Positions 1-64,000 of a DNA stretch of 64,000 nt are shown here, piece by piece. The position numbers and the translations under genes are program-made. The stretch is from assembly GCA_041910055.1 (NCBI GenBank), contig JAYRRP010000003.1, positions 45,973 through 109,972 of the forward strand, read 5' to 3'. Each line of letters opens with the position of its first letter. Position 1 is the stretch's first letter. Under the pieces are notes generated by a model. The model did no database searches, was not told where the DNA came from, and saw only the letters and a program-made list of their open reading frames with translations. This DNA is from Candidatus Saccharimonadales bacterium. GTDB lineage: Bacteria > Patescibacteriota > Saccharimonadia > Saccharimonadales > JAYRRP01.

Positions 1-5
1 TGGAA

Positions 6-1376
6 ATGCTGGGGAGAATTAGCGATGTGCTGAACAAGCCGCTCATTAGTCTCACGGGCGGTTCGGTGAATTTAAAAGTCGAGGGCGGCAAGGAACTGCA
101 CGGGAGTATCGCCACAAAAGTATCTAAGAACGCGGCGGTAGCTCTGCTATTTGCTGCTCTACTCAATAAGGGCACGACGCGCTTGAAGCGTATGCCTCGC
201 ATCGAAGAAGTAAATCGTCTTATCGAAGTCCTGGTTAGTATCGGTGTACAGGTAAAGTGGCTCCCGGACAACGATTTGGAAATCAAACCACCTGCTTCGT
301 TGCGATTAGATCACATTGACAAACAGGCAGCCCGAAAAACCAGAAGTGTGCTGATGATGCTTGGCCCCCTCATGCATATGTTTAAAGAGTTCAAGCTTCC
401 CTACGCCGGTGGCTGTAAATTAGGTCGCCGAACTGTAAGGCCACACTTATATGCGCTACAGGAACTTGGTGTGGACATTGCTGCCCGTAATGGCTACTAC
501 CACGTTTCGGTTAACAAAAAGCACGTGGATCAGATTGTCCTCTATGAAGCAGGTGACACTACGACTGAAAATATCCTTATGGCTGCGGCTAGATTCGAGC
601 AGGAGACCGTCATCAAAATGGCTAGCGCTAATTACATGGTGCAAGACCTGTGCTTTTTCTTGAGGAAACTCGGCGTGAAAATAGATGGCATAGGCTCCTC
701 AACGCTGCGGGTGCGCGGTGTGAAAGATATCAAGAAAAATGTTACCTATGCTCCGAGCGAGGATCCGGTTGAATCCATGACGTTTGTAGCCGCGGCAGTG
801 ACAACCAATTCCAAGATCACTGTTACTAGGGCACCAATTGAATTTTTAGAACTGGAGCTACTTAAATTAGAGAAGATGGGGCTTATCATTGAAGTTTCCA
901 ATCACTACAAGGCAGAAAACGGCGAGACAAATCTGGCCGATATTACTGTTCACAAACACAATGGCAAACTGAAGGCACCCGAGGAAAAAATTCATCCTAA
1001 CCCTTATCCTGGCCTTAATATCGATAACCTGCCATATTTCGTTCCAATTGCAGCCGTAGCCAAAGGTCGGACGCTGATACACGACTGGGTCTATGAAGAA
1101 CGAGCGCTCTACTACACCGAGATGCGTAAACTGGGGGTAAACGTTACATTAGCTGATCCGCATCGTGCTTTCATTGATGGTCCTACTACTTTTAACCACG
1201 CTGACATCGTCTGTCCGCCAGCATTACGGCCGGCTGTCATATTGCTTATCGGTATGTTGGCGGCCAACGGTACCTCTATACTTAGTAACGTATATTCAAT
1301 TAACCGCGGCTACGAAGATTTGGCCCAACGACTCAATAGCATCGGCGCTCACATCACTGTATTGCACGAAATTTAA
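6..1376 (+). CDS. murA: UDP-N-acetylglucosamine 1-carboxyvinyltransferase (MurA)
   Basis: 456-aa ORF. KVSKNAAVALLFAALL and the Cys loop PYAGGCKLGRRTVRPH are typical of MurA. The start is 5 nt from the window edge, so the true start could lie upstream. Confidence 0.92.
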   Translation: MLGRISDVLNKPLISLTGGSVNLKVEGGKELHGSIATKVSKNAAVALLFAALLNKGTTRLKRMPRIEEVNRLIEVLVSIGVQVKWLPDNDLEIKPPASLRLDHIDKQAARKTRSVLMMLGPLMHMFKEFKLPYAGGCKLGRRTVRPHLYALQELGVDIAARNGYYHVSVNKKHVDQIVLYEAGDTTTENILMAAARFEQETVIKMASANYMVQDLCFFLRKLGVKIDGIGSSTLRVRGVKDIKKNVTYAPSEDPVESMTFVAAAVTTNSKITVTRAPIEFLELELLKLEKMGLIIEVSNHYKAENGETNLADITVHKHNGKLKAPEEKIHPNPYPGLNIDNLPYFVPIAAVAKGRTLIHDWVYEERALYYTEMRKLGVNVTLADPHRAFIDGPTTFNHADIVCPPALRPAVILLIGMLAANGTSILSNVYSINRGYEDLAQRLNSIGAHITVLHEI

Positions 1377-2653
1377 GCGCTAGCGGTGACTTCTTGCCCG
1401 CGTCTTTTCGGCGACACCCACCTACTGTCAGTCTTGCGTCGCAGTAGTACCTGACTCGGGTTCATCAGGCAACGAAAGATTGCCACTACCTGCACTGCAT
1501 CCATCAGATAAAAAATGAAATACAGCACTGGTGCATAGAAGCTTAAGGCTACCTTTTGACGCTGGCTGTGGTACTCGTCCGGCCAAATATTCCACAAAAT
1601 ATACAGCGTAATAGTCATGTAGGCGCCGATAAACAATTGGGGGGTGTGATATATAAAACTCAAATAGGTAACGTAAGCTAACATAAATGGTTGGAAAATG
1701 AGCATGAGCTCACTGAAGAAGGCCATAGGAATACGGTAAAAGGTAAGCGTTCGGCTATAACGTCGGCTCGAATTAGCCAGTAAGTTTTTATGCTTAATAA
1801 GATTCTGAAGACTGCCGAGTTTCCACCTGTAACGTTGTTTCAATAATGCCCGAAGGGTTTGTACACCTTCAGTCATAGCTACTACGTCAGCTGCATACAC
1901 AATTCTGCTGGCACGATTGCCGCTGGCAACCACCTTCATGCTCAGACCAATGTCTTCAGTTTGGGTATTTGTATCATAAAACATTACACTCTTAAGCACG
2001 TCCTTGCGGTAGGTCGAAGCGACTCCACCGACAATAAATTCACAATTCGTCAGACTATAAAACTTTTTCGAACGATAACCGATCATGTGTTCAAACTTCT
2101 GCAGAAGTCCAAGGATTGTCGGACTGTCCATGATCCTGACATTTGCTGCGACACCAGCAACCTGGGGATCTTTAAAGTACTTCACGGAGTTTCTCACAGC
2201 ATCACGATGCAGGATCGAATCGGCATCCAATGTCATTATCAGTTCACCTTGTGCGTAACGTTTAATACAGTAATTGGCACCCCCGGCCTTACCGGCTTGG
2301 TGTCGACGGTTCACTAAGCGCAAGGCCATTTTGGGATATCGTTTCTGGTAAGTCTTTACCAGTTTCGCTGTTTGATCTGTGCTGTTGTCATTGTGCACTA
2401 TTACCTCAAGTTTGGGATAAGAACTGCGACGAATTGAGTCAAGACAGCGGACAATTACCAATTCCTCGTTATGAGCAGGTACCACTACTGTTACTAAAGG
2501 TCTACGGACCCACAGACGGCGAGGCATCCGTCTCTGGCGTCTAAATTGCCAGATGTCATACATGTTTGCACCGCCAACATAGAGTCCAATGTGTAATAAG
2601 TTTACTGTCCCTAGAGCTACAAAAACTGGGAACACTACTTCGGTCCAATTCAT
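1373..2653 (-). CDS. Processive family-2 glycosyltransferase (PgaC/NodC/cellulose-synthase-like) with N- and C-terminal TM helices
   Basis: Motifs VVVPAHNEE, DADS, TEDIGLS and QRYRW (QxxRW). Start moved to MNWTEV (ATG 2653), which forms an ATGA overlap with the sortase stop. The ORF track's 2716 start would overlap the sortase by 67 nt. Confidence 0.85.
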   Translation of the reverse strand: MNWTEVVFPVFVALGTVNLLHIGLYVGGANMYDIWQFRRQRRMPRRLWVRRPLVTVVVPAHNEELVIVRCLDSIRRSSYPKLEVIVHNDNSTDQTAKLVKTYQKRYPKMALRLVNRRHQAGKAGGANYCIKRYAQGELIMTLDADSILHRDAVRNSVKYFKDPQVAGVAANVRIMDSPTILGLLQKFEHMIGYRSKKFYSLTNCEFIVGGVASTYRKDVLKSVMFYDTNTQTEDIGLSMKVVASGNRASRIVYAADVVAMTEGVQTLRALLKQRYRWKLGSLQNLIKHKNLLANSSRRYSRTLTFYRIPMAFFSELMLIFQPFMLAYVTYLSFIYHTPQLFIGAYMTITLYILWNIWPDEYHSQRQKVALSFYAPVLYFIFYLMDAVQVVAIFRCLMNPSQVLLRRKTDSRWVSPKRRGQEVTASA

Positions 2654-3249
2654 GCTCGTGCTCCTACGAGGTCGAAGGTAAACAAACGCCGGTTCTGGTA
2701 CCATATGCCGGAACAAGTTTGCATGGTTAAAATGGGCTTACCGTGATAGGCAAATAAGGAGTCATCGTTGGGGTTCGTGTCATACGCGGAACGAAAGCTG
2801 TAAGTGAATGTGTGACCATTGTCTGTATGGACAACTACCATGTCACCAGGTTGTAATCGAGAAAGGTTGGCAAAGACTTCACGACGGTTATGACCATAGA
2901 TAAAAGTATTGCCGGCTTGGTTGTTTGCCAGCGCTGTGATAAGTGCATAGTGTGCTTTGTCTTTGCTAAGAGTCCAAGTTTTAGATTTGGCGTTGTAGGT
3001 ACCGTCTGCTACCTGCAAATCCAAACCAAGACGCGGAATCAGCAAACGTGAAGGCTTACCTTGCAACGGTGCTACATCTGCAGTGGCATTTACCTGGGCG
3101 GCTTGCACCTGAGATGCCGTCCCACTGCTAGGTGACAGAGGTTGGCCACGGCCCTGCAAGTAGTGCATCAACGGATCAAATCCCAGCAACAAGCTGGCAC
3201 CAATAAAAAGTACCCCTAAGCTTAAGCGATAGCGTAATTTCACCTTCAT
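2650..3249 (-). CDS. Sortase family transpeptidase
   Basis: N-terminal signal anchor (LSLGVLFIGASLLLGF), catalytic His context IYGHNRR, TLxTC-type motif LTMQTCSG, and a downstream Arg (NRRLFTF). Confidence 0.85.
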   Translation of the reverse strand: MKVKLRYRLSLGVLFIGASLLLGFDPLMHYLQGRGQPLSPSSGTASQVQAAQVNATADVAPLQGKPSRLLIPRLGLDLQVADGTYNAKSKTWTLSKDKAHYALITALANNQAGNTFIYGHNRREVFANLSRLQPGDMVVVHTDNGHTFTYSFRSAYDTNPNDDSLFAYHGKPILTMQTCSGIWYQNRRLFTFDLVGARA

Positions 3250-3253
3250 GAGT

Positions 3254-3290
3254 AAAAAAGGAGGAACTCCGCTGAACGCGGCTTTCCTCC
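3254..3290 (-). terminator. Rho-independent terminator after the LPXTG gene
   Basis: On the minus strand: GGAGGAAAGCCGCGTTCAGCGGAGTTCCTCC followed by TTTTTT. The outer stem is GGAGGAA/TTCCTCC and the inner stem is CCGC/GCGG. Confidence 0.7.
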
Positions 3291-3316
3291 ATTCTTAAAA
3301 TTTAGCAGGTGACCGC

Positions 3317-3496
3317 TTAACCTTTGTAAGCTTTCTTTGCCACCAGGCGAGCCAAGGTCGTAACTGTTACGACGATACCGACAGCCAAAGTAATGGTTGC
3401 CGCAATGGCGAGTGCGCGGTTAGAACCAGTGTTTGGCAACACAATGGCAGCCGCTGTGGTTGTGGTCGCACCAAGTACTACTCCACCTCCGTACAT
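3317..3496 (-). CDS. LPXTG-motif micro-protein (59 aa), putative sortase substrate
   Basis: MYGGGVVLGATTTTAAAIVLPNTG followed by a hydrophobic helix and a KK-rich tail, which is a canonical cell-wall sorting signal. ATG 3496 is preceded by AAGGAG at 6-nt spacing. The ORF track's GTG start (3592) lies upstream of a TATAAT box, so it is probably promoter rather than coding sequence. Confidence 0.6.
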   Translation of the reverse strand: MYGGGVVLGATTTTAAAIVLPNTGSNRALAIAATITLAVGIVVTVTTLARLVAKKAYKG

Positions 3497-3583
3497 CTCA
3501 CGCTCCTTTTGCACATAGGGAACTAACCCCTGTGCCACATTAGTGTTATTACCAGCTACACCCACCGTAACCGTATGGGGTAC

Positions 3584-3611
3584 ATTATACACAATTATGC
3601 TTTTTTGTAAA
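3584..3611 (-). promoter_or_regulatory. sigma70-type promoter TTTACA-N16-TATAAT for the LPXTG gene
   Basis: Read on the minus strand: -35 TTTACA (3611-3606) and -10 TATAAT (3589-3584). Confidence 0.5.
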
Positions 3612-3668
3612 TAATATTATATAATGTTTATGTTTACCCTTGTCTTTCATGCACGTTCAAATAATAAA

Positions 3669-3677
3669 TGTTATAAT
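3669..3677 (+). promoter_or_regulatory. Extended -10 promoter (TGTTATAAT) of the tRNA-Gly/tRNA-Arg pair
   Basis: TGnTATAAT lies 14 nt upstream of the tRNA-Gly 5' end and is followed by the CTCCCCTGTT discriminator shared with other tRNA promoters. Confidence 0.5.
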
Positions 3678-3691
3678 CTCCCCTGTTATTC

Positions 3692-3766
3692 GCGGGTGTC
3701 GTATAACGGCTATTATGCTAGCCTTCCAAGCTAGAAATGGCGGTTCAATTCCGCCCACCCGCACCA
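3692..3766 (+). tRNA. tRNA-Gly (anticodon UCC)
   Basis: Manual cloverleaf: acceptor GCGGGTG/CACCCGC, anticodon stem CTAGC/GCTAG, loop CTTCCAA, T arm GGCGG-TTCAATT-CCGCC, encoded CCA. Confidence 0.9.
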
Positions 3767-3789
3767 GGAAATCAAAATTGCGTTGACGC

Positions 3790-3866
3790 GCCCCGGTAGC
3801 TCAGCTGGATAGAGCAGGACGGTTCTAACGTCAAGGTCGTGGGTTCGAGTCCTACCCGGGGTACCA
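3790..3866 (+). tRNA. tRNA-Arg (anticodon UCU)
   Basis: Acceptor GCCCCGG/CCGGGGT, D arm GCTC-AGCTGGATA-GAGC, anticodon loop GTTCTAA, T arm GTGGG-TTCGAGT-CCTAC, encoded CCA. There is one mismatch at the base of the anticodon stem. Confidence 0.85.
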
Positions 3867-3878
3867 CTTTACTTATGC

Positions 3879-3907
3879 TTGCAACAGTATAGATTTGACC
3901 AGATAAT
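3879..3907 (+). promoter_or_regulatory. Promoter TTGCAA-N17-GATAAT, 8 nt upstream of ATG 3916
   Basis: Hexamers and spacing were read directly. There is no Shine-Dalgarno sequence between the -10 and the ATG. Confidence 0.5.
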
Positions 3908-3915
3908 GGCTGGTA

Positions 3916-5244
3916 ATGAGTGATTTCGAAGAGGAAGATTACTTTAGTGAACAGCAACAATGGAACCAGCGTGCAATCGCTGAACCAAATTTTGATTACT
4001 TCGAAGCCTATAGACCAGACCAGCCGAAAGCTGCTATAGGCCAGTACGTAGCAGATGAAGGGTTCAGTGTACCCCTCATTACCGACCAAGAGGAGTGGAA
4101 AAAAGCTTTTGACAATGGTACCGCCATGCTCCGTAGTGAGCTGCCTCAAGATTATGATGGTTTATCGGGCTTATTGTCTAGTGAGAAGCTGAGAGATTCT
4201 TTGCCTCAGCGATGGGCAGAGGTGCCTGAAGGATTCGTTCATGACCTTGGAGAACTCATACTGAGAGGTTTGCGTAGTGGTGAACTCCACCCTTCAGACT
4301 ACATGAAAAACTTTAGGGGGCCCTACATGAACTGGACTTCTGAAGAAGCTGAATTGGTACAAACAGCTGCCAATTTTGGTGGGCTGGATTATTTGAATAT
4401 GCACAATGCAAGTGCAAGCCAGTGGCACTATATTGAAGGCACCAATGTATCGGTTTTCGCCGATCCGCATGTCGAAGGACGGTATCATTTTGGTGTTGTA
4501 CCTTTTGATCCTGAAAACCCACAGCAATATCAAGGTATAGGCGGCTATCAATTTGAGGCCGACGAGTACGATACGCCAAAACAATTTAGAAAGCATGATC
4601 AACCTTTTGTTGCCTGGCCGTTCGTTGAGTATTATGAGCAAATCCGAAACTTACCACGCTTTGATACAACGCAGTGTCCGGTTCTTGAGTTGCAACAAGA
4701 CGTAGAAGGAAACATACACTTTTTGCAGTACTTAAAAACTGGGCAAAGGAAAGACTATATAGAGCCCTTTGATCTGCCTGTTTCCGAGGATATACTCCAC
4801 ACCACGAATGTGCGAGGGATTACGCCACCTGACGGAAAGCAAATGCGCATGTTTATGGCTCCTAATTTATTGAAGAAAGGCATGGAAGATCAAGCTATTT
4901 TTTGTAGAGTAACAGAGCCCCGGTATTTAGAAGTACAGTTAGCCGCAAAAGCAGCGTCATTTATTTTGCACGAAGCGTATATAAGTTTTCAGGATAATCA
5001 CTTTGATTCTTCGCCCCTATATAGTCCACCGCTGGCTGCCGGCTTAAGTGGAGGCTACGACAGCTCCCAGAAAGTTCGAGAAAAAGTAAGTGCAGTTTTA
5101 GAAGATGCTTCAGTTAGAAGGATTAATCATTTTGACAGGGAGAACGTGGCTTATCTTGATATTCAAGTAACGTCTAATGGTCGTGAAGCTGCCATTGAAA
5201 GCGATTGGGAAGTTAAAGTTATCCCGTATGAAGAAGTAAGGTAG
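3916..5244 (+). CDS. Hypothetical cytosolic protein (442 aa, acidic N-terminus)
   Basis: Long uninterrupted ORF with its own promoter. I recognise no family motif. Confidence 0.7.
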   Translation: MSDFEEEDYFSEQQQWNQRAIAEPNFDYFEAYRPDQPKAAIGQYVADEGFSVPLITDQEEWKKAFDNGTAMLRSELPQDYDGLSGLLSSEKLRDSLPQRWAEVPEGFVHDLGELILRGLRSGELHPSDYMKNFRGPYMNWTSEEAELVQTAANFGGLDYLNMHNASASQWHYIEGTNVSVFADPHVEGRYHFGVVPFDPENPQQYQGIGGYQFEADEYDTPKQFRKHDQPFVAWPFVEYYEQIRNLPRFDTTQCPVLELQQDVEGNIHFLQYLKTGQRKDYIEPFDLPVSEDILHTTNVRGITPPDGKQMRMFMAPNLLKKGMEDQAIFCRVTEPRYLEVQLAAKAASFILHEAYISFQDNHFDSSPLYSPPLAAGLSGGYDSSQKVREKVSAVLEDASVRRINHFDRENVAYLDIQVTSNGREAAIESDWEVKVIPYEEVR

Positions 5245-5285
5245 AAACAGTTGCCAAATTTGTGCACTTAGATTGCACGAGGCTT

Positions 5286-5294
5286 TGTTAAGAT
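5286..5294 (+). promoter_or_regulatory. Extended -10 (TGTTAAGAT), 6 nt upstream of ATG 5301 (leaderless candidate)
   Basis: TGT-TAAGAT-AAGAAA-ATG, with no SD. Confidence 0.4.
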
Positions 5295-5300
5295 AAGAAA

Positions 5301-6137
5301 ATGAGACGTACTGTCCGTACGCAATTGTTGCCAATTGCCCTCACCGTCATTATCTTTTTTTGCCTATGCATATTGCTATGGCTGGAAATCCATTTATTAA
5401 ATAAGTTCACGGCAACGGATATTGAGATACATCTCCGAATCGGTGCCATTCTTGTGGGACTCACTATTTATTTAAAAACATCAATTGATTTTGCTATTTA
5501 TATTGGTCGACTTATGGACAAAAATCCAGGCACCCGAGGCCGTATTGCTATCGAACTCGGTACTGCCCTCGGAAACGCTGCAGGCACCATGATCATTTTG
5601 GCAGTTTGGACATTCTTTAAAGAAATCCGCTGGTTATTGGCGATTATGATATTAATCGCCGCTCTCGTTCTGTTGCGGTTAGCAGAGGAAGGCCTGGAGC
5701 ATGTCAACTCCTCTGAAAAACGCTACTCCCGTCAATTTTACAGATTTGCAGATAAGTTTCATATCGCATTAACCAGGTTCAACCGCGTTTTTGAACCATT
5801 TTTACGACGAATTGTCCCCTCCACAAAAGTAAGTAGCCAACGCGCTATGCAGTTTTTACCGCTTTTATTACTTAGCTTTAGCGTACCGTTTATTCTGGGA
5901 CTTGATGACTTTGCAGGATACGTTCCGCTCTTTAATATTGTCAACGTCTTTGGATTTTCAGTCGGCGTATTCTTAGGCCACATGATATTGAATATGCTGC
6001 TCTACCTTTCACCCCGCCACACTATCGCTGTCGTGAAGAATTCAGTAATATCACTACTTGGCAGTGTTGCCTTTGTCGGATTATCGGCGTGGGGGTTCAT
6101 TGAAGTGGTAAAACTGCTCTTCCTCCACCATAGCTAA
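5301..6137 (+). CDS. Polytopic membrane protein, unknown function
   Basis: 278-aa ORF with multiple hydrophobic helices across its length. Confidence 0.7.
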   Translation: MRRTVRTQLLPIALTVIIFFCLCILLWLEIHLLNKFTATDIEIHLRIGAILVGLTIYLKTSIDFAIYIGRLMDKNPGTRGRIAIELGTALGNAAGTMIILAVWTFFKEIRWLLAIMILIAALVLLRLAEEGLEHVNSSEKRYSRQFYRFADKFHIALTRFNRVFEPFLRRIVPSTKVSSQRAMQFLPLLLLSFSVPFILGLDDFAGYVPLFNIVNVFGFSVGVFLGHMILNMLLYLSPRHTIAVVKNSVISLLGSVAFVGLSAWGFIEVVKLLFLHHS

Positions 6138-6150
6138 CCCTCATAAGTCA

Positions 6151-6159
6151 TGGTATAAT
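6151..6159 (+). promoter_or_regulatory. Extended -10 promoter (TGGTATAAT) of tRNA-His
   Basis: Lies 20 nt upstream of the tRNA and is followed by the CACCCCTGTT discriminator motif. Confidence 0.5.
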
Positions 6160-6179
6160 CACCCCTGTTGAAATTACAT

Positions 6180-6257
6180 GGCGAACGTAGCTCAGTTGGT
6201 TAGAGCGTCGGGTTGTGGTCCCGAAGGCCGTGGGTTCGAGCCCCATCGTTCGCCCCA
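6180..6257 (+). tRNA. tRNA-His (anticodon GUG) with genome-encoded G-1
   Basis: An extra 5' G pairs opposite discriminator C. Acceptor GCGAACG/CGTTCGC, anticodon loop TTGTGGT, T arm GTGGG-TTCGAGC-CCCAT, encoded CCA. Confidence 0.92.
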
Positions 6258-6265
6258 TTAAAAGT

Positions 6266-6294
6266 CCTGAGTTTCCGCTCGGGTTTTTTATTTT
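6266..6294 (+). terminator. Rho-independent terminator after tRNA-His
   Basis: CCTGAG-TTTCCG-CTCGGG hairpin (one G-U pair) followed by TTTTTTATTTT. Confidence 0.65.
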
Positions 6295-6351
6295 GTAAGT
6301 CATGACTCACCCTACTGATGACTCCTCCCTAGAGGCGAAAGAGCAGTTTTT

Positions 6352-6360
6352 TGTTATAAT
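6352..6360 (+). promoter_or_regulatory. Extended -10 (TGTTATAAT), 6 nt upstream of GTG 6367 (leaderless candidate)
   Basis: TGT-TATAAT-AAACAT-GTG. The ATG at 6365 is out of frame and hits TGA immediately. Confidence 0.4.
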
Positions 6361-6366
6361 AAACAT

Positions 6367-8262
6367 GTGAAATTGAGGCGGAATTTGCTGCGCCTATGGC
6401 GCTTTTTTAAACATTATCGTCGACTAGGTTTGGTAATAATATCCATCCTCGTTGCTTTGCCACTTGACTTGCTTGGTTATGACAAGGCTGCTCACATCAT
6501 TCTTATAGTGAGTGCCAGTTTGAATCTTATACCACTCGTCTGGGGCATGCTGCAGGATTTACGTTCTGGACAGTACGGAGTGGATATCCTGGCTGCGACT
6601 GCTATTGCTACCTCGTTAATAATGCGTGAATACTGGGCGGGCATTGTCATCGTATTGATGCTTACGGGAGGCGAGAGCCTGGAGGATTACGCCCAAGGTC
6701 GGGCCAAAACTGAACTCAATGCCTTGCTTGCTCGGAGCCCGAAACAAGCCCATATTCTAAGGGGTCGTAAGACTATTGATGTGCCGGTGGACAAAGTTCA
6801 AGTAGGAGACAAATTACTGATAAAACCAGGTGAAGTGGTGCCGGTAGATGCCACTATACTGGACGGCACCAGTAGTATTGATGAGTCCAGCCTCACCGGC
6901 GAAAGCCTACCGGTAGCAAAAAAAGCGGGAGAAGAAGTGCTAAGTGGAAGTGTAACAATCGATGGCGTCTTAACCGTCCGGGCTCTCCATGCCGCCGAAG
7001 ATAGCCAATTCGAACAAATTATTAAACTGGTGAAAGCGGCAGCTTCCAGCAAGTCGCCCATGGTACGCCTGGCTGACCGTTACAGCATTCCCTTCACCAT
7101 TATCTCTTTTAGTATTGCGATTGCGGCCTGGGTGATAAGTGGCGAGTCAATTCGCTTTCTGCAAGTCCTGGTAGTAGCCACCCCTTGCCCGCTTATATTA
7201 GGAGCGCCAATTGCCCTTATATCAGGTATGAGTCGCGCAGCAAAACATGGAATCATTCTGAAATCTGGCGCGGCACTAGAGCGTTTAGCGGCAGCACGAA
7301 CGATGGGGTTTGATAAAACCGGTACGCTTACTGTTGGTAAGCCAAAAGTTGGAAAAATTAAGACCTTCAATAGTTTCAAGAGTAGCGACGTTCTAAGCTT
7401 AGCGGCGGCCCTCGAGCAAAATTCTACCCACATACTAGCTCGAGCTATTGTTGACTCGGCCAGACAAACCAACATAAAAATCCCGAAGGCAAAACATGTG
7501 CAGGAATTTGCCGGACATGGTCTTCAGGCACGAATTAAAGGCCAGGAGATACTCGTAGGTAGGAGTAGTTTTCTGCAAGAACGGAATGTTGCACTAACGG
7601 ATACAAGTAGCCAGGTACAACAGACTGCTGCTTTCGTGGCAGTCGATGGCAAACTGGCAGGGATTATTAGTTTTGAAGATGAGATCCGGCCAGAAACTGC
7701 ATCAACGTTACGACGCCTTACTGAGCTTGGCATACGGCATTTCTTAATGGTGACGGGGGACAATAAAGCGACTGCCCAGGCAATCGCCAAAAAACTTGGT
7801 ATTCAACAAGTAGTAGCGGAAGCCTTGCCGGCAGATAAGATCCAGGCAATTGAAACTGTTGAGACAAAGCCTGTGGGATTTGTCGGCGACGGTGTCAATG
7901 ACGCACCAGTGTTAGCAACCGCTGATGTTGGTGTGGCATTAGGCGCCCGTGGGTCAACTGCTGCCAGTGAATCTGCCGACGTTGTCATTATGCTTGACGA
8001 CGTATCCTACGTCGCGATTGGCGTCGCGATTGCTAAACGGACCATATACATTGCCAAACAAAGCATCCTGATTGGTATCGCTATCAGCATAGGTCTTATG
8101 TTGGTATTCGCAACTGGACGGTTCAAACCAGTCTACGGTGCCTTGTTGCAAGAAGTTGTCGATATAATCGTTATATTTAACGCACTTCGGGCACACGGTT
8201 CGTGGCGCAAAGATAAACCAAAACTTAGCTCAGCAATTGCAGTGAAGACAGAGCCGCGATAA
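6367..8262 (+). CDS. Heavy-metal-translocating P1B-type ATPase, no N-terminal metal-binding domain
   Basis: Motifs DKTGTLT, TGES, MVTGDN and GDGVNDAP. The TM metal motif reads ATPCPL (TPCP) rather than CPC. No CxxC domain is present. Confidence 0.9.
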   Translation: MKLRRNLLRLWRFFKHYRRLGLVIISILVALPLDLLGYDKAAHIILIVSASLNLIPLVWGMLQDLRSGQYGVDILAATAIATSLIMREYWAGIVIVLMLTGGESLEDYAQGRAKTELNALLARSPKQAHILRGRKTIDVPVDKVQVGDKLLIKPGEVVPVDATILDGTSSIDESSLTGESLPVAKKAGEEVLSGSVTIDGVLTVRALHAAEDSQFEQIIKLVKAAASSKSPMVRLADRYSIPFTIISFSIAIAAWVISGESIRFLQVLVVATPCPLILGAPIALISGMSRAAKHGIILKSGAALERLAAARTMGFDKTGTLTVGKPKVGKIKTFNSFKSSDVLSLAAALEQNSTHILARAIVDSARQTNIKIPKAKHVQEFAGHGLQARIKGQEILVGRSSFLQERNVALTDTSSQVQQTAAFVAVDGKLAGIISFEDEIRPETASTLRRLTELGIRHFLMVTGDNKATAQAIAKKLGIQQVVAEALPADKIQAIETVETKPVGFVGDGVNDAPVLATADVGVALGARGSTAASESADVVIMLDDVSYVAIGVAIAKRTIYIAKQSILIGIAISIGLMLVFATGRFKPVYGALLQEVVDIIVIFNALRAHGSWRKDKPKLSSAIAVKTEPR

Positions 8263-8908
8263 TTAGCAAGGGGACGAGAACATTATCAATTCCCCAAATC
8301 CCAATGTTTTCTGTAAGAGTGGCCGCCAATGGCAACCAGATTAGTAATGGAATTGCTGCGCTGGTCAAGGTCGGGTCCAGCGTGACGGTAAGTGAAACAA
8401 TAGCCAGCGAAGCAACCCAGAAAGCTAAGGTACCGGCCATAGATTTGGATTGCTTTCCAATATGATAAGTATTGTCTTTCCCAAAATGACCGCCGACAAT
8501 AGCAGCCAACCCATCAGCAATACTGAGATGTAATATCGCGGCTGTAAAAATGCCCTTGGAAGTAGTCAGCGTTGCGGCCAGGCCAACCCCAATTGCAAAT
8601 AATGCTTCCCCCCAAGTGGTACGCCCTACCCCATGAATCGACTTGAAGACATTGTACCGTTGCGAAATTAAAACTACGGCCAAAAAGCCTAAACTGATTA
8701 TTTGGATGGCACGAAAACTCATAAAGTAGGGCCAGAAAGCCACAAAAGTGCCGACGGTAAGATGAACAAATTTACGGGCTTCTTCGCCGCGAAGTTTTTT
8801 GTGTCGCCATAACCACTCGGAGAAAATGAGGAGGCCAAAGACTACTGAAATCGCGAACGCGATCTGCACCATGCTAAGTATTAAACTGCAGCCGATATCT
8901 GAACGCAA
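8225..8908 (-). CDS. CTP-dependent polyprenol (dolichol/phytol) kinase / phosphatidate cytidylyltransferase-family membrane protein
   Basis: Motifs ARKFVHLTVG, IADGLAAIVGGHFGK and KSMAGTLAFW on a polytopic scaffold. The 3' end overlaps the ATPase 3' end by 38 nt (convergent). The start could be the internal MVQIAF. Confidence 0.7.
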   Translation of the reverse strand: MRSDIGCSLILSMVQIAFAISVVFGLLIFSEWLWRHKKLRGEEARKFVHLTVGTFVAFWPYFMSFRAIQIISLGFLAVVLISQRYNVFKSIHGVGRTTWGEALFAIGVGLAATLTTSKGIFTAAILHLSIADGLAAIVGGHFGKDNTYHIGKQSKSMAGTLAFWVASLAIVSLTVTLDPTLTSAAIPLLIWLPLAATLTENIGIWGIDNVLVPLLIIAALSSLQLLS

Positions 8909-8952
8909 GCATAATGGTCTAATACGCTACTGTTTATAGACCAGAGACGACT

Positions 8953-8961
8953 TGATACAAT
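8953..8961 (+). promoter_or_regulatory. Extended -10 (TGATACAAT), 7 nt upstream of ATG 8969 (leaderless candidate)
   Basis: TGA-TACAAT-ATCTATT-ATG, with no SD. Confidence 0.35.
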
Positions 8962-8968
8962 ATCTATT

Positions 8969-9343
8969 ATGCTTACTGCCATTTCGCTATTCCGCTGGTG
9001 GTATGGTTCTGGTTGGCTTTGGTGTATCAATCAAGGCAAAAACCAGATCAGCGGATTGGTAGATCAATTCTCAGTATTCACCTTATTGAGAACCTTAGGC
9101 GCGCCCTGGAAACAAATTATCAGCCGCCCAACCCAACAAACTGGATTGGACACAAAGTTCCGGGCTGTTATTGACAACATGGTGTCACGCATCGTTGGCT
9201 TTGGAGTGCGCAGTATTGTGCTCATCGCTGCTGGCCTGCTTATTTTATTTTGGACAATTGTGAGTGGGGTGACAATCCTGGCATGGCCATTCATACCGCT
9301 ATCTCCATTGGCTTTACTCCTCGCATCGGTGGGAGTGTTATAG
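8969..9343 (+). CDS. Small membrane protein, stop overlaps the start of the Clp-like gene
   Basis: 124-aa ORF with a C-terminal pair of hydrophobic helices. The TAG stop (9341-9343) shares its G with the downstream GTG. Confidence 0.55.
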   Translation: MLTAISLFRWWYGSGWLWCINQGKNQISGLVDQFSVFTLLRTLGAPWKQIISRPTQQTGLDTKFRAVIDNMVSRIVGFGVRSIVLIAAGLLILFWTIVSGVTILAWPFIPLSPLALLLASVGVL

Positions 9344-11775
9344 TGCAAGTCGAATTTGACATAAATAACCCAAGGGTTAGGAAAGCCCGTTTAGGTGCAA
9401 GGCTCAGTAAACCAATGCGTCTTGCCTTTCTCAAGTTTACAGTTGCCTTGTTGCTAGTCGGCATGATCTTTGTCGTCATTACTGGTCATAAGTTCGGCTA
9501 TCTCCTTGGCATACCAGCAATACCATTACTTATGGTGTGGGTATGGTACAAAGGAGAGTTGCAGGCTCTGCCTCCCACCTTTCAACCAAACGCGACAGTC
9601 ATCAAATTGCATGAGGCACTTGATGCGAGAGTTGTCGGACGATTGAAGACCAGTCAACCTTCTCCGTATGACATATGGAAAGCCGTCAATGGGATGTGGC
9701 GGCAACAGTTTTTCTCCGTACGGTTCGGCATTGGTACGGATATTTTCGAACAATCTTTGAGCCGCGACCCTACGCACACACCAGTAATTATCGAGCAAGC
9801 CGTTCACTTCGCCGAAATCGAGCAGCAATCCGGCATCAGTGGCTCCGCACTCACAGTTGCCTTGCTCTTTAGTATCCAAGGATATGAGTCTTACTTGCAA
9901 CAATTGCAACTTGAGCCTGACGATATTGTCGCCGGGCTAAGATGGCAACAACGTATAGTGGCCATACTTGGTTACTTGGCTGAGCGACACAGTGCAGGCG
10001 GCATCGCACGGGATTGGACTGCAGGCTATACCCCACTATTGAACCAAGTTGGGCATAATGTGAGCCAAGAAGTACAACTCAACAAAGGGTTGCTTCTCCA
10101 TGATACCGAGAGCCATCAGCAGACTATCCAGCAGCTGGTCGGTTTCCTGAAGCAAGGTTCACGTAATAACGTCGTGCTTGTCGGTGATGTGGGGGTTGGC
10201 AAAACAACCGTTGTAAAAGCTTTTGCGCGCAATCTCTTATTTGATAGGGATGTCCCTGAGGAAATCAGATATGCCCAAGTATTCTCGCTGGATGCGGCGG
10301 TCATACTCGCTAACACCAAAGGCAGAGCAGCGCTTGAAGATATCGTCTTGCGTATTCTCAATGAAACTTACCATGCAAAAAATATCATCCTCTTCTTAGA
10401 CGACGCTCAGCTATTCCTAGAGGAAGGCACTGGTTCCGCCGATTTGAGTAACCTGCTCTTGCCAGTTATGCAGGCTGGTAATCTGCGGATTGTATTATCA
10501 ATGACCCCGCAACAATGGCAGCATCTTTCCGCCCACAATTCGGCATTGGCGGGATTGCTGAACGCAGTTATGGTCCAACCGCCTACCCAGGAAAATATTA
10601 TGAATATCATGGAAGACCAGGTGCTCTTAGTTGAGTACCATCATAAAGTAACTTTCATGTATCAAGCCATCCAGGAAGCGTACCGTCTGGCTGACCGCTA
10701 TATGTCCGACACCGCTTTTCCGGGTAAAGGTATCCGTTTGCTGGAAACGGCAGTCAACAATGCAGCAGGAAGCTTAGTCACTGCTGAGTCAGTACAAAAA
10801 AGCATCGAGAGTTCACTGGGAGTCAAGGTCTCTAAAGCCACCCACACCGAGAAACAACAGTTGCTGCATCTGGAAGACGAACTGCATCAACGCATGATCA
10901 ATCAATCCCGTGCGGTACAAGTGGTGTCTGACGCACTGCGCCGTTCACGTAGCGGTGTGGGCAACCCAAACCGGCCAGTCGGCACCTTCTTATTCCTAGG
11001 ACCAACTGGTGTCGGCAAAACAGAACTTACAAAGGCACTGGCCGATGCGTACTTTGGCGGTAAAGAGCATATGGTCCGTGTTGATATGAACGAATACGTG
11101 CAAAGCAGTGACGTAGAACGATTGCTTGCCAGCAGTGCTGCAGAAAACACCAACAGCTTCTTGAGCCAGATGAAGCGAGACCCCTTCAGCGTGGTCTTGT
11201 TTGATGAAATTGAGAAGGCCCATCCCGATATCGTGAATACCCTTCTACAGCTTATAGATGAAGGTAGGATTCGTGACAGCGATAACCGTGAAGTCTCCTT
11301 CCGCGACGCTATTATTATTGCTACTTCAAACGCCGGAGCAAATGAAATCCGCCAACGTATTGAGGCTGGCCAGAACCTAGAGACTTTCGAGCAGGAATTT
11401 ATAGACCAGCTCGTAGCTACAAATCAATTCAAGCCAGAGTTTCTGAACCGCTTTGACGAAATCGTCTTGTTCAGACCCCTTAATAAAACCGAGCTACTCC
11501 AAGTAGTTGAATTGCTTATTCAAGAAGTAAATGTAACCCTTAACCGTCAAAAAGTCCGGGTAGAACTTACAGATGCTGCCAAACAATGGATAGTCGATAA
11601 TGGTTATGATGCGCGGCTCGGTGCCCGACCGATGCGCCGAATGGTACAGCGATCGGTTGAGAATATTGTTGCCAAACGCTTGCTGCAAACCGATTCAGCA
11701 GCCGGTAATGTCTTTACGCTGGATGTCGCCGAACTCGCCGCGGAACATAGCGCATCATCAAAACCAACCTCCTAA
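9343..11775 (+). CDS. Membrane-anchored two-ring AAA+ Clp/Hsp100-family ATPase (ClpA/B/C-like, no M-domain)
   Basis: Two N-terminal TM helices and a Clp_N-like repeat region. D1 Walker A is GDVGVGKTT, with Walker B FLDDAQ. D2 Walker A is GPTGVGKTE, with Walker B VVLFDEIEKAH and ARPMRR. Start set to GTG 9343, but the exact start is uncertain; the 9250 start of the ORF track lies inside the upstream gene. Confidence 0.85.
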   Translation: MQVEFDINNPRVRKARLGARLSKPMRLAFLKFTVALLLVGMIFVVITGHKFGYLLGIPAIPLLMVWVWYKGELQALPPTFQPNATVIKLHEALDARVVGRLKTSQPSPYDIWKAVNGMWRQQFFSVRFGIGTDIFEQSLSRDPTHTPVIIEQAVHFAEIEQQSGISGSALTVALLFSIQGYESYLQQLQLEPDDIVAGLRWQQRIVAILGYLAERHSAGGIARDWTAGYTPLLNQVGHNVSQEVQLNKGLLLHDTESHQQTIQQLVGFLKQGSRNNVVLVGDVGVGKTTVVKAFARNLLFDRDVPEEIRYAQVFSLDAAVILANTKGRAALEDIVLRILNETYHAKNIILFLDDAQLFLEEGTGSADLSNLLLPVMQAGNLRIVLSMTPQQWQHLSAHNSALAGLLNAVMVQPPTQENIMNIMEDQVLLVEYHHKVTFMYQAIQEAYRLADRYMSDTAFPGKGIRLLETAVNNAAGSLVTAESVQKSIESSLGVKVSKATHTEKQQLLHLEDELHQRMINQSRAVQVVSDALRRSRSGVGNPNRPVGTFLFLGPTGVGKTELTKALADAYFGGKEHMVRVDMNEYVQSSDVERLLASSAAENTNSFLSQMKRDPFSVVLFDEIEKAHPDIVNTLLQLIDEGRIRDSDNREVSFRDAIIIATSNAGANEIRQRIEAGQNLETFEQEFIDQLVATNQFKPEFLNRFDEIVLFRPLNKTELLQVVELLIQEVNVTLNRQKVRVELTDAAKQWIVDNGYDARLGARPMRRMVQRSVENIVAKRLLQTDSAAGNVFTLDVAELAAEHSASSKPTS

Positions 11776-11822
11776 AGTCTCAGATATCATTGAGTCAAAT
11801 CTGGCACGCAGTTACATAAAAA

Positions 11823-11849
11823 CTCCAGGCTGAGGCCTGGGGTTTTATT
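11823..11849 (+). terminator. Rho-independent terminator after the Clp-like gene
   Basis: CTCCAGGC-TGAG-GCCTGGGG followed by TTTTATT. Confidence 0.7.
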
Positions 11850-11864
11850 GTAATATTAAGATTA

Positions 11865-12464
11865 ATGAAAGACCTTTTACTGCTTCTATCAGCGCTTATT
11901 ACAATTGGCGGTGTAGTACCTTATATTCTTGACATTCTTAAGGGCAAAACCAAGCCTAATATTGTCTCTTGGATTACCTGGACGCTTCTTACAGGATTGG
12001 CAACCGCCGCATTGATAGCAGCACATGAATACCGAGCAGCTTTCTTCACGGGAGCTGCAGTGATTGAGACGGCATCGGTTGTAATACTTGGGCTAAGACA
12101 TGGGTACGTTAAGTACACTCAATTTGATGTAATATGCCAAATTGCAGCAGTCGTTGGACTAATCCTGTGGCAGATATTTAACACACCATTCATAGCAGTC
12201 TTCGCTGCCGTAACAATAGATCTCATAGGCGCATTACCTACCTTCAGACACTCCTGGCAAAAACCATTTGAAGAAACTTGGACTACCTATGCTTTATCGG
12301 GTATTGGAGCGTTGGTAGCATTGTTCGCCCTTGTGTCTTACAACTGGACAAGTCTTTCATACCCCGTGTATATAGTTCTTGTAAACATACTTATTACTAC
12401 TACTATCCTCATTGCGAGAAAAGTTAGCTTACAGAAAAACAGTACCCATTCTCGTACAAAATGA
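11865..12464 (+). CDS. Polytopic membrane protein (about 6-7 TM), unknown function
   Basis: 199-aa hydrophobic ORF placed between two terminators. Confidence 0.65.
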   Translation: MKDLLLLLSALITIGGVVPYILDILKGKTKPNIVSWITWTLLTGLATAALIAAHEYRAAFFTGAAVIETASVVILGLRHGYVKYTQFDVICQIAAVVGLILWQIFNTPFIAVFAAVTIDLIGALPTFRHSWQKPFEETWTTYALSGIGALVALFALVSYNWTSLSYPVYIVLVNILITTTILIARKVSLQKNSTHSRTK

Positions 12465-12493
12465 AAAATAGCAACTAAAAGATTGCTGTTTTT
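12464..12493. terminator. Bidirectional A/T-flanked hairpin terminator
   Basis: AAAAATAGCAA-CTAAAAGA-TTGCTGTTTTT. It sits between the 11865 gene and the displaced tRNA-Pro 3' fragment. Confidence 0.6.
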
Positions 12494-12496
12494 CAT

Positions 12497-12514
12497 TGGT
12501 CGGGGTGAGAGGAC
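12497..12514. repeat. att direct repeat, distal copy (TGGTCGGGGTGAGAGGAC)
   Basis: Perfect 18/18 match to 19901-19918, which is the 3' end of tRNA-Pro. Confidence 0.8.
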
Positions 12515-12576
12515 AGCGCTCGGGCTCACGCGCCGTGCTAACCTCCGATGTCGTCGGTTCAATTCTGGTACCATCA

Positions 12577-12612
12577 TGCAAAAAGCTCAGGCTTTGGTCT
12601 GAGCTTTTTGCA
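12577..12612. terminator. 14-bp-stem bidirectional hairpin at the left edge of the element
   Basis: TGCAAAAAGCTCAG-GCTTTGGT-CTGAGCTTTTTGCA. The core is GCTCAG/CTGAGC, flanked by an A-run and a T-run. Confidence 0.55.
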
Positions 12613-12754
12613 TGGTCGGGGGTAACAGATTTTTCTCAAACTTTAGATTTGATAATCCGCCAACGCCAAAACCTTAACATTATGGTAGAACGTCTGACTG
12701 CTGTTAGCAAATATGACGATAAGAAATTATCACTAATAAGTCTATAATGGTGGT

Positions 12755-12961
12755 ATGGGAAATCTGTATGAACAGACACAAACTCTGCAATATATTAAGG
12801 ATATGATTGTTCTAGACCCAGTGGGTAAGCCCTCAGATAGTACTCCATTGGAAGAAAGGCTAAAAAACTACCCCAAAGATCTAAATCCAATAGACAGTCC
12901 TGCGACAGTATTCTGGCACGTAAAAGACAAGCCCCCTAAGGATAAAAGAAGCAAAAAATAA
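12755..12961 (+). CDS. Hypothetical small protein (68 aa), Lys-rich C-terminus
   Basis: ORF preceded by TATAAT (12743-12748) at N6 from the ATG. No recognisable family. Confidence 0.4.
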   Translation: MGNLYEQTQTLQYIKDMIVLDPVGKPSDSTPLEERLKNYPKDLNPIDSPATVFWHVKDKPPKDKRSKK

Positions 12962-13057
12962 CTTAGCGTAAGTTAGCTCAAACTTGTACTAGTGTGGACC
13001 GAAAACAAGACTTGCCTTGTTGCAGAGTTATAAACTATTATTAGTGTACAAACGTTA

Positions 13058-13108
13058 GTGCTTATGCTTGTACCGCTTAAAAGCACCAGAGTGTACAAGC
13101 AAGAGCAC
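13058..13108. repeat. 16-bp imperfect inverted repeat with 19-nt loop
   Basis: GTGCTTATGCTTGTAC ... GTACAAGCAAGAGCAC, with 14 Watson-Crick pairs, one G-U and one mismatch. Intergenic inside the element. Confidence 0.5.
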
Positions 13109-13129
13109 CGAAAAGAAACGACTCCCTAA

Positions 13130-13444
13130 CTATTCACGAGTAGAGGGAGTCTTTTTATATGCGTAAACGAACTTTGTTGTGTGGTCGCCACCACCAGGAC
13201 CGCCGTCAGTGCCAAGTCGTTCAATGAAGAACAGTTCAACATTACGGGCTGCCGTTTGGTTGCCAGCATCACGGTAAATCCAGTAGCCGTTGTCTTTATC
13301 AACGTTGTGGTCAACAAAGAGCCGTTGTTCTGGTGCCGATGCAATGCCAACATACCAATCAGCATAACGGGGATGTCGGAGCTTTATGTGCTCGTCTATA
13401 GCAACCGCAGTCTGCTGTTCAACAGGTGTCAGTGTAATTTGCAT
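13130..13444 (-). CDS. Small protein with weak GIY-YIG-like signature
   Basis: 104 aa. WYVGIASAPEQRLFVDHNV resembles the YIG...RL..H segment of GIY-YIG/T5orf172-type domains. The assignment is tentative. It is divergent from the repressor gene. Confidence 0.55.
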   Translation of the reverse strand: MQITLTPVEQQTAVAIDEHIKLRHPRYADWYVGIASAPEQRLFVDHNVDKDNGYWIYRDAGNQTAARNVELFFIERLGTDGGPGGGDHTTKFVYAYKKTPSTRE

Positions 13445-13568
13445 ATTTGCCTTTCTGATTTTTTACCTTATACCCCCGTACGACCTCTGCTCTCTGGTTT
13501 GCAGTTCGGGTTACTACAAAATATATAGGATTTTAACAGATGAGTCAAGCCAATCAAGACGATTAAGA

Positions 13569-13596
13569 TTGACAACATCATCAAAACGACTATAAT
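13569..13596 (+). promoter_or_regulatory. Near-consensus sigma70 promoter TTGACA-N16-TATAAT of the repressor gene
   Basis: Hexamers read directly, followed by the AGGGGTGA SD and ATG 13607. Confidence 0.65.
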
Positions 13597-13606
13597 TAGG
13601 GGTGAT

Positions 13607-14239
13607 ATGCACGAGCTACAGAGTAAAATACTTGAGCTAGCCGAGAATAACCAGCTTGATGGGATGAACCTTAGGGACATTGGTGATTCTGTTGGTGAAA
13701 ACCACCTACAGAAGGTCAAACATCACCTTAACCAACTACTAGCAAAGAACTTCATTGGCATTGACTCAAATGGTAACTACAGGGTTATTAAAAGTGGTCA
13801 AAATCAGCTTAGGAGCGGGGGCATTATTAGTATTCCTATCTATGGGGCTGCTAATTGTGGTCCCGCCGAAATCTTTGCAGAAGATAACTTAGAGGGTTAC
13901 CTTGAAGTCTCCGAGAAACTAGTAAAATACAGCCAAAGCCTAATAGCACTCAGAGCCGTTGGCGACTCTATGAACCGATCAAACCTTTCAGGCAATGCTA
14001 TTGACGCTGGAGACTACCTTATTATTGACACTGATGACAAGAGACCAAAAGACGGAGACTATGTACTGTCCATATTCAACAATATGGCGAATATAAAAAG
14101 ATTCTTTTTTGATAAGATTACAGGCACAGTTACTTTGGTATCTGAATCAAATAGAGCCATCCCACCAATAGTTGCCGACCCAGATGACGATTATATGGTG
14201 GCTGGTAAAGTGCTAAGAGTAGTTAAATCATACTCTTAG
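13607..14239 (+). CDS. LexA/CI-like repressor: N-terminal winged-helix domain plus C-terminal S24 self-cleaving peptidase
   Basis: S24 Ser motif AVGDSMN, Lys motif ANIKRF, and a candidate cleavage region GAANCGP between the domains. Confidence 0.85.
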   Translation: MHELQSKILELAENNQLDGMNLRDIGDSVGENHLQKVKHHLNQLLAKNFIGIDSNGNYRVIKSGQNQLRSGGIISIPIYGAANCGPAEIFAEDNLEGYLEVSEKLVKYSQSLIALRAVGDSMNRSNLSGNAIDAGDYLIIDTDDKRPKDGDYVLSIFNNMANIKRFFFDKITGTVTLVSESNRAIPPIVADPDDDYMVAGKVLRVVKSYS

Positions 14240-14240
14240 A

Positions 14241-14489
14241 CTAAATGTCTTGCTTTCTTTCCTTGTACATATCGTAGATTAACTTTGCTAGAGCTTCCGC
14301 ATCTTCTTTTCGTTTATCCCTGATCACAAGGTCGTCTAATTGTTTCTTGGTTATTGGCTGGTAGACAGTTTTTACCTGCAATAACAGCATCGTAAGTTTT
14401 TTACGTGCAATCTGATAGTCCAGCTCTTTCCCAAACTTAGATTTGTATAAGTCTTGAAACTTTTTTACGTCTTTTTCGGTTATCTCCAT
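14241..14489 (-). CDS. Hypothetical small helical protein (82 aa), Lys/Glu-rich
   Basis: Its stop lies 1 nt from the repressor stop (convergent). It is divergent from dcm. No family recognised. Confidence 0.5.
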   Translation of the reverse strand: MEITEKDVKKFQDLYKSKFGKELDYQIARKKLTMLLLQVKTVYQPITKKQLDDLVIRDKRKEDAEALAKLIYDMYKERKQDI

Positions 14490-14587
14490 CCGTCAATTCT
14501 GCACTAAATGTACCTATGTTGTAAAATGCTAATGCTGTCTTTTTTACGTCATATTCGTCCGTAAGAATACGCTATACTATAAGCACT

Positions 14588-15640
14588 ATGAGACAACAAC
14601 AATTACTGGACAATACTGCACCATTTGCCCCAAAAAACGGCAAGAAAACTTCGTTTACTTTTATAGACTTATTTGCAGGTATCGGTGGTACACGCCTTGG
14701 TTTTGAATCTGCTGGTGGAAAATGTGTATTTACATCTGAGTGGGACATACACGCACAAAAAACATATCAGGCTAATTTTGGCGATATTCCTCACGGAGAT
14801 ATAACAAAGATAGATGCTAATGATATACCTGACTTTGATGTACTACTCGGAGGTTTCCCTTGTCAGCCATTTAGTTCTATAGGCAAACGGCAGGGTTTTC
14901 AGCATACAACCCAGGGCACATTGTTCCACGACATAGCAAACATAATAGACATTAAAAAGCCGAAAAGTTTTATGCTTGAAAACGTGCCTGGCTTACTAAC
15001 GCACGATGGTGGTAACACGTTCAGGGTGATTTTAGATAGTCTTGATGACCTCGGCTACAAAGTCTGGTATAAGGTATTAGACTCCTCACATTTTGGTGTT
15101 CCTCAGCAAAGAAAACGAATCTACATAGTGGGTTTTAGAAAAGACCTTATTGAGAAGGGGTATGAGTTTGTGCATCCCGTTGGCAAAAACAACAAGGTTT
15201 ATATCAACAAGTTCATTGAGAAAAACGTTGAAGGCTATTCAATCTCAGAACATTTGCAAAAAACCTATATGTACAAGAAGGACGACGGCAGACCAATGCT
15301 GGTTGACCAAAACTCTAAAGTCCACGTTAAAACTCTAGTTTCTACTTATCACAAGATACAGCGACTTACTGGCACATTCGTGAAGGACGGTCCAACGGGG
15401 CTACGGTTATTTACGGTGGATGAGTGCAAGGCGATAATGGGCTTTCCTCCTAACTTTGTAGTGCCTGTTTCAAGAACTCAAATGTACAGACAGTTTGGTA
15501 ATTCCATAGTTGTCCCTGTTGTTGAAGCAGTCGCAAAGGAATTATCTAAAACTCTGAAAGTTATTGAAGCAAATGAAAAAAAGGCTATTAAAGAGATTGA
15601 GAGTATTAAGCCAGTCTTAGCTGACGCATTATCAGCCTAA
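14588..15640 (+). CDS. dcm: DNA (cytosine-5)-methyltransferase
   Basis: Motifs I FAGIGG, IV GFPCQPFS, VI ENVPGL, VIII QQRKR, and X QFGNSIVVPV. Confidence 0.93.
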   Translation: MRQQQLLDNTAPFAPKNGKKTSFTFIDLFAGIGGTRLGFESAGGKCVFTSEWDIHAQKTYQANFGDIPHGDITKIDANDIPDFDVLLGGFPCQPFSSIGKRQGFQHTTQGTLFHDIANIIDIKKPKSFMLENVPGLLTHDGGNTFRVILDSLDDLGYKVWYKVLDSSHFGVPQQRKRIYIVGFRKDLIEKGYEFVHPVGKNNKVYINKFIEKNVEGYSISEHLQKTYMYKKDDGRPMLVDQNSKVHVKTLVSTYHKIQRLTGTFVKDGPTGLRLFTVDECKAIMGFPPNFVVPVSRTQMYRQFGNSIVVPVVEAVAKELSKTLKVIEANEKKAIKEIESIKPVLADALSA

Positions 15641-16212
15641 CTTATATGACCGTCAATGCCGAAACGATCGTAAGTTTCTAGAATCGCCTTACAGAAATCT
15701 ATCATTTCCTTATCGCCTTCCGACTTAGCGTTGGCTTGGAGACGTAAGAACATTTTTTTACCCATTTCTGACTGACCATAGGTTTTTTTCTGGAAATTAT
15801 GCTGTGCACAAAGCGTTTGTCCGTTTTCTATTGTTGCTTTACCGTCATATTCTTTAGGTTTTACGTGGTCAATTTGAAGTTCTACGCCATTCTCTTTACC
15901 CCGCCCACAGATAACACACTTGTAACCATCTCTTTCCAGTATCGCCTGTTTTTGCACAGGTGTGAAATCCTCAAGTTCTCGCTTGATAACGTATTCAGGG
16001 TCATATTTGTAGATACCCTTACCGACCTTTATAAGTAAGCCTTCTTGAGCCATTTTGCGAATTGCACGGTCTGGGTCACGTAGTATTTTGCCAGTTTGTT
16101 TGTTGTATTCTTGAGTTGCCCAATCTACCGCTTTTGAATGGGGTATATTTTGCTTGGGGCGGTCCTTGTAGTATTGCAATATCAGTGTGGCTTGCGAAAT
16201 GTTATTAGTCAT
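15637..16212 (-). CDS. HNH endonuclease, probable cognate restriction enzyme
   Basis: C-terminal CVICG...QIDHVKP...NGQTLCAQHN HNH/zinc motif and an N-terminal winged-helix-like domain. Its 3' end overlaps the dcm 3' end by 4 nt. Confidence 0.82.
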   Translation of the reverse strand: MTNNISQATLILQYYKDRPKQNIPHSKAVDWATQEYNKQTGKILRDPDRAIRKMAQEGLLIKVGKGIYKYDPEYVIKRELEDFTPVQKQAILERDGYKCVICGRGKENGVELQIDHVKPKEYDGKATIENGQTLCAQHNFQKKTYGQSEMGKKMFLRLQANAKSEGDKEMIDFCKAILETYDRFGIDGHIS

Positions 16213-16333
16213 TAGTAAAAAGTATACTTCAACACCTTATATATAAAAATCATCTTGTCAAAAACCGTTAAGAAAATGCAGATTGACACAGGTTTACTAT
16301 TATGGAAATATAATTGAATTAACAGAGGTCATT

Positions 16334-16342
16334 TGCTATAAT
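16334..16342 (+). promoter_or_regulatory. Extended -10 (TGCTATAAT) upstream of the MgsA_C-like gene
   Basis: TGnTATAAT lies about 37 nt upstream of ATG 16379, which has a GGGGG SD. Confidence 0.4.
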
Positions 16343-16378
16343 ATAACTACATTCTTTAACAATTTGGGGGTAAAAATT

Positions 16379-17008
16379 ATGACAAATAATGACACCAAAA
16401 GCACAGCCAAAAAGTCATCATATCGTGGTGGCTATGAGCTAAAAGTAATCGGCGACTATGAGTTTGACGAAGTCAGTTCTGCAATGCAGAAGATGATTCG
16501 CCGAAATCAGGAGTATGAAGCCTGCTGGTGGGCGTACGTGCTACACGATAGCGGTTACTACAAATACGTCTGGCGTAGGTTGATGATAATAGCCTCGGAA
16601 GATATTGGTAACGCTAACCCGATGGCAGCCATAATGGTAAATACCCTCAGACAGAACTATGAAGCCACTATGGACAGTAAGACCAGGTTCGGTGGCAATG
16701 GTGCATTATTCTTGTTTCAAGCCATTATGTACCTCTGTTCCTCCGAAAAGGTACGAGAAGCCGATACCCTAGCTAACTTGGTTATCAAGGAGTTCAAGGA
16801 CGGCAAACGCCTAGAAATACCCGAGGTCGCCGTAGACGTACACACTGCTAGAGGCAAGACTATACACGGTAAGTGGGAACAAGGCACTGACGAGGAAAAG
16901 AAAGAGCGGGCGAAGAAATGGTATGAGATTTGGTCAGCCGTAACCCCAGCTTCAAAAATGCCTGATAAGTATCTTGATAAGTGGAAGAAATTGGAGGGTC
17001 ATCTATGA
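16379..17008 (+). CDS. Stand-alone RarA/MgsA C-terminal-domain (MgsA_C-like) protein, no AAA+ module
   Basis: FDEVSSAMQKMIRR, RRLMIIASEDIGNANP, AIMYLCSSEK and VDVHTARGK align by eye with E. coli RarA YDLISALHKSVRGS, ARRCLAIASEDVGNADP, AIVYLACAPKSN and VPVHLRNAPTK. Start set at the ATG after the SD; the TTG 16283 extension was rejected. Confidence 0.72.
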   Translation: MTNNDTKSTAKKSSYRGGYELKVIGDYEFDEVSSAMQKMIRRNQEYEACWWAYVLHDSGYYKYVWRRLMIIASEDIGNANPMAAIMVNTLRQNYEATMDSKTRFGGNGALFLFQAIMYLCSSEKVREADTLANLVIKEFKDGKRLEIPEVAVDVHTARGKTIHGKWEQGTDEEKKERAKKWYEIWSAVTPASKMPDKYLDKWKKLEGHL

Positions 17009-17898
17009 ACACTCTAGTTAAAGCGACAATTCCTAAAGATTACACGGCCCTCTTTGATAACTTGGACGTAGCCGAAAGTACCAGAGCAGATTATTGTTAC
17101 CGTTTGCCATTATTCGTGTCCTACGTGAACCTGTATGGCTTTGATACAAACACCTATTTACACTATAAGAGGTATCTACGAGCGACTAAATGGTCGGTAT
17201 CAACCAAGAACAAGCATCTAATAGTGGCGAGGGTTTTCCTAAAGGAGATGCACCGCCAGGGCTTACTGCCAACCGACATTACACATAACGTAAAGGCTTT
17301 TAAGCAAAGTAAGAAGCACAAGAAACGTGGCTTGAATGATATTGAGGTCAAGAGACTTACTACTTGGCTTGCCGATCTGCCAGAAACGCCAGAAAGCGAT
17401 AGGCTCAAAGCAATTTTTAGCCTGCTGTTGTTACAGGGTTTACGTCTTATAGAAATATGCAGGCTAGACTTTGAGGACTTAGACTTTGAAAACGATAGAC
17501 TGTTTGTATGGGGTAAAGGCAGAGACGATAAAGAACCAGTCCTGTTAATTCCCCAGACTGTTACGTACCTGCGAGAGTATTTAAGAAGTAATGAAGTAAG
17601 AGACGGTGCGTTATTTAGGAGTAATAGCCATAGCCAAATGGGCAGCAGATTATCTACTCGTGGACTTCGTGAGATTATCTCGGTCATATTCAAGATGTTA
17701 CATATAAACAAGACCGCTCACGGGACACGCCATTATTACACCAGCAAGCTATTAAAACATATGCCTGGGGAGTTACTTGATGTGGCTCAATTCACACGAC
17801 ACCGAAGCATTGAGATGTTGCGTGAATACGATAATCGCAATAAACAGGACTTTGCCCTAGACAAAGTGGTTGCGGCATTTGCAGGTGTCAATTTTTAA
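17005..17898 (+). CDS. Tyrosine recombinase (XerC/D / phage integrase family)
   Basis: Catalytic signature: GLRLIEICRL (Arg), HGTRHYY (HxxR) and RHRSIEMLREY (His...Tyr). ATG 17005 forms an ATGA overlap with the upstream stop. Confidence 0.88.
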   Translation: MNTLVKATIPKDYTALFDNLDVAESTRADYCYRLPLFVSYVNLYGFDTNTYLHYKRYLRATKWSVSTKNKHLIVARVFLKEMHRQGLLPTDITHNVKAFKQSKKHKKRGLNDIEVKRLTTWLADLPETPESDRLKAIFSLLLLQGLRLIEICRLDFEDLDFENDRLFVWGKGRDDKEPVLLIPQTVTYLREYLRSNEVRDGALFRSNSHSQMGSRLSTRGLREIISVIFKMLHINKTAHGTRHYYTSKLLKHMPGELLDVAQFTRHRSIEMLREYDNRNKQDFALDKVVAAFAGVNF

Positions 17899-17915
17899 GC
17901 TAAATGCCCAAACAA

Positions 17916-18099
17916 TTCCCTGCAATTTCCCTAAACAAGTCCTATAAAGGTGCTGTTTTCATACCAGATTGCCCTAATGTTGTCGGATTTACACGCGATA
18001 AAGTTAGGGAAATGATAGGGAGAATATAGGGAACGTCCTAACATAGACCCCCTAACCTAAAAACCAAATAGTCTAGGAAATTGGTAGGCGATTGGTAGG
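17916..18099. repeat. Array of 11-bp-phased short repeats (TAGGGA family and ATTGGTAGG)
   Basis: TTCCCT at 17916 and 17927; CCCTAA at 17972 and 18050; TAGGGA at 18005, 18016 and 18027; ATTGGTAGG at 18080 and 18091. There is a perfect 10-bp inverted pair, ATTTCCCTAA (17925-17934) and TTAGGGAAAT (18004-18013). Confidence 0.65.
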
Positions 18100-18223
18100 A
18101 AATGAGCTAAATTAAACACCCATTTACTGCCAATAACACTAATTACAAGCACTAACATTACACCTTAAATTATTTGAGCCTTTGAACTCTAGCAAACTAT
18201 AATAAACGTAGGAGAACTACAGT

Positions 18224-19912
18224 TTGAGCGATAACAATATAGACCTATTCAAAATTATCCAAAGTCAGGTAGCACCAACTGCACCTAAGGAGATTGACCC
18301 TACGCAGCTTCGTTATGCTATATATGTCCGCAAGTCTACCGAAAGTGAAGAAAGACAAATCCGCTCTATACCAGACCAGATTAGTGATTGTATGGAGCTA
18401 GTAGTTGAGCCAAACGGTATTGTAATCAACCAAAAGACTGACATCTTCAAGGAGGAAAAGTCTGCAAAGGAAGCGGGTACAAGACCTGTATTCCGAGAAC
18501 TAATGAACAAAATTGCTGATGGCAAATACGATGCCCTGATATCGTGGCACTACGATCGCATCGCCAGAAATATGAAAGAAGCGGGTGAGATAATTGACCT
18601 AATAGACCGAGGGCAAATCAAAGACCTTAAACTTGCAAAAGCTACATTTGAAAACACTCCAAATGGCAAGATGATACTCGGTATAAGCTTTGTGCTGTCA
18701 AAGCACTATTCAGACCACCTAAGCGAATCGGTATTGCGAGGTAATAAAAGTAGTACCGAAAAAGGCAGGATACTCGCACACCAAGTACACGGCTACCGTA
18801 TCAGTGAGGATAGAAAGCTAATTGCCGACGACAGCAATTACTTAATTATTGAACACGCTTTTAGAATGAGACTTGAAAATAAGTCATTGAAAGACATAGC
18901 AAAGTACATTAACGATAACGGCTACAGGGTACATAGACCAAGCATAGGACACAGAATTAGTATTTTTGACGAGGATAAAGTCTCTAAACTGCTAAGAAAT
19001 CCAGTTTATGCAGGTGTTAATGTCTATGGTAAGACAGTAGTACGTATGGCAGATATTGACCCAGACTTTACGCCAATGGTTAGTGAAGAAGATTTCGTTG
19101 CCCTTAATGGTAAGGGTAGCTTTTTACCTTACACAATGACAGGTTCAAAGCGAATCGCACCTAACGATGTGTCTGACTTTTTACGACAGTTTATAATATG
19201 CGGACACTGTGGTCGTAAACTGGGTACGAGCGTAACTTCAAAGTATACGACAAATAACGGCGTTAAGAGTAAACAGCCAGTCCACTTCTATTTCCGCTTC
19301 AAGTGCAATAACAAGGTCTGCGAAGCATTTGGCAGTGGTCCGAAAGGCTCACTAATAAAAGATTATGTAGCAGATTTTCTACAATCTCACCTATTTACTA
19401 CCAAAAGCAACTATAAACGATACCTAGAAGATGCTCAGACGTTTCTAGCGACACGAAAGGCAGAACTTACGTCTGCCAATAAAAGTCTAACCATACTACT
19501 AAGCAAGAAACGCCGAGAGTACGATGATGCTAAAACTATTGCTGCCGATAACAATAACCCCCTATCCGTACACTACACGCCAAAGCACCTAGATAAGCTA
19601 AAAAACGAAGTGGACGATTACGACAAGCAGGTGCTGGAGATTCGGAAGGAACTTGAGGACCAAAATACTGCTTTGGTGTCTTATGACGAGTTTCTCAAAC
19701 TTTACGAAAATGCGGCTGAATTACTTCGTACAACCTATGGTATGACGATGGCTGACGAACTTATACGGATTTTCTTCTCAAACTTGACTGTAATAAGCAA
19801 ACCATACGGCAAAAAATTGAAACAAAAACAGTGGTCGGTAACTGACCACTGCCTTAACGAACCGTTTGACGATTTCGTCAAAAACGGTGATTTTCTTGTA
19901 TGGTCGGGGTGA
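18224..19912 (+). CDS. Large serine recombinase
   Basis: Resolvase catalytic segment YVRKSTESE...R, a recombinase domain, the zinc-ribbon CGHCGRKL...C..C, and a C-terminal coiled coil. TTG start with AGGAG SD. The last 4 codons and the stop lie inside the att repeat and tRNA-Pro. Confidence 0.9.
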   Translation: MSDNNIDLFKIIQSQVAPTAPKEIDPTQLRYAIYVRKSTESEERQIRSIPDQISDCMELVVEPNGIVINQKTDIFKEEKSAKEAGTRPVFRELMNKIADGKYDALISWHYDRIARNMKEAGEIIDLIDRGQIKDLKLAKATFENTPNGKMILGISFVLSKHYSDHLSESVLRGNKSSTEKGRILAHQVHGYRISEDRKLIADDSNYLIIEHAFRMRLENKSLKDIAKYINDNGYRVHRPSIGHRISIFDEDKVSKLLRNPVYAGVNVYGKTVVRMADIDPDFTPMVSEEDFVALNGKGSFLPYTMTGSKRIAPNDVSDFLRQFIICGHCGRKLGTSVTSKYTTNNGVKSKQPVHFYFRFKCNNKVCEAFGSGPKGSLIKDYVADFLQSHLFTTKSNYKRYLEDAQTFLATRKAELTSANKSLTILLSKKRREYDDAKTIAADNNNPLSVHYTPKHLDKLKNEVDDYDKQVLEIRKELEDQNTALVSYDEFLKLYENAAELLRTTYGMTMADELIRIFFSNLTVISKPYGKKLKQKQWSVTDHCLNEPFDDFVKNGDFLVWSG

Positions 19913-19918
19913 GAGGAC
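19901..19918. repeat. att direct repeat, tRNA-proximal copy (TGGTCGGGGTGAGAGGAC)
   Basis: Identical to 12497-12514. It corresponds to the tRNA-Pro T-arm 3' strand, acceptor 3' strand, discriminator and CCA. Confidence 0.8.
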
Positions 19919-19977
19919 TTGAACCTCCGACCTCCTGGTCCCAAACCAGGCGCGCTAGCCAACTGCGCCACACCCCG
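19901..19977 (-). tRNA. tRNA-Pro (anticodon UGG)
   Basis: Acceptor CGGGGTG/CACCCCG, D arm GCGC-AGTTGGCTA-GCGC, anticodon stem CCTGG/CCAGG with loop TTTGGGA, T arm GGAGG-TTCAAGT-CCTCT, encoded CCA. Confidence 0.93.
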
Positions 19978-20012
19978 GAATTATTTATCTTTAAGGACAG
20001 AGGTGATTATAG

Positions 20013-20468
20013 CTAAATCTTGCTTTTTCTACCAGATGCAGCTGCCAACAGTCGAGCAGGATTTATTTTTTGCATAGCTGGTTGAGGGGTTACCCAAGCC
20101 AGTGCATCATCAGCACTTCTAAACAGTTTCACCTGCTTTTCTTCACTCACAAACTGAACCATATTTTTTGCCACGTTTAGTACTCCTGGATAACTCCCGT
20201 ATATTGCCAGTCGGCGGAATGGCACACTCTGAATAGCAATAACAGCCTTTTGGTATGCAACTGCATCGATGGCTGATATTTCGCAAATACAAATCAAGAT
20301 ATTTCGGGGCGCAAACTTCTTATTCATCAAAGTCTGGACTTGCTGGACAGCTTGTTCAACAATTTCACCGGTGAGATCACAGGCAAGTTTCACACGGATT
20401 AAACCATTGTCCTGTGTAACAATGGTTGCGGGCTTCCTCACCTCTGATTTGCGTTTTCCCATTTGCAT
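20013..20468 (-). CDS. Hypothetical protein, possibly STAS/SpoIIAA-like fold
   Basis: 151-aa ORF whose alternating hydrophobic pattern and C-terminal ...LFRSADDALAWV resemble anti-sigma-antagonist-like domains. Weak assignment. Confidence 0.55.
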   Translation of the reverse strand: MQMGKRKSEVRKPATIVTQDNGLIRVKLACDLTGEIVEQAVQQVQTLMNKKFAPRNILICICEISAIDAVAYQKAVIAIQSVPFRRLAIYGSYPGVLNVAKNMVQFVSEEKQVKLFRSADDALAWVTPQPAMQKINPARLLAAASGRKSKI

Positions 20469-20507
20469 AAGTCTATTAACCTCCTAGCGATAATAATATG
20501 AGATTTC

Positions 20508-21311
20508 TCACATATTAAGGTGTTGATTAATGGGTGTCACGCTTTCAGCAAGACCACTTGCAATATTCACTTCTATAAGTACGGCGTTAAACTGCAGAGT
20601 TCCCATTTCTTCAATCTCGTTTTTAGTAAGTTTACTGTCGCGCCACCGAGGTATAACAGAAGCAAGCGTTACCCCAAGACTAGAATGTAAGGCACCACAC
20701 ATACCGACATCAGTAATATGGGCCGTGCCTTTCGGCAAGACCATGGCATCAGCTGTCGGCACATGCCAATGGTCACCTATTACTGCCGATACTTTTCCAT
20801 CAAGATAATATCCGATTATTATCTTCTCACTCGAAAAGTCACCATGGAAATTAACGATGGTCGCGATATGTTTTATGTGCGCTGTTTCGTCAAGAATTTT
20901 GTCAACTATCTGCAAGGGATTATCAACCGGCTTTTCCGCGTCCCGACCAACGATTTGACCCAATAGACTTATGACTAATATTTTCCCAGCCGGTGTGCTA
21001 ATGAATGTATAACCTTTTCCAGGAGTAGTCGCTGGATAATTGGCAGGGCGTAGAACTGGCTCGTTAGTGTCTTCAAGGAATGGCAGAAGAGTACGTTGAT
21101 GTAAGCTCCAATTGCCACCAGTAAAACACTCCACACCAGCAATCTGTAAACGACGCATGTCAGAAGGCGTCATGCCGCGTCCCTCAGTAACATTCTCACT
21201 CTGGGCAATAACAACATCAATCTGTTGCTGGCGCCGCAACTCCGGCAGCACCTGCTCAACTGTTTTTATGCCTGGCTCGGCATAAATATCTCCGATGTAG
21301 AGGATTCTCAT
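20508..21311 (-). CDS. ymdB: YmdB-family metallophosphoesterase (2',3'-cyclic-nucleotide phosphodiesterase)
   Basis: MRILYIGDIYAEPG N-terminus and a GNWSLH / NFHGD metallophosphoesterase pattern. It lies immediately downstream of rny, as in Firmicutes. Confidence 0.85.
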   Translation of the reverse strand: MRILYIGDIYAEPGIKTVEQVLPELRRQQQIDVVIAQSENVTEGRGMTPSDMRRLQIAGVECFTGGNWSLHQRTLLPFLEDTNEPVLRPANYPATTPGKGYTFISTPAGKILVISLLGQIVGRDAEKPVDNPLQIVDKILDETAHIKHIATIVNFHGDFSSEKIIIGYYLDGKVSAVIGDHWHVPTADAMVLPKGTAHITDVGMCGALHSSLGVTLASVIPRWRDSKLTKNEIEEMGTLQFNAVLIEVNIASGLAESVTPINQHLNM

Positions 21312-21335
21312 ACCTCTAGTGTAACCCTAGACTTA

Positions 21336-22850
21336 TTATTTTGCGTATTCTACAGCTCGAGTTTCTCGGATGACATTTACCTTAATGGTGCCTGGGTATT
21401 GCATGGTGCTCTCAATTTTCGTAGCAATATCTCTCGCCAGTTTAATAGCAGAGAGATCGTCAATGTCTTTTGGTTTTACGAACACCCTTACCTCCCGGCC
21501 CGCGCTGATGGCATAAGCCTTGTCAATACCACTAAAGCCGGTAGCGACATTTTCAAGGTCTTTCATACGTTCAGCAAAGTTCTCTGCACTTATGTTGCGT
21601 GCACCCGGACGTGCAGCACTAATTGCGTCCACTACACGGACGATTAAAGCTTCAACGGTAGTTGCTTCCATATCATCATGGTGCGCTTCAGCCGCGTGGG
21701 CAACTTCCTCAGGCACCCCATATTTACGCAATATTTCTCCGCTAATATGATGGTGTTTGCCTTCCATCTTGTGCGTAAGCGCCTTACCTAAGTCATGGAC
21801 AAGGGCTGCATATTTCGCGGTTCGTACATCTGCACCTAATTCTTCAGCAATTATCCCGGCAATGTGAGCCATTTCTGTTGAATGTTTCAGGACATTTTGC
21901 CCATAACTTGTCCTGAATTTCAGCTCACCAAGATATTGAAGTACTTCTTTGGGTATACCAATAACACCAACCTCACGGGCAGCGTCTTCAGCCGCTCTTA
22001 CTACATCTTTTTGGACATTCTTTTGGGCTTTCTCAACTACTTCTTCGATCCGGCCTGGATGGATACGGCCGTCCTTCATCAGCATTTCAAGCGACTGGCG
22101 GGCAACCTCCCTACGGACGGGATCAAATGAACTCAGCACGATCATGCCAGGTGTATCATCCACCATGATGTCCACGCCAGTGGCTCGCTGCAAGGCCTGG
22201 ATGTTTCGGCCTTCTTTGCCAATAATCCGGCCTTTCATCTCTTCGTCTTCAAGTTTGACTGCGGTAACTGTCCTCTCGGCAGTTACCTCGCTGGCCATAC
22301 GCTCCATTGCAGTCGTGATGACTAGGGCAGCCTGTTCTTCGGCGTTTTCCTGAGCATCCCTTTGCAACTTAGAAACCATACTAGTTAGGTCGGTACGAAT
22401 ATCCCGCTCTGTCATCTTCAGCAACTTATCGGCCGCTTCCTCTTTGGTTAGTTTAGCGATCTTCTCGAGCTTTGTTTGTTGCTTTTTGCGAATATCGCGA
22501 ATTTCGTTTTTAAGTTGTTCTACCTCATCTTCACCCTTGCGAAGTGATTCACCTCGCTTGTCGAGTTGGTCCAACTTTTTATCGAGAGATTCCTCGCGTG
22601 ATAAAAGACGGGCTTCAATATCCTTAAACTCACGGCGACGAGCTTGATCTTCTTTTCGAGCTTGATCTCCCAACTTCCCCGCCTCTTGGCGGGCATCAGC
22701 CAGCACTTTATCTGCTTCTCTTTTAGCTTTTTTTAGTTCTTTCTCCGCAGCTGCTTCAACTGAACCAATTTTACGGCGCGTCATTACCTGGTTCGCACCA
22801 AAACCGACACCAATACCAACAACACCCAGAACAATGGTTATTGGATCCAT
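21336..22850 (-). CDS. rny: Ribonuclease Y
   Basis: N-terminal TM helix, a long Lys/Glu coiled coil, a KH domain (GRIIGKEGRNI) and an HD domain (LVHDLGK). Confidence 0.93.
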   Translation of the reverse strand: MDPITIVLGVVGIGVGFGANQVMTRRKIGSVEAAAEKELKKAKREADKVLADARQEAGKLGDQARKEDQARRREFKDIEARLLSREESLDKKLDQLDKRGESLRKGEDEVEQLKNEIRDIRKKQQTKLEKIAKLTKEEAADKLLKMTERDIRTDLTSMVSKLQRDAQENAEEQAALVITTAMERMASEVTAERTVTAVKLEDEEMKGRIIGKEGRNIQALQRATGVDIMVDDTPGMIVLSSFDPVRREVARQSLEMLMKDGRIHPGRIEEVVEKAQKNVQKDVVRAAEDAAREVGVIGIPKEVLQYLGELKFRTSYGQNVLKHSTEMAHIAGIIAEELGADVRTAKYAALVHDLGKALTHKMEGKHHHISGEILRKYGVPEEVAHAAEAHHDDMEATTVEALIVRVVDAISAARPGARNISAENFAERMKDLENVATGFSGIDKAYAISAGREVRVFVKPKDIDDLSAIKLARDIATKIESTMQYPGTIKVNVIRETRAVEYAK

Positions 22851-22990
22851 AGCGTTCCTTTCTATCGTGCAGGCGTCACTTTACGCAATCACTCTCACTT
22901 CATTAGCGCAAGCCAGCCTGAAAATCGAATTGGATTAAAGTAATTCTTCAAAAGGATTTTGTTCCCAAAACGTCAAAAATCCTACTGAAA

Positions 22991-23020
22991 ACTATACCTT
23001 GTGCTATGGGGCAGGGTCAA
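22991..23020 (-). promoter_or_regulatory. Candidate promoter TTGACC-N18-TATAGT with long rny leader
   Basis: Read on the minus strand. It lies about 140 nt upstream of the rny ATG, inside a 228-nt intergenic region. Confidence 0.4.
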
Positions 23021-23078
23021 ATTGTCAGATATGGGCTACATAAATGGCTGATTATTTTTTGGTTACTTATCAATCGGC

Positions 23079-23471
23079 CTATTTCCTGGGAGTAGTCGTA
23101 CGGACAGGCGCGCCATAATCTGGCAAGATAATGTGTTTTTTTCCGTGTTGCACACACTCTAATCCATCGTTAAGCCAGCTTGCACCTGTAGTACCCACAA
23201 TTGGTATGCCAAGTTCTGATGCCAGAGTATTTGCTACGGTTAAGCCAATCCTTAAGCCTGTAAAACTGCCCGGCCCTTGGTAGCAAACTATACCTTCCAC
23301 ATCAGCCCAATTAAGCTTCTCTTCTGAGAGCAGAAGCTTAATTTTATAATGGAGAGTAGCTGAAAGTTCCCTGTGAGCCTGCCACATCTTATAGGCAAGT
23401 TGATGATCTTTGCCAACATAAAGGCCGATTTCTGCCTCAGGTTTATCGGTGCGAATAGTAAGGATAATCAT
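23079..23471 (-). CDS. tsaB: tRNA t6A biosynthesis protein TsaB (short, N-terminal domain only)
   Basis: GPGSFTGLRIGLTVANTL motif. Only 130 aa. Confidence 0.8.
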   Translation of the reverse strand: MIILTIRTDKPEAEIGLYVGKDHQLAYKMWQAHRELSATLHYKIKLLLSEEKLNWADVEGIVCYQGPGSFTGLRIGLTVANTLASELGIPIVGTTGASWLNDGLECVQHGKKHIILPDYGAPVRTTTPRK

Positions 23472-23938
23472 CGTTTTACTCCTTTTAGCAGATAAGCAAG
23501 TTTCGGTGGATAGTGAAATGTAAACTGCCGCTCATTCTCACCAGTAGTCCGTATCATGATAATCATACGTTCTTGGGGCAATACTTCACGAATAGTATCC
23601 GCCCACTCTACTACAATCACATTATCAGGACTATCCAACATTTCAGATAATTCATGAGCGAGTAATCCTGGCTCTTTCAAACGATAGAAATCAAAGTGAT
23701 GAAGTTGAAACTTTTTTGAGGCGTAGACTTTGCCAACGGTGAAAGAAGGGCTCGCAACATGTTCGTTGCTTCCTATGCCTCGTGCTAAACCGCGAACAAA
23801 AGTGGTCTTCCCGCTCCCCAGATCACCCACTAATTCAATGGTTTCACCGCCGAATAAACGCGCGCCAATAGCTTCAGCCAGCTTTTCTGAAGCGGCGGAG
23901 CCGGTAGAATGCGTTCGCCAAATCCTGTCTGTACTCAT
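23468..23938 (-). CDS. tsaE: tRNA t6A biosynthesis ATPase TsaE
   Basis: Walker A GDLGSGKTTFVRG and a typical C-terminus. Start set at MSTDRIW; the longer ORF-track version is an out-of-frame read through the upstream gene. Confidence 0.85.
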   Translation of the reverse strand: MSTDRIWRTHSTGSAASEKLAEAIGARLFGGETIELVGDLGSGKTTFVRGLARGIGSNEHVASPSFTVGKVYASKKFQLHHFDFYRLKEPGLLAHELSEMLDSPDNVIVVEWADTIREVLPQERMIIMIRTTGENERQFTFHYPPKLAYLLKGVKR

Positions 23939-25235
23939 ATACTCCGTATAGTAACGCGCTGCCACCAACGCCCGCAAGAATCCAGGGGTGGATGCGGGAA
24001 GCAGGTGAGTCCTGCGCATCGCTCCCGCCGGCCCCTGCCCCATTACCATTCTTAGCTGCCTTACCAGCACTTGTTTTAGCAGCGGCAGTCTTAGCGGTAG
24101 ACTTACTGGCAGTAGCCTTTTTAGCGGCAGTTTTACCGCTCGTAGATTTCGTTGCTGGTGCTGAAGGTGCGGTAAACATGTTGGCCGCGTTCGGTGTCGG
24201 TGTGGTTGTCCACTGCCATGAACTGCCATTCCAGGCCCACGCTTCACCGTCGTCAGCAGTTCCATACGCTAATGTCTCGCTGACTACTTGGCCAGCTGGG
24301 CTCACCAAGCGAGCCTGGCCACCACTATTGGCAAGCGTCGCGTTTGTTTGAGAAACGTAAAACGCTTCATAACTATTGGCGGCAATTGTATCACTTCCTT
24401 TGAACGTATAACTGTGGCTGTATGTCGAACCAGTTTGTAGTTTATAGCCCTCTAAATCAATGTCATCCCCGAAAGGATTAAACAATTCGACGAATTCATC
24501 ATTGGCATCTGTAGCTGGAGAAGCCGGATTAGGCAAAAGCTCAGTAATTTGTGGAGAGTTGGATGGAACGACAATAGAATCAGATTGCACTGCGGGAGTT
24601 GAACTACTATTATCTGTCAACACTGTCGATTGTGTTGGAGTTACCTCTTCTTCAGAAGCGTCGCCTAATAATAAAGTCCCTTGGGGCGTCGGATCGGCTT
24701 GTTCAAAATCAGCAAATGTATCACCGGTATATATAAGCTTGCCCTTCTCATCCGCTTTACGTTGAAGACTTTTGCCTGATTCAGGTGCCGGCACACTCGT
24801 TGTGTCCTTCATGGCTACTTTACCCCACGCCAGTACATCCGCTTGGTCATTACTATGGACAAGCCTTACTACTCCTGCTGTTCCAGAAAGAGTAGAGCTA
24901 AAGTTATCATTGGCTGAACCACTCAGATAATCTTTGGAAGCCAACAAGTAGTGTTCACTCGCTGGCAAAACCCCGTGTAATATAAAGCTGCGATATGGTT
25001 TGCTGAAATCCGCTGCACTGGCTGAGAAGTACTCCACCCTCCAGTCCGAAACATTTACCGCTTGGTCTGTTACATTTGTTAATTCGATAAATTCTTCGTT
25101 CGCCGAGGCTGCGCTTCCTGTTTGAACTTCTGAAATCACTAAAACTGGCATGGGGGAGGCTCCTGCCCATACAGGCAATAACAATATAGCTGGTAGCAGA
25201 AATCCTAGCCGGTAGTATCGCCTCCAAACCCTCAT
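23874..25235 (-). CDS. Secreted lamin-tail-domain (LTD) protein with Ala/Lys-rich tail and C-terminal TM anchor
   Basis: Signal peptide; two LTD-like modules (ISEVQTGS...EFIELTN...DWRVEY and ITELLPNP...EFVELFN...GYKLQ); low-complexity KTAAKKATASKSTAKTAAAKTSAGKAAK; and a terminal hydrophobic helix. Confidence 0.8.
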   Translation of the reverse strand: MRVWRRYYRLGFLLPAILLLPVWAGASPMPVLVISEVQTGSAASANEEFIELTNVTDQAVNVSDWRVEYFSASAADFSKPYRSFILHGVLPASEHYLLASKDYLSGSANDNFSSTLSGTAGVVRLVHSNDQADVLAWGKVAMKDTTSVPAPESGKSLQRKADEKGKLIYTGDTFADFEQADPTPQGTLLLGDASEEEVTPTQSTVLTDNSSSTPAVQSDSIVVPSNSPQITELLPNPASPATDANDEFVELFNPFGDDIDLEGYKLQTGSTYSHSYTFKGSDTIAANSYEAFYVSQTNATLANSGGQARLVSPAGQVVSETLAYGTADDGEAWAWNGSSWQWTTTPTPNAANMFTAPSAPATKSTSGKTAAKKATASKSTAKTAAAKTSAGKAAKNGNGAGAGGSDAQDSPASRIHPWILAGVGGSALLYGVYEYRQDLANAFYRLRRFRKAG

Positions 25236-25308
25236 GTGCGTATCATAGTAACTCCATTTTTATAAATTACAAAACATTTTTTGTATTAGCACAAGCTTTA
25301 TACTCCCC

Positions 25309-25317
25309 TGCTATACT
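25309..25317 (+). promoter_or_regulatory. Extended -10 (TGCTATACT), 6 nt upstream of ATG 25324 (leaderless candidate)
   Basis: TGC-TATACT-AAAAAC-ATG, with no SD. Confidence 0.4.
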
Positions 25318-25323
25318 AAAAAC

Positions 25324-25851
25324 ATGTTGCTTCTAAGCCAGTCATTCATAGACCGTCCTGTCTTGAGCCTTCGGACCAATGGCCCTATTGCGACTACACT
25401 CTCAGCAGTGATTAACCCGAATAACCTTAAGATAGAGGGTTTCATGTGCCAGGACCGGGTAGAAAAAAAGAAACAGTTAATTCTGCTGACACAGGATATA
25501 CGCGATATTATCGAACAAGGAATAGTTGTTAATGACCACGAGGTATTGGTAGTCCCAGAAGAACTGGTACGCCTAAAAGATATCCTGAAAATTAACTTCA
25601 ACCTGATTGGTAAACCAGTAATAACTGTCAGCAAAAGCCGTTTGGGTAAAGTGAGCGACTATGCTGCCGACAACACCTCTTTGTTCATTCAAAAACTCTA
25701 CGCTTCCCAATCAGTGTTAAAAAGTTTTTCTGGCGGTAGTCTTAGTATTGATCGCAGTCAAATTGTAGAAATTACAAATCGGAAGATTGTGGTTGCTGAT
25801 CTGTTGAAGGTGAAACCGGCGGCTGCTCCCGTGCCGGCTCCGGTGCAATAG
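25324..25851 (+). CDS. PRC-barrel domain protein (two PRC-like modules)
   Basis: The pattern SQSFIDRPVLSLRTNGPIATT...NLKIEGF and a second module LIGKPVITVSKSRLGKVSDY are typical of YlmC/PRC-barrel proteins. Confidence 0.72.
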   Translation: MLLLSQSFIDRPVLSLRTNGPIATTLSAVINPNNLKIEGFMCQDRVEKKKQLILLTQDIRDIIEQGIVVNDHEVLVVPEELVRLKDILKINFNLIGKPVITVSKSRLGKVSDYAADNTSLFIQKLYASQSVLKSFSGGSLSIDRSQIVEITNRKIVVADLLKVKPAAAPVPAPVQ

Positions 25852-26095
25852 GCAAAGACGGTGAGCCTAGCTCTGAAACAGCCGTACCAGGCGTTTCATT
25901 TGGTGTTTTTTCATTAAGCGCATGCCACCTGGCAAGTTGCCCGTCTTCACTAAAGATAATCCGTGCAATTCTTTGGAGCTTACCTTTAGGTAGAGGTTTG
26001 TGGGCAATTTCCTGATAAGCAGCTTCAAGGTTGTCTGACTCTTCTCCAAACCATTTCACTTCAATTATCTCCTTTAATAACTGCCTTGATTTCAT
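25772..26095 (-). CDS. Doubtful hypothetical ORF (107 aa)
   Basis: It fills the gap downstream of recX, but it overlaps the PRC-barrel gene 3' end by 80 nt and the recX 3' end by 35 nt. Pro/Ser-rich tail. Confidence 0.3.
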   Translation of the reverse strand: MKSRQLLKEIIEVKWFGEESDNLEAAYQEIAHKPLPKGKLQRIARIIFSEDGQLARWHALNEKTPNETPGTAVSELGSPSLPIAPEPAREQPPVSPSTDQQPQSSDL

Positions 26096-26663
26096 TATAA
26101 CTAAAGCCTTGGCGTGAAAGATACTGCATCAACTTTATATCATCCTGGTATTTTGTCTGTCTTCGCTTGGCCATAACCAGCTCCCTTAATACCGCTCTCT
26201 CGTCAGTTTCATCTTTCTGTAATGCGGCGTCAATTATCTCATCTGGGACTCGTTTTTGTCGAAGCTCCTGACTAAGACGACGGCGACTCACTAGTTTCAA
26301 TACACGCCGGTTCTCAATCCAACTGTTCGCAAAAGCCACGTCATCAAGGTAGCCTTCCTGACACAACCTCTTGGTCAAACGCACTGCCAGGGTTTCATCG
26401 TAGCCTTTGCGTTTTAAGTACTGTGCCACTTCCCACTCACTACGTTTCCGTCGCAGAATCAACTCAAGTGTCTGATAATACGCCTTATCAAAGCGGGCGT
26501 CTCGTTTGAACTGAGTAACTTCAGAATTAGTCAGTTCCTGGTCAATTCTTAGTCCACTTTCTAGTAGAGCGGAGGCACTTAAAGAGAAAACAAACTTTCC
26601 ATCAATAAATACAGAATAGCGGTCATCGCGATGTTTTTGCCGGGTAATAGCAGAGATCTTCAT
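26061..26663 (-). CDS. recX: RecA regulator RecX
   Basis: Three-repeat helical pattern (RRKRSEWEVAQYLKRKGYDE..., LDDVAFANSWIENR). Lies in the recA-nudix-recX string. Confidence 0.85.
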   Translation of the reverse strand: MKISAITRQKHRDDRYSVFIDGKFVFSLSASALLESGLRIDQELTNSEVTQFKRDARFDKAYYQTLELILRRKRSEWEVAQYLKRKGYDETLAVRLTKRLCQEGYLDDVAFANSWIENRRVLKLVSRRRLSQELRQKRVPDEIIDAALQKDETDERAVLRELVMAKRRQTKYQDDIKLMQYLSRQGFSYNEIKAVIKGDN

Positions 26664-27175
26664 GGCATAAGCGGCCGAATTTTTGTGAAGTAATCAATCA
26701 CCCCGTCAGTAAAAGTTTCCGGTGATGCCTGAATAAAGGCTACCAATTCTTTGGCGCCAAACCATTGGGTCATGGATACTTCGCCAGTATTAAAGTTTTT
26801 TGGGGGATCATCATTATATCTTGCTTCAAACACCTTATTAAAACGTTTATGTTTTTTCCCTCCATAAATTATCTCGCTGTAATAGCTACTGACTGCTGTC
26901 AGTGTGATTCCGGTGATGCCAAGTTCTTCTTCAAGCTCACGCACTGCGGCTTGTACATACGACTCACCTTCGTCTACTTTTCCAGCTGCACTGTTATCCC
27001 AACGTCCCGGAAACAATGCTAAATGGTCAGCGCGCTTCTGCAATAGAAACCGATTATATCTATCTGTAAGCATCACCCGCGCTACCCGAAAAATATAACC
27101 GTTCTCAATCGCTTCTTGTGTTGAACCTTTCCCTATCGGCTGATCATGACTATTGACAAAAAGAATGTCTGCCAT
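26660..27175 (-). CDS. NUDIX hydrolase
   Basis: Nudix box GKVDEGESYVQAAVRELEEELGI. Confidence 0.85.
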   Translation of the reverse strand: MADILFVNSHDQPIGKGSTQEAIENGYIFRVARVMLTDRYNRFLLQKRADHLALFPGRWDNSAAGKVDEGESYVQAAVRELEEELGITGITLTAVSSYYSEIIYGGKKHKRFNKVFEARYNDDPPKNFNTGEVSMTQWFGAKELVAFIQASPETFTDGVIDYFTKIRPLMP

Positions 27176-27198
27176 TTGGCGTAATTAATCTTGTAGGC

Positions 27199-28212
27199 TT
27201 ACTTGGTTGCCTGCTTGGCTGCTTCAGTCACTTTTTTGGCAACTTCGTCTAATACCTTTGGGTTGTCCTGCAGATATTGTTTTGCTGCTTCACGGCCCTG
27301 GGCAATTTTTTGATCCTTATAAGAAAACCACGCACCCGCTTTTTCAATGATATTGTGGCTCACTGCCAGATCTAGAACATCACCGGCTCGACTAATACCT
27401 TGGTTGTACATGATGTCGAACTCAGCTTCTCGAAATGGCGGTGCGATTTTATTTTTTACAACTTTTACTCGTGTACGGTTCCCAATTACTTGATCACCTT
27501 GTTTAATTTGAGCAATCCGCCGAATATCCATCCGCACGCTCGAATAAAACTTAAGGGCATTCCCACCGGTGGTAGTTTCTGGGTTACCAAACATGACACC
27601 AATCTTCATGCGAATTTGATTGATGAATATCACTGTAGTCTTGGATCGGCTGATTACACCAGTCAATTTGCGAAGCGCCTGGCTCATTAAGCGTGCTTGT
27701 AAGCCCATGTGAGAATCACCCATCTCACCTTCTATCTCAGCCCTGGGGACCAAGGCCGCCACAGAATCAACTACCACAAGATCAACGGCATTGCTGCGAA
27801 CAAGCGTTTCGGTAATTTCCAAGGCCTGCTCGCCATTATCAGGTTGAGAGAGTAGTAAATTCTCAACATCCACCCCAATTTTTTTGGCATAAGCGGGATC
27901 CAGTGCATGTTCAGCATCAATAAACGCGGCAGTGCCACCTTGTCGCTGTATTTCTGCAATTGCATGGAGGGCAACAGTTGTCTTGCCAGAGCTTTCAGGG
28001 CCATATATCTCTATGATGCGTCCTTTGGGTAACCCCCCGCCCAGAGCGAGGTCAAGCGATAAACTTCCGGAAGGAATGCATTCGATATTAGCAGTATGGA
28101 CTTCGCCAAGCTTCATAATGGAACCCCGGCCATACTGTTTCTCTATCGAGTCGAGTGCCAGATTAAGGGCTTTTCTTTTACCTTCTGACTGAGCTGCTTT
28201 TGTATCTGACAT
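27199..28212 (-). CDS. recA: Recombinase RecA
   Basis: GPESSGKTT Walker [10 protein letters not shown], and the L1/L2 regions. GGAGGT SD. Confidence 0.97.
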
Positions 28213-28323
28213 ACTACCTCCGTTATGCTTATCGCACCCACCGCCGTTTTCTCTTTCGTGAAGGCATTATAGCAAAACTATTCAAGAGTGATAGGATATA
28301 TTTAACGCGCTTGTGCTTTACGA

Positions 28324-28332
28324 TGTTAAAAT
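28324..28332 (+). promoter_or_regulatory. Extended -10 (TGTTAAAAT), 6 nt upstream of ATG 28339 (leaderless candidate)
   Basis: TGT-TAAAAT-AAATCC-ATG, with no SD. Confidence 0.4.
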
Positions 28333-28338
28333 AAATCC

Positions 28339-28908
28339 ATGCCTTTATTGCCAAAAGTGGGTGCCAGAAAGCCTGGTTTTACCCTGATTGAAATCCTTAT
28401 TGTCATAACAATTATTGGTATGCTGGCCGGTTTAATTTATGGATATGCTGTACCCCACTACCGTGAGCGCACTTACTTTACACGCGCCAGTGCCGAACTT
28501 AATACTATGGCGAATGCGGTCAACCTTTATGTGGCCAAGTACAACGATTATCCCACGGATGTGACTCGCGGTATTCCCCCGGGCCTCGAGGAGTTTCTGC
28601 AATCCCAACAAGGCAGCAACCAGTGGCCAAACGCTCCTTGGCCAGGCAGTGTATTTGACTATGACAATTGGCCACCTGATAGTAATGGGCCACAGCAAAC
28701 TTACCAAATCAGCATACGTTTTTGCGCAGCAGGCGATACAGCAACCTGTAAACAAAATTTCCCGAAGGAATCATGGGTAACCAGCAGCTGGGATAGTTAC
28801 AGTGCTGTGTACTACTGCCTGAAAGGCTCCTGTCGTTCCCACCAGTCAAAACCAATGAACTACCCTGGCTACTGCATCAATTGCGGCAACAAGAGCCAAT
28901 TCTACTAA
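28339..28908 (+). CDS. Type IV pilin-like protein (prepilin N-terminal methylation motif)
   Basis: KPG/FTLIEILIVITIIGMLA class III signal with Glu5. Cys-containing C-terminal domain. Confidence 0.8.
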   Translation: MPLLPKVGARKPGFTLIEILIVITIIGMLAGLIYGYAVPHYRERTYFTRASAELNTMANAVNLYVAKYNDYPTDVTRGIPPGLEEFLQSQQGSNQWPNAPWPGSVFDYDNWPPDSNGPQQTYQISIRFCAAGDTATCKQNFPKESWVTSSWDSYSAVYYCLKGSCRSHQSKPMNYPGYCINCGNKSQFY

Positions 28909-28956
28909 GCGCAAGCTTTATGTAGAGCAGGCTTTTTTATATAATGCAAAATAACT

Positions 28957-30768
28957 ATGCGAATATCTGATGCTTTGGTGGAGAAGCTGCTCCGTGACAA
29001 AAGTAAGGTCACTGACGAACAAATTGATAGTTTGCGTGAGCAGGAAAAGTCAGAAAAGAAACCGCTTCAAGACTTGGTTATCAAAAATAACCTCATCACT
29101 GAAAAAGACTTGACGGGGCTATATGCCGACGAAATCGATGTTCCTTTCGTGGAACTAAACCCTAAAGACATCAAACATGACGACCTGACCTTACTGCCAG
29201 AACGGATTGCACGCCAGTACAAAGTCGTGGTATTCGGCGTCGACAAAGACAACCGCAAACAACTCGCTATGGAAGATCCTGATGACATCCAGGCCATTAA
29301 TTTCCTGCGCAAACAACTTGGCACTGATCTCACTATATATATTGCGACAGAGAGTAATATCCAAGCGGCTTTAGACCAGTATCGTGGCAGTATGAACAGT
29401 GAGCTCACAAAAGTTATCTTGCCGGAAACCACAGAAGAAGAGGAAGAAGAGGAAATCGATGAAGAGGACCTGGCTGAGAACTCACCCACTGCCCAGACAG
29501 TAAACTTACTCATTGAATATGCGGTAAAAGCAAACGCCAGTGATATCCATATTGAACCCCGAGAAGATTACGTTTTAATACGTTACCGAGTGGACGGTTT
29601 GCTACGCGAAGCTAACAAACTACCCAAAAAGTTGCTCAATGCATTAGTGTCACGGATAAAAATACTTTCAAACCTGAAAATTGATGAGCGCCGCGCGCCT
29701 CAAGACGGGCGGTTTAAGATGCAAGTGGGCGAACAAATTTTTGCCATCCGTGTTTCAACCTTACCAACAGTTGATGGCGAAAAAGTTGCTATGCGAATAC
29801 TTAACGAATCGGCAAAGTCAGCCACATTGGAGGATCTTGGTTTTTGGAATGGTGCATTGCAAATAATAAATAAGGCTATCGTGCAACCCCATGGCATGAT
29901 TCTTGTGACTGGTCCAACCGGTTCAGGCAAATCGACTACCCTTTTCAGTGTACTAAGCCTGTTAAATAAGCCGACCATTAATATTTCAACGGTCGAAGAT
30001 CCAGTGGAATACCGTGTACCGGGTACTAATCAGATCCAAGTTAATCCAGTAGCAGGAATGACATTTGCCAATGGACTACGCGCCCTGCTTCGCCAGGATC
30101 CAAACATCATTATGGTTGGTGAAATACGGGATTCCGAAACAGCAAATTTGGCAGTCCAAGCTGCCCTTACTGGCCACTTAGTGTTCTCAACGCTCCATAC
30201 CAACAATGCCGCCACTTGCTTACCACGCTTGTTGGATATGGGTATTGAACCATTCCTAATCGCTTCAACCGTGCGGGCAGTGATCGGTCAGCGTCTAGTG
30301 AGACGGCTCTGCCTGGACTGTCGTGAGACTGTGACACCTGATGAAAGTGCCCAAAAACAATTAAACGAAATATTCAACACCGAAAACAGTGGAGTTATGA
30401 AACAAATACACCAACTTGAAATGCAAGCCAAGGAAAGTGGCATTGGTACTACAAGTGGTAAATCAGGCCAGGGAGAAGCGATTGAATTAAGTACTACTGA
30501 ATCGGGAATTATTCGTTTTTGGAAGGCGCATGAAGATGGCTGTGACACATGTGGTCATACCGGTTACAAAGGCCGGATGGGCATTTATGAAGTACTCCCC
30601 ACCTCCCCTGAGATCCAAAGCTTAATTGTGGGCAGCGCCACTAGTGAAACCATTGAGCAACAGGCCAAGAAAGAAGGTATGCTCACCATGCAGATTGATG
30701 GCCTCATTAAAGCCCTACGCGGTCAAACTACTATCGAAGAAATCCTGCGCGTAACGAGCGAAAGGTAA
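28957..30768 (+). CDS. pilB: Type IV pilus assembly ATPase PilB (GspE family)
   Basis: T2SSE_N-type N-domain, Walker A GPTGSGKST, Asp/His boxes, and the tetracysteine CLDC...CDTC. Confidence 0.93.
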   Translation: MRISDALVEKLLRDKSKVTDEQIDSLREQEKSEKKPLQDLVIKNNLITEKDLTGLYADEIDVPFVELNPKDIKHDDLTLLPERIARQYKVVVFGVDKDNRKQLAMEDPDDIQAINFLRKQLGTDLTIYIATESNIQAALDQYRGSMNSELTKVILPETTEEEEEEEIDEEDLAENSPTAQTVNLLIEYAVKANASDIHIEPREDYVLIRYRVDGLLREANKLPKKLLNALVSRIKILSNLKIDERRAPQDGRFKMQVGEQIFAIRVSTLPTVDGEKVAMRILNESAKSATLEDLGFWNGALQIINKAIVQPHGMILVTGPTGSGKSTTLFSVLSLLNKPTINISTVEDPVEYRVPGTNQIQVNPVAGMTFANGLRALLRQDPNIIMVGEIRDSETANLAVQAALTGHLVFSTLHTNNAATCLPRLLDMGIEPFLIASTVRAVIGQRLVRRLCLDCRETVTPDESAQKQLNEIFNTENSGVMKQIHQLEMQAKESGIGTTSGKSGQGEAIELSTTESGIIRFWKAHEDGCDTCGHTGYKGRMGIYEVLPTSPEIQSLIVGSATSETIEQQAKKEGMLTMQIDGLIKALRGQTTIEEILRVTSER

Positions 30769-30769
30769 T

Positions 30770-31993
30770 ATGCGCTTTACCTACACTGCCATCAATAAAG
30801 AGGGGAAAACTATCCACGGTTTCACAGAAGCCGCCAACAAAGAAGCGGTCGCCTCTTCTTTAAGCCACCAGGGCATCCACGTTTTAGTCATTAGACCTGA
30901 CAAAGAAGAGCACGGATTACTCTCAAGACTGCACGGTGGTAATCATGTGAAAACCAAGGATCTGGTTGTGTTCACACGACAGCTCTCTACTATGGTTTCA
31001 GCAGGAGTTCCTCTCACTAGGGCTCTTTCCACCCTTCAGGCACAAACTGAAAGTAAATACTTTCGCCGAGCCATTAGTTCCATTAGCAAAGAGGTAGAGA
31101 GCGGTATTCCACTTGCGGATGCCTTCGCAAAATTTCCACGCATCTTCTCAAACGTATACATAAACATGGTAAGAGCAGGCGAAGCCGGGGGCATACTAGA
31201 TGAAATTCTTAAACGTCTGGCTACCCAGGTTGAACAAGAAGCCAGCATGAAGAAAAAAATCAAAAGCGCTATGGCATACCCGCTTGTCATCCTTACTATT
31301 ACAATCATTGCATTTTTCGGCATTATGCTGTTTATCATTCCAAAGCTCAGCAAAATCATGAAGGACTTAGGAGGAGAACACGCGACGTTACCAATTTACA
31401 CGCGCGCAATGCTCAGTGTCAGTGATTTTGTGCAACACAATATTTTGTTTATTATCATTGTCACTGCAGCCAGTCTGTTTCTGATCCGTCGTTATATAAA
31501 GACAAAAAAGGGGCGTTACCAGTTTGATAAACTCTTGCTCCGACTGCCTGTCCTTAAACTTGTGATCGTGAAAGTAGCTATAGCCCGTTTTGCCCGCACG
31601 TTTGCTTCACTGATGGCTGCTGGTGTAGGAGTGTTAGATGCACTTGATGTTACCGGCGCTGCCATTGGTAATAAGGTAATCGAAGCGGAGCTTAAAGAGG
31701 CTGCGAAAGGTGTCAAAAATGGCAAACAGTTGTCAGAAATGCTCAGCGATTCACCTAATTTCCCTCCTATAGTGAGTCAAATGTTAGCGGTAGGGGAAGA
31801 AACCGGACAAATTGATACTATCTTGGTGAAAGTGGCAGATTTCTATGAAGAAGAGGTTTCAGCAGTCATTGATGGACTAAGTGCCCTGATAGAACCTCTT
31901 ATGATAATTGTTCTAGGTGCTCTAGTAGGTCTTATTGCGGCCAGTGTTATGGGACCAATTGCAAACCTGAGTAAGAACATCGGAAATAATTAG
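30770..31993 (+). CDS. pilC: Type IV pilus platform protein PilC (GspF family)
   Basis: Two GspF repeats and three TM segments. Starts 2 nt after the pilB stop. Confidence 0.92.
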   Translation: MRFTYTAINKEGKTIHGFTEAANKEAVASSLSHQGIHVLVIRPDKEEHGLLSRLHGGNHVKTKDLVVFTRQLSTMVSAGVPLTRALSTLQAQTESKYFRRAISSISKEVESGIPLADAFAKFPRIFSNVYINMVRAGEAGGILDEILKRLATQVEQEASMKKKIKSAMAYPLVILTITIIAFFGIMLFIIPKLSKIMKDLGGEHATLPIYTRAMLSVSDFVQHNILFIIIVTAASLFLIRRYIKTKKGRYQFDKLLLRLPVLKLVIVKVAIARFARTFASLMAAGVGVLDALDVTGAAIGNKVIEAELKEAAKGVKNGKQLSEMLSDSPNFPPIVSQMLAVGEETGQIDTILVKVADFYEEEVSAVIDGLSALIEPLMIIVLGALVGLIAASVMGPIANLSKNIGNN

Positions 31994-32096
31994 ACTCTCT
32001 TGACTGACAAACGCTTATGTTTATAATCATTGCTAGATGCTTGCCGCTATTAAGGCAGTCATTTAATAAAAATAACAACAAGGAGGGTGGGTCCTC

Positions 32097-32558
32097 ATGA
32101 CTCTACAACGTAAGCAACAAGGTTTCACCATTGTGGAACTTTTGATTGTCATTGTCGTAATAGGCATACTAGCGGCATTGGTAATTGTTACCTTTACTGG
32201 CGTGCAGCAAAAAGCACGCAATACGGAACGGCAAACCGATATTAAAGCTATCCATGGTCAGTTGGAAGCTTACAATGCACAGAAGGGTAACTATCCAACA
32301 CTCGATAATATGAATGACGCGAGTTGGCGCCAGACTAACTTGAAGGGGCTTGATCCGGATGCTTTAAAGGATCCTAAGGGCGCAGCCCAGACTCTAGTGG
32401 CAGCCCCGGTATCTAATGCCTATTCTTACGAAGTGACTAAGGATGACGGCACCGCTTGCGATAATACCACTGGCAATGAGTGTAGTAAGTACACTCTAAC
32501 CGCGACCTATGAAGGTCAAGTAAATGGCCAGAGTACATTCGTAAAGAACAACTTATAA
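32097..32558 (+). CDS. Major type IV pilin
   Basis: QG/FTIVELLIVIVVIGILAA signal, strong AAGGAGG SD, and a strong terminator directly downstream. Confidence 0.85.
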   Translation: MTLQRKQQGFTIVELLIVIVVIGILAALVIVTFTGVQQKARNTERQTDIKAIHGQLEAYNAQKGNYPTLDNMNDASWRQTNLKGLDPDALKDPKGAAQTLVAAPVSNAYSYEVTKDDGTACDNTTGNECSKYTLTATYEGQVNGQSTFVKNNL

Positions 32559-32581
32559 GTTCTTAAAGCATCGCATTTTAG

Positions 32582-32612
32582 AAACGCCCAAGGCTGACGC
32601 TTGGGCGTTTTG
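32582..32612 (+). terminator. Rho-independent terminator after the major pilin gene
   Basis: AAACGCCCAAG-loop-CTTGGGCGTTT followed by TGT. Confidence 0.7.
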
Positions 32613-32632
32613 TAATATAATAGATAAAAAGC

Positions 32633-33055
32633 ATGAGCAAGATAGTAAATGATAGTAGCGGTTTTTCGATTGTGGAACTGCTGATTACGCTCATAGTCAT
32701 TGGGATAGTATTTGGTGCGTTCATGGTTACATTTACCGCTATACAGTCCATTCACAAAAAATCTACCGACATGCATGCTGCCAATACCTTAGCTTTTGCC
32801 AAGGTCCAGCAATATGAAAATACTTCATTCAATAACCTACCAAACACAACTCCGCAAAACTCCCTACAGTCAGTAGAAGATTTCAGTAGCAGTCTGCCAA
32901 CTTACCTGGCTTCGCCGCGTAGCGGTACAGTTTATATTAATACGGTGTCACCCAGTCTAAAACAAGTGATAGTAAACATTAGCTATGGTAGTGGAAGTGG
33001 CCAGCAGACTGTTCAGTATGCGAACTTCATCCAGAAAAATGGTCTTGGCAGATGA
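32633..33055 (+). CDS. Minor pilin
   Basis: SG/FSIVELLITLIVIGIVF prepilin motif. Confidence 0.78.
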   Translation: MSKIVNDSSGFSIVELLITLIVIGIVFGAFMVTFTAIQSIHKKSTDMHAANTLAFAKVQQYENTSFNNLPNTTPQNSLQSVEDFSSSLPTYLASPRSGTVYINTVSPSLKQVIVNISYGSGSGQQTVQYANFIQKNGLGR

Positions 33056-33813
33056 GAAGATTGCCACCCTTCTTCCGCAATAGCACCCACTCTCCCTCCC
33101 TGCAAAAAGGTTTTACACTATTAGAAATTTTAATCATGTCTCCTGTGGTGTTCATTACAGTGATTGTAATTATTGGTTACCTTTTCGGACAGTATGGTCA
33201 ACTAACCCAGCAAGGCGCATTGATTAACCTTCAAGTAGAGGCTCAAAATGCGACTTTCAGCATGCAAGATGATATCTTTTTTGCACGCGCATTTAACACT
33301 ACCATCAACAATAACCTCGTCGACCCGTTTCAACCAAACGGTGGTTGGACCTATAATTCTAACCCACCACGTCTCATCGTTAGTACAGTGGCCACCACTG
33401 CTGATCATCGTAGTCCAGACCGTAAGCCAGTGTATATAAATACTTACGGATGTTCTCCTCAAGAAACACTGGAGAAAAATGATGAGCTCTACAACAATGT
33501 TATCTATTTCGTAAGCGGTACGACACTTTATAAGCGGACATTAACTGCGCCAAGTGGTATGGCGACCTGTGGTAGCAGTTACTTAAAGCAAAACTGCCCG
33601 GCCGCAAATGCTAACAATGCGTGTCCAGCCGATCATGTCCTCACAGATAAACTCCAAAGCCTAATAATTACTTATTATGACACCGGCAATAATGTTACTA
33701 GCTCACCGGCCGCAGCTGAAAAAGTACAAGTTACTGTCAATCTCAAAGACAGAGCCTTCGCCGAGGATATTACCGCAAATTCCAGTATTACTATGAGAAA
33801 GCTTAATTTATGA
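33052..33813 (+). CDS. Minor pilin (PilW/GspJ-like position)
   Basis: KG/FTLLEILIMS prepilin motif. ATGA overlap with the upstream gene. Confidence 0.75.
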   Translation: MRRLPPFFRNSTHSPSLQKGFTLLEILIMSPVVFITVIVIIGYLFGQYGQLTQQGALINLQVEAQNATFSMQDDIFFARAFNTTINNNLVDPFQPNGGWTYNSNPPRLIVSTVATTADHRSPDRKPVYINTYGCSPQETLEKNDELYNNVIYFVSGTTLYKRTLTAPSGMATCGSSYLKQNCPAANANNACPADHVLTDKLQSLIITYYDTGNNVTSSPAAAEKVQVTVNLKDRAFAEDITANSSITMRKLNL

Positions 33814-35705
33814 ATAAAAAACATCCCTTACACAAGCGTCAACAAGGCTTTATTATGCCCACTGTCATTCTGTTGATGTCCATCATGGCATTTGTCGCCT
33901 ACGCTGCACTGCTACAAGCCAGCAACGGCCTTAACCTATCTTATAAGCAGGCCTACATTCAGATGGCACGAATTGCCAGCAAGTCCGCTATTGATTATGC
34001 ACAGGAACAATTCGATAATTCAGCATGCGGTAACTACACCGGTACAGCAGAACAGGATTTAGTCAGCAATAGCCGTTATCGTCTGACCTTTAAAAGTGAG
34101 GTAGTGAGTACCTCAGCAGATGGATTTGAAAAGACTATTAAGGGCACTGGGAGTGTCTACCTGCCCCGTTATTCGAATACTGCTCGCTATGTGTTTGATA
34201 TTCGTTCAGAAATTGTCCGAACCTATGCCGTATGCAAAACCCCCGATAACTTTGCACCGTTGGTCTGGTTAGATGCCAGTGATACAACTACTCTGAAACA
34301 CACCGGCACTAGTACAACTACTGTTTCAGTCCAGACTAATTTTGGAAACGTAGCAGATGCAACGAGAGATACTCTTGAGGAACGTGCCGATGATGGCTCC
34401 CAAACCACCAGCTCCTGGCAAAGCAATGACCTAGAAATGCACCGGTGTGACAGCGCAGAATTCTCAAGTAGTATATGCAGCAGCAACACAACCCGCTTCT
34501 TAAACACCGGGCTCATTTTCCAAAACGTCAATATCCCCAAAAATGCTACTATCGTATCAGCCAATATCTTATTCAACGGGGGGACACCTTCTGGTACAAG
34601 CGGCCCAGTGACTCATCGTGTATATGGCATATACAAGAACTCGGGCAATCCTCATCCTAACTTATTTAGCCAAAACAGTGCCAATCAACTACGTACTCCC
34701 CTTACTACAGCCAATCTGCACACCACTGCTTATAGCGATGTTTCAACCAATAACTTCCCGCCTGGCAACACCACTTCATTCGATGTAAAAGCTGTAGTGC
34801 AAGAGATTATTAATAATACAAATTGGAATGCAGCCTCAAACGGTGGTCGGATGGGTCTTGGAATTCAGTATCAAAGTGGTAACGGTTCGCGGCGGGGCTT
34901 AAAAGATGGCGTTACCCTCAATATTACCTACGCCACTAGTTCTGTGGCGCAAGCCAACAACGGCGATTCAATCGGCGAATGGTTGGATAAATCCGGTCAT
35001 CAGTTCCACGCTAAAGCAGCTCTGGGCAACGCACCCACCAGAGTCGATAATCAAATTAATAATAAAACTATTGTCCGGTTTAATAATGGTAATCTTCTCA
35101 GTACAATTGCTCCCGCGCTCACCGGCAAGCGAGAAATGACTGTCTTAGCAGTAATTAAGCCAAATTTCAGTACATCCAGCAGTGATGGCAGAATAATTAG
35201 CGGTATGACCAGTAGCGGCACGAATGACACAACCGCTGGCAGCTCCATTGTGCCTTTATTGAGGTACGCGAGCAATACAGGCTTCTCAAGTCTTTATTCT
35301 GGTAATAATAGTGCTTATAGAACGGATTATTCATGCGGCAGCACCTGTAATAACTTACCCTATTTATTTACCTCTGCTTTCACCATCGATACGGCAACTA
35401 ACAAGATAAATAGTGTGTTAAAGGGTAACGGCGCCCAGGTAGCTACTAAGAGCGGGATTAATCCCTCGGGCTCACCTTATACGTTCAGTATTGATCAACT
35501 TTATTTCGGCGGGCGGCGTAACGGGGCAATGCCAGGTACGGGCGTAGATTATTTAAATGGTGACTACGCCGAACTTATCGTGTATGACTCGGCACTTACT
35601 TGCCGGCAAATTGAGTCGCTGGAGGATTACTTAAGAGACAAGTGGGCTTTAAGCGCTAGTCAATATAGCGATAGTTGTCCGGCCGACCAAGTTCCCACCC
35701 TTTAA
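33810..35705 (+). CDS. Large minor pilin / putative tip protein with C-terminal LamG-like lectin domain
   Basis: PilX-like hydrophobic N-terminus without Glu5 (QQGFIMPTVILLMS). The C-terminal DYAELIVYDSALTCRQIESLEDYLRDKW is typical of LamG/concanavalin-like domains. Confidence 0.75.
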   Translation: MNKKHPLHKRQQGFIMPTVILLMSIMAFVAYAALLQASNGLNLSYKQAYIQMARIASKSAIDYAQEQFDNSACGNYTGTAEQDLVSNSRYRLTFKSEVVSTSADGFEKTIKGTGSVYLPRYSNTARYVFDIRSEIVRTYAVCKTPDNFAPLVWLDASDTTTLKHTGTSTTTVSVQTNFGNVADATRDTLEERADDGSQTTSSWQSNDLEMHRCDSAEFSSSICSSNTTRFLNTGLIFQNVNIPKNATIVSANILFNGGTPSGTSGPVTHRVYGIYKNSGNPHPNLFSQNSANQLRTPLTTANLHTTAYSDVSTNNFPPGNTTSFDVKAVVQEIINNTNWNAASNGGRMGLGIQYQSGNGSRRGLKDGVTLNITYATSSVAQANNGDSIGEWLDKSGHQFHAKAALGNAPTRVDNQINNKTIVRFNNGNLLSTIAPALTGKREMTVLAVIKPNFSTSSSDGRIISGMTSSGTNDTTAGSSIVPLLRYASNTGFSSLYSGNNSAYRTDYSCGSTCNNLPYLFTSAFTIDTATNKINSVLKGNGAQVATKSGINPSGSPYTFSIDQLYFGGRRNGAMPGTGVDYLNGDYAELIVYDSALTCRQIESLEDYLRDKWALSASQYSDSCPADQVPTL

Positions 35706-35752
35706 GCCGTTCTGATATACTACAGAGTAAGCGTATGCTTTGATGGGCAAGC

Positions 35753-36808
35753 ATGAACACATATTACAAAGACAAACCACTTTTTGGCCTTGATATAGGC
35801 TCCAGGTCAATAAAAGTCATGCAACTAGATTGCACCGGCAAACTACCCCAGGTAGTCGGCTATGGACTTGCTGAGATTGACGATACTGCAGTCAAAGACG
35901 GGGTGATCATCAACCCCGAAGCAATCGCCAAAGAAACAGTCGAGCTTTTCAAACACGGCTTAGAAGGCGATATTACCACTCGGCGTGTTGCTATGAGTGT
36001 GCCCGTAGCCCGCACTTTTAATCGGGCTATTAAACTGCCCACTCTTAATCGACGTGAAATGGATGAAGCCGTCAGAATGGAAGCCGAGCAGTACATACCA
36101 GTGCCTATGGATAATCTGTACCTTGATTATCAGATTATCCGCTCTGATAAGAAAGAAACTGAGTTATTTGTGGTAGCTGTACCCAAAACGATTGTAGATT
36201 CTTACCTTCTGCTCGCCCGTTTACTTGGGCTAGAAGTCATCGCAATGGAAACAACCATTAGCTCAGCCGCACGGCTTTTCACTTATACCGAGAAAACTAG
36301 GGTCCCTACTGTACTAATTGACTTTGGTTCAAACTCTGTTGATGTCACGATTTATGATAAGACTCTAGTCGTTACTGGCACGGTAGGAGGCGGCAGCGAA
36401 CATTTTATCGAACAGATCGCTAGTCATTTAGGTATAACCAACCAAGAAGGCCGCATTATTAAAGCAAAATACGGCCTCAATCTAAGTAAGAAGCAACGCG
36501 AAATTAATGAAGCCTTGAGTCCAGTGCTCGAACAACTCATCAAGGAAATTCGACGCATGATTCGCTATTATGAGGAGCGTTATGGAGATAAACACAAGAT
36601 TAATCAAATCGTGACCATGGGTGGCGGGTCGACAATGCCAGGACTAGCTGGTTATCTTACTAATACGTTGCGTTTGCCAGTCCGTACTTATGACCCCTGG
36701 CGCTACTTTTCGCTAAAGCACCTGAAAACTCCCTCGCTTGAAAACCGTTCCGTGTTCGTTTCAGTTGCAGGACTCGCCCTCTTAAAGCCCGGAGAGATAT
36801 TTGTATGA
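35753..36808 (+). CDS. pilM: Type IV pilus assembly protein PilM (actin-like ATPase fold)
   Basis: FGLDIGSRSIKVMQL phosphate-1 motif and operon position. Confidence 0.88.
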   Translation: MNTYYKDKPLFGLDIGSRSIKVMQLDCTGKLPQVVGYGLAEIDDTAVKDGVIINPEAIAKETVELFKHGLEGDITTRRVAMSVPVARTFNRAIKLPTLNRREMDEAVRMEAEQYIPVPMDNLYLDYQIIRSDKKETELFVVAVPKTIVDSYLLLARLLGLEVIAMETTISSAARLFTYTEKTRVPTVLIDFGSNSVDVTIYDKTLVVTGTVGGGSEHFIEQIASHLGITNQEGRIIKAKYGLNLSKKQREINEALSPVLEQLIKEIRRMIRYYEERYGDKHKINQIVTMGGGSTMPGLAGYLTNTLRLPVRTYDPWRYFSLKHLKTPSLENRSVFVSVAGLALLKPGEIFV

Positions 36809-37413
36809 TCAATTTACTCCCTCCTGAAACTAAACAAGAGCTCGGCTACGCTCGCCGTAATTCACGCTTACTCCGTTGGGGAGCCATAATATTCTGTTGT
36901 ATTCTAGGTGCCTGGCTAATTATTTTTGGAGGTCTATTCTACACCCAAAATTCGATCAAGTCATATACCAAACAAAGTGTGGCTGCTAAGGATCAACTCC
37001 AAAGTCAAAAGCTTGAAGAGACTCAAGCAAAAGTTCAGGATATCTCAAATCATTTGAAATTAGTTGTACAAGTACTGTCGAAGGAAATATTGTTCTCAAA
37101 ACTTCTGCAACAAATCGGGTCAGCCATTCCACCCAAATCAATCCTCACCGACCTGAAGATTACCAAATTGGAGGGTGGTATTGATTTGACTGCTATTGCG
37201 TCGGATGAGTTTACCGCAACACAAGTTCAAGTTAACCTTCAGGATCCTTCTAATAAAATTTTTGACAAAGTCGATATAGTTAATATTACCTGTGCCTCTA
37301 CCAGCACTTCTGACCCTCGCTATCCATGTACCGTCACTCTACGCGCTCGTTTTAATAAAAACAATCCGTTTCTCTTCATCAATCCTAAAGCCACTACTGG
37401 GGCTAAGCCATGA
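36805..37413 (+). CDS. pilN: Type IV pilus assembly protein PilN
   Basis: MINLLPPE N-terminus and a single TM. ATGA overlaps on both sides. Confidence 0.78.
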   Translation: MINLLPPETKQELGYARRNSRLLRWGAIIFCCILGAWLIIFGGLFYTQNSIKSYTKQSVAAKDQLQSQKLEETQAKVQDISNHLKLVVQVLSKEILFSKLLQQIGSAIPPKSILTDLKITKLEGGIDLTAIASDEFTATQVQVNLQDPSNKIFDKVDIVNITCASTSTSDPRYPCTVTLRARFNKNNPFLFINPKATTGAKP

Positions 37414-38078
37414 ACAGCAAACGTGTATATTACCTGATGATAGGCGGAATAGTGTTATTAGTAGGTGGTTTGTTCACGACAGTGTATTTCGGTAATAAAC
37501 TCTTGAGCGCAAAGTCCCAAAAGTTAGTAAGTCTGAAACTGGATAACCGAATACTGGACGAGCAACAGACCGCGCTTACACAGGCAAACAAAGATATCGA
37601 AAAATATACTGAGTTGGATAAAATCGCGAAAACTATCGTGCCGCAGGATAAAGATCAGGCTCAAACGGTGCGCGAGATTGTAAAGATTGCCGATCAGAGT
37701 GGTGTGAAATTGAGTGCTATCAACTTCCCCTCCTCCACCTTAGGCCAGCCTACCCCAAAAACTACCACCACGCAGGATGACACCTCAACAAATAAAAAGA
37801 ATACGAATGATACACCCACAAAACCAGCTACCCCAGCTACCCCGCCAGTTACTCAGGTGAAACCGGTTGATGGCATGCCTGGGGTCTATGTAATGGAGGT
37901 AACTCTCCAGCAGGATAGCTCAAAACCAGTACCCTACAGCCGTTTTATTGATTTTCTGCAGCGCCTTGAGCAAAATCGCCGGACAGCCCAAGTAAGTAGT
38001 ATCACCGTACAGCCCAACGTCCAAGACCGCACCAAACTTACCTTTACATTAACTGTAAACGTGTACATAAAGCCATGA
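37410..38078 (+). CDS. pilO: PilO-like pilus assembly protein with Thr/Pro-rich linker
   Basis: Single TM, coiled coil, and position after pilN. Confidence 0.6.
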   Translation: MNSKRVYYLMIGGIVLLVGGLFTTVYFGNKLLSAKSQKLVSLKLDNRILDEQQTALTQANKDIEKYTELDKIAKTIVPQDKDQAQTVREIVKIADQSGVKLSAINFPSSTLGQPTPKTTTTQDDTSTNKKNTNDTPTKPATPATPPVTQVKPVDGMPGVYVMEVTLQQDSSKPVPYSRFIDFLQRLEQNRRTAQVSSITVQPNVQDRTKLTFTLTVNVYIKP

Positions 38079-38380
38079 AAATGAATATTGAAGTAAAAAA
38101 TATCCCTGCGCGTCTTCGCAGCTTTGTATTAAAAGCCCGTCGCTATCTCCCCATTACATTGGTGGTGATAGTCGCCCTAGTATATGGCTGGTTAATTTTC
38201 CGAATAAACGTACTAAACCGGCGCGAACCCAGCGACGATGCGGTTGCCGAAAAACTACAGACAGCCAAACGACCAAAAATCGACCAATCAACCATCGACA
38301 AAATTAACGAGCTAGAAGACAACAGCACCGAAGTGCAAACCCTATTTAAAGATGCTCGCAATAATCCTTTCCAAGAATAG
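38075..38380 (+). CDS. Small bitopic membrane protein, last gene of the pil operon
   Basis: 101 aa with one TM. ATGA overlap with pilO. Confidence 0.5.
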   Translation: MKMNIEVKNIPARLRSFVLKARRYLPITLVVIVALVYGWLIFRINVLNRREPSDDAVAEKLQTAKRPKIDQSTIDKINELEDNSTEVQTLFKDARNNPFQE

Positions 38381-38382
38381 AT

Positions 38383-38958
38383 TTACGGGCTATCGTTTTT
38401 AAACCTCTCACTGGCTTCTAGAATCTGGCGAGCGTAATAATTTGGGTTCGGGCAATAAGTGAAGTGGAAGTTTATTTGTTCGCCAGCAGTTTCAATGTTT
38501 AGAGCGCCATAGTTGAAGATAGTTGGGAATACTCCCCTTTTATCAGCTGTGACATCCTCTATATCGGCAATAGACAGTTGGGAAACCTTACGGTTAAATA
38601 ACCCATCCTGCAGTACTTGTGTAATAGTTTTGGTAGTAACAATTAATCGGCTCACACGGTATAAAACCGTAATAATAAGTAATACGACTACTAGTGCCAC
38701 AGCCACTACAAAAATTCCTGCTGCCACCATACCTCGTACTCTTGTGACATCATTCGTACCAAAGATTTCCGGAATCAGTAAATAGGCAAGCGTACTTGCA
38801 GCAGCAAGTCCAAGCACTACCTGAAAGTACAGAACTACTAAGCCAAACGGGTGACGCCGGATAACGGCAACCGGATCTTCATCAACATCAATTTGTTCTA
38901 ACCGTTGTGGTGTAACTGGAACTGTCTGGTCCTGAGCATTAGGTTCCGGAGAATCCAT
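38383..38958 (-). CDS. Membrane protein with bacterial PH domain (YdbS/YdbT-like, bPH_2)
   Basis: Two TM helices followed by ...VSQLSIADIEDVTADKRGVFPTIFNYGALNIETAG. Confidence 0.7.
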   Translation of the reverse strand: MDSPEPNAQDQTVPVTPQRLEQIDVDEDPVAVIRRHPFGLVVLYFQVVLGLAAASTLAYLLIPEIFGTNDVTRVRGMVAAGIFVVAVALVVVLLIITVLYRVSRLIVTTKTITQVLQDGLFNRKVSQLSIADIEDVTADKRGVFPTIFNYGALNIETAGEQINFHFTYCPNPNYYARQILEASERFKNDSP

Positions 38959-39986
38959 TATAACAATCCTACCTGATCAGTACCGGGTTTTGCTTTTTTG
39001 AGATGACTATACGCTTTGGGTGTTACTTTGCGGCCACGTGGTGTACGCTCAAGCAAACCAATCTGCATAAGGTATGGCTCATAGAAGTCTTCAATGGTAG
39101 TGCGTTCTTCAGCGGTCAATGCAGCAAGAGTATCAACTCCGACAGGACCGCCACGATAATTATCGATGATAGCCCGAAGCAGCATTCGATCACCAGGGTC
39201 AAGCCCTAAATCATCAATTTCAAGCAAAGCCAAAGCTTGTGAAGTTATAACCGTATCAATAATCCCGTCTCCATTCACATCTGCAAAATCACGGACACGA
39301 CGGAGTAATCGATTCGCGATTCTAGGTGTCAGGCGGGCACGGAGGGCCAATTCCTCAGCCGCTTGCTTGTCAATCGCGATGTCCAAAATTTTGGCTGCAC
39401 GCAGAATTATTTGTGCAACTTCAGAAGTGTTATAGAAGTCCAAACGGTGTATCATGCCAAAACGATCACGCAAAGGTGCTGCCAAGGCACCTGTCCTGGT
39501 CGTAGCACCAATGATAGTAAACTTCGGTAGATCCAGTCTTAGACTGCGGGCGCTTGGGCCTTTGCCGATCATAATATCCAAGCGGAAATCTTCCATCGCA
39601 CTATAAAGTACCTCTTCTACGCTGCGATGTAATCGGTGAATTTCGTCAATAAACAATATGTCGTCGTCCTGTAGATTAGTAAGCAAACTAGCCAGATCTC
39701 CTGAACGCTCAATGGCCGGTCCGCTGGTAATACGAATCTGGGCTCCCATTTCATTTGCAATCACACTAGCCATAGTAGTTTTACCAAGTCCTGGCGGTCC
39801 ATACAGCAATACGTGGTCAAGCGATTCGCCCCGTTTTTTTGCAGCAGCAATCGCCAATTGCAGGTTCTGCTTTAATCGATCCTGACCGATGTAATTCTTA
39901 AAATCTTTCGGCCGTAACGTTTGTTCTACTTCTTTCTCGCTTTCATCTTCAGTTGGCGTCTGGTTGTGAACAATTCTCTCTATCAT
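38958..39986 (-). CDS. ruvB: Holliday junction helicase RuvB
   Basis: [17 protein letters not shown], and the sensor and winged-helix regions. Confidence 0.96.
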
Positions 39987-40573
39987 ATGGCTGCATTCCC
40001 TTTCAACGCCAGGCGCACCCGGTCCTCAGCAGGCAAGTCAGTATCGATAGTCCGGAGTGCCTGGACTGCATCTGCCGGTGTAAACCCAAGGCTTATCAGG
40101 GCCGCTGCCGCTTCATCGCTCTGAATGTTCGACTCCGACTGCAGCAATCCGGCCTCACTTAGATCAACACTCTTCAGTCCTACCTTATCTTTTAATTCCA
40201 CCACTATACGTTCTGCCACCCGTTTACCAACTCCACTGGCAGTCTGTATTTTCTTGGTATCTCCAGCAGCAATAGCAGCACGAACCTCTTCACCACTACC
40301 AATATTTAAAATATTAAGTGCAACTCTTGGCCCCACGCCATTTACTTCTAGTAGCTGTACAAAAAGAAGTTTGTCAGCCTGCTTAATAAACCCATATAGC
40401 TCGTGAGCTTGTTCCCTGATGTATTCATAGATATATAACTTTTTCTTTTCGCCTGTTTTCAGTGCACTGCTATCTGCATTTGTCAGCAGGACGCCATAGC
40501 CAACGCCATGCGTTTCTACCACCATTACATCTGCTAACTTTTCGGCAATAGTGCCTTGTAGCGTTGCAATCAT
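39983..40573 (-). CDS. ruvA: Holliday junction DNA-binding protein RuvA
   Basis: OB-fold N-terminus MIATLQGTI and HhH motifs [13 protein letters not shown] / [12 protein letters not shown]. Confidence 0.93.
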
Positions 40574-40578
40574 AATCT

Positions 40579-41424
40579 CTATTGTACTGGATTTTGGGTG
40601 GAGTTGTTGTCTTGACTATTCTTAGTTTTGTCGTCCTGGGCGTTGTCTTTGGCTACATATTCTGCGATGGCCGCCACAATATCAGCGTCTGTCGGTTTAC
40701 TATAGTAAGTAGGGTTCGACTGGGTAAACGCCCCTACTGTCTCGCAGACACCTGAAGTTGCTTTTATGTCCTTAGAGCCCACTTCTTTGCCTGATTGTGC
40801 TTCGTATACAGTCATCTTATACGTAACCGCAACAAGCGGCACCGTAAATAACTGTCCGCCTGAGCTTACTCTACAGTCCATTAATTTCTCATTCGTTGCT
40901 ACCCGTTTAAAGCAGGCTACGAGCTGCGTCTTGTCAGCAGCTTTTGAATCTGCAGCCCATTGCGTATCTTTAAAGAACACGCTGTATGGCAGATAGCTTT
41001 GTGGATCCACGGGGCTAGAAATAAAGAGAGCGATTGGGTGTGGTTTAGTACCTGTCTTGTAATCAGCGGAGTTTAATACTCGGGTGCCGCTACAAACTTG
41101 ATTGAAATCGTCGAGGTTTCGGGCCTGAATTTCATTATTTTTCTTCTCTGGTGGCGTGGTGTTTTGCTGTTGTTGGGAATTATTTTGTGTAGCCGGCTTC
41201 TTTGGTTTGCTACTTACTAGCGCAAAAACTGTTACTCCACCGAGCAGTAGAACTGTCACGACAGCAGCTATGATAATGATAAGTGTCTTTTTGTTCTTCT
41301 TCGGTGGCTGAGGCGGTGGGGGAGGTGCAGGCGAAGGCGTCGGATAACCATGCTCGGCAGGGCCCTGGAAGAACTGCGGCGACTGGTCAGTTCCCGATGG
41401 CTTCTGGTTATCATTTGGTGGCAT
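40579..41424 (-). CDS. Hypothetical membrane-anchored extracytoplasmic protein, Pro-rich N-terminus
   Basis: PSPAPPPPPQPPKKNKK followed by a TM helix and a Cys-containing domain. Lies between ruvA and ruvC. Confidence 0.65.
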   Translation of the reverse strand: MPPNDNQKPSGTDQSPQFFQGPAEHGYPTPSPAPPPPPQPPKKNKKTLIIIIAAVVTVLLLGGVTVFALVSSKPKKPATQNNSQQQQNTTPPEKKNNEIQARNLDDFNQVCSGTRVLNSADYKTGTKPHPIALFISSPVDPQSYLPYSVFFKDTQWAADSKAADKTQLVACFKRVATNEKLMDCRVSSGGQLFTVPLVAVTYKMTVYEAQSGKEVGSKDIKATSGVCETVGAFTQSNPTYYSKPTDADIVAAIAEYVAKDNAQDDKTKNSQDNNSTQNPVQ

Positions 41425-41469
41425 ACTATTAATAGACCTTTTTACTTCTTGTGCTTATAGTAGCACAAT

Positions 41470-41949
41470 TTACTGTCTGCTTACATTGGCAGCACAACAG
41501 AGAGCCGCAGCTAACGCATCCGCTGCATCATCAGGCTTAGGTATCGTTTGAAGTTTGAGGATAGTCTTTACCATTTCCTGCATCTGCTTTTTGTCTGCGC
41601 GGCCGTAGCCGGTAAGAGATTGCTTAATTTGCAGTGGCGTGTACTCATGTAGTTCAAGTCCCTTTTGTTTTCCCAGCAACAACACCACACCTCTTGCCTG
41701 GCTTACACTCATAGCTGTCGTCACATTTTGGGCAAAAAATAACTTTTCAACAGAGATAATTTGCGGTTTCAACTCAGTCATTAAAGCGCCTAACTCTTTA
41801 TAAATCGTCAACAAGCGGTCTGAATCCGCCTGTTTTATTGGCGTACGTATGACCCCCGCGTCAACCAAACTCGCGGCTTGTCTCTTATCTACTTCAATCA
41901 CGCCGAATCCCAATATGCCGGTGCCGGGGTCAATGCCAAGAATCCGCAT
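41470..41949 (-). CDS. ruvC: Holliday junction resolvase RuvC
   Basis: MRILGIDPG, plus the catalytic acidic residues and the C-terminal DAADALA. Confidence 0.93.
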   Translation of the reverse strand: MRILGIDPGTGILGFGVIEVDKRQAASLVDAGVIRTPIKQADSDRLLTIYKELGALMTELKPQIISVEKLFFAQNVTTAMSVSQARGVVLLLGKQKGLELHEYTPLQIKQSLTGYGRADKKQMQEMVKTILKLQTIPKPDDAADALAAALCCAANVSRQ

Positions 41950-42768
41950 TCATTTCTCCTGTATGCATCGAGATACCACTTTTAGGGCAATACGATGAAT
42001 AGTGGGATTTGCCGACAGTATACAGCCATCACCCCAACCATCATAACGGCGTGGTTTACCGAATATATTTGTAACTACTCCTCCAGCTTCTTCAACAATA
42101 ACTGAAACAGCTGCAGAATCCCATGCTGAACCAAAACCAAAAATTGATGTAATGAATTCTCCAGATGCAACACGAGTAGCTGAATAAACTTGCGAATATA
42201 AACAATGTGGTCGATTCCCAAGCTCCCGCATTAAGTCACTGCACTTACCTGTCAGAAATTTAAAATTGTTTTTTGGATTCATACCCCCTAATACAGAGGA
42301 ATAAGTATTCTCCATTTTCGTTTGATTAGTACACTGAACTAGTGTGTCATTCAAATGCGCACCAAGACCTCTGGCAGCTGTGTACATATGATCAAGTTGC
42401 GGGTCATAAGCGACCCCAATCACTGCTTGTCCATCCGTTCTATCTACCAGCGCCAGTGAAAACATACTAAGTGGCAAACCTAAGCTAAACGGCATAGTAC
42501 CATCAATCGGATCCACCACCCAAATAAGTTGGCGTTTTGGCTCGTAGCTTGCTTCCTCGCCCAAGATCCCGTGTTCCGGATAGGCTGCCTTGACCCGGTC
42601 TATCACCTGTTGGTTAATGGTAGTATCGGCAATAGTAAGTGGTGTATTGTCTTTCTTCCATTCAGTTTTCAAATCCTGGGCCCGGAAATAGCGCTTCATC
42701 ACTACACCCGCATCGTGCGCCAGGCTCTTGGCAAAATCCAGATATTCTGTCAGAAGTGTTTCAGTCAA
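41950..42768 (-). CDS. Inositol monophosphatase-family phosphatase
   Basis: WVVDPIDGT and WDSAAVSVIVEEAGG motifs. Confidence 0.85.
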   Translation of the reverse strand: MTETLLTEYLDFAKSLAHDAGVVMKRYFRAQDLKTEWKKDNTPLTIADTTINQQVIDRVKAAYPEHGILGEEASYEPKRQLIWVVDPIDGTMPFSLGLPLSMFSLALVDRTDGQAVIGVAYDPQLDHMYTAARGLGAHLNDTLVQCTNQTKMENTYSSVLGGMNPKNNFKFLTGKCSDLMRELGNRPHCLYSQVYSATRVASGEFITSIFGFGSAWDSAAVSVIVEEAGGVVTNIFGKPRRYDGWGDGCILSANPTIHRIALKVVSRCIQEK

Positions 42769-43492
42769 TCATTACTCCTTCAGCAATATCAAAGTTTACA
42801 TGTGTATTGGTAACTTTGTCGATGTCTTCAAGAGTGTCCATCAGACGCATGATCTTGCCGGCAGTGGCTTGGTCTTGCACTTCAACGGTGTTATTCGGTA
42901 CAAATGTAAGTTCAGCCTCAGTAATTTCCAGTCCGGCTTTTTGCAGGTTACCACGGACTTTGGCAAGCTCCTTGGGATCGGTATAAATAATTGACTCCTC
43001 TCCTTCTTCAATCACGTCCTCAGCCCCCGCATCAATAGCTTGAAGCGTGACTTCATCCCCTTTTCCTCTGACCCTAATTACACCCTTGCGATCAAACTGG
43101 AAAGCCACTGCACCCTTTTCAGCAATATTACCCCCGTGCTTTGAAAACGCCAGACGCACATCAGGATAAGTACGGTTAATGTTATCTGTGGCACATTCTA
43201 CTAATATAGCCACACCGCCAGGACCGTAACCTTCATACATCACTTCCTGGATTTGTGCGCCGCCCAACTTACCACTTCCACGGTCGACAGAACGCTGAAT
43301 ATTCGCCATCGGCATATTGGCAGCTTTGGCCTTGTCTATAGCAAGGCGCAAGCTAAAGTTCGTATCTGGATCAGCACCCCCACGAGCCGCAATTGCGATA
43401 GCGTTACCTAATTTGGTGAAAAGCGCGCCACGCTTGGCGTCATTTACGCCTTTTTGTCGCTTAATTTGCGCCCATTTGCTATGCCCGGCCAT
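42761..43492 (-). CDS. yebC: YebC/PmpR-family transcriptional regulator
   Basis: MAGHSKWAQIKRQKG N-terminus. Confidence 0.93.
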   Translation of the reverse strand: MAGHSKWAQIKRQKGVNDAKRGALFTKLGNAIAIAARGGADPDTNFSLRLAIDKAKAANMPMANIQRSVDRGSGKLGGAQIQEVMYEGYGPGGVAILVECATDNINRTYPDVRLAFSKHGGNIAEKGAVAFQFDRKGVIRVRGKGDEVTLQAIDAGAEDVIEEGEESIIYTDPKELAKVRGNLQKAGLEITEAELTFVPNNTVEVQDQATAGKIMRLMDTLEDIDKVTNTHVNFDIAEGVMID

Positions 43493-44967
43493 CGCGTGTC
43501 CTCTTTCAATTTCTTCTCTGTTATTATACCATTGCTCACCCTAAAATGACTTTGTGCTATCCAAACGACTGCCACAATTAACCCATACAAAATTGCCATC
43601 TGCGCCAGAGTGAGGGACCGACTAGCGAGAACATGCGGGATACTTGCGAATAAACGGGTAATATCCAGAATGTACACAAGAACCAGCTTAGCTGGCCAAG
43701 CCACCCAACCACTTATGGCAGGCAACGCCATTCCGCAAATTCCGGCCGCTAATGACAGTAACATTGCAAGTGGCACCACCGGTACCACTAATAGGTTGGC
43801 AAGCAATGCAACTAATGAAACTTCCCCAAACACATACATAATAAGTGGTAATGTCATCATTTGTGCAGAAGAGCTTTCAATCAATACCTGTCCAACTAAG
43901 CCGGGTTGTTTATGACGATAAACCTTTTTCGTAATTACCGGTGCAACTACCAATACTCCACTAAATGCCAGAAATGACAAATACCAGCCTACATCGGACC
44001 ACACATAAATTGGATTCCAAGCCGCAGTGATTGCAGCGGCTAATAGCAGCAACACTATAGGCCTGAATTGGCGGCCGTGATACCAGGCTAAGAGCCCTAA
44101 CCCACTTACAATTGCGGCTCTTACAATTGACGCGCTAAAACCAGTAAATAGCAGAAACAGTCCGATTAAGGCGCTTGTAATGATGAGGGTTTGGAATTTT
44201 GATCTTCCCTTCAATATCCTGCTTACCGCATAAATAATAATTGTTAAGTTATAGCCAGAAACCGCAATAATATGCGTGAGCCCGACTGTTCGCAGCTCAT
44301 CTGTCGTTTTTTGGGGCAAAGTAGAACGCTGACCTATCAACAAGCCAAGTGCAAAAGAAGCATGTGGTTCAGGCAAAGCCGTCTGCATCCCAGCCTGAAA
44401 CTGTCTCCGTAAATCATCGATCTTAGAATTACCACGTTGCACTACCTTGAGATCGGCAAAGCTAATGCTGCCCTGCTTTGACCCCCGAGTTTCGTAAAGC
44501 TTTCCCTCTACTTCTACAGTATCACCACGATAAACCATGCTTGTACCAAAACCCTTAATCGCCAACTTACCTACCAGATTGACACTTTCCGGCTCCACTA
44601 CGATCAACTTACTTATATCAAAAGAAAGTTGGGATTTACCCCCATACACTGCATCGTTTTCTGCCACTCCCCGCACCACAATTTTCTGCCCATATAATGA
44701 CGGGTAGTGATGAAGCAGACGTTGATAGATTCCTCCTCGCCACAACCCAGCTAATAACCCGCACAAAACTATTCCGACAAAAGCAGCCCTGGACTGCTTA
44801 TGATAAAAAGCTATTGTAAAGATGATGGCTGGAACCAGCCACCAGACAGAAAGCCCATCTACTATTTTCGTTGCACCAATCCCAACTACAAATGCAGCGA
44901 GTCCGGCCGCCAGTAAAGTGGTGCGTCGCATACTGCTTTTCTGCTTTTTCAGGAGAGAAATGTTCAT
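43444..44967 (-). CDS. comEC: DNA internalisation channel ComEC/Rec2 (no metallo-beta-lactamase domain)
   Basis: DUF4131-like OB region plus the polytopic competence domain (LTHIIAVSGYNL). The protein ends after the last TM and has no HxHxDH motif. It overlaps yebC by 49 nt. Confidence 0.85.
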   Translation of the reverse strand: MNISLLKKQKSSMRRTTLLAAGLAAFVVGIGATKIVDGLSVWWLVPAIIFTIAFYHKQSRAAFVGIVLCGLLAGLWRGGIYQRLLHHYPSLYGQKIVVRGVAENDAVYGGKSQLSFDISKLIVVEPESVNLVGKLAIKGFGTSMVYRGDTVEVEGKLYETRGSKQGSISFADLKVVQRGNSKIDDLRRQFQAGMQTALPEPHASFALGLLIGQRSTLPQKTTDELRTVGLTHIIAVSGYNLTIIIYAVSRILKGRSKFQTLIITSALIGLFLLFTGFSASIVRAAIVSGLGLLAWYHGRQFRPIVLLLLAAAITAAWNPIYVWSDVGWYLSFLAFSGVLVVAPVITKKVYRHKQPGLVGQVLIESSSAQMMTLPLIMYVFGEVSLVALLANLLVVPVVPLAMLLSLAAGICGMALPAISGWVAWPAKLVLVYILDITRLFASIPHVLASRSLTLAQMAILYGLIVAVVWIAQSHFRVSNGIITEKKLKEDTRWPGIANGRKLSDKKA

Positions 44968-45020
44968 TAGGCACCTATAGTAGTCCCCTATTTGCCTATA
45001 AACAAAAGCGTTCGCTAGAA

Positions 45021-45048
45021 TTGACTTTTTGGAGTAAATCGTGATAAT
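45021..45048 (+). promoter_or_regulatory. Candidate promoter TTGACT-N16-GATAAT upstream of tRNA-Lys
   Basis: Hexamers read directly, about 90 nt upstream of the tRNA 5' end. Confidence 0.4.
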
Positions 45049-45138
45049 TAAGTAAGCCTTCCACCCCTATAAAAGCAGTTTGTTTTTCTACTTAGCTTTT
45101 TTGAAATCAAAAAGAAGGCGACTCCGCATTTCCAGCGC

Positions 45139-45215
45139 GGGCCCATAGCTCAGCCGGTTAGAGCACCTGCCTTTTAAGCAGGGTGTCCTGGGTTCGAGTC
45201 CCAGTGGGCCCTCCA
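45139..45215 (+). tRNA. tRNA-Lys (anticodon UUU)
   Basis: Perfect cloverleaf: GGGCCCA/TGGGCCC, CCTGC-CTTTTAA-GCAGG, CTGGG-TTCGAGT-CCCAG, encoded CCA. Confidence 0.95.
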
Positions 45216-45227
45216 AAGTGTATTGAT

Positions 45228-45257
45228 AATAATGCCGTCCAATGGCATTATTTTTTT
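45228..45257 (+). terminator. Rho-independent terminator after tRNA-Lys
   Basis: AATAATGCC-GTCCAAT-GGCATTATT followed by TTTTT, ending at the GNAT start codon. Confidence 0.65.
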
Positions 45258-45764
45258 ATGTCTGAGATGCGTCTAGCCACTTTAGAAGAGACCAAAAGTC
45301 TTCAGGGTTTGTTTATTGAATCGACAAGACACGCTAATCAGGTAGGACATATTGATAGACCGAATCAATTCGAAGAGGAATATTTCATGCCATATATCGA
45401 GGCAAGTGAGTTGCACTGCTTCGATGTTGACGATCAACTTGCCGGAGTCGTGAATCTGGCCGAGGAAGACTGTCCTCCTATCGTTTGGCAAGAAACTGAC
45501 GCACAATACCTATATATTGGGAAATTGGCGACCGCCGATATTGTGAGAGGCAAACACTTTTTCCAACAAACAATGCTACCGGATATTGAGAAGGAAGCTA
45601 TACAAAGAGGCAAACTTGGATTGAGGCTAAGTTGTTTAGGTGATAATCCAAAATTAATAAATTTTTATAACTCAGTCGGATTCGACTTGGTTGGAATGGC
45701 TGGAGTATTTTCAAATTTTTATCAAAAGCACGTTGAAGTTACTAAATTTCAGCGCGAAATCTGA
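45258..45764 (+). CDS. GNAT-family N-acetyltransferase
   Basis: The pattern YIGKLATADIVRGKHFFQQTM...GLRLSC...NPKLINFYNSVGF resembles the acetyl-CoA-binding core. Start set at MSEMRLA, because the 45183 start overlaps tRNA-Lys. Confidence 0.72.
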   Translation: MSEMRLATLEETKSLQGLFIESTRHANQVGHIDRPNQFEEEYFMPYIEASELHCFDVDDQLAGVVNLAEEDCPPIVWQETDAQYLYIGKLATADIVRGKHFFQQTMLPDIEKEAIQRGKLGLRLSCLGDNPKLINFYNSVGFDLVGMAGVFSNFYQKHVEVTKFQREI

Positions 45765-45823
45765 ATTCAGTTGTAACAGTGTGTGCAATATGGCCTCCAA
45801 ACATAAGCATTCTGAGGCAGAAA

Positions 45824-46195
45824 TTAACCCTTTAGCATATCAATTAGAAGTATCAAGAGACCGATTAACAGAATAGAACCAAACACTCTAAACGTATATT
45901 TAGTAAATTTCTCGGGGAAAAGTGTGTCACCTACATAACCTTTTGGATCGCCATAATGCTTGGCTAAAGCGGTTAAGGGGCACTTCATGCCGCTGCCAAA
46001 GAAAACTATACCTTCGACCGTTAGCAATCCTAATGACACATAAAGCAGACAGTTATAATTCTTTGCAATTGCAGCGTACACAATATAAAAAATCGCCGCA
46101 ACCATAACTAGATAGATAAAAGTATGAACGGTTTTAACAAGCATCAGCTTCTTATGATTAGGCGCAACGTTGTCCATAGTTTTACTATACGCCAC
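45824..46195 (-). CDS. Small membrane protein (about 4 TM), unknown function
   Basis: 123-aa hydrophobic ORF. Confidence 0.6.
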   Translation of the reverse strand: MAYSKTMDNVAPNHKKLMLVKTVHTFIYLVMVAAIFYIVYAAIAKNYNCLLYVSLGLLTVEGIVFFGSGMKCPLTALAKHYGDPKGYVGDTLFPEKFTKYTFRVFGSILLIGLLILLIDMLKG

Positions 46196-46278
46196 GCCTA
46201 ATTACGATTATGAATCATATTCCTCACAAAAAAGACCAAGCAATGCACTTGGCCTTTTTTAAGCCGTAAGAAATATAT

Positions 46279-46398
46279 TTATATGGATTTCTTCTTCATG
46301 TCTTTAGCCTTTTGATCCATGCGGCCCTTTGTCTCGTGAGCCTTATTCTCCATTTCATTCATCGTATTTTTGGCCTTGTCTTTAATGTCACCCATCAT
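46279..46398 (-). CDS. Unlisted 39-aa CsbD-like stress protein
   Basis: Manual translation gives MMGDIKDKAKNTMNEMENKAHETKGRMDQKAKDMKKKSI. A GAGGAG SD lies upstream and a hairpin plus T-run (46228-46262) lies downstream. It is too short for the ORF track. Confidence 0.6.
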   Translation of the reverse strand: MMGDIKDKAKNTMNEMENKAHETKGRMDQKAKDMKKKSI

Positions 46399-46539
46399 TC
46401 ACACTCCTCTCACCTTAGTTTGTAACTCAATTATGTACTTTAGGAGAGAGTAGCGCAGCAAAAATTATCACAATATAGCTACACGGCATTTTAATGGCCT
46501 CCAATTTACCCCTACGCATGTGGTAAACTTTAAATTGTT

Positions 46540-46791
46540 ATGGCTACAAAAAGAAAAACAAAATCGCATAGTAAAAAGCCGGGGGCTTGGTTTGTGAAAG
46601 TACGAGGTAGTTACCTACCCGCAAGTATGCAGGGCAAACTTACCTATATTCCCTACTTAGCATATCTGGGGTTCGCACTGGTAGTAGGTCTTAATACGAC
46701 CGACTCACTAGCACAAGCTGCATTGTTTATTGTGCCCAACTGGGTTGCGGCGGCTGTGGTGATGACGTACGTCGCTTCACACAATAGTTAG
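46540..46791 (+). CDS. Small membrane protein (83 aa), basic N-terminus
   Basis: ORF with two hydrophobic helices. TGGTAAACT lies 10 nt upstream. Confidence 0.5.
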   Translation: MATKRKTKSHSKKPGAWFVKVRGSYLPASMQGKLTYIPYLAYLGFALVVGLNTTDSLAQAALFIVPNWVAAAVVMTYVASHNS

Positions 46792-46861
46792 TATAGTTTT
46801 GCAGGTAACAGGTATTGTCGCTACTTGATTATTACTAGAGATTATTGTACTATATTCCTCT

Positions 46862-47719
46862 ATGTTAGAGATTCCCAACCTTACCGAGCTGAGATTAGAT
46901 AAATCTGGGTACGACACTAGGTATGAAATTGACGTTGCCCACCCGTTGCATAACGACCCCTTAGTGGATCCCCGAGAGCCTGAATTTGGATTCGAGGATG
47001 CGAGTAGCTATTACTCAAAGCCAAATGCCATGACAGGCGAAACTTTACCTGGTGTACCTGACGCACCATTATTACGCCTAGATGTTGCCAAAAGAATAGT
47101 TCAGGCCGAGCATTACTTACGAACTGATCCAGAAGTCCGTGAAGTTCTGGGAACGCCAGCCCGTTTACGAATAGATGACGCGTTGCGTCCATACCAGGTA
47201 CAAAAATTTGCTTTTGAAGTAGCTTGGCCAAAGGTGATAAAAGCTAAGAATCCTGATATGACTGATGAGGAAGTAGCAAAACAAGTCCCTAATTACTGTG
47301 CCCGACCTAACGCAAACCTTACGCCAACTCCTCACTTAACCGGTGGCGCAGTAGATGTAGCCTTGGTAAACCTACAGACTAATGAGGCTTTCGATCGTGG
47401 TCATAAAGGCGGTGCAATTAAAGGTACGGCATATCCTGACTTCCACGAAGGCTACCATTTAACAGAGGGCCAAAGCGACATAGAGAATTCACCCGAACAA
47501 GCAGACGTAGCACCTAAAAATAAAGAAATAGTCATGGCACGCAGAATTTTATACTACGCGATGACTGAAGTTGCAGGTCTGTATGTGAATCCTCAAGAAA
47601 TCTGGCATTATGGCAAAGGCGATCCTTTGTCCGAGTATGTATCGGGTAGCAATCACCCATATTATGGCATTGCCGAACTTCCTGAATGGTACACCGATGA
47701 AATGCGGCGTTTACATTAG
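46862..47719 (+). CDS. M15-family zinc peptidase, D-Ala-D-Ala dipeptidase (VanX/DdpX-like)
   Basis: PHLTGGAVDVAL (SxHxxGxAxD-type) and EIWHYG motifs. Confidence 0.75.
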   Translation: MLEIPNLTELRLDKSGYDTRYEIDVAHPLHNDPLVDPREPEFGFEDASSYYSKPNAMTGETLPGVPDAPLLRLDVAKRIVQAEHYLRTDPEVREVLGTPARLRIDDALRPYQVQKFAFEVAWPKVIKAKNPDMTDEEVAKQVPNYCARPNANLTPTPHLTGGAVDVALVNLQTNEAFDRGHKGGAIKGTAYPDFHEGYHLTEGQSDIENSPEQADVAPKNKEIVMARRILYYAMTEVAGLYVNPQEIWHYGKGDPLSEYVSGSNHPYYGIAELPEWYTDEMRRLH

Positions 47720-47782
47720 CACATTCTAGTTCGTTCACGCTTATGCTTGCTACTGCTACAGTGTTATGTAAAAATTTTTTAC

Positions 47783-48118
47783 ATGAGTGAAAAAAGCAGA
47801 GCGAGAAAAGCTTTTGATGCCTGCCCCAATCGCTATGTAGGCAAAATTAATCTAGATAATGCAAAACTCTTTGGAACACGCACGGATTTTAAATGTGCAA
47901 AATATCCAGAAACAAGACAGTTTGCTATTAGTGACCTGGATAGTCGTTCTGAACGTGGAAAGCTAGCTTTCATGTTAGGCTGTGAAACCTGTCCGTATAA
48001 AGACGAAGAGTACGTGGAACAGCGACAAGAGTCTGTAAGGATAGATGGCGTCATAGAAACCGTGATTGATTTTGTGCCAAAAGAACCTATAGAACCTGTT
48101 CCACTAGACGAACAATAA
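47783..48118 (+). CDS. Hypothetical Cys-containing small protein
   Basis: 111 aa. Cys residues at CPNRY, KCAKY and the CETC pair suggest possible metal binding. Confidence 0.5.
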   Translation: MSEKSRARKAFDACPNRYVGKINLDNAKLFGTRTDFKCAKYPETRQFAISDLDSRSERGKLAFMLGCETCPYKDEEYVEQRQESVRIDGVIETVIDFVPKEPIEPVPLDEQ

Positions 48119-48150
48119 AACTGTCGAAAATCAACGCAATGATCTTGATT

Positions 48151-48159
48151 TGATATTAT
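48151..48159 (+). promoter_or_regulatory. Extended -10 (TGATATTAT), 6 nt upstream of ATG 48166 (leaderless candidate)
   Basis: TGA-TATTAT-AAAAAC-ATG, with no SD. Confidence 0.4.
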
Positions 48160-48165
48160 AAAAAC

Positions 48166-48792
48166 ATGAAGAAAGTTGGAGTTTTAGGATCAGGCTTAGT
48201 CGGTCAAACTTTAGCCAATGGGCTCAAGGATGTGGGCTATGAGGTAAAAATCGGGTGCCGGACTGCTAGCAAAGTAGATAATTGGGAAGGTCCTGTCGTT
48301 ACGTTTGCAGAATGTGCAGGCTGGGCAGAGATAATTGTCCTGGCAGTCAAAGGAACGGCCGCCGAAGAAGTAGTTACCTCTGTAAAAAATGAGCTGGCGG
48401 GAAAAACAGTTATCGACACCACAAACCCTATCGCCGCTCAACCACCGGATGATGGAGTACTTCAGTATTTCACGGACATAAATGAATCGCTCATGGAACG
48501 TTTGCAGCAAAAAAGTCCGGCCGCACGATTCGTGAAAGCTTTTAACAGCGTAGGGAATGCCCTCATGGTGAAACCACAGCTTGCCAGTGGACCACCGACC
48601 ATGTTCATATGCGGTGATGATCAAAACGCTAAAAGAGAAGTGACAAAAATACTAGATCAGTTGGGCTGGGAAAGTACGGACATGGGCACAGCCAAATCGG
48701 CTCGAGCACTTGAACCATTATGCATACTGTGGTGTCTGCCCGGATTCTTACGCAATGATTGGCAGCATGCTTTTAAACTGCTCACGAAATAA
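48166..48792 (+). CDS. NADP-binding oxidoreductase (NADPH-dependent F420 reductase / ProC-like Rossmann family)
   Basis: MKKVGVLGSGLVGQTLANGL dinucleotide-binding motif and the expected length. Confidence 0.75.
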   Translation: MKKVGVLGSGLVGQTLANGLKDVGYEVKIGCRTASKVDNWEGPVVTFAECAGWAEIIVLAVKGTAAEEVVTSVKNELAGKTVIDTTNPIAAQPPDDGVLQYFTDINESLMERLQQKSPAARFVKAFNSVGNALMVKPQLASGPPTMFICGDDQNAKREVTKILDQLGWESTDMGTAKSARALEPLCILWCLPGFLRNDWQHAFKLLTK

Positions 48793-48867
48793 AGCAGCGA
48801 TATCAAATTTGGAGATTTAGTTCAGAGCCTTTATGCTTGGAACATAAATATAATCAAGGAAAACGAA

Positions 48868-49212
48868 ATGGAAAAAAGAAATCCCGTAATGGTTGCGGTT
48901 TTGGCTTTTATAACACTCGGCATTTACGGCATTTACTGGTTCGTAAAAACTAAGGGCGAGATGAACCAACGAGGAGCCCAAATACCTACCGCTTGGTTTA
49001 TTATCATACCGTTTGTTAATATCTGGTGGTATTGGAAATACTGCGAAGGAGTAGAAAAGGTCACCAAAGCCCAGCTTTCTACCGTTCTTTCCTTTATCCT
49101 ACTCTATCTTACCGGAGTTATTGGTGTAGCAATCTTGCAAAATTATTTCAACAAAGTCGATACACCCGCGGCACCAGCTCCAGCTGCGCCTGTCGCCCCA
49201 GCTGCTCAGTGA
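48868..49212 (+). CDS. DUF4234-like membrane protein with Ala/Pro-rich tail
   Basis: ITLGIYGIYWFVKTKGEMN signature. Confidence 0.65.
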   Translation: MEKRNPVMVAVLAFITLGIYGIYWFVKTKGEMNQRGAQIPTAWFIIIPFVNIWWYWKYCEGVEKVTKAQLSTVLSFILLYLTGVIGVAILQNYFNKVDTPAAPAPAAPVAPAAQ

Positions 49213-49706
49213 TGTTTGCCATGGTGCTTACCACGCTTGCGGTGGTCTGACCACAACAACAGAAAGCTCACGAGCGCACCGCCTGCAAAGATTAACGGTT
49301 GGTACTGATTGATCATTGTCCATGATTTATCAGATTCAGCTAAGGATTTTGCTCCGTATGGCAAAAGGGGAACTACCAAAACAGCTACTGCCAAACCGCA
49401 CATAGCAGCCGGAATTATATTAATAATCATCTTGGCGCCGCTGACATGTTGCCTAAGCAACAAGGCTGTAATAACTGCTGGGAGCAAGATTATGCCTATT
49501 TGGACGTAATTTTGCGATGAAGGACCGAGTTTGGCCATCAGGTCATTTAATGGTCCATTTGTGCTGTTGCTGACATATTTAGCCACTACACTACCCGTGC
49601 AAAGAGCTAAAAATACAACAGCAGCGTTACTGCGCAACCAAAAGAGGAGTACTACCGGGATTCCAACCAGTAACGCGAGCAATACGATTCCTGTCATCCA
49701 GCCCAT
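49206..49706 (-). CDS. Polytopic membrane protein, His/Lys-rich C-terminus
   Basis: 166-aa hydrophobic ORF. Confidence 0.6.
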   Translation of the reverse strand: MGWMTGIVLLALLVGIPVVLLFWLRSNAAVVFLALCTGSVVAKYVSNSTNGPLNDLMAKLGPSSQNYVQIGIILLPAVITALLLRQHVSGAKMIINIIPAAMCGLAVAVLVVPLLPYGAKSLAESDKSWTMINQYQPLIFAGGALVSFLLLWSDHRKRGKHHGKHH

Positions 49707-49721
49707 AATAGCATGAGCGTC

Positions 49722-50210
49722 TTAAAAGCTCAGCTTTTGCCCTGGAGTGAGGGCGGCTTGGTCAGTAAAGCCTGCCGGGACTTCAATTACATACTTGGCC
49801 TGCACCGCAGGACAATACTCGTGAGGGTATGTTTCGGGCGTCACGTCTTTTTCTATGTGAAGTATTTGTTTGTCTTTGCTTATCCATACGATATCAAGAG
49901 GAAATTTCGTCCCTTTCATCCAGAAGCACTGGGTACCGGATTGGCTGAAGACAAACAGCATACCTTTGTCGTGTGGCAATGAGGAGTATTTTGATAATCC
50001 CACTGCCCGTGCCTCAGGAGTGCGAACAATTTCCAAGTTCACTCGCTTCCCTCCCAACAATACTGCCACTCCTTGTCGTCGGTTCATAATCAACAACAAT
50101 GCACCAAAAATGATAACTACAGAAATGATAATAGCCAGGCTGCGTCGAGATTTATGCACCCACACGATCTTTGCGCCTTTTGCCGCGAGCGTTCTGTTCG
50201 ATATATTCAA
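49722..50210 (-). CDS. DUF192-family protein (membrane-anchored)
   Basis: GLS...GMLFVF...FWMKGTKFPLDIVWI pattern. The N-terminal 59 nt overlap the rimK 3' end, so the start is uncertain. Confidence 0.7.
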   Translation of the reverse strand: MNISNRTLAAKGAKIVWVHKSRRSLAIIISVVIIFGALLLIMNRRQGVAVLLGGKRVNLEIVRTPEARAVGLSKYSSLPHDKGMLFVFSQSGTQCFWMKGTKFPLDIVWISKDKQILHIEKDVTPETYPHEYCPAVQAKYVIEVPAGFTDQAALTPGQKLSF

Positions 50211-51054
50211 TCACTTTTTCCGCGACATTCCGGCCGGTAACTTTCTCAACTGACGATCCAGGGCTCGCATTGACTTCAAGCACTAAAGGCCCACGTCTAG
50301 AACGAATCATATCAACACCGCAAATTGACAGTCCTATTGCCCGGGCAGCTTTTAATGCAGTGCGTCTTTCCTCGTCAGTCAACTTAATAGCAGAGCCAGT
50401 GCCTCCTTGGTGAATATTAGAGCGAAAATCATCATCCAAGCTCTGTCGTTTCATACTAGCAACAACTTTACCGCCAACCACGTGTGCACGAATATCACTA
50501 CCCTCAGACTCTGCAATAAATTCTTGTACTAGAAAGTTCACACCTTCCACATAGAAAGCCTGCATTACAGCTTGGGCAGCCTTTTTGGTTTCCGCCAAGA
50601 CCACCCCCTTCCCATGCGTGCCACGGGCAACTTTGATGATCAAAGGTGTTCCACCAGCTTGCTCAATGACATTATCCAGATCGTCTGTTGCACGAGCAAA
50701 CACAGTCTTTGGAATACCAACACCTGAACGAGCCAACAACTGTGTGCTACGCAATTTGTCTCGTGAGCGCACAATGGCAATCGAGCTTGCAGTACTAAAG
50801 ACACCCATCATCTCAAATTGCCGCACTATTGAGGAACCATATTTGGTAAGATTTGTAGCAATTCGAGGGATAATGACATCTATATCGCCTAACTCTTCAC
50901 CTTCATAGTGGACTTGTGGCCGGCTTTGTTCAATCGTCACATAACATTTGGCATAGTTAATCACCCGCACATCATGTCCGCGAGCTTCAGCCTCCTGACG
51001 CAGCCTTTTAGTAGAGTAGTTACCTGGTCCTTGTGAGAGTATCGCGATCTTCAT
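50152..51054 (-). CDS. rimK: ATP-grasp ligase RimK (alpha-L-glutamate ligase)
   Basis: MKIAILSQGPGNYSTKRLRQEAEARGH closely parallels the E. coli RimK N-terminus, and ATP-grasp motifs run throughout. Confidence 0.9.
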   Translation of the reverse strand: MKIAILSQGPGNYSTKRLRQEAEARGHDVRVINYAKCYVTIEQSRPQVHYEGEELGDIDVIIPRIATNLTKYGSSIVRQFEMMGVFSTASSIAIVRSRDKLRSTQLLARSGVGIPKTVFARATDDLDNVIEQAGGTPLIIKVARGTHGKGVVLAETKKAAQAVMQAFYVEGVNFLVQEFIAESEGSDIRAHVVGGKVVASMKRQSLDDDFRSNIHQGGTGSAIKLTDEERRTALKAARAIGLSICGVDMIRSRRGPLVLEVNASPGSSVEKVTGRNVAEKVIEYIEQNARGKRRKDRVGA

Positions 51055-51056
51055 GT

Positions 51057-51500
51057 TTATGCTCTCCTGGCGTAACGATACTGTGTGCCAATGCGAACGT
51101 CAACCAAAAATCCATGACGGCGCAGAAATTGCCGACCAATTAACACCTCTTTTTTCATATTGGTACGATCACTTAGACTGATAGATACCATGTAATTGAC
51201 TTCCTCAATTTGAATCGTGGTGCGAATAACATAACGCTCTTCAAGCAACCCATTTGAAGAACGTACACGCTTTTTCCTGTAGTGTACAGTCTCCGCACTT
51301 CGCGATTCATCACCCAAAAGATGGAACTGCAATCTTTTGACACCTTCATTATCCGAAACCTCACGCATACCGGTAGCATGCAGGGCACCGGAATATGCTC
51401 CTGTGTCAATTTTAGCCACTACATCTCTTAGCTGGAACTCAGGGAAACTAACCTTTGCGAATGATCCAATAATCGGACGCTCTTTCTTTACCACAAACAA
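51057..51500 (-). CDS. Retropepsin-like aspartic protease (RimK-associated, PF05618-type)
   Basis: AKIDTGAYSGALHA motif. TTG start. Ends 2 nt before rimK. Confidence 0.78.
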   Translation of the reverse strand: MFVVKKERPIIGSFAKVSFPEFQLRDVVAKIDTGAYSGALHATGMREVSDNEGVKRLQFHLLGDESRSAETVHYRKKRVRSSNGLLEERYVIRTTIQIEEVNYMVSISLSDRTNMKKEVLIGRQFLRRHGFLVDVRIGTQYRYARRA

Positions 51501-51555
51501 CCGCCATTTAATTTAAAAGTGAGCCTACCCTATCATATTTTTATACTTTTTTCAA

Positions 51556-51672
51556 CTACGGGGCAGCGTGTCTTACGCGAAGATAGACAAATACAATGGC
51601 AGCCAAGAGGAGAGCAAGAAGCGTGAGAATCAAGGGTATAAATCCGTTTTGTCCCAGACGTTTTAATTTCAT
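51556..51672 (-). CDS. Possible 38-aa single-TM micro-protein upstream of the protease-rimK pair
   Basis: Manual translation gives MKLKRLGQNGFIPLILTLLALLLAAIVFVYLRVRHAAP. It is not in the ORF track, and there is no clear SD. Confidence 0.3.
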   Translation of the reverse strand: MKLKRLGQNGFIPLILTLLALLLAAIVFVYLRVRHAAP

Positions 51673-51712
51673 ATGTACTTATTGTAAAAGAAGAGCAAAT
51701 AAACACAAGCAG

Positions 51713-51742
51713 TTGACTAACATGGATGTTTTATGCTATAAT
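51713..51742 (+). promoter_or_regulatory. Promoter TTGACT-N18-(TGC)TATAAT, 6 nt upstream of ATG 51749
   Basis: Hexamers read directly, with an extended -10 TG. ATG 51749 sits at the expected transcription start. Confidence 0.55.
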
Positions 51743-51748
51743 ATGCAA

Positions 51749-52480
51749 ATGAATGAAGGTTTTGCCGCTGAACGTGATTTGCATCAGCGTGCTCGTCAAG
51801 CTTCCCGTGAACGTGTAGCGAATTCTACTGAAGACTTACGAGCTTTGACTACAGCCAACGCAGGTCTAAAAGCTGAGGTGCAATATCATCAGACAGTACT
51901 TGATTGGGTAAGTGCTGAGAAAGATTATTGGCGGGACCAAGCTACCCGTGATGCACTCACTGGGCTTCTCAACAAACGCGGTCTTGATGAACAGCTATCC
52001 CAAAAACTTGAACAAGCAACCGCTGAGGATAACATTGGACTGTTTTATATAGATTTGACCAATTTTAAACGGGTTAACGATGAACAAGGCCACCAAACAG
52101 GTGATGAAGTCTTGGTAGGCGTTGCAAATATCCTAGAGCATAATTTCCGCAAAGAAGACAAACTTTCTTATGTTGGCCGGACAGGTGGTGATGAGTTTAT
52201 TACACTCTGTGATCTGAAACCTCGACATGATGGCAACAATAAACTCACAACTGAAGAAAGAATGGATAGCATCAGAGAGAAGTTGACCCTTGCATTTGAT
52301 GATTTCAGCATAGGAATCATTGAAGGTGAATCCTCTCTAGAATCAATGCAATTTGACGTCTCTATTGGCCAGGCTATCTGGGAACCAGGCATGAACACCG
52401 AACAGTTTATTAAGCTGGCCGAGGAAGACATGTACCTCCATAAAGCCCAGCAGCATCAAGAAAATGGTTCTTATCGTTAA
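51749..52480 (+). CDS. GGDEF-domain diguanylate cyclase with N-terminal coiled coil
   Basis: RDALTGLLNKRG, FKRVNDEQGHQTGD and the intact RTGGDEF motif. Start chosen from the promoter geometry; the upstream part of the ORF-track version (from 51596) overlaps the promoter. Confidence 0.82.
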   Translation: MNEGFAAERDLHQRARQASRERVANSTEDLRALTTANAGLKAEVQYHQTVLDWVSAEKDYWRDQATRDALTGLLNKRGLDEQLSQKLEQATAEDNIGLFYIDLTNFKRVNDEQGHQTGDEVLVGVANILEHNFRKEDKLSYVGRTGGDEFITLCDLKPRHDGNNKLTTEERMDSIREKLTLAFDDFSIGIIEGESSLESMQFDVSIGQAIWEPGMNTEQFIKLAEEDMYLHKAQQHQENGSYR

Positions 52481-54066
52481 CGAGCCGATGGTGACGAGGG
52501 TTTCTCTTCATTCCCCCGTTTTAAAAGCAGATAAATCGCAATACCAATTATCGTAAGCCCCACGAGCGCCAGCGCGATAAAGGTAAGGTTTCGCAACTGG
52601 TACAATACTGCAAGAATCGCCCCAATCAATCCCCACTTTGTTATGGTCTTTTTTCCTACAGCCATGCCAAGTAAGACAAGGCCAATCTGTTCTAAAATAA
52701 GCAACCAACCATAACCTCCGCCCGCGTTATCTAATGCCATTAGAGCAGTCGGTGCAGTCAAGACTGTTAAAGCAAGAATAGTATAAGGTTGCTCCTCAGA
52801 TTTCTGGTGGCGATAGGCACCTATATAGGCATAGATACCAAACAAAGCCGCCCATAAATGGCTATAAACAAGGACGTGACGTTCTCCGTAGTAACCTATT
52901 AACCACTGGAACGCGGCCATACCAATTATGCCAGCCGCGTACTGGGAGGCAATATTTTTCTTTTCCTTGGCGTAAAGATAGAGCAAGCCCGCGACCAAGG
53001 CCAGATCAATGATCATCGGTATGGTTGTGGTGCCAAAGATTACTACACTTGTCGCACCTGCCGCTGCGCCAAATATAGCCACTTCTTGCCACTGACTAAA
53101 GTACTCGATTTTCTTGAGCTGATAGGCTATCCCATATATCACAATTGCCAGTAATCCAAAGATAGACGGGGAAGCAAATGAGAAATTTACATGGGTCAAA
53201 CCTAGAAACGTTCCAGCCGAAACAAACACTAGAACGCCGGCCACAGCCCATAATTCCCTGACCTTTTCATATCTACCTAAACCACAGACAATAAGAGCAA
53301 AACAGGCGCTCATCAGCGCTGCATAGAAGCGGCCACCATTCAAGGCAAGTGCGTAGGCAACCGCCAAACCTATCGTGTAAGCAGCTTGAGATGTCTGAAC
53401 TAGGAACTTATTTTGTAATTCCATTCTTACTCCAAATGCTAGGCTCGCGATACCAAGATATAACAAAGCCAACTGCGCCGCTTGCATAGCAGGGTCTAGC
53501 CAGTAGACTCCAACCACTACTGGCAAACTCAAATAGGCAACAGCTGCTACCAAAGCATTTATTGTTTGGCGAGTTAGCCGATAGATAAGCAATTGGTGTA
53601 AGACAAGCAAGAAAAGCGCAACACAAAGAAAAGCAGCTCGATCTATAAAAATTAAAGTTGTCAGTAAAATAGACGCTTGGATAATTACATAAAGTGCTGT
53701 ATCGATATTAGATAAAGCTTCTTTTGTACGCTTTCCTGATACACGCAAATAATACAAAACACCTGTCTGCACTAAAGCGATGATAGAGAGCACTATGCCA
53801 ATTGCATGAGCATTCCTTGTTATATCCCATGTCATCAATGAAGCCGCAATAGTAGCCGAAACGTTGCCAAAAATCATAAACCAGCCCCGGGCAGAATTGT
53901 CAGGATCAACATAAGAGAGAACTGAATAAAACGCGGCAGCCAGACCAAACGCAACGCTCGCTTGCAAAAAGCCAAAACGCTCTATTGAAATCAGAGCAAA
54001 CATAAGTGAAAACGGTATTAATATAGTCGAAGCAAATTCAAGTGGTCCACGTGATTCATCTGGCAC
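52477..54066 (-). CDS. Large polytopic membrane protein (529 aa, well over 12 TM), unknown function
   Basis: Almost entirely hydrophobic helices. The 3' end overlaps the GGDEF gene by 4 nt. Confidence 0.7.
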   Translation of the reverse strand: MPDESRGPLEFASTILIPFSLMFALISIERFGFLQASVAFGLAAAFYSVLSYVDPDNSARGWFMIFGNVSATIAASLMTWDITRNAHAIGIVLSIIALVQTGVLYYLRVSGKRTKEALSNIDTALYVIIQASILLTTLIFIDRAAFLCVALFLLVLHQLLIYRLTRQTINALVAAVAYLSLPVVVGVYWLDPAMQAAQLALLYLGIASLAFGVRMELQNKFLVQTSQAAYTIGLAVAYALALNGGRFYAALMSACFALIVCGLGRYEKVRELWAVAGVLVFVSAGTFLGLTHVNFSFASPSIFGLLAIVIYGIAYQLKKIEYFSQWQEVAIFGAAAGATSVVIFGTTTIPMIIDLALVAGLLYLYAKEKKNIASQYAAGIIGMAAFQWLIGYYGERHVLVYSHLWAALFGIYAYIGAYRHQKSEEQPYTILALTVLTAPTALMALDNAGGGYGWLLILEQIGLVLLGMAVGKKTITKWGLIGAILAVLYQLRNLTFIALALVGLTIIGIAIYLLLKRGNEEKPSSPSAR

Positions 54067-54069
54067 ATT

Positions 54070-54804
54070 CTAAAACTTAGGAATTAGCATAAATAAGGTT
54101 CCAGCTAGCGACATCACAATTCCAAAATAATAAACAGGCAGCTCGACTACTGCCACACCTGACATAAAAAGCGAGAGGAACGCCGCTAATAGAAAATACA
54201 CGCTAAAGGTGTGCCGGGTGCGCAATAGCGCATGGATATAAAGCAGTAACGCAATAACTGATGTAATACACCATACTACTTCGGGATTAGTACGATTCAG
54301 CATAAATACGTAGGCAGCAAATCCAACAAACGGGACGAGTATCATGCCAATAGCGATAAATGACAGTCCGGCAGGCTTCAGGCGACGGACACGACGGAAT
54401 AGATAAATACCTAATCCATAAAAGCCGCCCGCGACAAGGGCTGTCAGTACGGTACGAGCGGTACCGCCCACACCTGCAAAGGCAATAAATAAACCAACGG
54501 CAGCAGTAAATAAGAAAGCACCGAGGTAGAGCAAAATGGTGGCGTTATCGATGGGCTTCGATGAGGGGGGAGGCACTTCACCTGTTTCAATGGCAGTATT
54601 TTGCGAAATCGGGACGCTTGCAGGTACAGCCGTGGGAGCTACCGCACCAGAAGCAACTGTCTGTGCTGGCACTTGTCCGCTGTGGTTATATAACGTTGCA
54701 CGCAGATTCGCATTCTCGTCATAAAGCTCACGCAAGCGTTTTTTTGAGCTATGACTACCTATGTAAGCCCCAAGTATAAAAAACAAAATAATAAGCAAAA
54801 ACAT
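54070..54804 (-). CDS. Membrane protein (244 aa): N-terminal TM, short coiled coil, Ala/Pro/Val linker, polytopic C-terminus
   Basis: The ORF sits directly upstream of the 529-aa membrane protein with a 3-nt gap. Confidence 0.65.
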   Translation of the reverse strand: MFLLIILFFILGAYIGSHSSKKRLRELYDENANLRATLYNHSGQVPAQTVASGAVAPTAVPASVPISQNTAIETGEVPPPSSKPIDNATILLYLGAFLFTAAVGLFIAFAGVGGTARTVLTALVAGGFYGLGIYLFRRVRRLKPAGLSFIAIGMILVPFVGFAAYVFMLNRTNPEVVWCITSVIALLLYIHALLRTRHTFSVYFLLAAFLSLFMSGVAVVELPVYYFGIVMSLAGTLFMLIPKF

Positions 54805-54871
54805 ACCGCTTCTCTGGTGGAACTATACAGCCGCCCTGCAAAACGCACAAGCTTACTTCATGATTAAAGTA

Positions 54872-55966
54872 CTAATGATTGTTTAATTCTTCTAGGAGCT
54901 CCCGTTGCTTTCTGCTCAGTCTCGTCGGGGTATCTACCACCACAGTCACAATATGCGCGCCACGACTGCCACCTTTCATGTGCGGCACTCCATGGTTGGA
55001 TAGTTTAAAATCCGTACCACTTTGGGTGCCAGCTGGAACTTTCATAGTCACTGGTCCGTCTACAGTCTCTACTTCTATGTGAGTTCCCAGTGCTGCACCT
55101 ACCATATTCACATGCTCTTCACTTAAAATGAGGTCTCCCTCTCTAGTAAAATGCTTGTGGGATTTGACCCGTATATTGACGTATAAATCACCCTTGGGGC
55201 CATTGGCGACCGCTTCGCCATGTTCTCGTAATCTAATAGTAGCGCCATCATCAATACCAGCCGGAATCTTTAACCCTATTGTCTGGGATTTAACTTTTGT
55301 ACCCTTGCCACGACAAACCGTACAAGCTTTTTCTGGAACTTTCCCCCGGCCATGACATTTCGGACAAATAGAAGCTTGCTGTATGTTGCCGAAGATTGTC
55401 CGCGTCACATTCACGACCTGTCCGCTTCCCTTACAAGTGTCACATACCTTAAGTTCATAGCCTGGCTCAACGGTAGTGCCCTTACAGTGTTCACATACGT
55501 CTTCTAGATTAAGCTTTACATCAACTTCTGTACCAAAAACCGCCTGTTCAAATGTAAGCTCCACACTGGTTTCGACATCCCGCCCTCGCGCAGTGCGAGA
55601 ATGAGTCCTTGCGTTGCCGCCATTAAAACCACCACCAAAAAAACTTCCTAAGATATCGCCCAGGCCTAAGTCACCGAAATCAAAGTGGATTTCTTGCCCT
55701 TGGCCTCCGCCAAAACCAGCGAACGGATTGCCATCGCTGGCTGCGCTGCTGCCGATTCCGGCATGTCCAAATTGGTCATAGCGCTTGCGTTTTGACTCAT
55801 CTTTCAAAACCTCATAAGCTTCGTTGACCTCTTTGAACTTTGCTTCGTCTCCACCTTCTTTATCTGGGTGATACTGCACAGCTAAACGCCTGAACGCTTT
55901 TTTGATCTCATCTGGGCTAGCATTTTTGCCAACCCCCAATACTTCGTAATAGTCGCGCTTAGCCAT
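54872..55966 (-). CDS. dnaJ: Co-chaperone DnaJ
   Basis: J domain with HPD, a Gly/Phe region and four CxxCxGxG zinc motifs. Confidence 0.96.
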
Positions 55967-55972
55967 GTTCGG

Positions 55973-57880
55973 CTATTCTTTCTTGTCGTCTACGACTTCA
56001 CCTTCTACAGGCCCACCTTGATCATCTTTTTTGTCTTCACTGTATTCCGCTGGCTTTTCCTCTTTATTTGCCTGTTCATACATTTTGGCACCAATCGGCA
56101 TGATTTTATCATTTAACGTCTTTACGGCACCTTCGAGAGTTGCTTTGTCTGCTTTCTCGTCCTTCGCAACCTTCTTCGCCTCATCAATTGCTTCATTCAG
56201 AGTTTTCATATCCTCATCGGCCAATTTGTCCTTATGATCACTCTTCATTTTCTCAGCGTTATAGATGGTGCTATCCAATATATTACGAGCCTCAACTGCT
56301 TCACGCTTTCCCTTATCCTCTTCGGCGTGTGCTTCGGCCTCTTTGGCCATTTTTTCTACTTCTGTTTTGTCCAAATTGCCACTGTTTTGGATAGTAATGC
56401 TTTGTTCCTTGCCCGATCCCTTATCTTTGGCAGTCACATTAAGAATACCGTTCGCATCAATGTTAAATGTCACTTCAATTTGCGGCACACCACGTGGGGC
56501 TGGCGGAATACCATCCAATACAAACCTTCCTAGGCTCTTATTGTCAGTCACCATCTCACGTTCACCCTGTACTACGTGAATCTCAACTTGCGGTTGATTG
56601 TCGGCAGCGGTAGAAAATACCTCACTTTTGCTTGTAGGAATAGTCGTATTGCGCTCGATTAGTTTAGTGGCCACCCCACCAAGTGTTTCAATACCCAGGC
56701 TAAGCGGCGTCACATCCAGTAACAACACATCCTTCACATCGCCTTGCAACACACCACCCTGAATCGCGGCACCGATCGCTACGACTTCATCGGGGTTCAC
56801 ACCCTTTAGTGGTTCTTTGCCGAATATCTGCTTTACTTTTTCTTGAACGGCTGGCATGCGGGTCATGCCACCAACCAAGACAATGGCATCAATATCTGAT
56901 GCTTTTAGCCCAGCATCTTTAAGTGCCTTTTCGCATGGTATAGCTGTTTTGTCCACTAATTCTGCTACCAGTTGTTCCAGCTTGGCACGTGTGAGTTTGT
57001 GCTCAAAGTGTTTTGGTCCTCCAGCATCAGCAGTCAAGAACGGCAGATTGATATCTATCTCATTCGTAGAGCTAAGTTCAATCTTGGCTTTTTCAGCTTC
57101 ATCACGGAGACGTTGCATAGCAGCTTTATCATTTTTAACATCAATGCCTTGTTCTTTCTTGAATTCATCAGCAAAGTAATTCACTAGCACGCGGTCGAAA
57201 TCTGCACCACCTAAGTGAGTATCACCATTAGTACTCTTAACCTCGAAAACACCATCACCAAGTTCGAGAATTGAAACATCAAACGTGCCGCCGCCAAGGT
57301 CAAAGACCGCAATTTTTTCGTCTTTCTTTTCAGCTTTGTCGAGCCCATAAGCAAGAGCGGCAGCAGTTGGCTCGTTAATAATACGTTTTACTTCCAAACC
57401 GGCGATTTTGCCTGCATCTTTCGTCGCTTGCCTTTGACTATCATCGAAATAAGCAGGAACGGTAATGACTGCTTCAGTAACAGGTGAGCCCAAGAAACTC
57501 TCGGCATCAGCCTTGAGCTTGCCCAGCACCATGGCACTGATTTCTTCTGGGCTGTATTCTTTGTCACCCATTTTGACTTTGACACTTTGGCCACTTTTAA
57601 CCATCTCATAGCCCATGAGTTTTATGTCACGCTGGACTTCCTTGTCTTCCCAGCGGCGGCCAATGAGACGTTTGACCTCATATACTGTGTCCTTGGCATT
57701 TGTTACTTGCTGTCGTCGAGCTACTTGCCCAACCAATCTTTCACCATTTTTGTTGATAGCAACTACACTAGGTGTGGTCCGTGCACCTTCACTGTTGGCA
57801 ATTATTTCCGGCTTACCAGCTTGCATCACCGCCATTGCGCTGTTTGTTGTCCCTAAGTCAATTCCAATTATTTTTCCCAT
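55973..57880 (-). CDS. dnaK: Chaperone DnaK (Hsp70)
   Basis: GIDLGTTNS and DLGGGTFD motifs. AAGGAG SD. Confidence 0.98.
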
Positions 57881-57950
57881 AATTATTTCTCCTTACTTGT
57901 TTACTTTCTAATCAATCCTCCTACGCTAATTTTTAAACGTACCATCACTG

Positions 57951-58310
57951 TTATTCTTCCTCGTTTGCAAAATTATTCCTAATTCTTGTAACGTAATCAT
58001 TTTGCAGCTGTAATACATTAATCTCTTCTTGTAGCCTATTAATCTCGCGAGTGTTCTGTCTAGTCAGTTTGTCTACTTCTTCTAACAATGACCTTCTTAC
58101 GCCTTCAGTGACTTCATCTCTAGAGGCATTTGGATGGTAGGGAGCATGGAGGTCAATCATTTTTTCAAATGTCTCATCTGGAGTATTGATTAATCCATAG
58201 CGCTCTTCCCTGCCGGTGGCTTTCCGGAGCATATTGTAAAAGTAACCTCCATACAAACTATCTTGTACTTCTTGTATTTTTGCTTGTTGGGATGGCTCAA
58301 ACTCACTCAT
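57951..58310 (-). CDS. Hypothetical 119-aa protein inserted between grpE and dnaK, C-terminal coiled coil
   Basis: The ORF overlaps the grpE stop by 8 nt. No recognisable family. Confidence 0.6.
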   Translation of the reverse strand: MSEFEPSQQAKIQEVQDSLYGGYFYNMLRKATGREERYGLINTPDETFEKMIDLHAPYHPNASRDEVTEGVRRSLLEEVDKLTRQNTREINRLQEEINVLQLQNDYVTRIRNNFANEEE

Positions 58311-58797
58311 TCTTCTTTTCCATCCTTACTTTTACCATCGCGTGTCGGATAACTTCATCGCCAAGCTGATAGCCGGCTTGTAATTCCTCGCTCACCACCT
58401 CTATATCGCCATCACCTTCCTCCATACTAACTGCTTCGTGCAGGCGCGGATCAAAGACCTTACCCACTGTCTCTATCCGTTTGACACCGATATCACTGAG
58501 GACTTTACCAAACTGCTTAACGACCGCTTCTACGCCTTTTACGTAACCATTGCCTTCTAATTCCTTGGGTACATGCGTCAGTGATCGTTCCAGATTATCA
58601 ACCACAGGCAGAAGTTCCCGGACCACGTTCGCTTTTACAAGATTTTTGAGATTGGCAAACTGCTCATCATGGCGACGGCGGATATTCTCTGCGTCAGCCC
58701 GTTCACGCTGCAATGCTTCAGTGAGTTCACCTATCTTCTGTTGCAAATCTTCTAGTTTAGGAACAGATTTTTTACCTCTGCTAGGAGCTTTACTCAT
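58303..58797 (-). CDS. grpE: Nucleotide exchange factor GrpE
   Basis: ERADAENIRRR, LLPVVDNLERSL and FDPRLHEAV motifs. Start set at MSKAPSRG. Confidence 0.92.
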   Translation of the reverse strand: MSKAPSRGKKSVPKLEDLQQKIGELTEALQRERADAENIRRRHDEQFANLKNLVKANVVRELLPVVDNLERSLTHVPKELEGNGYVKGVEAVVKQFGKVLSDIGVKRIETVGKVFDPRLHEAVSMEEGDGDIEVVSEELQAGYQLGDEVIRHAMVKVRMEKKNE

Positions 58798-59509
58798 ACA
58801 AAACCTCCTCAAGCGCCTGGCCAGCTCGTCGCACGAGTAGCATAACATCCCGGTAGCTCTGGCGAGTTGGGCCTAGTACCCCAATATAACTTCTATCCGA
58901 ATAAGGGCTATGGAATTTACTAACGATCAGGGAGCAACCCGCTCCAGCACCAACTGGATTTTCGCTGCCAATATAGACATTTAAAGGTTGGTTAGGGGCA
59001 GCTTCGCGCAACCAAGGTTCCAAGTTATCTAGCAAGCTCGCCACTTCCCGCACCTGCTGAGAATGCATAAATTCTGGTTGGCCGAAAAGGTTGGAAAGAC
59101 CGCTCATGTACAGCTGGTCACCAATAGTGGCCAACCCTAAGTTATGTGTTAGTTCCACAAGCGTGTCCACCGCATTACGAATGGTGCGATCCGGCAAACC
59201 AGCTTTTCCTACTCTTGCGGTTAAGGCCCGTTCAGCCCGTCGCTCTGTGGCAGTTTCGTTCAGGCTTTCAGACAAATTATTCACATAATACCGGTAGCCT
59301 TTGTCAGTAGGTACACGACCAGCGCTGGTGTGAGGTTGCTGTATCAAGTCTTGGCGCTCCAGTTCTGCCATTTCCGCCCGTACGGTAGCTGAAGAGACAC
59401 CAAAGGCTTTTGCCAATAAGCTTGAACCCACTGGGCTCGCAACTTCGGCATACTGCTCGACAATTGCCTGTAGAATCTTATGCTGTCTTGCTGACAAGTC
59501 TATACTCAT
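58790..59509 (-). CDS. hrcA: Heat-inducible repressor HrcA (short form, 239 aa)
   Basis: N-terminal winged helix LSARQHKILQAIVEQY...PVGS. CIRCE operators lie directly upstream. Confidence 0.85.
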   Translation of the reverse strand: MSIDLSARQHKILQAIVEQYAEVASPVGSSLLAKAFGVSSATVRAEMAELERQDLIQQPHTSAGRVPTDKGYRYYVNNLSESLNETATERRAERALTARVGKAGLPDRTIRNAVDTLVELTHNLGLATIGDQLYMSGLSNLFGQPEFMHSQQVREVASLLDNLEPWLREAAPNQPLNVYIGSENPVGAGAGCSLIVSKFHSPYSDRSYIGVLGPTRQSYRDVMLLVRRAGQALEEVLYE

Positions 59510-59510
59510 G

Positions 59511-59535
59511 TAGCACTTAAACCTTTCAAGTGCTA
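59511..59535 (-). promoter_or_regulatory. CIRCE-like operator 2 (TAGCACTT-N9-AAGTGCTA)
   Basis: Inverted repeat 1 nt from the hrcA ATG. The spacer contains the only purine-rich SD-like element (GAAAGG). Confidence 0.7.
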
Positions 59536-59545
59536 GTTTAGCGTC

Positions 59546-59572
59546 CTAGCACTCTATAGTCAAGAGTGCTAG
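59546..59572 (-). promoter_or_regulatory. CIRCE operator 1 (CTAGCACTC-N9-GAGTGCTAG)
   Basis: Matches the CIRCE consensus TTAGCACTC-N9-GAGTGCTAA at 8 of 9 positions per arm. Confidence 0.85.
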
Positions 59573-60322
59573 TTATAATGCTTTATCTTCGATATGCGTT
59601 TTTGTTTGCTGATAGAGTTCTTCAGCTAAATTGCGAGCTTTTTGTTCCTCTAACCTATCGTGTTTATCATGGGTGGCAATCTCGTGTATTGTCTGGATGC
59701 TAGTTGCAAGTTTGTCATTAATAACAAAAGTGTAGTAATCATGGCTAAGTGCCATTTTGAACTCTTTTAAGGCACTATGGAGACGGCGATAAAACTCTGC
59801 AGGTTCCATCACCCCTCGTTCGTGTATACGTCGCTGCCACTCTTCAAAAGAAGGGGGCAGCACAAATATAGCAGTTGCGTCTGGCTTAAGTCGCATAATA
59901 CTCTCTACCCCTACTACTTCTATATCAGTAACGGGAATCTTTACCTGGCTATACGCTTTTTCGAGTTCACGCATGCTAATACCCGAAACTTGTTGGTGAT
60001 GAATAATAGCTGCCTCAAGATACCTGCCAAGCTGTAAGTCAGTTAACATCTCTTCTTCAGTCCTAAACCAATATTCCACACCATTTTTTTCCCTCACACC
60101 ATCATTAATCCGAGGTTGGCGTGTTGTGTCTGAAACAATGTAATGATACTGGCCTTTGTCGAGTAAACCACGTATCAGCGTGTTCCGCCCACTACAAGTG
60201 GGAGCTGCAAGCAGTACTAGTTTTACTGAATCCAGAGTAGCTTTTGCTGCGTTGGAAAGATGGAAGTTCGTAAGTAAGTGCTGGAACTCTTCAAGGTGGT
60301 GCAGAGTATTACCAGGTTTCAT
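59573..60322 (-). CDS. Guanylate-kinase-like protein with atypical P-loop
   Basis: SDTTRQPRINDGVREKNGVEYWF parallels Gmk S.TTR.PR..E..G..Y.F. The P-loop reads APTCSGRNT, with Arg in place of the Walker Lys. Start set at MKPGNT. Confidence 0.7.
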   Translation of the reverse strand: MKPGNTLHHLEEFQHLLTNFHLSNAAKATLDSVKLVLLAAPTCSGRNTLIRGLLDKGQYHYIVSDTTRQPRINDGVREKNGVEYWFRTEEEMLTDLQLGRYLEAAIIHHQQVSGISMRELEKAYSQVKIPVTDIEVVGVESIMRLKPDATAIFVLPPSFEEWQRRIHERGVMEPAEFYRRLHSALKEFKMALSHDYYTFVINDKLATSIQTIHEIATHDKHDRLEEQKARNLAEELYQQTKTHIEDKAL

Positions 60323-60442
60323 AGTACATTTATAGCAGATAACGCAAGAAGCGGGGAGCATAATATACTATGTGCTTGCCTTTTATATCCTAAAGGCGTT
60401 AGATAAAAACGGGTTCATAAAATTAACAAAACGGAGAAAATA

Positions 60443-60856
60443 ATGACTGTAGGAATCAACTACCTCGCCATTCTGGCAGCCGCTGCAGTGAGTATGGCTA
60501 TAGGTTTTATATGGTATGGTCCGCTGTTTGGTAAAATCTGGGCAAAGTTAGTGAAGATATCTGAAACGGACATGCAACGGAGCACTATACCAATGCTTCT
60601 AATGGTGATATTCAGTTTGCTACGGGCATTCATCTTACGCCACTTTATAGTTTACGCGGCTTATTTCTACCCTTCATATTCCAAGCTCTCACTTGGTTTG
60701 ATTACCAGTTTTTGGGCCTGGTTAGGTTTCGTACTTACTGCCATTGCAGGAGCCTACGTTTTTGCCCAACGACGTAAGAAACTCATTATTATTGATACTG
60801 GCTACAACCTAGTTAATCTCCTAGCAATAGGCGCTTTGCTGGCTGTCTGGAACTAA
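60443..60856 (+). CDS. DUF1761-family membrane protein
   Basis: INYLAILAAAAVSMAIGFIWYGPLFGKIW signature. GGAG SD. Confidence 0.7.
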   Translation: MTVGINYLAILAAAAVSMAIGFIWYGPLFGKIWAKLVKISETDMQRSTIPMLLMVIFSLLRAFILRHFIVYAAYFYPSYSKLSLGLITSFWAWLGFVLTAIAGAYVFAQRRKKLIIIDTGYNLVNLLAIGALLAVWN

Positions 60857-62634
60857 TCCTGCTTGAGTAATACTGTAAAAGCCTCGGCGGGAATATCAAC
60901 TTTACCAAAGCGTTTCAGGCGTGTTTTGCCCTTTTTTTGCTTGGCTAATACTTTTTTCTTTCTCGTGACATCACCACCATACAATCCAGTGGTAACATCC
61001 TTACGGTAAGCACTGAGGTCTTCACGGGCAATAAACTTACCCCCAATCGCGGCCTGCAAACTCACTTTAAATTGCTGGCGTGGAATAACTTCCTTGAGTT
61101 TCTCTACCGTACGTCGGCCAATAGCCTGAGCTTCACTCCTATGCACTATTACACTCAAAGCATCCACACGCTCACCAGCTACGTAGAAATCAACTTTCAC
61201 TAAATCTTCAGGCCGATAATCAGCCAGCTCATAGTTAAATGACCCGTAACCACTGGTTAGACTTTTCAGTTGGTCGTAAAAATCTGTCAGTAGGTTCGCT
61301 AGCGGCGCTTCAAAGTCAATGACCGCCAACCGTGTATCTACATAGGAAAGGTTCTTTTGGATACCTCGTTTTGCCACTATTAGCTGCAGTACTGCACCAA
61401 CATAATCCTTGGGCACTACAATTTCTCCCTTAATCCATGGCTCCTGAATTTCTTTTATATTAGCAGCGTCCGGTAAAGCAGCAGCTGATTTAATCTCAGC
61501 CCGCACGTCATTGATCATCAATAAATGATAGTCGGTAGAAGGATTTGTGATGATTAAACTTAGGTCATATTCCCTTTCTAGGCGTTCCTTAATAATGTCC
61601 ATGTGCAGTAGCCCCAAAAATCCAATCCGCACGCCAAAACCCAGGACAGGGGAATTTTCTGGTTCAAACTGCAGTGCCGAATCACTCAAAGATAGCTTGT
61701 CAATTGCGTCTTTAAGCTCCTGATAATTTTCATTGCTTTCCGGGAAAAAGCCAGCGTAGACAAACGGCTTTACCTCTTTGTAGCCGGGCAGTGGTGCATG
61801 TGCGGCATTGATAGTTAAGGTAACTGTATCACCCACCTTTGCTTCCCTAGTGCTTTTGAGATTAGTGACGATATAGCCAATTTCTCCTGTGTCAATTGCA
61901 ATTGTTGGCGACATATCCGGCGTAAGTGCGCCAACTTCCAGGGCCAGACCATGCGCCCCCGTCGCCATCATAGTTAATTGGTCATTCTTGCTGATTCGAC
62001 CGTCAACCAAACGAACGTACAAAATAACACCCCGATAATCATCGTAATAACTATCAAAAATGAGCGCTCTGGTGGGGCCATCATCTTTTCCGGCTGGCGT
62101 AGGAATTTCATTCACAATAGCCTCAAGCACTGTTTCCACTCCTTCACCAGTCTTGGCAGAAATCAGCAAAATATCTTCCTTGTTACATCCCAGCAAACTT
62201 ATTACTTCGGAACTGACGCGTTCAACGTCAGCCGCCGGTAAATCAATTTTATTGAGTACAGGAATAATCTTCAGATCTGCAGCCAAAGCCAGGTATACAT
62301 TGGCCAACGTTTGGGCTTGAATACCCTGGGAAGCGTCCACTACCAGCAATGCTCCTTCGCAAGCTTCCAGGCTCCGCGATACTTCATAACTAAAATCAAC
62401 ATGTCCAGGCGTATCAATTAAATTAAGCTCGTGACCTTTGTATTGCATGCGAACTGGTTGAAGCTTGATAGTAATGCCTTTCTCGCGTTCCAAATCCATT
62501 CGATCTAATAACTGGTTTTTCATTAGCCGTTTTTCAACTGTACCAGTTAATTCCAGCAGCCGGTCAGCGAGTGTAGACTTACCATGATCAATGTGCGCGA
62601 TGATACAGAAATTACGTATAGGCATGGGTTTCAT
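60853..62634 (-). CDS. lepA: Elongation factor 4 (LepA)
   Basis: IIAHIDHGKST, DTPGHVDF and NKIDL G-motifs, plus the LepA C-terminal domain. Confidence 0.97.
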   Translation of the reverse strand: MKPMPIRNFCIIAHIDHGKSTLADRLLELTGTVEKRLMKNQLLDRMDLEREKGITIKLQPVRMQYKGHELNLIDTPGHVDFSYEVSRSLEACEGALLVVDASQGIQAQTLANVYLALAADLKIIPVLNKIDLPAADVERVSSEVISLLGCNKEDILLISAKTGEGVETVLEAIVNEIPTPAGKDDGPTRALIFDSYYDDYRGVILYVRLVDGRISKNDQLTMMATGAHGLALEVGALTPDMSPTIAIDTGEIGYIVTNLKSTREAKVGDTVTLTINAAHAPLPGYKEVKPFVYAGFFPESNENYQELKDAIDKLSLSDSALQFEPENSPVLGFGVRIGFLGLLHMDIIKERLEREYDLSLIITNPSTDYHLLMINDVRAEIKSAAALPDAANIKEIQEPWIKGEIVVPKDYVGAVLQLIVAKRGIQKNLSYVDTRLAVIDFEAPLANLLTDFYDQLKSLTSGYGSFNYELADYRPEDLVKVDFYVAGERVDALSVIVHRSEAQAIGRRTVEKLKEVIPRQQFKVSLQAAIGGKFIAREDLSAYRKDVTTGLYGGDVTRKKKVLAKQKKGKTRLKRFGKVDIPAEAFTVLLKQD

Positions 62635-62646
62635 AGGTCACTCCAT

Positions 62647-63963
62647 TTAAAAGGGAACACGCACAGGTTTAAGGATAATGCGTTTGATACGTGATAAAAC
62701 TGGCCTCACTTCTTCTAGTCCGAAAATAGAAGATAGGCTCAAATATACGGAGAATGTAACACCAGTAATTATTCCCAATTTTGCACCCAGCGTTACGATT
62801 CCTCTATCTCCGACAGACAACGGCAAGATCGATACCATAATAAATCCTGCGACTACTGCGAACCCTGTAACTGAGAGAATCTTCCCGCAACCACTCCAAA
62901 AGGTTTTATCAAGTAGTTTATGGTCCTTAATAATCATAATTGTAAGTAAAATTACTACCTCACTCATTGCGACAATCGATTGGGCCATAGCCAGGCCCGT
63001 CACGCCATAAGCAGTTGGTCTCGAGAGCGTGTAAGCCAGAAAAAGGTTTAAACCAATTGCAAACAGCGAGACAAATAAGGGGGTACGAGTATCCTTTTGG
63101 GCATAAAACCATCTCGATACCATCGTATAAAATGTACGAAATATTATTGCTACTACCAAATAGCCAAATATAATGGCGATCTCTGGCGCATCACGCGAAA
63201 AGATGAGACGGGCAAGATAACCCCGAGCAAAGTAACTAACCACCGCAACTGGGGCAGTAATCCATATCATTGCCCTAAAAATACGCAAAAATTCGCGGCG
63301 GAAGAGATCAGGCCGTCCTTGCGATAAACGTTTTGTAAGACGAGGGAAGGCTGCAGTGGAAATAGCCGTACCAATTAGAAGTGTTGGAGCTGTGTGAAGT
63401 GTGTATGCATTTTCATAATAGCTCAAATACCCTTCGCCTAAGCGGCGCGCAAGATTCGTCTCGACGATACTGTTTAACGAATCAATGCCCTGGTCAAGCG
63501 AACGTGGGGGCAATTGACGCAAGATAAGCTTGAAATCTTTGTTTTTCCATCGAATACGAGGCCAATACCGAAAGCCCGATCCAAAAAGGCCTAATCCTGC
63601 TATGCCAAGCTGAAGTACAGCTCCAATTAATGCGCCAACTCCAATCCCAATAATTCCAAGATTATTCTTAAATACAAAAATACTGATAATGATAGATAGG
63701 TTATAAAACAGGGGGGCAATTGCATAGAAAAAGAACCGGCCGAACGTTTGTTGCACACTGGTTATCACGCCAGATATTGTAAATAGCAAAGGATTAAGGG
63801 CAATAAAACGCATGATGGTTGTGGCGTTGTGGAGCTGTTCGGGTGTTAAATTTGGTGCAACTATGTAGTGAAGTAGCGGCTCAGCAAAAACAAATATTAT
63901 TACCGACACAATAGCCATGATGATAGCCAGTAAATTCATGAGGCTATCAGATAGTTCCCACAC
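62647..63963 (-). CDS. murJ: Lipid II flippase MurJ (5' end probably beyond the window)
   Basis: Polytopic MOP-family pattern (TAISTAAFPRLTKRL...). Its 438 aa is shorter than typical MurJ, and the reading frame stays open to the window edge. Confidence 0.85.
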   Translation of the reverse strand: MWELSDSLMNLLAIIMAIVSVIIFVFAEPLLHYIVAPNLTPEQLHNATTIMRFIALNPLLFTISGVITSVQQTFGRFFFYAIAPLFYNLSIIISIFVFKNNLGIIGIGVGALIGAVLQLGIAGLGLFGSGFRYWPRIRWKNKDFKLILRQLPPRSLDQGIDSLNSIVETNLARRLGEGYLSYYENAYTLHTAPTLLIGTAISTAAFPRLTKRLSQGRPDLFRREFLRIFRAMIWITAPVAVVSYFARGYLARLIFSRDAPEIAIIFGYLVVAIIFRTFYTMVSRWFYAQKDTRTPLFVSLFAIGLNLFLAYTLSRPTAYGVTGLAMAQSIVAMSEVVILLTIMIIKDHKLLDKTFWSGCGKILSVTGFAVVAGFIMVSILPLSVGDRGIVTLGAKLGIITGVTFSVYLSLSSIFGLEEVRPVLSRIKRIILKPVRVPF

Positions 63964-64000
63964 ACCCTTGCGATCACCGCGTTCTAAGTGATCCGCAAGT

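Follow-up and report, generated by a model that had tools for sequence, protein, structure and literature searches.

A large serine recombinase of a Saccharibacteria element probably integrates at a tRNA-Pro gene, with attP inside the 3' end of its own gene

The large serine recombinases (LSRs) that serve as integrases in phages and prophages, such as those of A118, phiC31, Bxb1, and TP901-1 and SprA/YokA of SPbeta, are encoded at the end of the element and leave a short core at attL and attR. To our knowledge, the usual description of serine integrases is that they avoid tRNA genes, and the rule of thumb that a tRNA site means a tyrosine integrase underlies many island-finding tools. The SSV1-type integrases of archaea are tyrosine recombinases whose int ORF contains attP. 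When such an element enters a tRNA gene, the ORF is divided into two large parts, and its product in the integrated state is shortened. In the TIGER/Islander survey (Mageeney et al. 2020, PMC7192596), 14 of 297 single-integrase serine-integrase (S-Int) islands were predicted at t(m)RNA genes, and the use of such genes by serine integrases was described as "not reported previously" and as needing proof. Patescibacteria were probably scarce among the complete genomes of that survey. Another related case is the integration-dependent immunity of mycobacteriophages such as BPs (Broussard et al. 2013). As summarized in PMC9262239, attP is located within a coding gene and attB coincides in part with a tRNA gene; on integration, a stop arises at the junction and a C-terminal segment is lost. 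According to the same summary, the truncated gene is that of the repressor, the integrase is a tyrosine recombinase, and the segment removed has been proven to be an ssrA-like degradation tag.

Here, we analyzed a window, the whole stretch of 64,000 nucleotides from a Saccharibacteria genome, which contains a 7.3-kb element at 12613–19909 (Table 1). Comparison with related loci leads us to a reading, highly probable in our view, in which the LSR would be the integrase that places this element at tRNA-Pro, with attP inside the 3' end of its own gene; we infer that the LSR would also be the catalyst at these sites. A sequence-only reading of the window had recognized both a tyrosine recombinase and a 562-aa LSR, and the profile matches bear this out. 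The HNH endonuclease encoded in the element is probably the restriction partner of the methylase.

Table 1. Features of the element and its surroundings (positions in the window)
Feature	Position	Strand	Basis or remark
Outer 18-nt copy TGGTCGGGGTGAGAGGAC of the tRNA-Pro 3' end	12497..12514		Assigned to the resident X module; no element end
X module, remainder	12515..12612		Conserved in L095 and L100; sits between host DNA and element
attL core TGGTCGGGG	12613..12621	+	Homology start in L081, L086/L087, and L090; true left junction
Detached LSR 3' end, 41 codons (VTDFSQTLDLIIRQRQNLNIMVERLTAVSKYDDKKLSLISL) and TAA	12622..12747	+	In frame with W-S-G of the core
68-aa ORF	12755..12961	+	No family match; in the conserved left end
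LexA/S24-peptidase-like repressor, cargo or regulation	13607..14239	+	PF00717; lexA model below cut-off
C-5 cytosine DNA methyltransferase, variable cargo	14588..15640	+	PF00145, E=3.7e-99
HNH endonuclease, variable cargo	15637..16212	-	PF01844
MgsA/RarA C-terminal domain-only protein, 208 aa; first gene of the tyrosine-recombinase module	16382..17008	+	PF12002
Xer-like tyrosine recombinase, 297 aa	17005..17898	+	PF00589, E=1e-17
Intergenic region	17899..18223	+	TAGGsAA repeats, inverted repeats, 55-bp block, promoter-like CTAGCAAACTATAAT upstream of the LSR gene
LSR, putative integrated truncated form, 562 aa	18224..19912	+	PF00239 and PF07508
attR core TGGTCGGGG	19901..19909	+	Antisense of the tRNA-Pro 3' terminus ...CCCCGACCA; four attL/attR pairs
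tRNA-Pro(tgg), intact host gene, putative attB	19901..19977	-	Rfam, 67.9 bits; element-free orthologous loci L095, L100, and L093

The LSR protein, which has an identical entry in the public set (P0001), contains an N-terminal catalytic domain (PF00239, E=2.6e-20) and the Recombinase domain (PF07508, E=2.5e-13). R36, S38, R112, and R115, among them the catalytic R36/S38, were invariant in 40 homologues, and the zinc-ribbon cysteines C326, C329, C361, and C366 were also invariant. In the AlphaFold model of a homologue (P0064), the domains are those canonical for an LSR, and residues 392–475 form a long helical hairpin between zinc-ribbon strands (coiled coil); PF13408 is precomputed for many homologues. 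Judged from these features, the enzyme looks intact. Its domain order is the same as that of the phage and prophage integrases named above, and SPbeta YokA structures 9dxh and 9dxd are its best solved relatives, although its identity to any phage or plasmid LSR in annotated collections is only 22–24%. The NCBIfam cut-offs of the named LSR equivalogs XisF and CcrA/B/C were not reached (XisF, 74.8 bits against 375; CcrB, 60.1 against 900). In contrast to the phage LSRs, the enzyme would target a tRNA 3' terminus, not protein-coding or intergenic sites, and attP would lie inside the 3' end of the integrase gene, the C-terminus of which would change on integration.

The left end of the element was set at 12613 by comparing four related elements and three element-free tRNA-Pro loci, and this position is the exact start of homology to three independent relatives. 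Conservation of the left end extends over about 370 nt in L081 (GCA_964747165.1; window positions 12613–12983, approximately 76% identity) and about 200 nt in L086. In four attL/attR pairs from independent elements, attL and attR had only TGGTCG(GGG) in common, the 6–9 nt of the tRNA terminus, and TGGTCG was also found within attP of a circular relative (L101). A short crossover core, which the sequence-only reading had expected of a serine integrase, is present in these four elements with a length of 6–9 bp (TGGTCG to TGGTCGGGG). We infer that the crossover would be located within TGGTCG, the antisense of ...CGACCA-3', when the LSR of the element inserts 12613–19909 at the very 3' terminus of the tRNA-Pro(tgg) gene of the host. 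Strand exchange at this place would leave attL and attR with just 6–9 shared bp and would rebuild the tRNA exactly. The attP junction of the element is predicted to read ...GATTTTCTTGTATGGTCGGGGGTAACAGATTTT... and the element-free attB ...GAGCTTTTTGCATGGTCGGGGTGAGAGGACTTGAACC.... Direct repeats of at least 12 nt within 10 kb were absent at most loci where a relative abuts a tRNA gene, which fits short cores. The far ends of those elements were not mapped by the long-repeat search. When the reconstructed attP and attB were scanned for dyad symmetry, only weak symmetry (10–11 of 22 positions) was seen near the core, and the strong signals were terminator hairpins.

At the right end, the LSR gene overlaps the attR core, in agreement with the earlier observation that the serine enzyme adjoins the junction, and its stop codon TGA (19910–19912) lies within both the repeat and the tRNA, as had also been noticed. 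Four codons, V-W-S-G, had been assigned to the repeat together with this stop; W-S-G and the stop are inside it, but the Val codon GTA (19898–19900) is outside.

The repeat had been taken as an 18-bp identical att core. It is real, since the 18-mer TGGTCGGGGTGAGAGGAC occurs in exactly two copies (12497–12514 and 19901–19918), extends over 18 nt in full, and contains a 16-mer for which 0.01 chance matches are expected. It is not the att core, because the true left junction lies at 12613, where a third, shorter copy had been overlooked. The outer copy of the 18-mer belongs to a module of about 116 bp (X module) that adjoins tRNA-Pro also at loci without the element. The orthologous tRNA-Pro loci L095, L100, and L093 contain no element, and their right flanks (rny and ymdB) are 65–91% identical to the window at the protein level; in L095 and L100, the X module is retained with the 18-mer at about 100 nt from tRNA-Pro (one mismatch in L100). 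No empty site syntenic on both flanks was recovered, and the left host flanks vary among genomes. On this comparative evidence, the outer 18-bp repeat is best regarded as part of a resident module unrelated to the LSR element, and the premise that an 18-bp core calls for a tyrosine integrase fails with it. The notion that the tRNA is carried by the element was likewise rejected, given that a circular relative has no tRNA and the element-free loci keep tRNA-Pro.

The X module contains the conserved blocks AGCGCTC..GG, GCTAACCT, and GGTTCAAwTCT, followed by a terminator-like hairpin, and has no homology to the related elements. In an Rfam scan of 11500–21000 at E <=1, tRNA-Pro was the sole match, indicating that no known RNA family accounts for the X module. 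Its consensus fold included one compensatory pair among only three sequences. A relic of an older element of the same family was rejected as its origin because the right end of the module is a terminator, not an LSR 3' end. The module may be either a remnant of another kind of element, one that targets the T-loop, or a functional RNA.

To place the LSR among its relatives, 80 genome loci with LSR relatives were surveyed, 74 of which have a complete ORF. In 57 of the 74 complete relatives, a tRNA gene in antisense orientation contains the LSR stop codon (12 tRNA types in all), whereas the chance rate is about 0.7% per ORF (binomial P ~1e-108). Nearly all C-termini of 120 homologues are tRNA-antisense peptides, e.g., WSG, GRG, and GRGERT.... 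Pairs of LSRs shared the same tRNA type in 10 of 10 cases at >=80% identity, in 24 of 28 at 60–80%, and in about 5% below 40%. Such clade-wide abutment on tRNAs, with the tRNA type tracking the LSR, is the behavior expected of a site-determining integrase. The relatives, which comprise hundreds of proteins mostly from Patescibacteria/CPR genomes, apparently form a big, undescribed LSR clade specialized for tRNA genes; compared with the S-Int cases of the TIGER/Islander survey (PMC7192596), tRNA use is here the rule. A crossover in or beside the near-universal CCA end could explain the spread of the clade over at least 12 tRNA types.

If the tyrosine recombinase were the integrase and acted on the 18-bp tRNA-derived core (12497/19901), the serine recombinase would be a passenger. 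The identity of the 18 bp ends in the T-loop, which is typical of tyrosine-integrase tRNA sites, and the tyrosine recombinase looks intact: its PF00589 score is 64.9 bits against a cut-off of 27.1, and the motifs GLRLIE, HGTRH, and LREY are readable in its translation. Most of the closest relatives also carry both enzymes (window, L081, L085, L090, L001, and L104), from which an auxiliary role in mobility is possible. However, the related elements end at 12613, not 12497, and the 18-mer with the X module is found at element-free loci. L086, the LSR of which is 84% identical, occupies the same tRNA-Pro core without a tyrosine recombinase, and in L088 an MgsA_C and tyrosine-recombinase pair 83% identical to that of the window belongs to an element at tRNA-Arg, where the LSR abutting the tRNA is unrelated (21% identity). 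The sequence-only reading had proposed checking whether the two genes co-occur in related elements; when 149 upstream ORFs at 43 sampled loci where the LSR abuts a tRNA were compared with Pfam, one PF00589 protein was found, leaving 42 of 43 elements without a tyrosine recombinase, and a tyrosine-recombinase HMM matched only L001 and L019 among the 80 loci. With 297 aa, the enzyme is short for a phage-type integrase and may have no room for an arm-binding domain. In a tRNA island of the P4/lambda type, the 3' part of the tRNA is repeated directly over a long stretch at the element ends, and the site co-varies with the tyrosine integrase; here the 12497 copy lies outside the element, and the same tyrosine module occurs at both tRNA-Pro and tRNA-Arg. 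We consider it very improbable that the tyrosine recombinase is the integrase.

Other roles proposed for the serine recombinase had been those of a second element nested in the first, a system for inversion or resolution that acts on a repeat array, or an enzyme specific for excision. Repeats and inverted repeats do occur just upstream (17900–18170), and PHROGs gave a secondary match to a DNA invertase family across the LSR catalytic domain. Against this, a small invertase would not have the complete LSR architecture seen here, with a Recombinase domain, a zinc ribbon, and a coiled coil in 562 aa, and the upstream repeats travel with the tyrosine module, not with the LSR: the 55-bp block (18115–18169), which is 96–100% conserved, is found in part also 3' of the tyrosine recombinase gene of L088. 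Similarity to relatives extends without interruption over approximately 16290–19977, no break resembling an att site surrounds the LSR gene, and the association of the clade with tRNAs described above is the pattern of an enzyme that determines the site. There is little chance, in our estimation, that any of these proposals is right. The sequence-only reading had noted that its puzzle would dissolve if the serine enzyme used the tRNA site itself, for which the comparative evidence argues.

The tyrosine recombinase, in turn, appears from the comparison of loci to be a portable accessory that does not determine the integration site. It is similar in size to XerA, XerC, and XerD, which were its best NCBIfam matches, and did not reach the Xer equivalog cut-offs (XerA, 89.9/220; XerC, 71.2/335; XerD, 58.8/330). 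In contrast to the Xer proteins, it is located on a mobile element, always beside an MgsA_C-only protein and a conserved non-coding block, and no dif-like site was identified for it. The MgsA_C gene is paired with it in L081–L085 and L088–L091, and the pair would be a portable module with its own conserved non-coding site. The module may function in the resolution of multimers or tandem arrays or in module exchange.

With the LSR as the integrase, attP would lie within the 3' end of the LSR gene, and a free circle would encode a 603-aa enzyme. On integration, the 41 terminal codons would move to the opposite end of the element, and the integrated gene would end after W-S-G with a TGA supplied by the tRNA; only the circular attP form would have the tail fused to the LSR ORF. 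The tail frame is open for exactly 41 codons in all four elements compared, with no conserved start codon upstream, and the substitutions between the window and L086 are third-position biased (8/3/17; chi-square p=0.0045), which indicates coding constraint on 12622–12747 and selection on the peptide. An uninterrupted gene was found in a sister subclade, about 42% identical to the window subclade, where the same 5,637-bp circle, which has no tRNA, was recovered from two samples as the exact rotations L101 and L102. The LSR of this circle (P0064) continues across attP (GATTG|TGGTCG|AGAGAAACGG) into a 42-aa tail. For the window subclade, no circular form was found by comparing the attP junction with viral contigs, which gave no matches; a protein search with the LSR C-terminus and tail gave one truncated fragment only, and an exhaustive search with a 44-aa tail sequence returned a 71-aa ORF called at an attL and repetitive proteins, with no full-length form of the subclade. 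Two other candidates for circular forms were rejected: P0006 adjoins a tRNA-like sequence that ARAGORN does not call, and P0118 appears in a tandem array with a second LSR downstream.

This geometry is like that of the SSV1 type, in that the ORF spans attP (a 41-codon tail at attL in the window and an uninterrupted ORF in L101/L102), the target is a tRNA, and the integrated product is shortened. Unlike the tyrosine recombinases of SSV, the window enzyme belongs to the serine family, and it would lose no more than a 41-aa tail, keeping every catalytic and DNA-binding domain; the likeness is one of analogy and not of membership. Compared with BPs, the gene truncated here would be that of the serine integrase itself, and a role of the tail in degradation or activity is putative.

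Genome compaction alone might account for attP overlapping the end of the gene, in which case the tail would play no part in regulation or mechanism. Not all relatives have a tail: in the L012 clade, the core is followed by a stop at the attP-like junction too, and the length and sequence of the tail vary among subclades (29 to 42 aa); a tail HMM run against all fetched loci matched four close relatives only, suggesting that the tails are subclade-specific. The AlphaFold confidence for the tail is modest (pLDDT 55–69). On the other side stand the exact retention of 41 codons in the window subclade, the third-position bias, and the two independent tails of the GRG subclade (P0064 and P0111), which share their length and the end motif GLVF and thereby indicate selection on the peptide. 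Hydrophobic residues end the tails (LISL, GLVF, and LSIS). We regard the chances of compaction only as evenly balanced. A more tentative proposal, possible rather than probable in our view, is that the C-terminal swap is a sensor of the integration state: the 603-aa form would be made from the circle only and the 562-aa form from the integrated copy only, the two would differ in stability or directionality, and the enzyme would belong to a large tRNA-dedicated LSR clade with a crossover at or near the CCA end. If this were true, the two forms would be integration-proficient and excision-proficient, respectively, or one would be inert, and the directionality of a serine integrase would be controlled without, or alongside, a separate recombination directionality factor (RDF).

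A whole LSR clade that normally targets tRNA 3' ends would undercut the rule that a tRNA site means a tyrosine integrase, and an integrase gene that spans attP leads to the hypothesis of RDF-independent control of directionality or stability in serine integrases. Serine integrases are major tools of genome engineering, and few genetic tools are known for CPR bacteria. An LSR family with a predictable, conserved attB at tRNA 3' ends could serve many organisms, CPR bacteria included.

By the source names of close homologues and related loci, the region belongs to a Saccharimonadales (CPR/Patescibacteria) genome. The serine recombinase (LSR) of the element was judged a bona fide large serine recombinase by its domain content, although its identity to LSRs from the annotated phage and plasmid collections is only 22-24% and it falls below the XisF and Ccr equivalog cut-offs. 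Its stop codon, TGA at 19910-19912, lies within both the 18-bp repeat and tRNA-Pro. The sequence-only reading had the last four codons and the stop encoded by the repeat; this was correct for the stop, but only three codons (W-S-G) are repeat-encoded, and the Val codon before them falls outside. The left part of the element carries small ORFs along with genes for a Dcm methylase, an HNH endonuclease, and a LexA/S24-like protein. The cargo between the conserved ends is variable but always restriction-modification-like, comprising Dcm and HNH in the window (13607-16212), two D12 methylases and a 464-aa protein in the related locus L081 (4323-7906), and a ResIII helicase and an N6/N4 methylase in the related locus L090 (5072-9204). 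The elements behave like small vehicles for defence or R-M systems.

Features of the element, the tRNA-Pro site, and matching comparison loci
Feature	Position	Strand	Description
tRNA-Pro(tgg)	19901-19977	minus	Rfam 67.9 bits
LSR ORF, 562 aa	18224-19912	plus	Resolvase + Recombinase domains; directly left of tRNA-Pro
Tyrosine recombinase, 297 aa	17005-17898		PF00589; upstream of LSR ORF
208-aa protein	16382-17008		MgsA C-terminal domain alone; upstream of LSR ORF
X module, ~116 bp	window 12497-12612; L095 6076-6198; L100 368-483		beside tRNA-Pro(tgg)
55-bp non-coding block	window 18115-18169; L081 9873-9927; L085 2861-2915; L090 11083-11137

The 18-mer TGGTCGGGGTGAGAGGAC has only two copies in the window, at 12497-12514 and 19901-19918, and a third, shorter copy of the repeat, TGGTCGGGG, is found at 12613-12621, right after a terminator-like hairpin. 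Three independent relatives, L081, L090, and L086/L087, with LSRs 87%, 79%, and 84% identical to that of the window, respectively, were compared. Their nucleotide homology to the window sets in at exactly 12613 in every case, and the sequence before it is unrelated host DNA that terminates in a hairpin. The core common to the left and right junctions (attL and attR) is TGGTCG in L086, TGGTCGGG in L090, and TGGTCGGGG in the window and L081. If the crossover was the same in all four attL/attR pairs, it took place within TGGTCG, the antisense of the final six tRNA bases (...CGACCA).

Unoccupied sites were searched for by a metagenome scan, which recovered tRNA-Pro(tgg) loci without the element; on their right flanks lie rny or ymdB, whose products share 65-91% identity with those of the window. 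L095 and L100, two such loci, keep the arrangement of the X module about 100 nt from the tRNA, namely the 18-mer (with one mismatch in L100), the blocks AGCGCTC..GG, GCTAACCT, and GGTTCAAATCT, and then a terminator. Because this arrangement is kept where the element is absent, the X module is resident in the tRNA-Pro neighbourhood, and the element is inserted between it and tRNA-Pro. The earlier proposal that the 18-bp repeat is the att core was thus not borne out, since the relatives start at 12613 and the 18-mer persists in the element-free loci. The accompanying expectation that a serine integrase should leave a very short core agreed with the junctions, which share just TGGTCG to TGGTCGGGG. 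The X module contains an antisense copy of the last 18 nt of the tRNA, conserved blocks, the T-loop-like GGTTCAAATCT, and a terminator. From only three sequences, RNAalifold predicted nested stems in which one base pair is fully compensatory, and no match was found in Rfam. The module may be what remains of an element that targeted the T-loop, or else a small RNA not yet described.

Around this site, the upstream order tRNA-Gly(tcc), tRNA-Arg(tct), tRNA-His(gtg) is common to the window (3692-6257) and L095 (529-4356), and L095 has a tRNA-Pro(cgg) at 5153-5229 without a counterpart in the window. A 151-aa ORF of unassigned function (20013-20468, minus strand) lies between tRNA-Pro and ymdB; it has a weak counterpart in locus L093 (26% identity), and the syntenic loci L081 and L095 lack it.

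A set of 120 LSR homologues (38-87% identity) was collected. Nearly all of them have their C-terminus 14 residues past a conserved EP(F/W/Y)..F motif and end in WSG, GRG, GRGERT, or longer sequences such as GRGERTRTFDLxVPNRARYQLRHTP, and these endings are antisense translations of tRNA 3' halves. Eighty loci were taken from one-genome-per-species contigs, and the LSR ORF was complete in 74. The LSR stop lay inside an opposite-strand tRNA gene in 57 of the 74, with such a tRNA within 300 nt in four more; antisense tRNA makes up 0.67% of the locus sequence (binomial P ~1e-108 for 57/74 stops). Twelve tRNA types were targeted (Ser, Leu, Pro, Lys, Gly, Met, Gln, Asp, Ala, His, Val, and Ile). The CCA end was encoded in 48 of 58 abutted tRNA genes (57 from the loci and the window's own) compared with 58 of the 90 remaining tRNAs of those loci (Fisher p=0.016). 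LSR pairs shared the tRNA type in 10/10, 24/28, 34/40, and 44/152 cases at identities of at least 80%, 60-80%, 50-60%, and 40-50%, respectively, and in about 5% of cases below 40%. Such behaviour characterises a site-specific integrase family with an occasional target switch. The LSR of L027, beside tRNA-Leu(caa), is 60-64% identical to those of L029, L033, L037, L038, and L041, beside tRNA-Lys(ctt), which looks like a recent target switch within the clade. The homologue P0006 (65% identical to the window's LSR; L104 4340-4440) continues into antisense sequence resembling a tRNA (TGGCTGAGCATACAGGACTAGAACC...), which was not called by ARAGORN and is possibly a degenerate or atypical tRNA target.

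When the right end of the window element is joined to its left end across the core, the LSR frame stays open and reads ...F L V W S G / V T D F S Q T L D L I I R Q R Q N L N I M V E R L T A V S K Y D D K K L S L I S L, followed by a stop; the tail after the core corresponds to window 12622-12747. L081, L090, and L086 likewise have exactly 41 open codons in this frame. Substitutions between the window and L086 were mostly at third positions (8/3/17 by codon position; chi-square p=0.0045), with 11 synonymous and 9 non-synonymous codon changes, and no conserved start codon was present ahead of the tail frame in the host flank. Window 12622-12747 is therefore coding sequence, but it can be translated solely from the circle, as the C-terminal part of the LSR.

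Direct support for an LSR gene spanning attP, the junction of the free circle, is provided by P0064 (593 aa), a homologue from a sister subclade, which ends ...DFDCGR-EKRLLLELFHYIIDN...GLVF, in place of ...CGRG(E/D)RT and a stop. It is encoded on two 5,667-nt contigs (L101 and L102) from different samples, the ends of each overlapping by 30 nt; once the overlap is trimmed, both contigs represent a single 5,637-bp circle in exact rotation, which has no tRNA gene and whose attP is GATTG/TGGTCG/AGAGAAACGG. The circle, which encodes the LSR, DUF5681, and DUF3761 and no recognisable replication gene, appears to be the free form of a tRNA-targeting LSR element. AlphaFold modelled P0064 with canonical LSR domains and its tail as two helices with modest confidence, and the homologue P0111 has a 42-aa tail homologous to that of P0064. 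The tail is not universal; in locus L012, the attP-like tandem junction also has a TGA after the core.

The tyrosine recombinase, the other candidate for the mobilising enzyme, is common in the closest relatives (window, L081-85, L090/91, L001, and L104). However, no tyrosine recombinase is present anywhere in the 6.6-kb element of L086/L087, which has the same tRNA-Pro core and an 84%-identical LSR. Conversely, L088 carries MgsA_C and a tyrosine recombinase 83% identical to the window's, with an unrelated LSR (21% identity over half its length) that adjoins tRNA-Arg(gcg). A family HMM applied at maximum sensitivity to all ORFs of the 80 loci gave a strong match in L001, a weak one in L019, and no others. 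Independently, 149 ORFs of 240-460 aa located upstream of the LSR were scanned against Pfam in 43 tRNA-abutting loci, and one PF00589 protein was obtained apart from the positive control. The gene distribution indicates that the tyrosine recombinase is dissociable from the integration site.

An MgsA_C gene almost always precedes the tyrosine recombinase gene, except in L104, where a DUF488 gene is found. Following the tyrosine recombinase gene, TAGGsAA repeats and the 55-bp block occur in the window, L081, L085, and L090, and the block is 96-100% identical between elements that are about 80% identical overall. In L088, just part of it (10994-11027) follows the gene, and the next gene is not an LSR. 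The block is a candidate site for recombination or regulation within the tyrosine module. The direct TAGGsAA-type repeats of the window (17996-18110), with inverted partners at 17916-17934, lie between both recombinase genes, and their number and order are conserved in L081, L085, and L090. The best family matches of the tyrosine recombinase were Xer types, every score being far below the cut-off. We infer that the tyrosine recombinase and MgsA_C form an accessory module that is portable and has a site of its own; it may resolve multimers or the tandem arrays present at these tRNA sites. Tandem LSR elements of this kind, sharing a single tRNA site, were seen in L012 (1840-1925), with an LSR 3'-end remnant left of attL, and in L106 (10001-15383), with two LSR genes in series, the upstream one gaining its neighbour's tail.

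The serine recombinase is very probably the integrase that mobilises the element and determines its site (probability about 0.85, from comparative sequence evidence). The comparative data support a mechanism in which the element would excise as a circle with attP within the 3' end of the LSR gene, and recombination by the LSR would join attP to the last bases of tRNA-Pro. Since the exchanged bases are identical, the tRNA would be restored, and the integrated LSR gene would be truncated at the tRNA-encoded stop codon.

A survey placed 14 of 297 single-integrase islands with a serine integrase at t(m)RNA genes as candidate cases, described such use as previously unreported, and considered proof necessary (PMC7192596). 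According to a review, mycobacteriophages with a tyrosine integrase have exclusively tRNA attB sites, unlike those with a serine integrase (PMC9262239). Neither a tRNA-dedicated LSR clade nor Saccharibacteria/Patescibacteria serine integrases at tRNA genes were found in the searchable library, a scope that does not by itself prove novelty. The window LSR differs from SSV1-type and mycobacteriophage systems in that the truncated gene there is not a serine integrase. Its split-gene geometry resembles that of SSV1-type archaeal tyrosine integrases. The geometry is also like that of mycobacteriophage integration-dependent immunity, in which the repressor gene contains attP and loses an ssrA-like tag when the phage integrates at a tRNA (PMC9262239). 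Beyond the choice between two recombinases, the element is of interest because it exposes a large tRNA-targeting LSR clade and because the C-terminus of its integrase would change upon integration.
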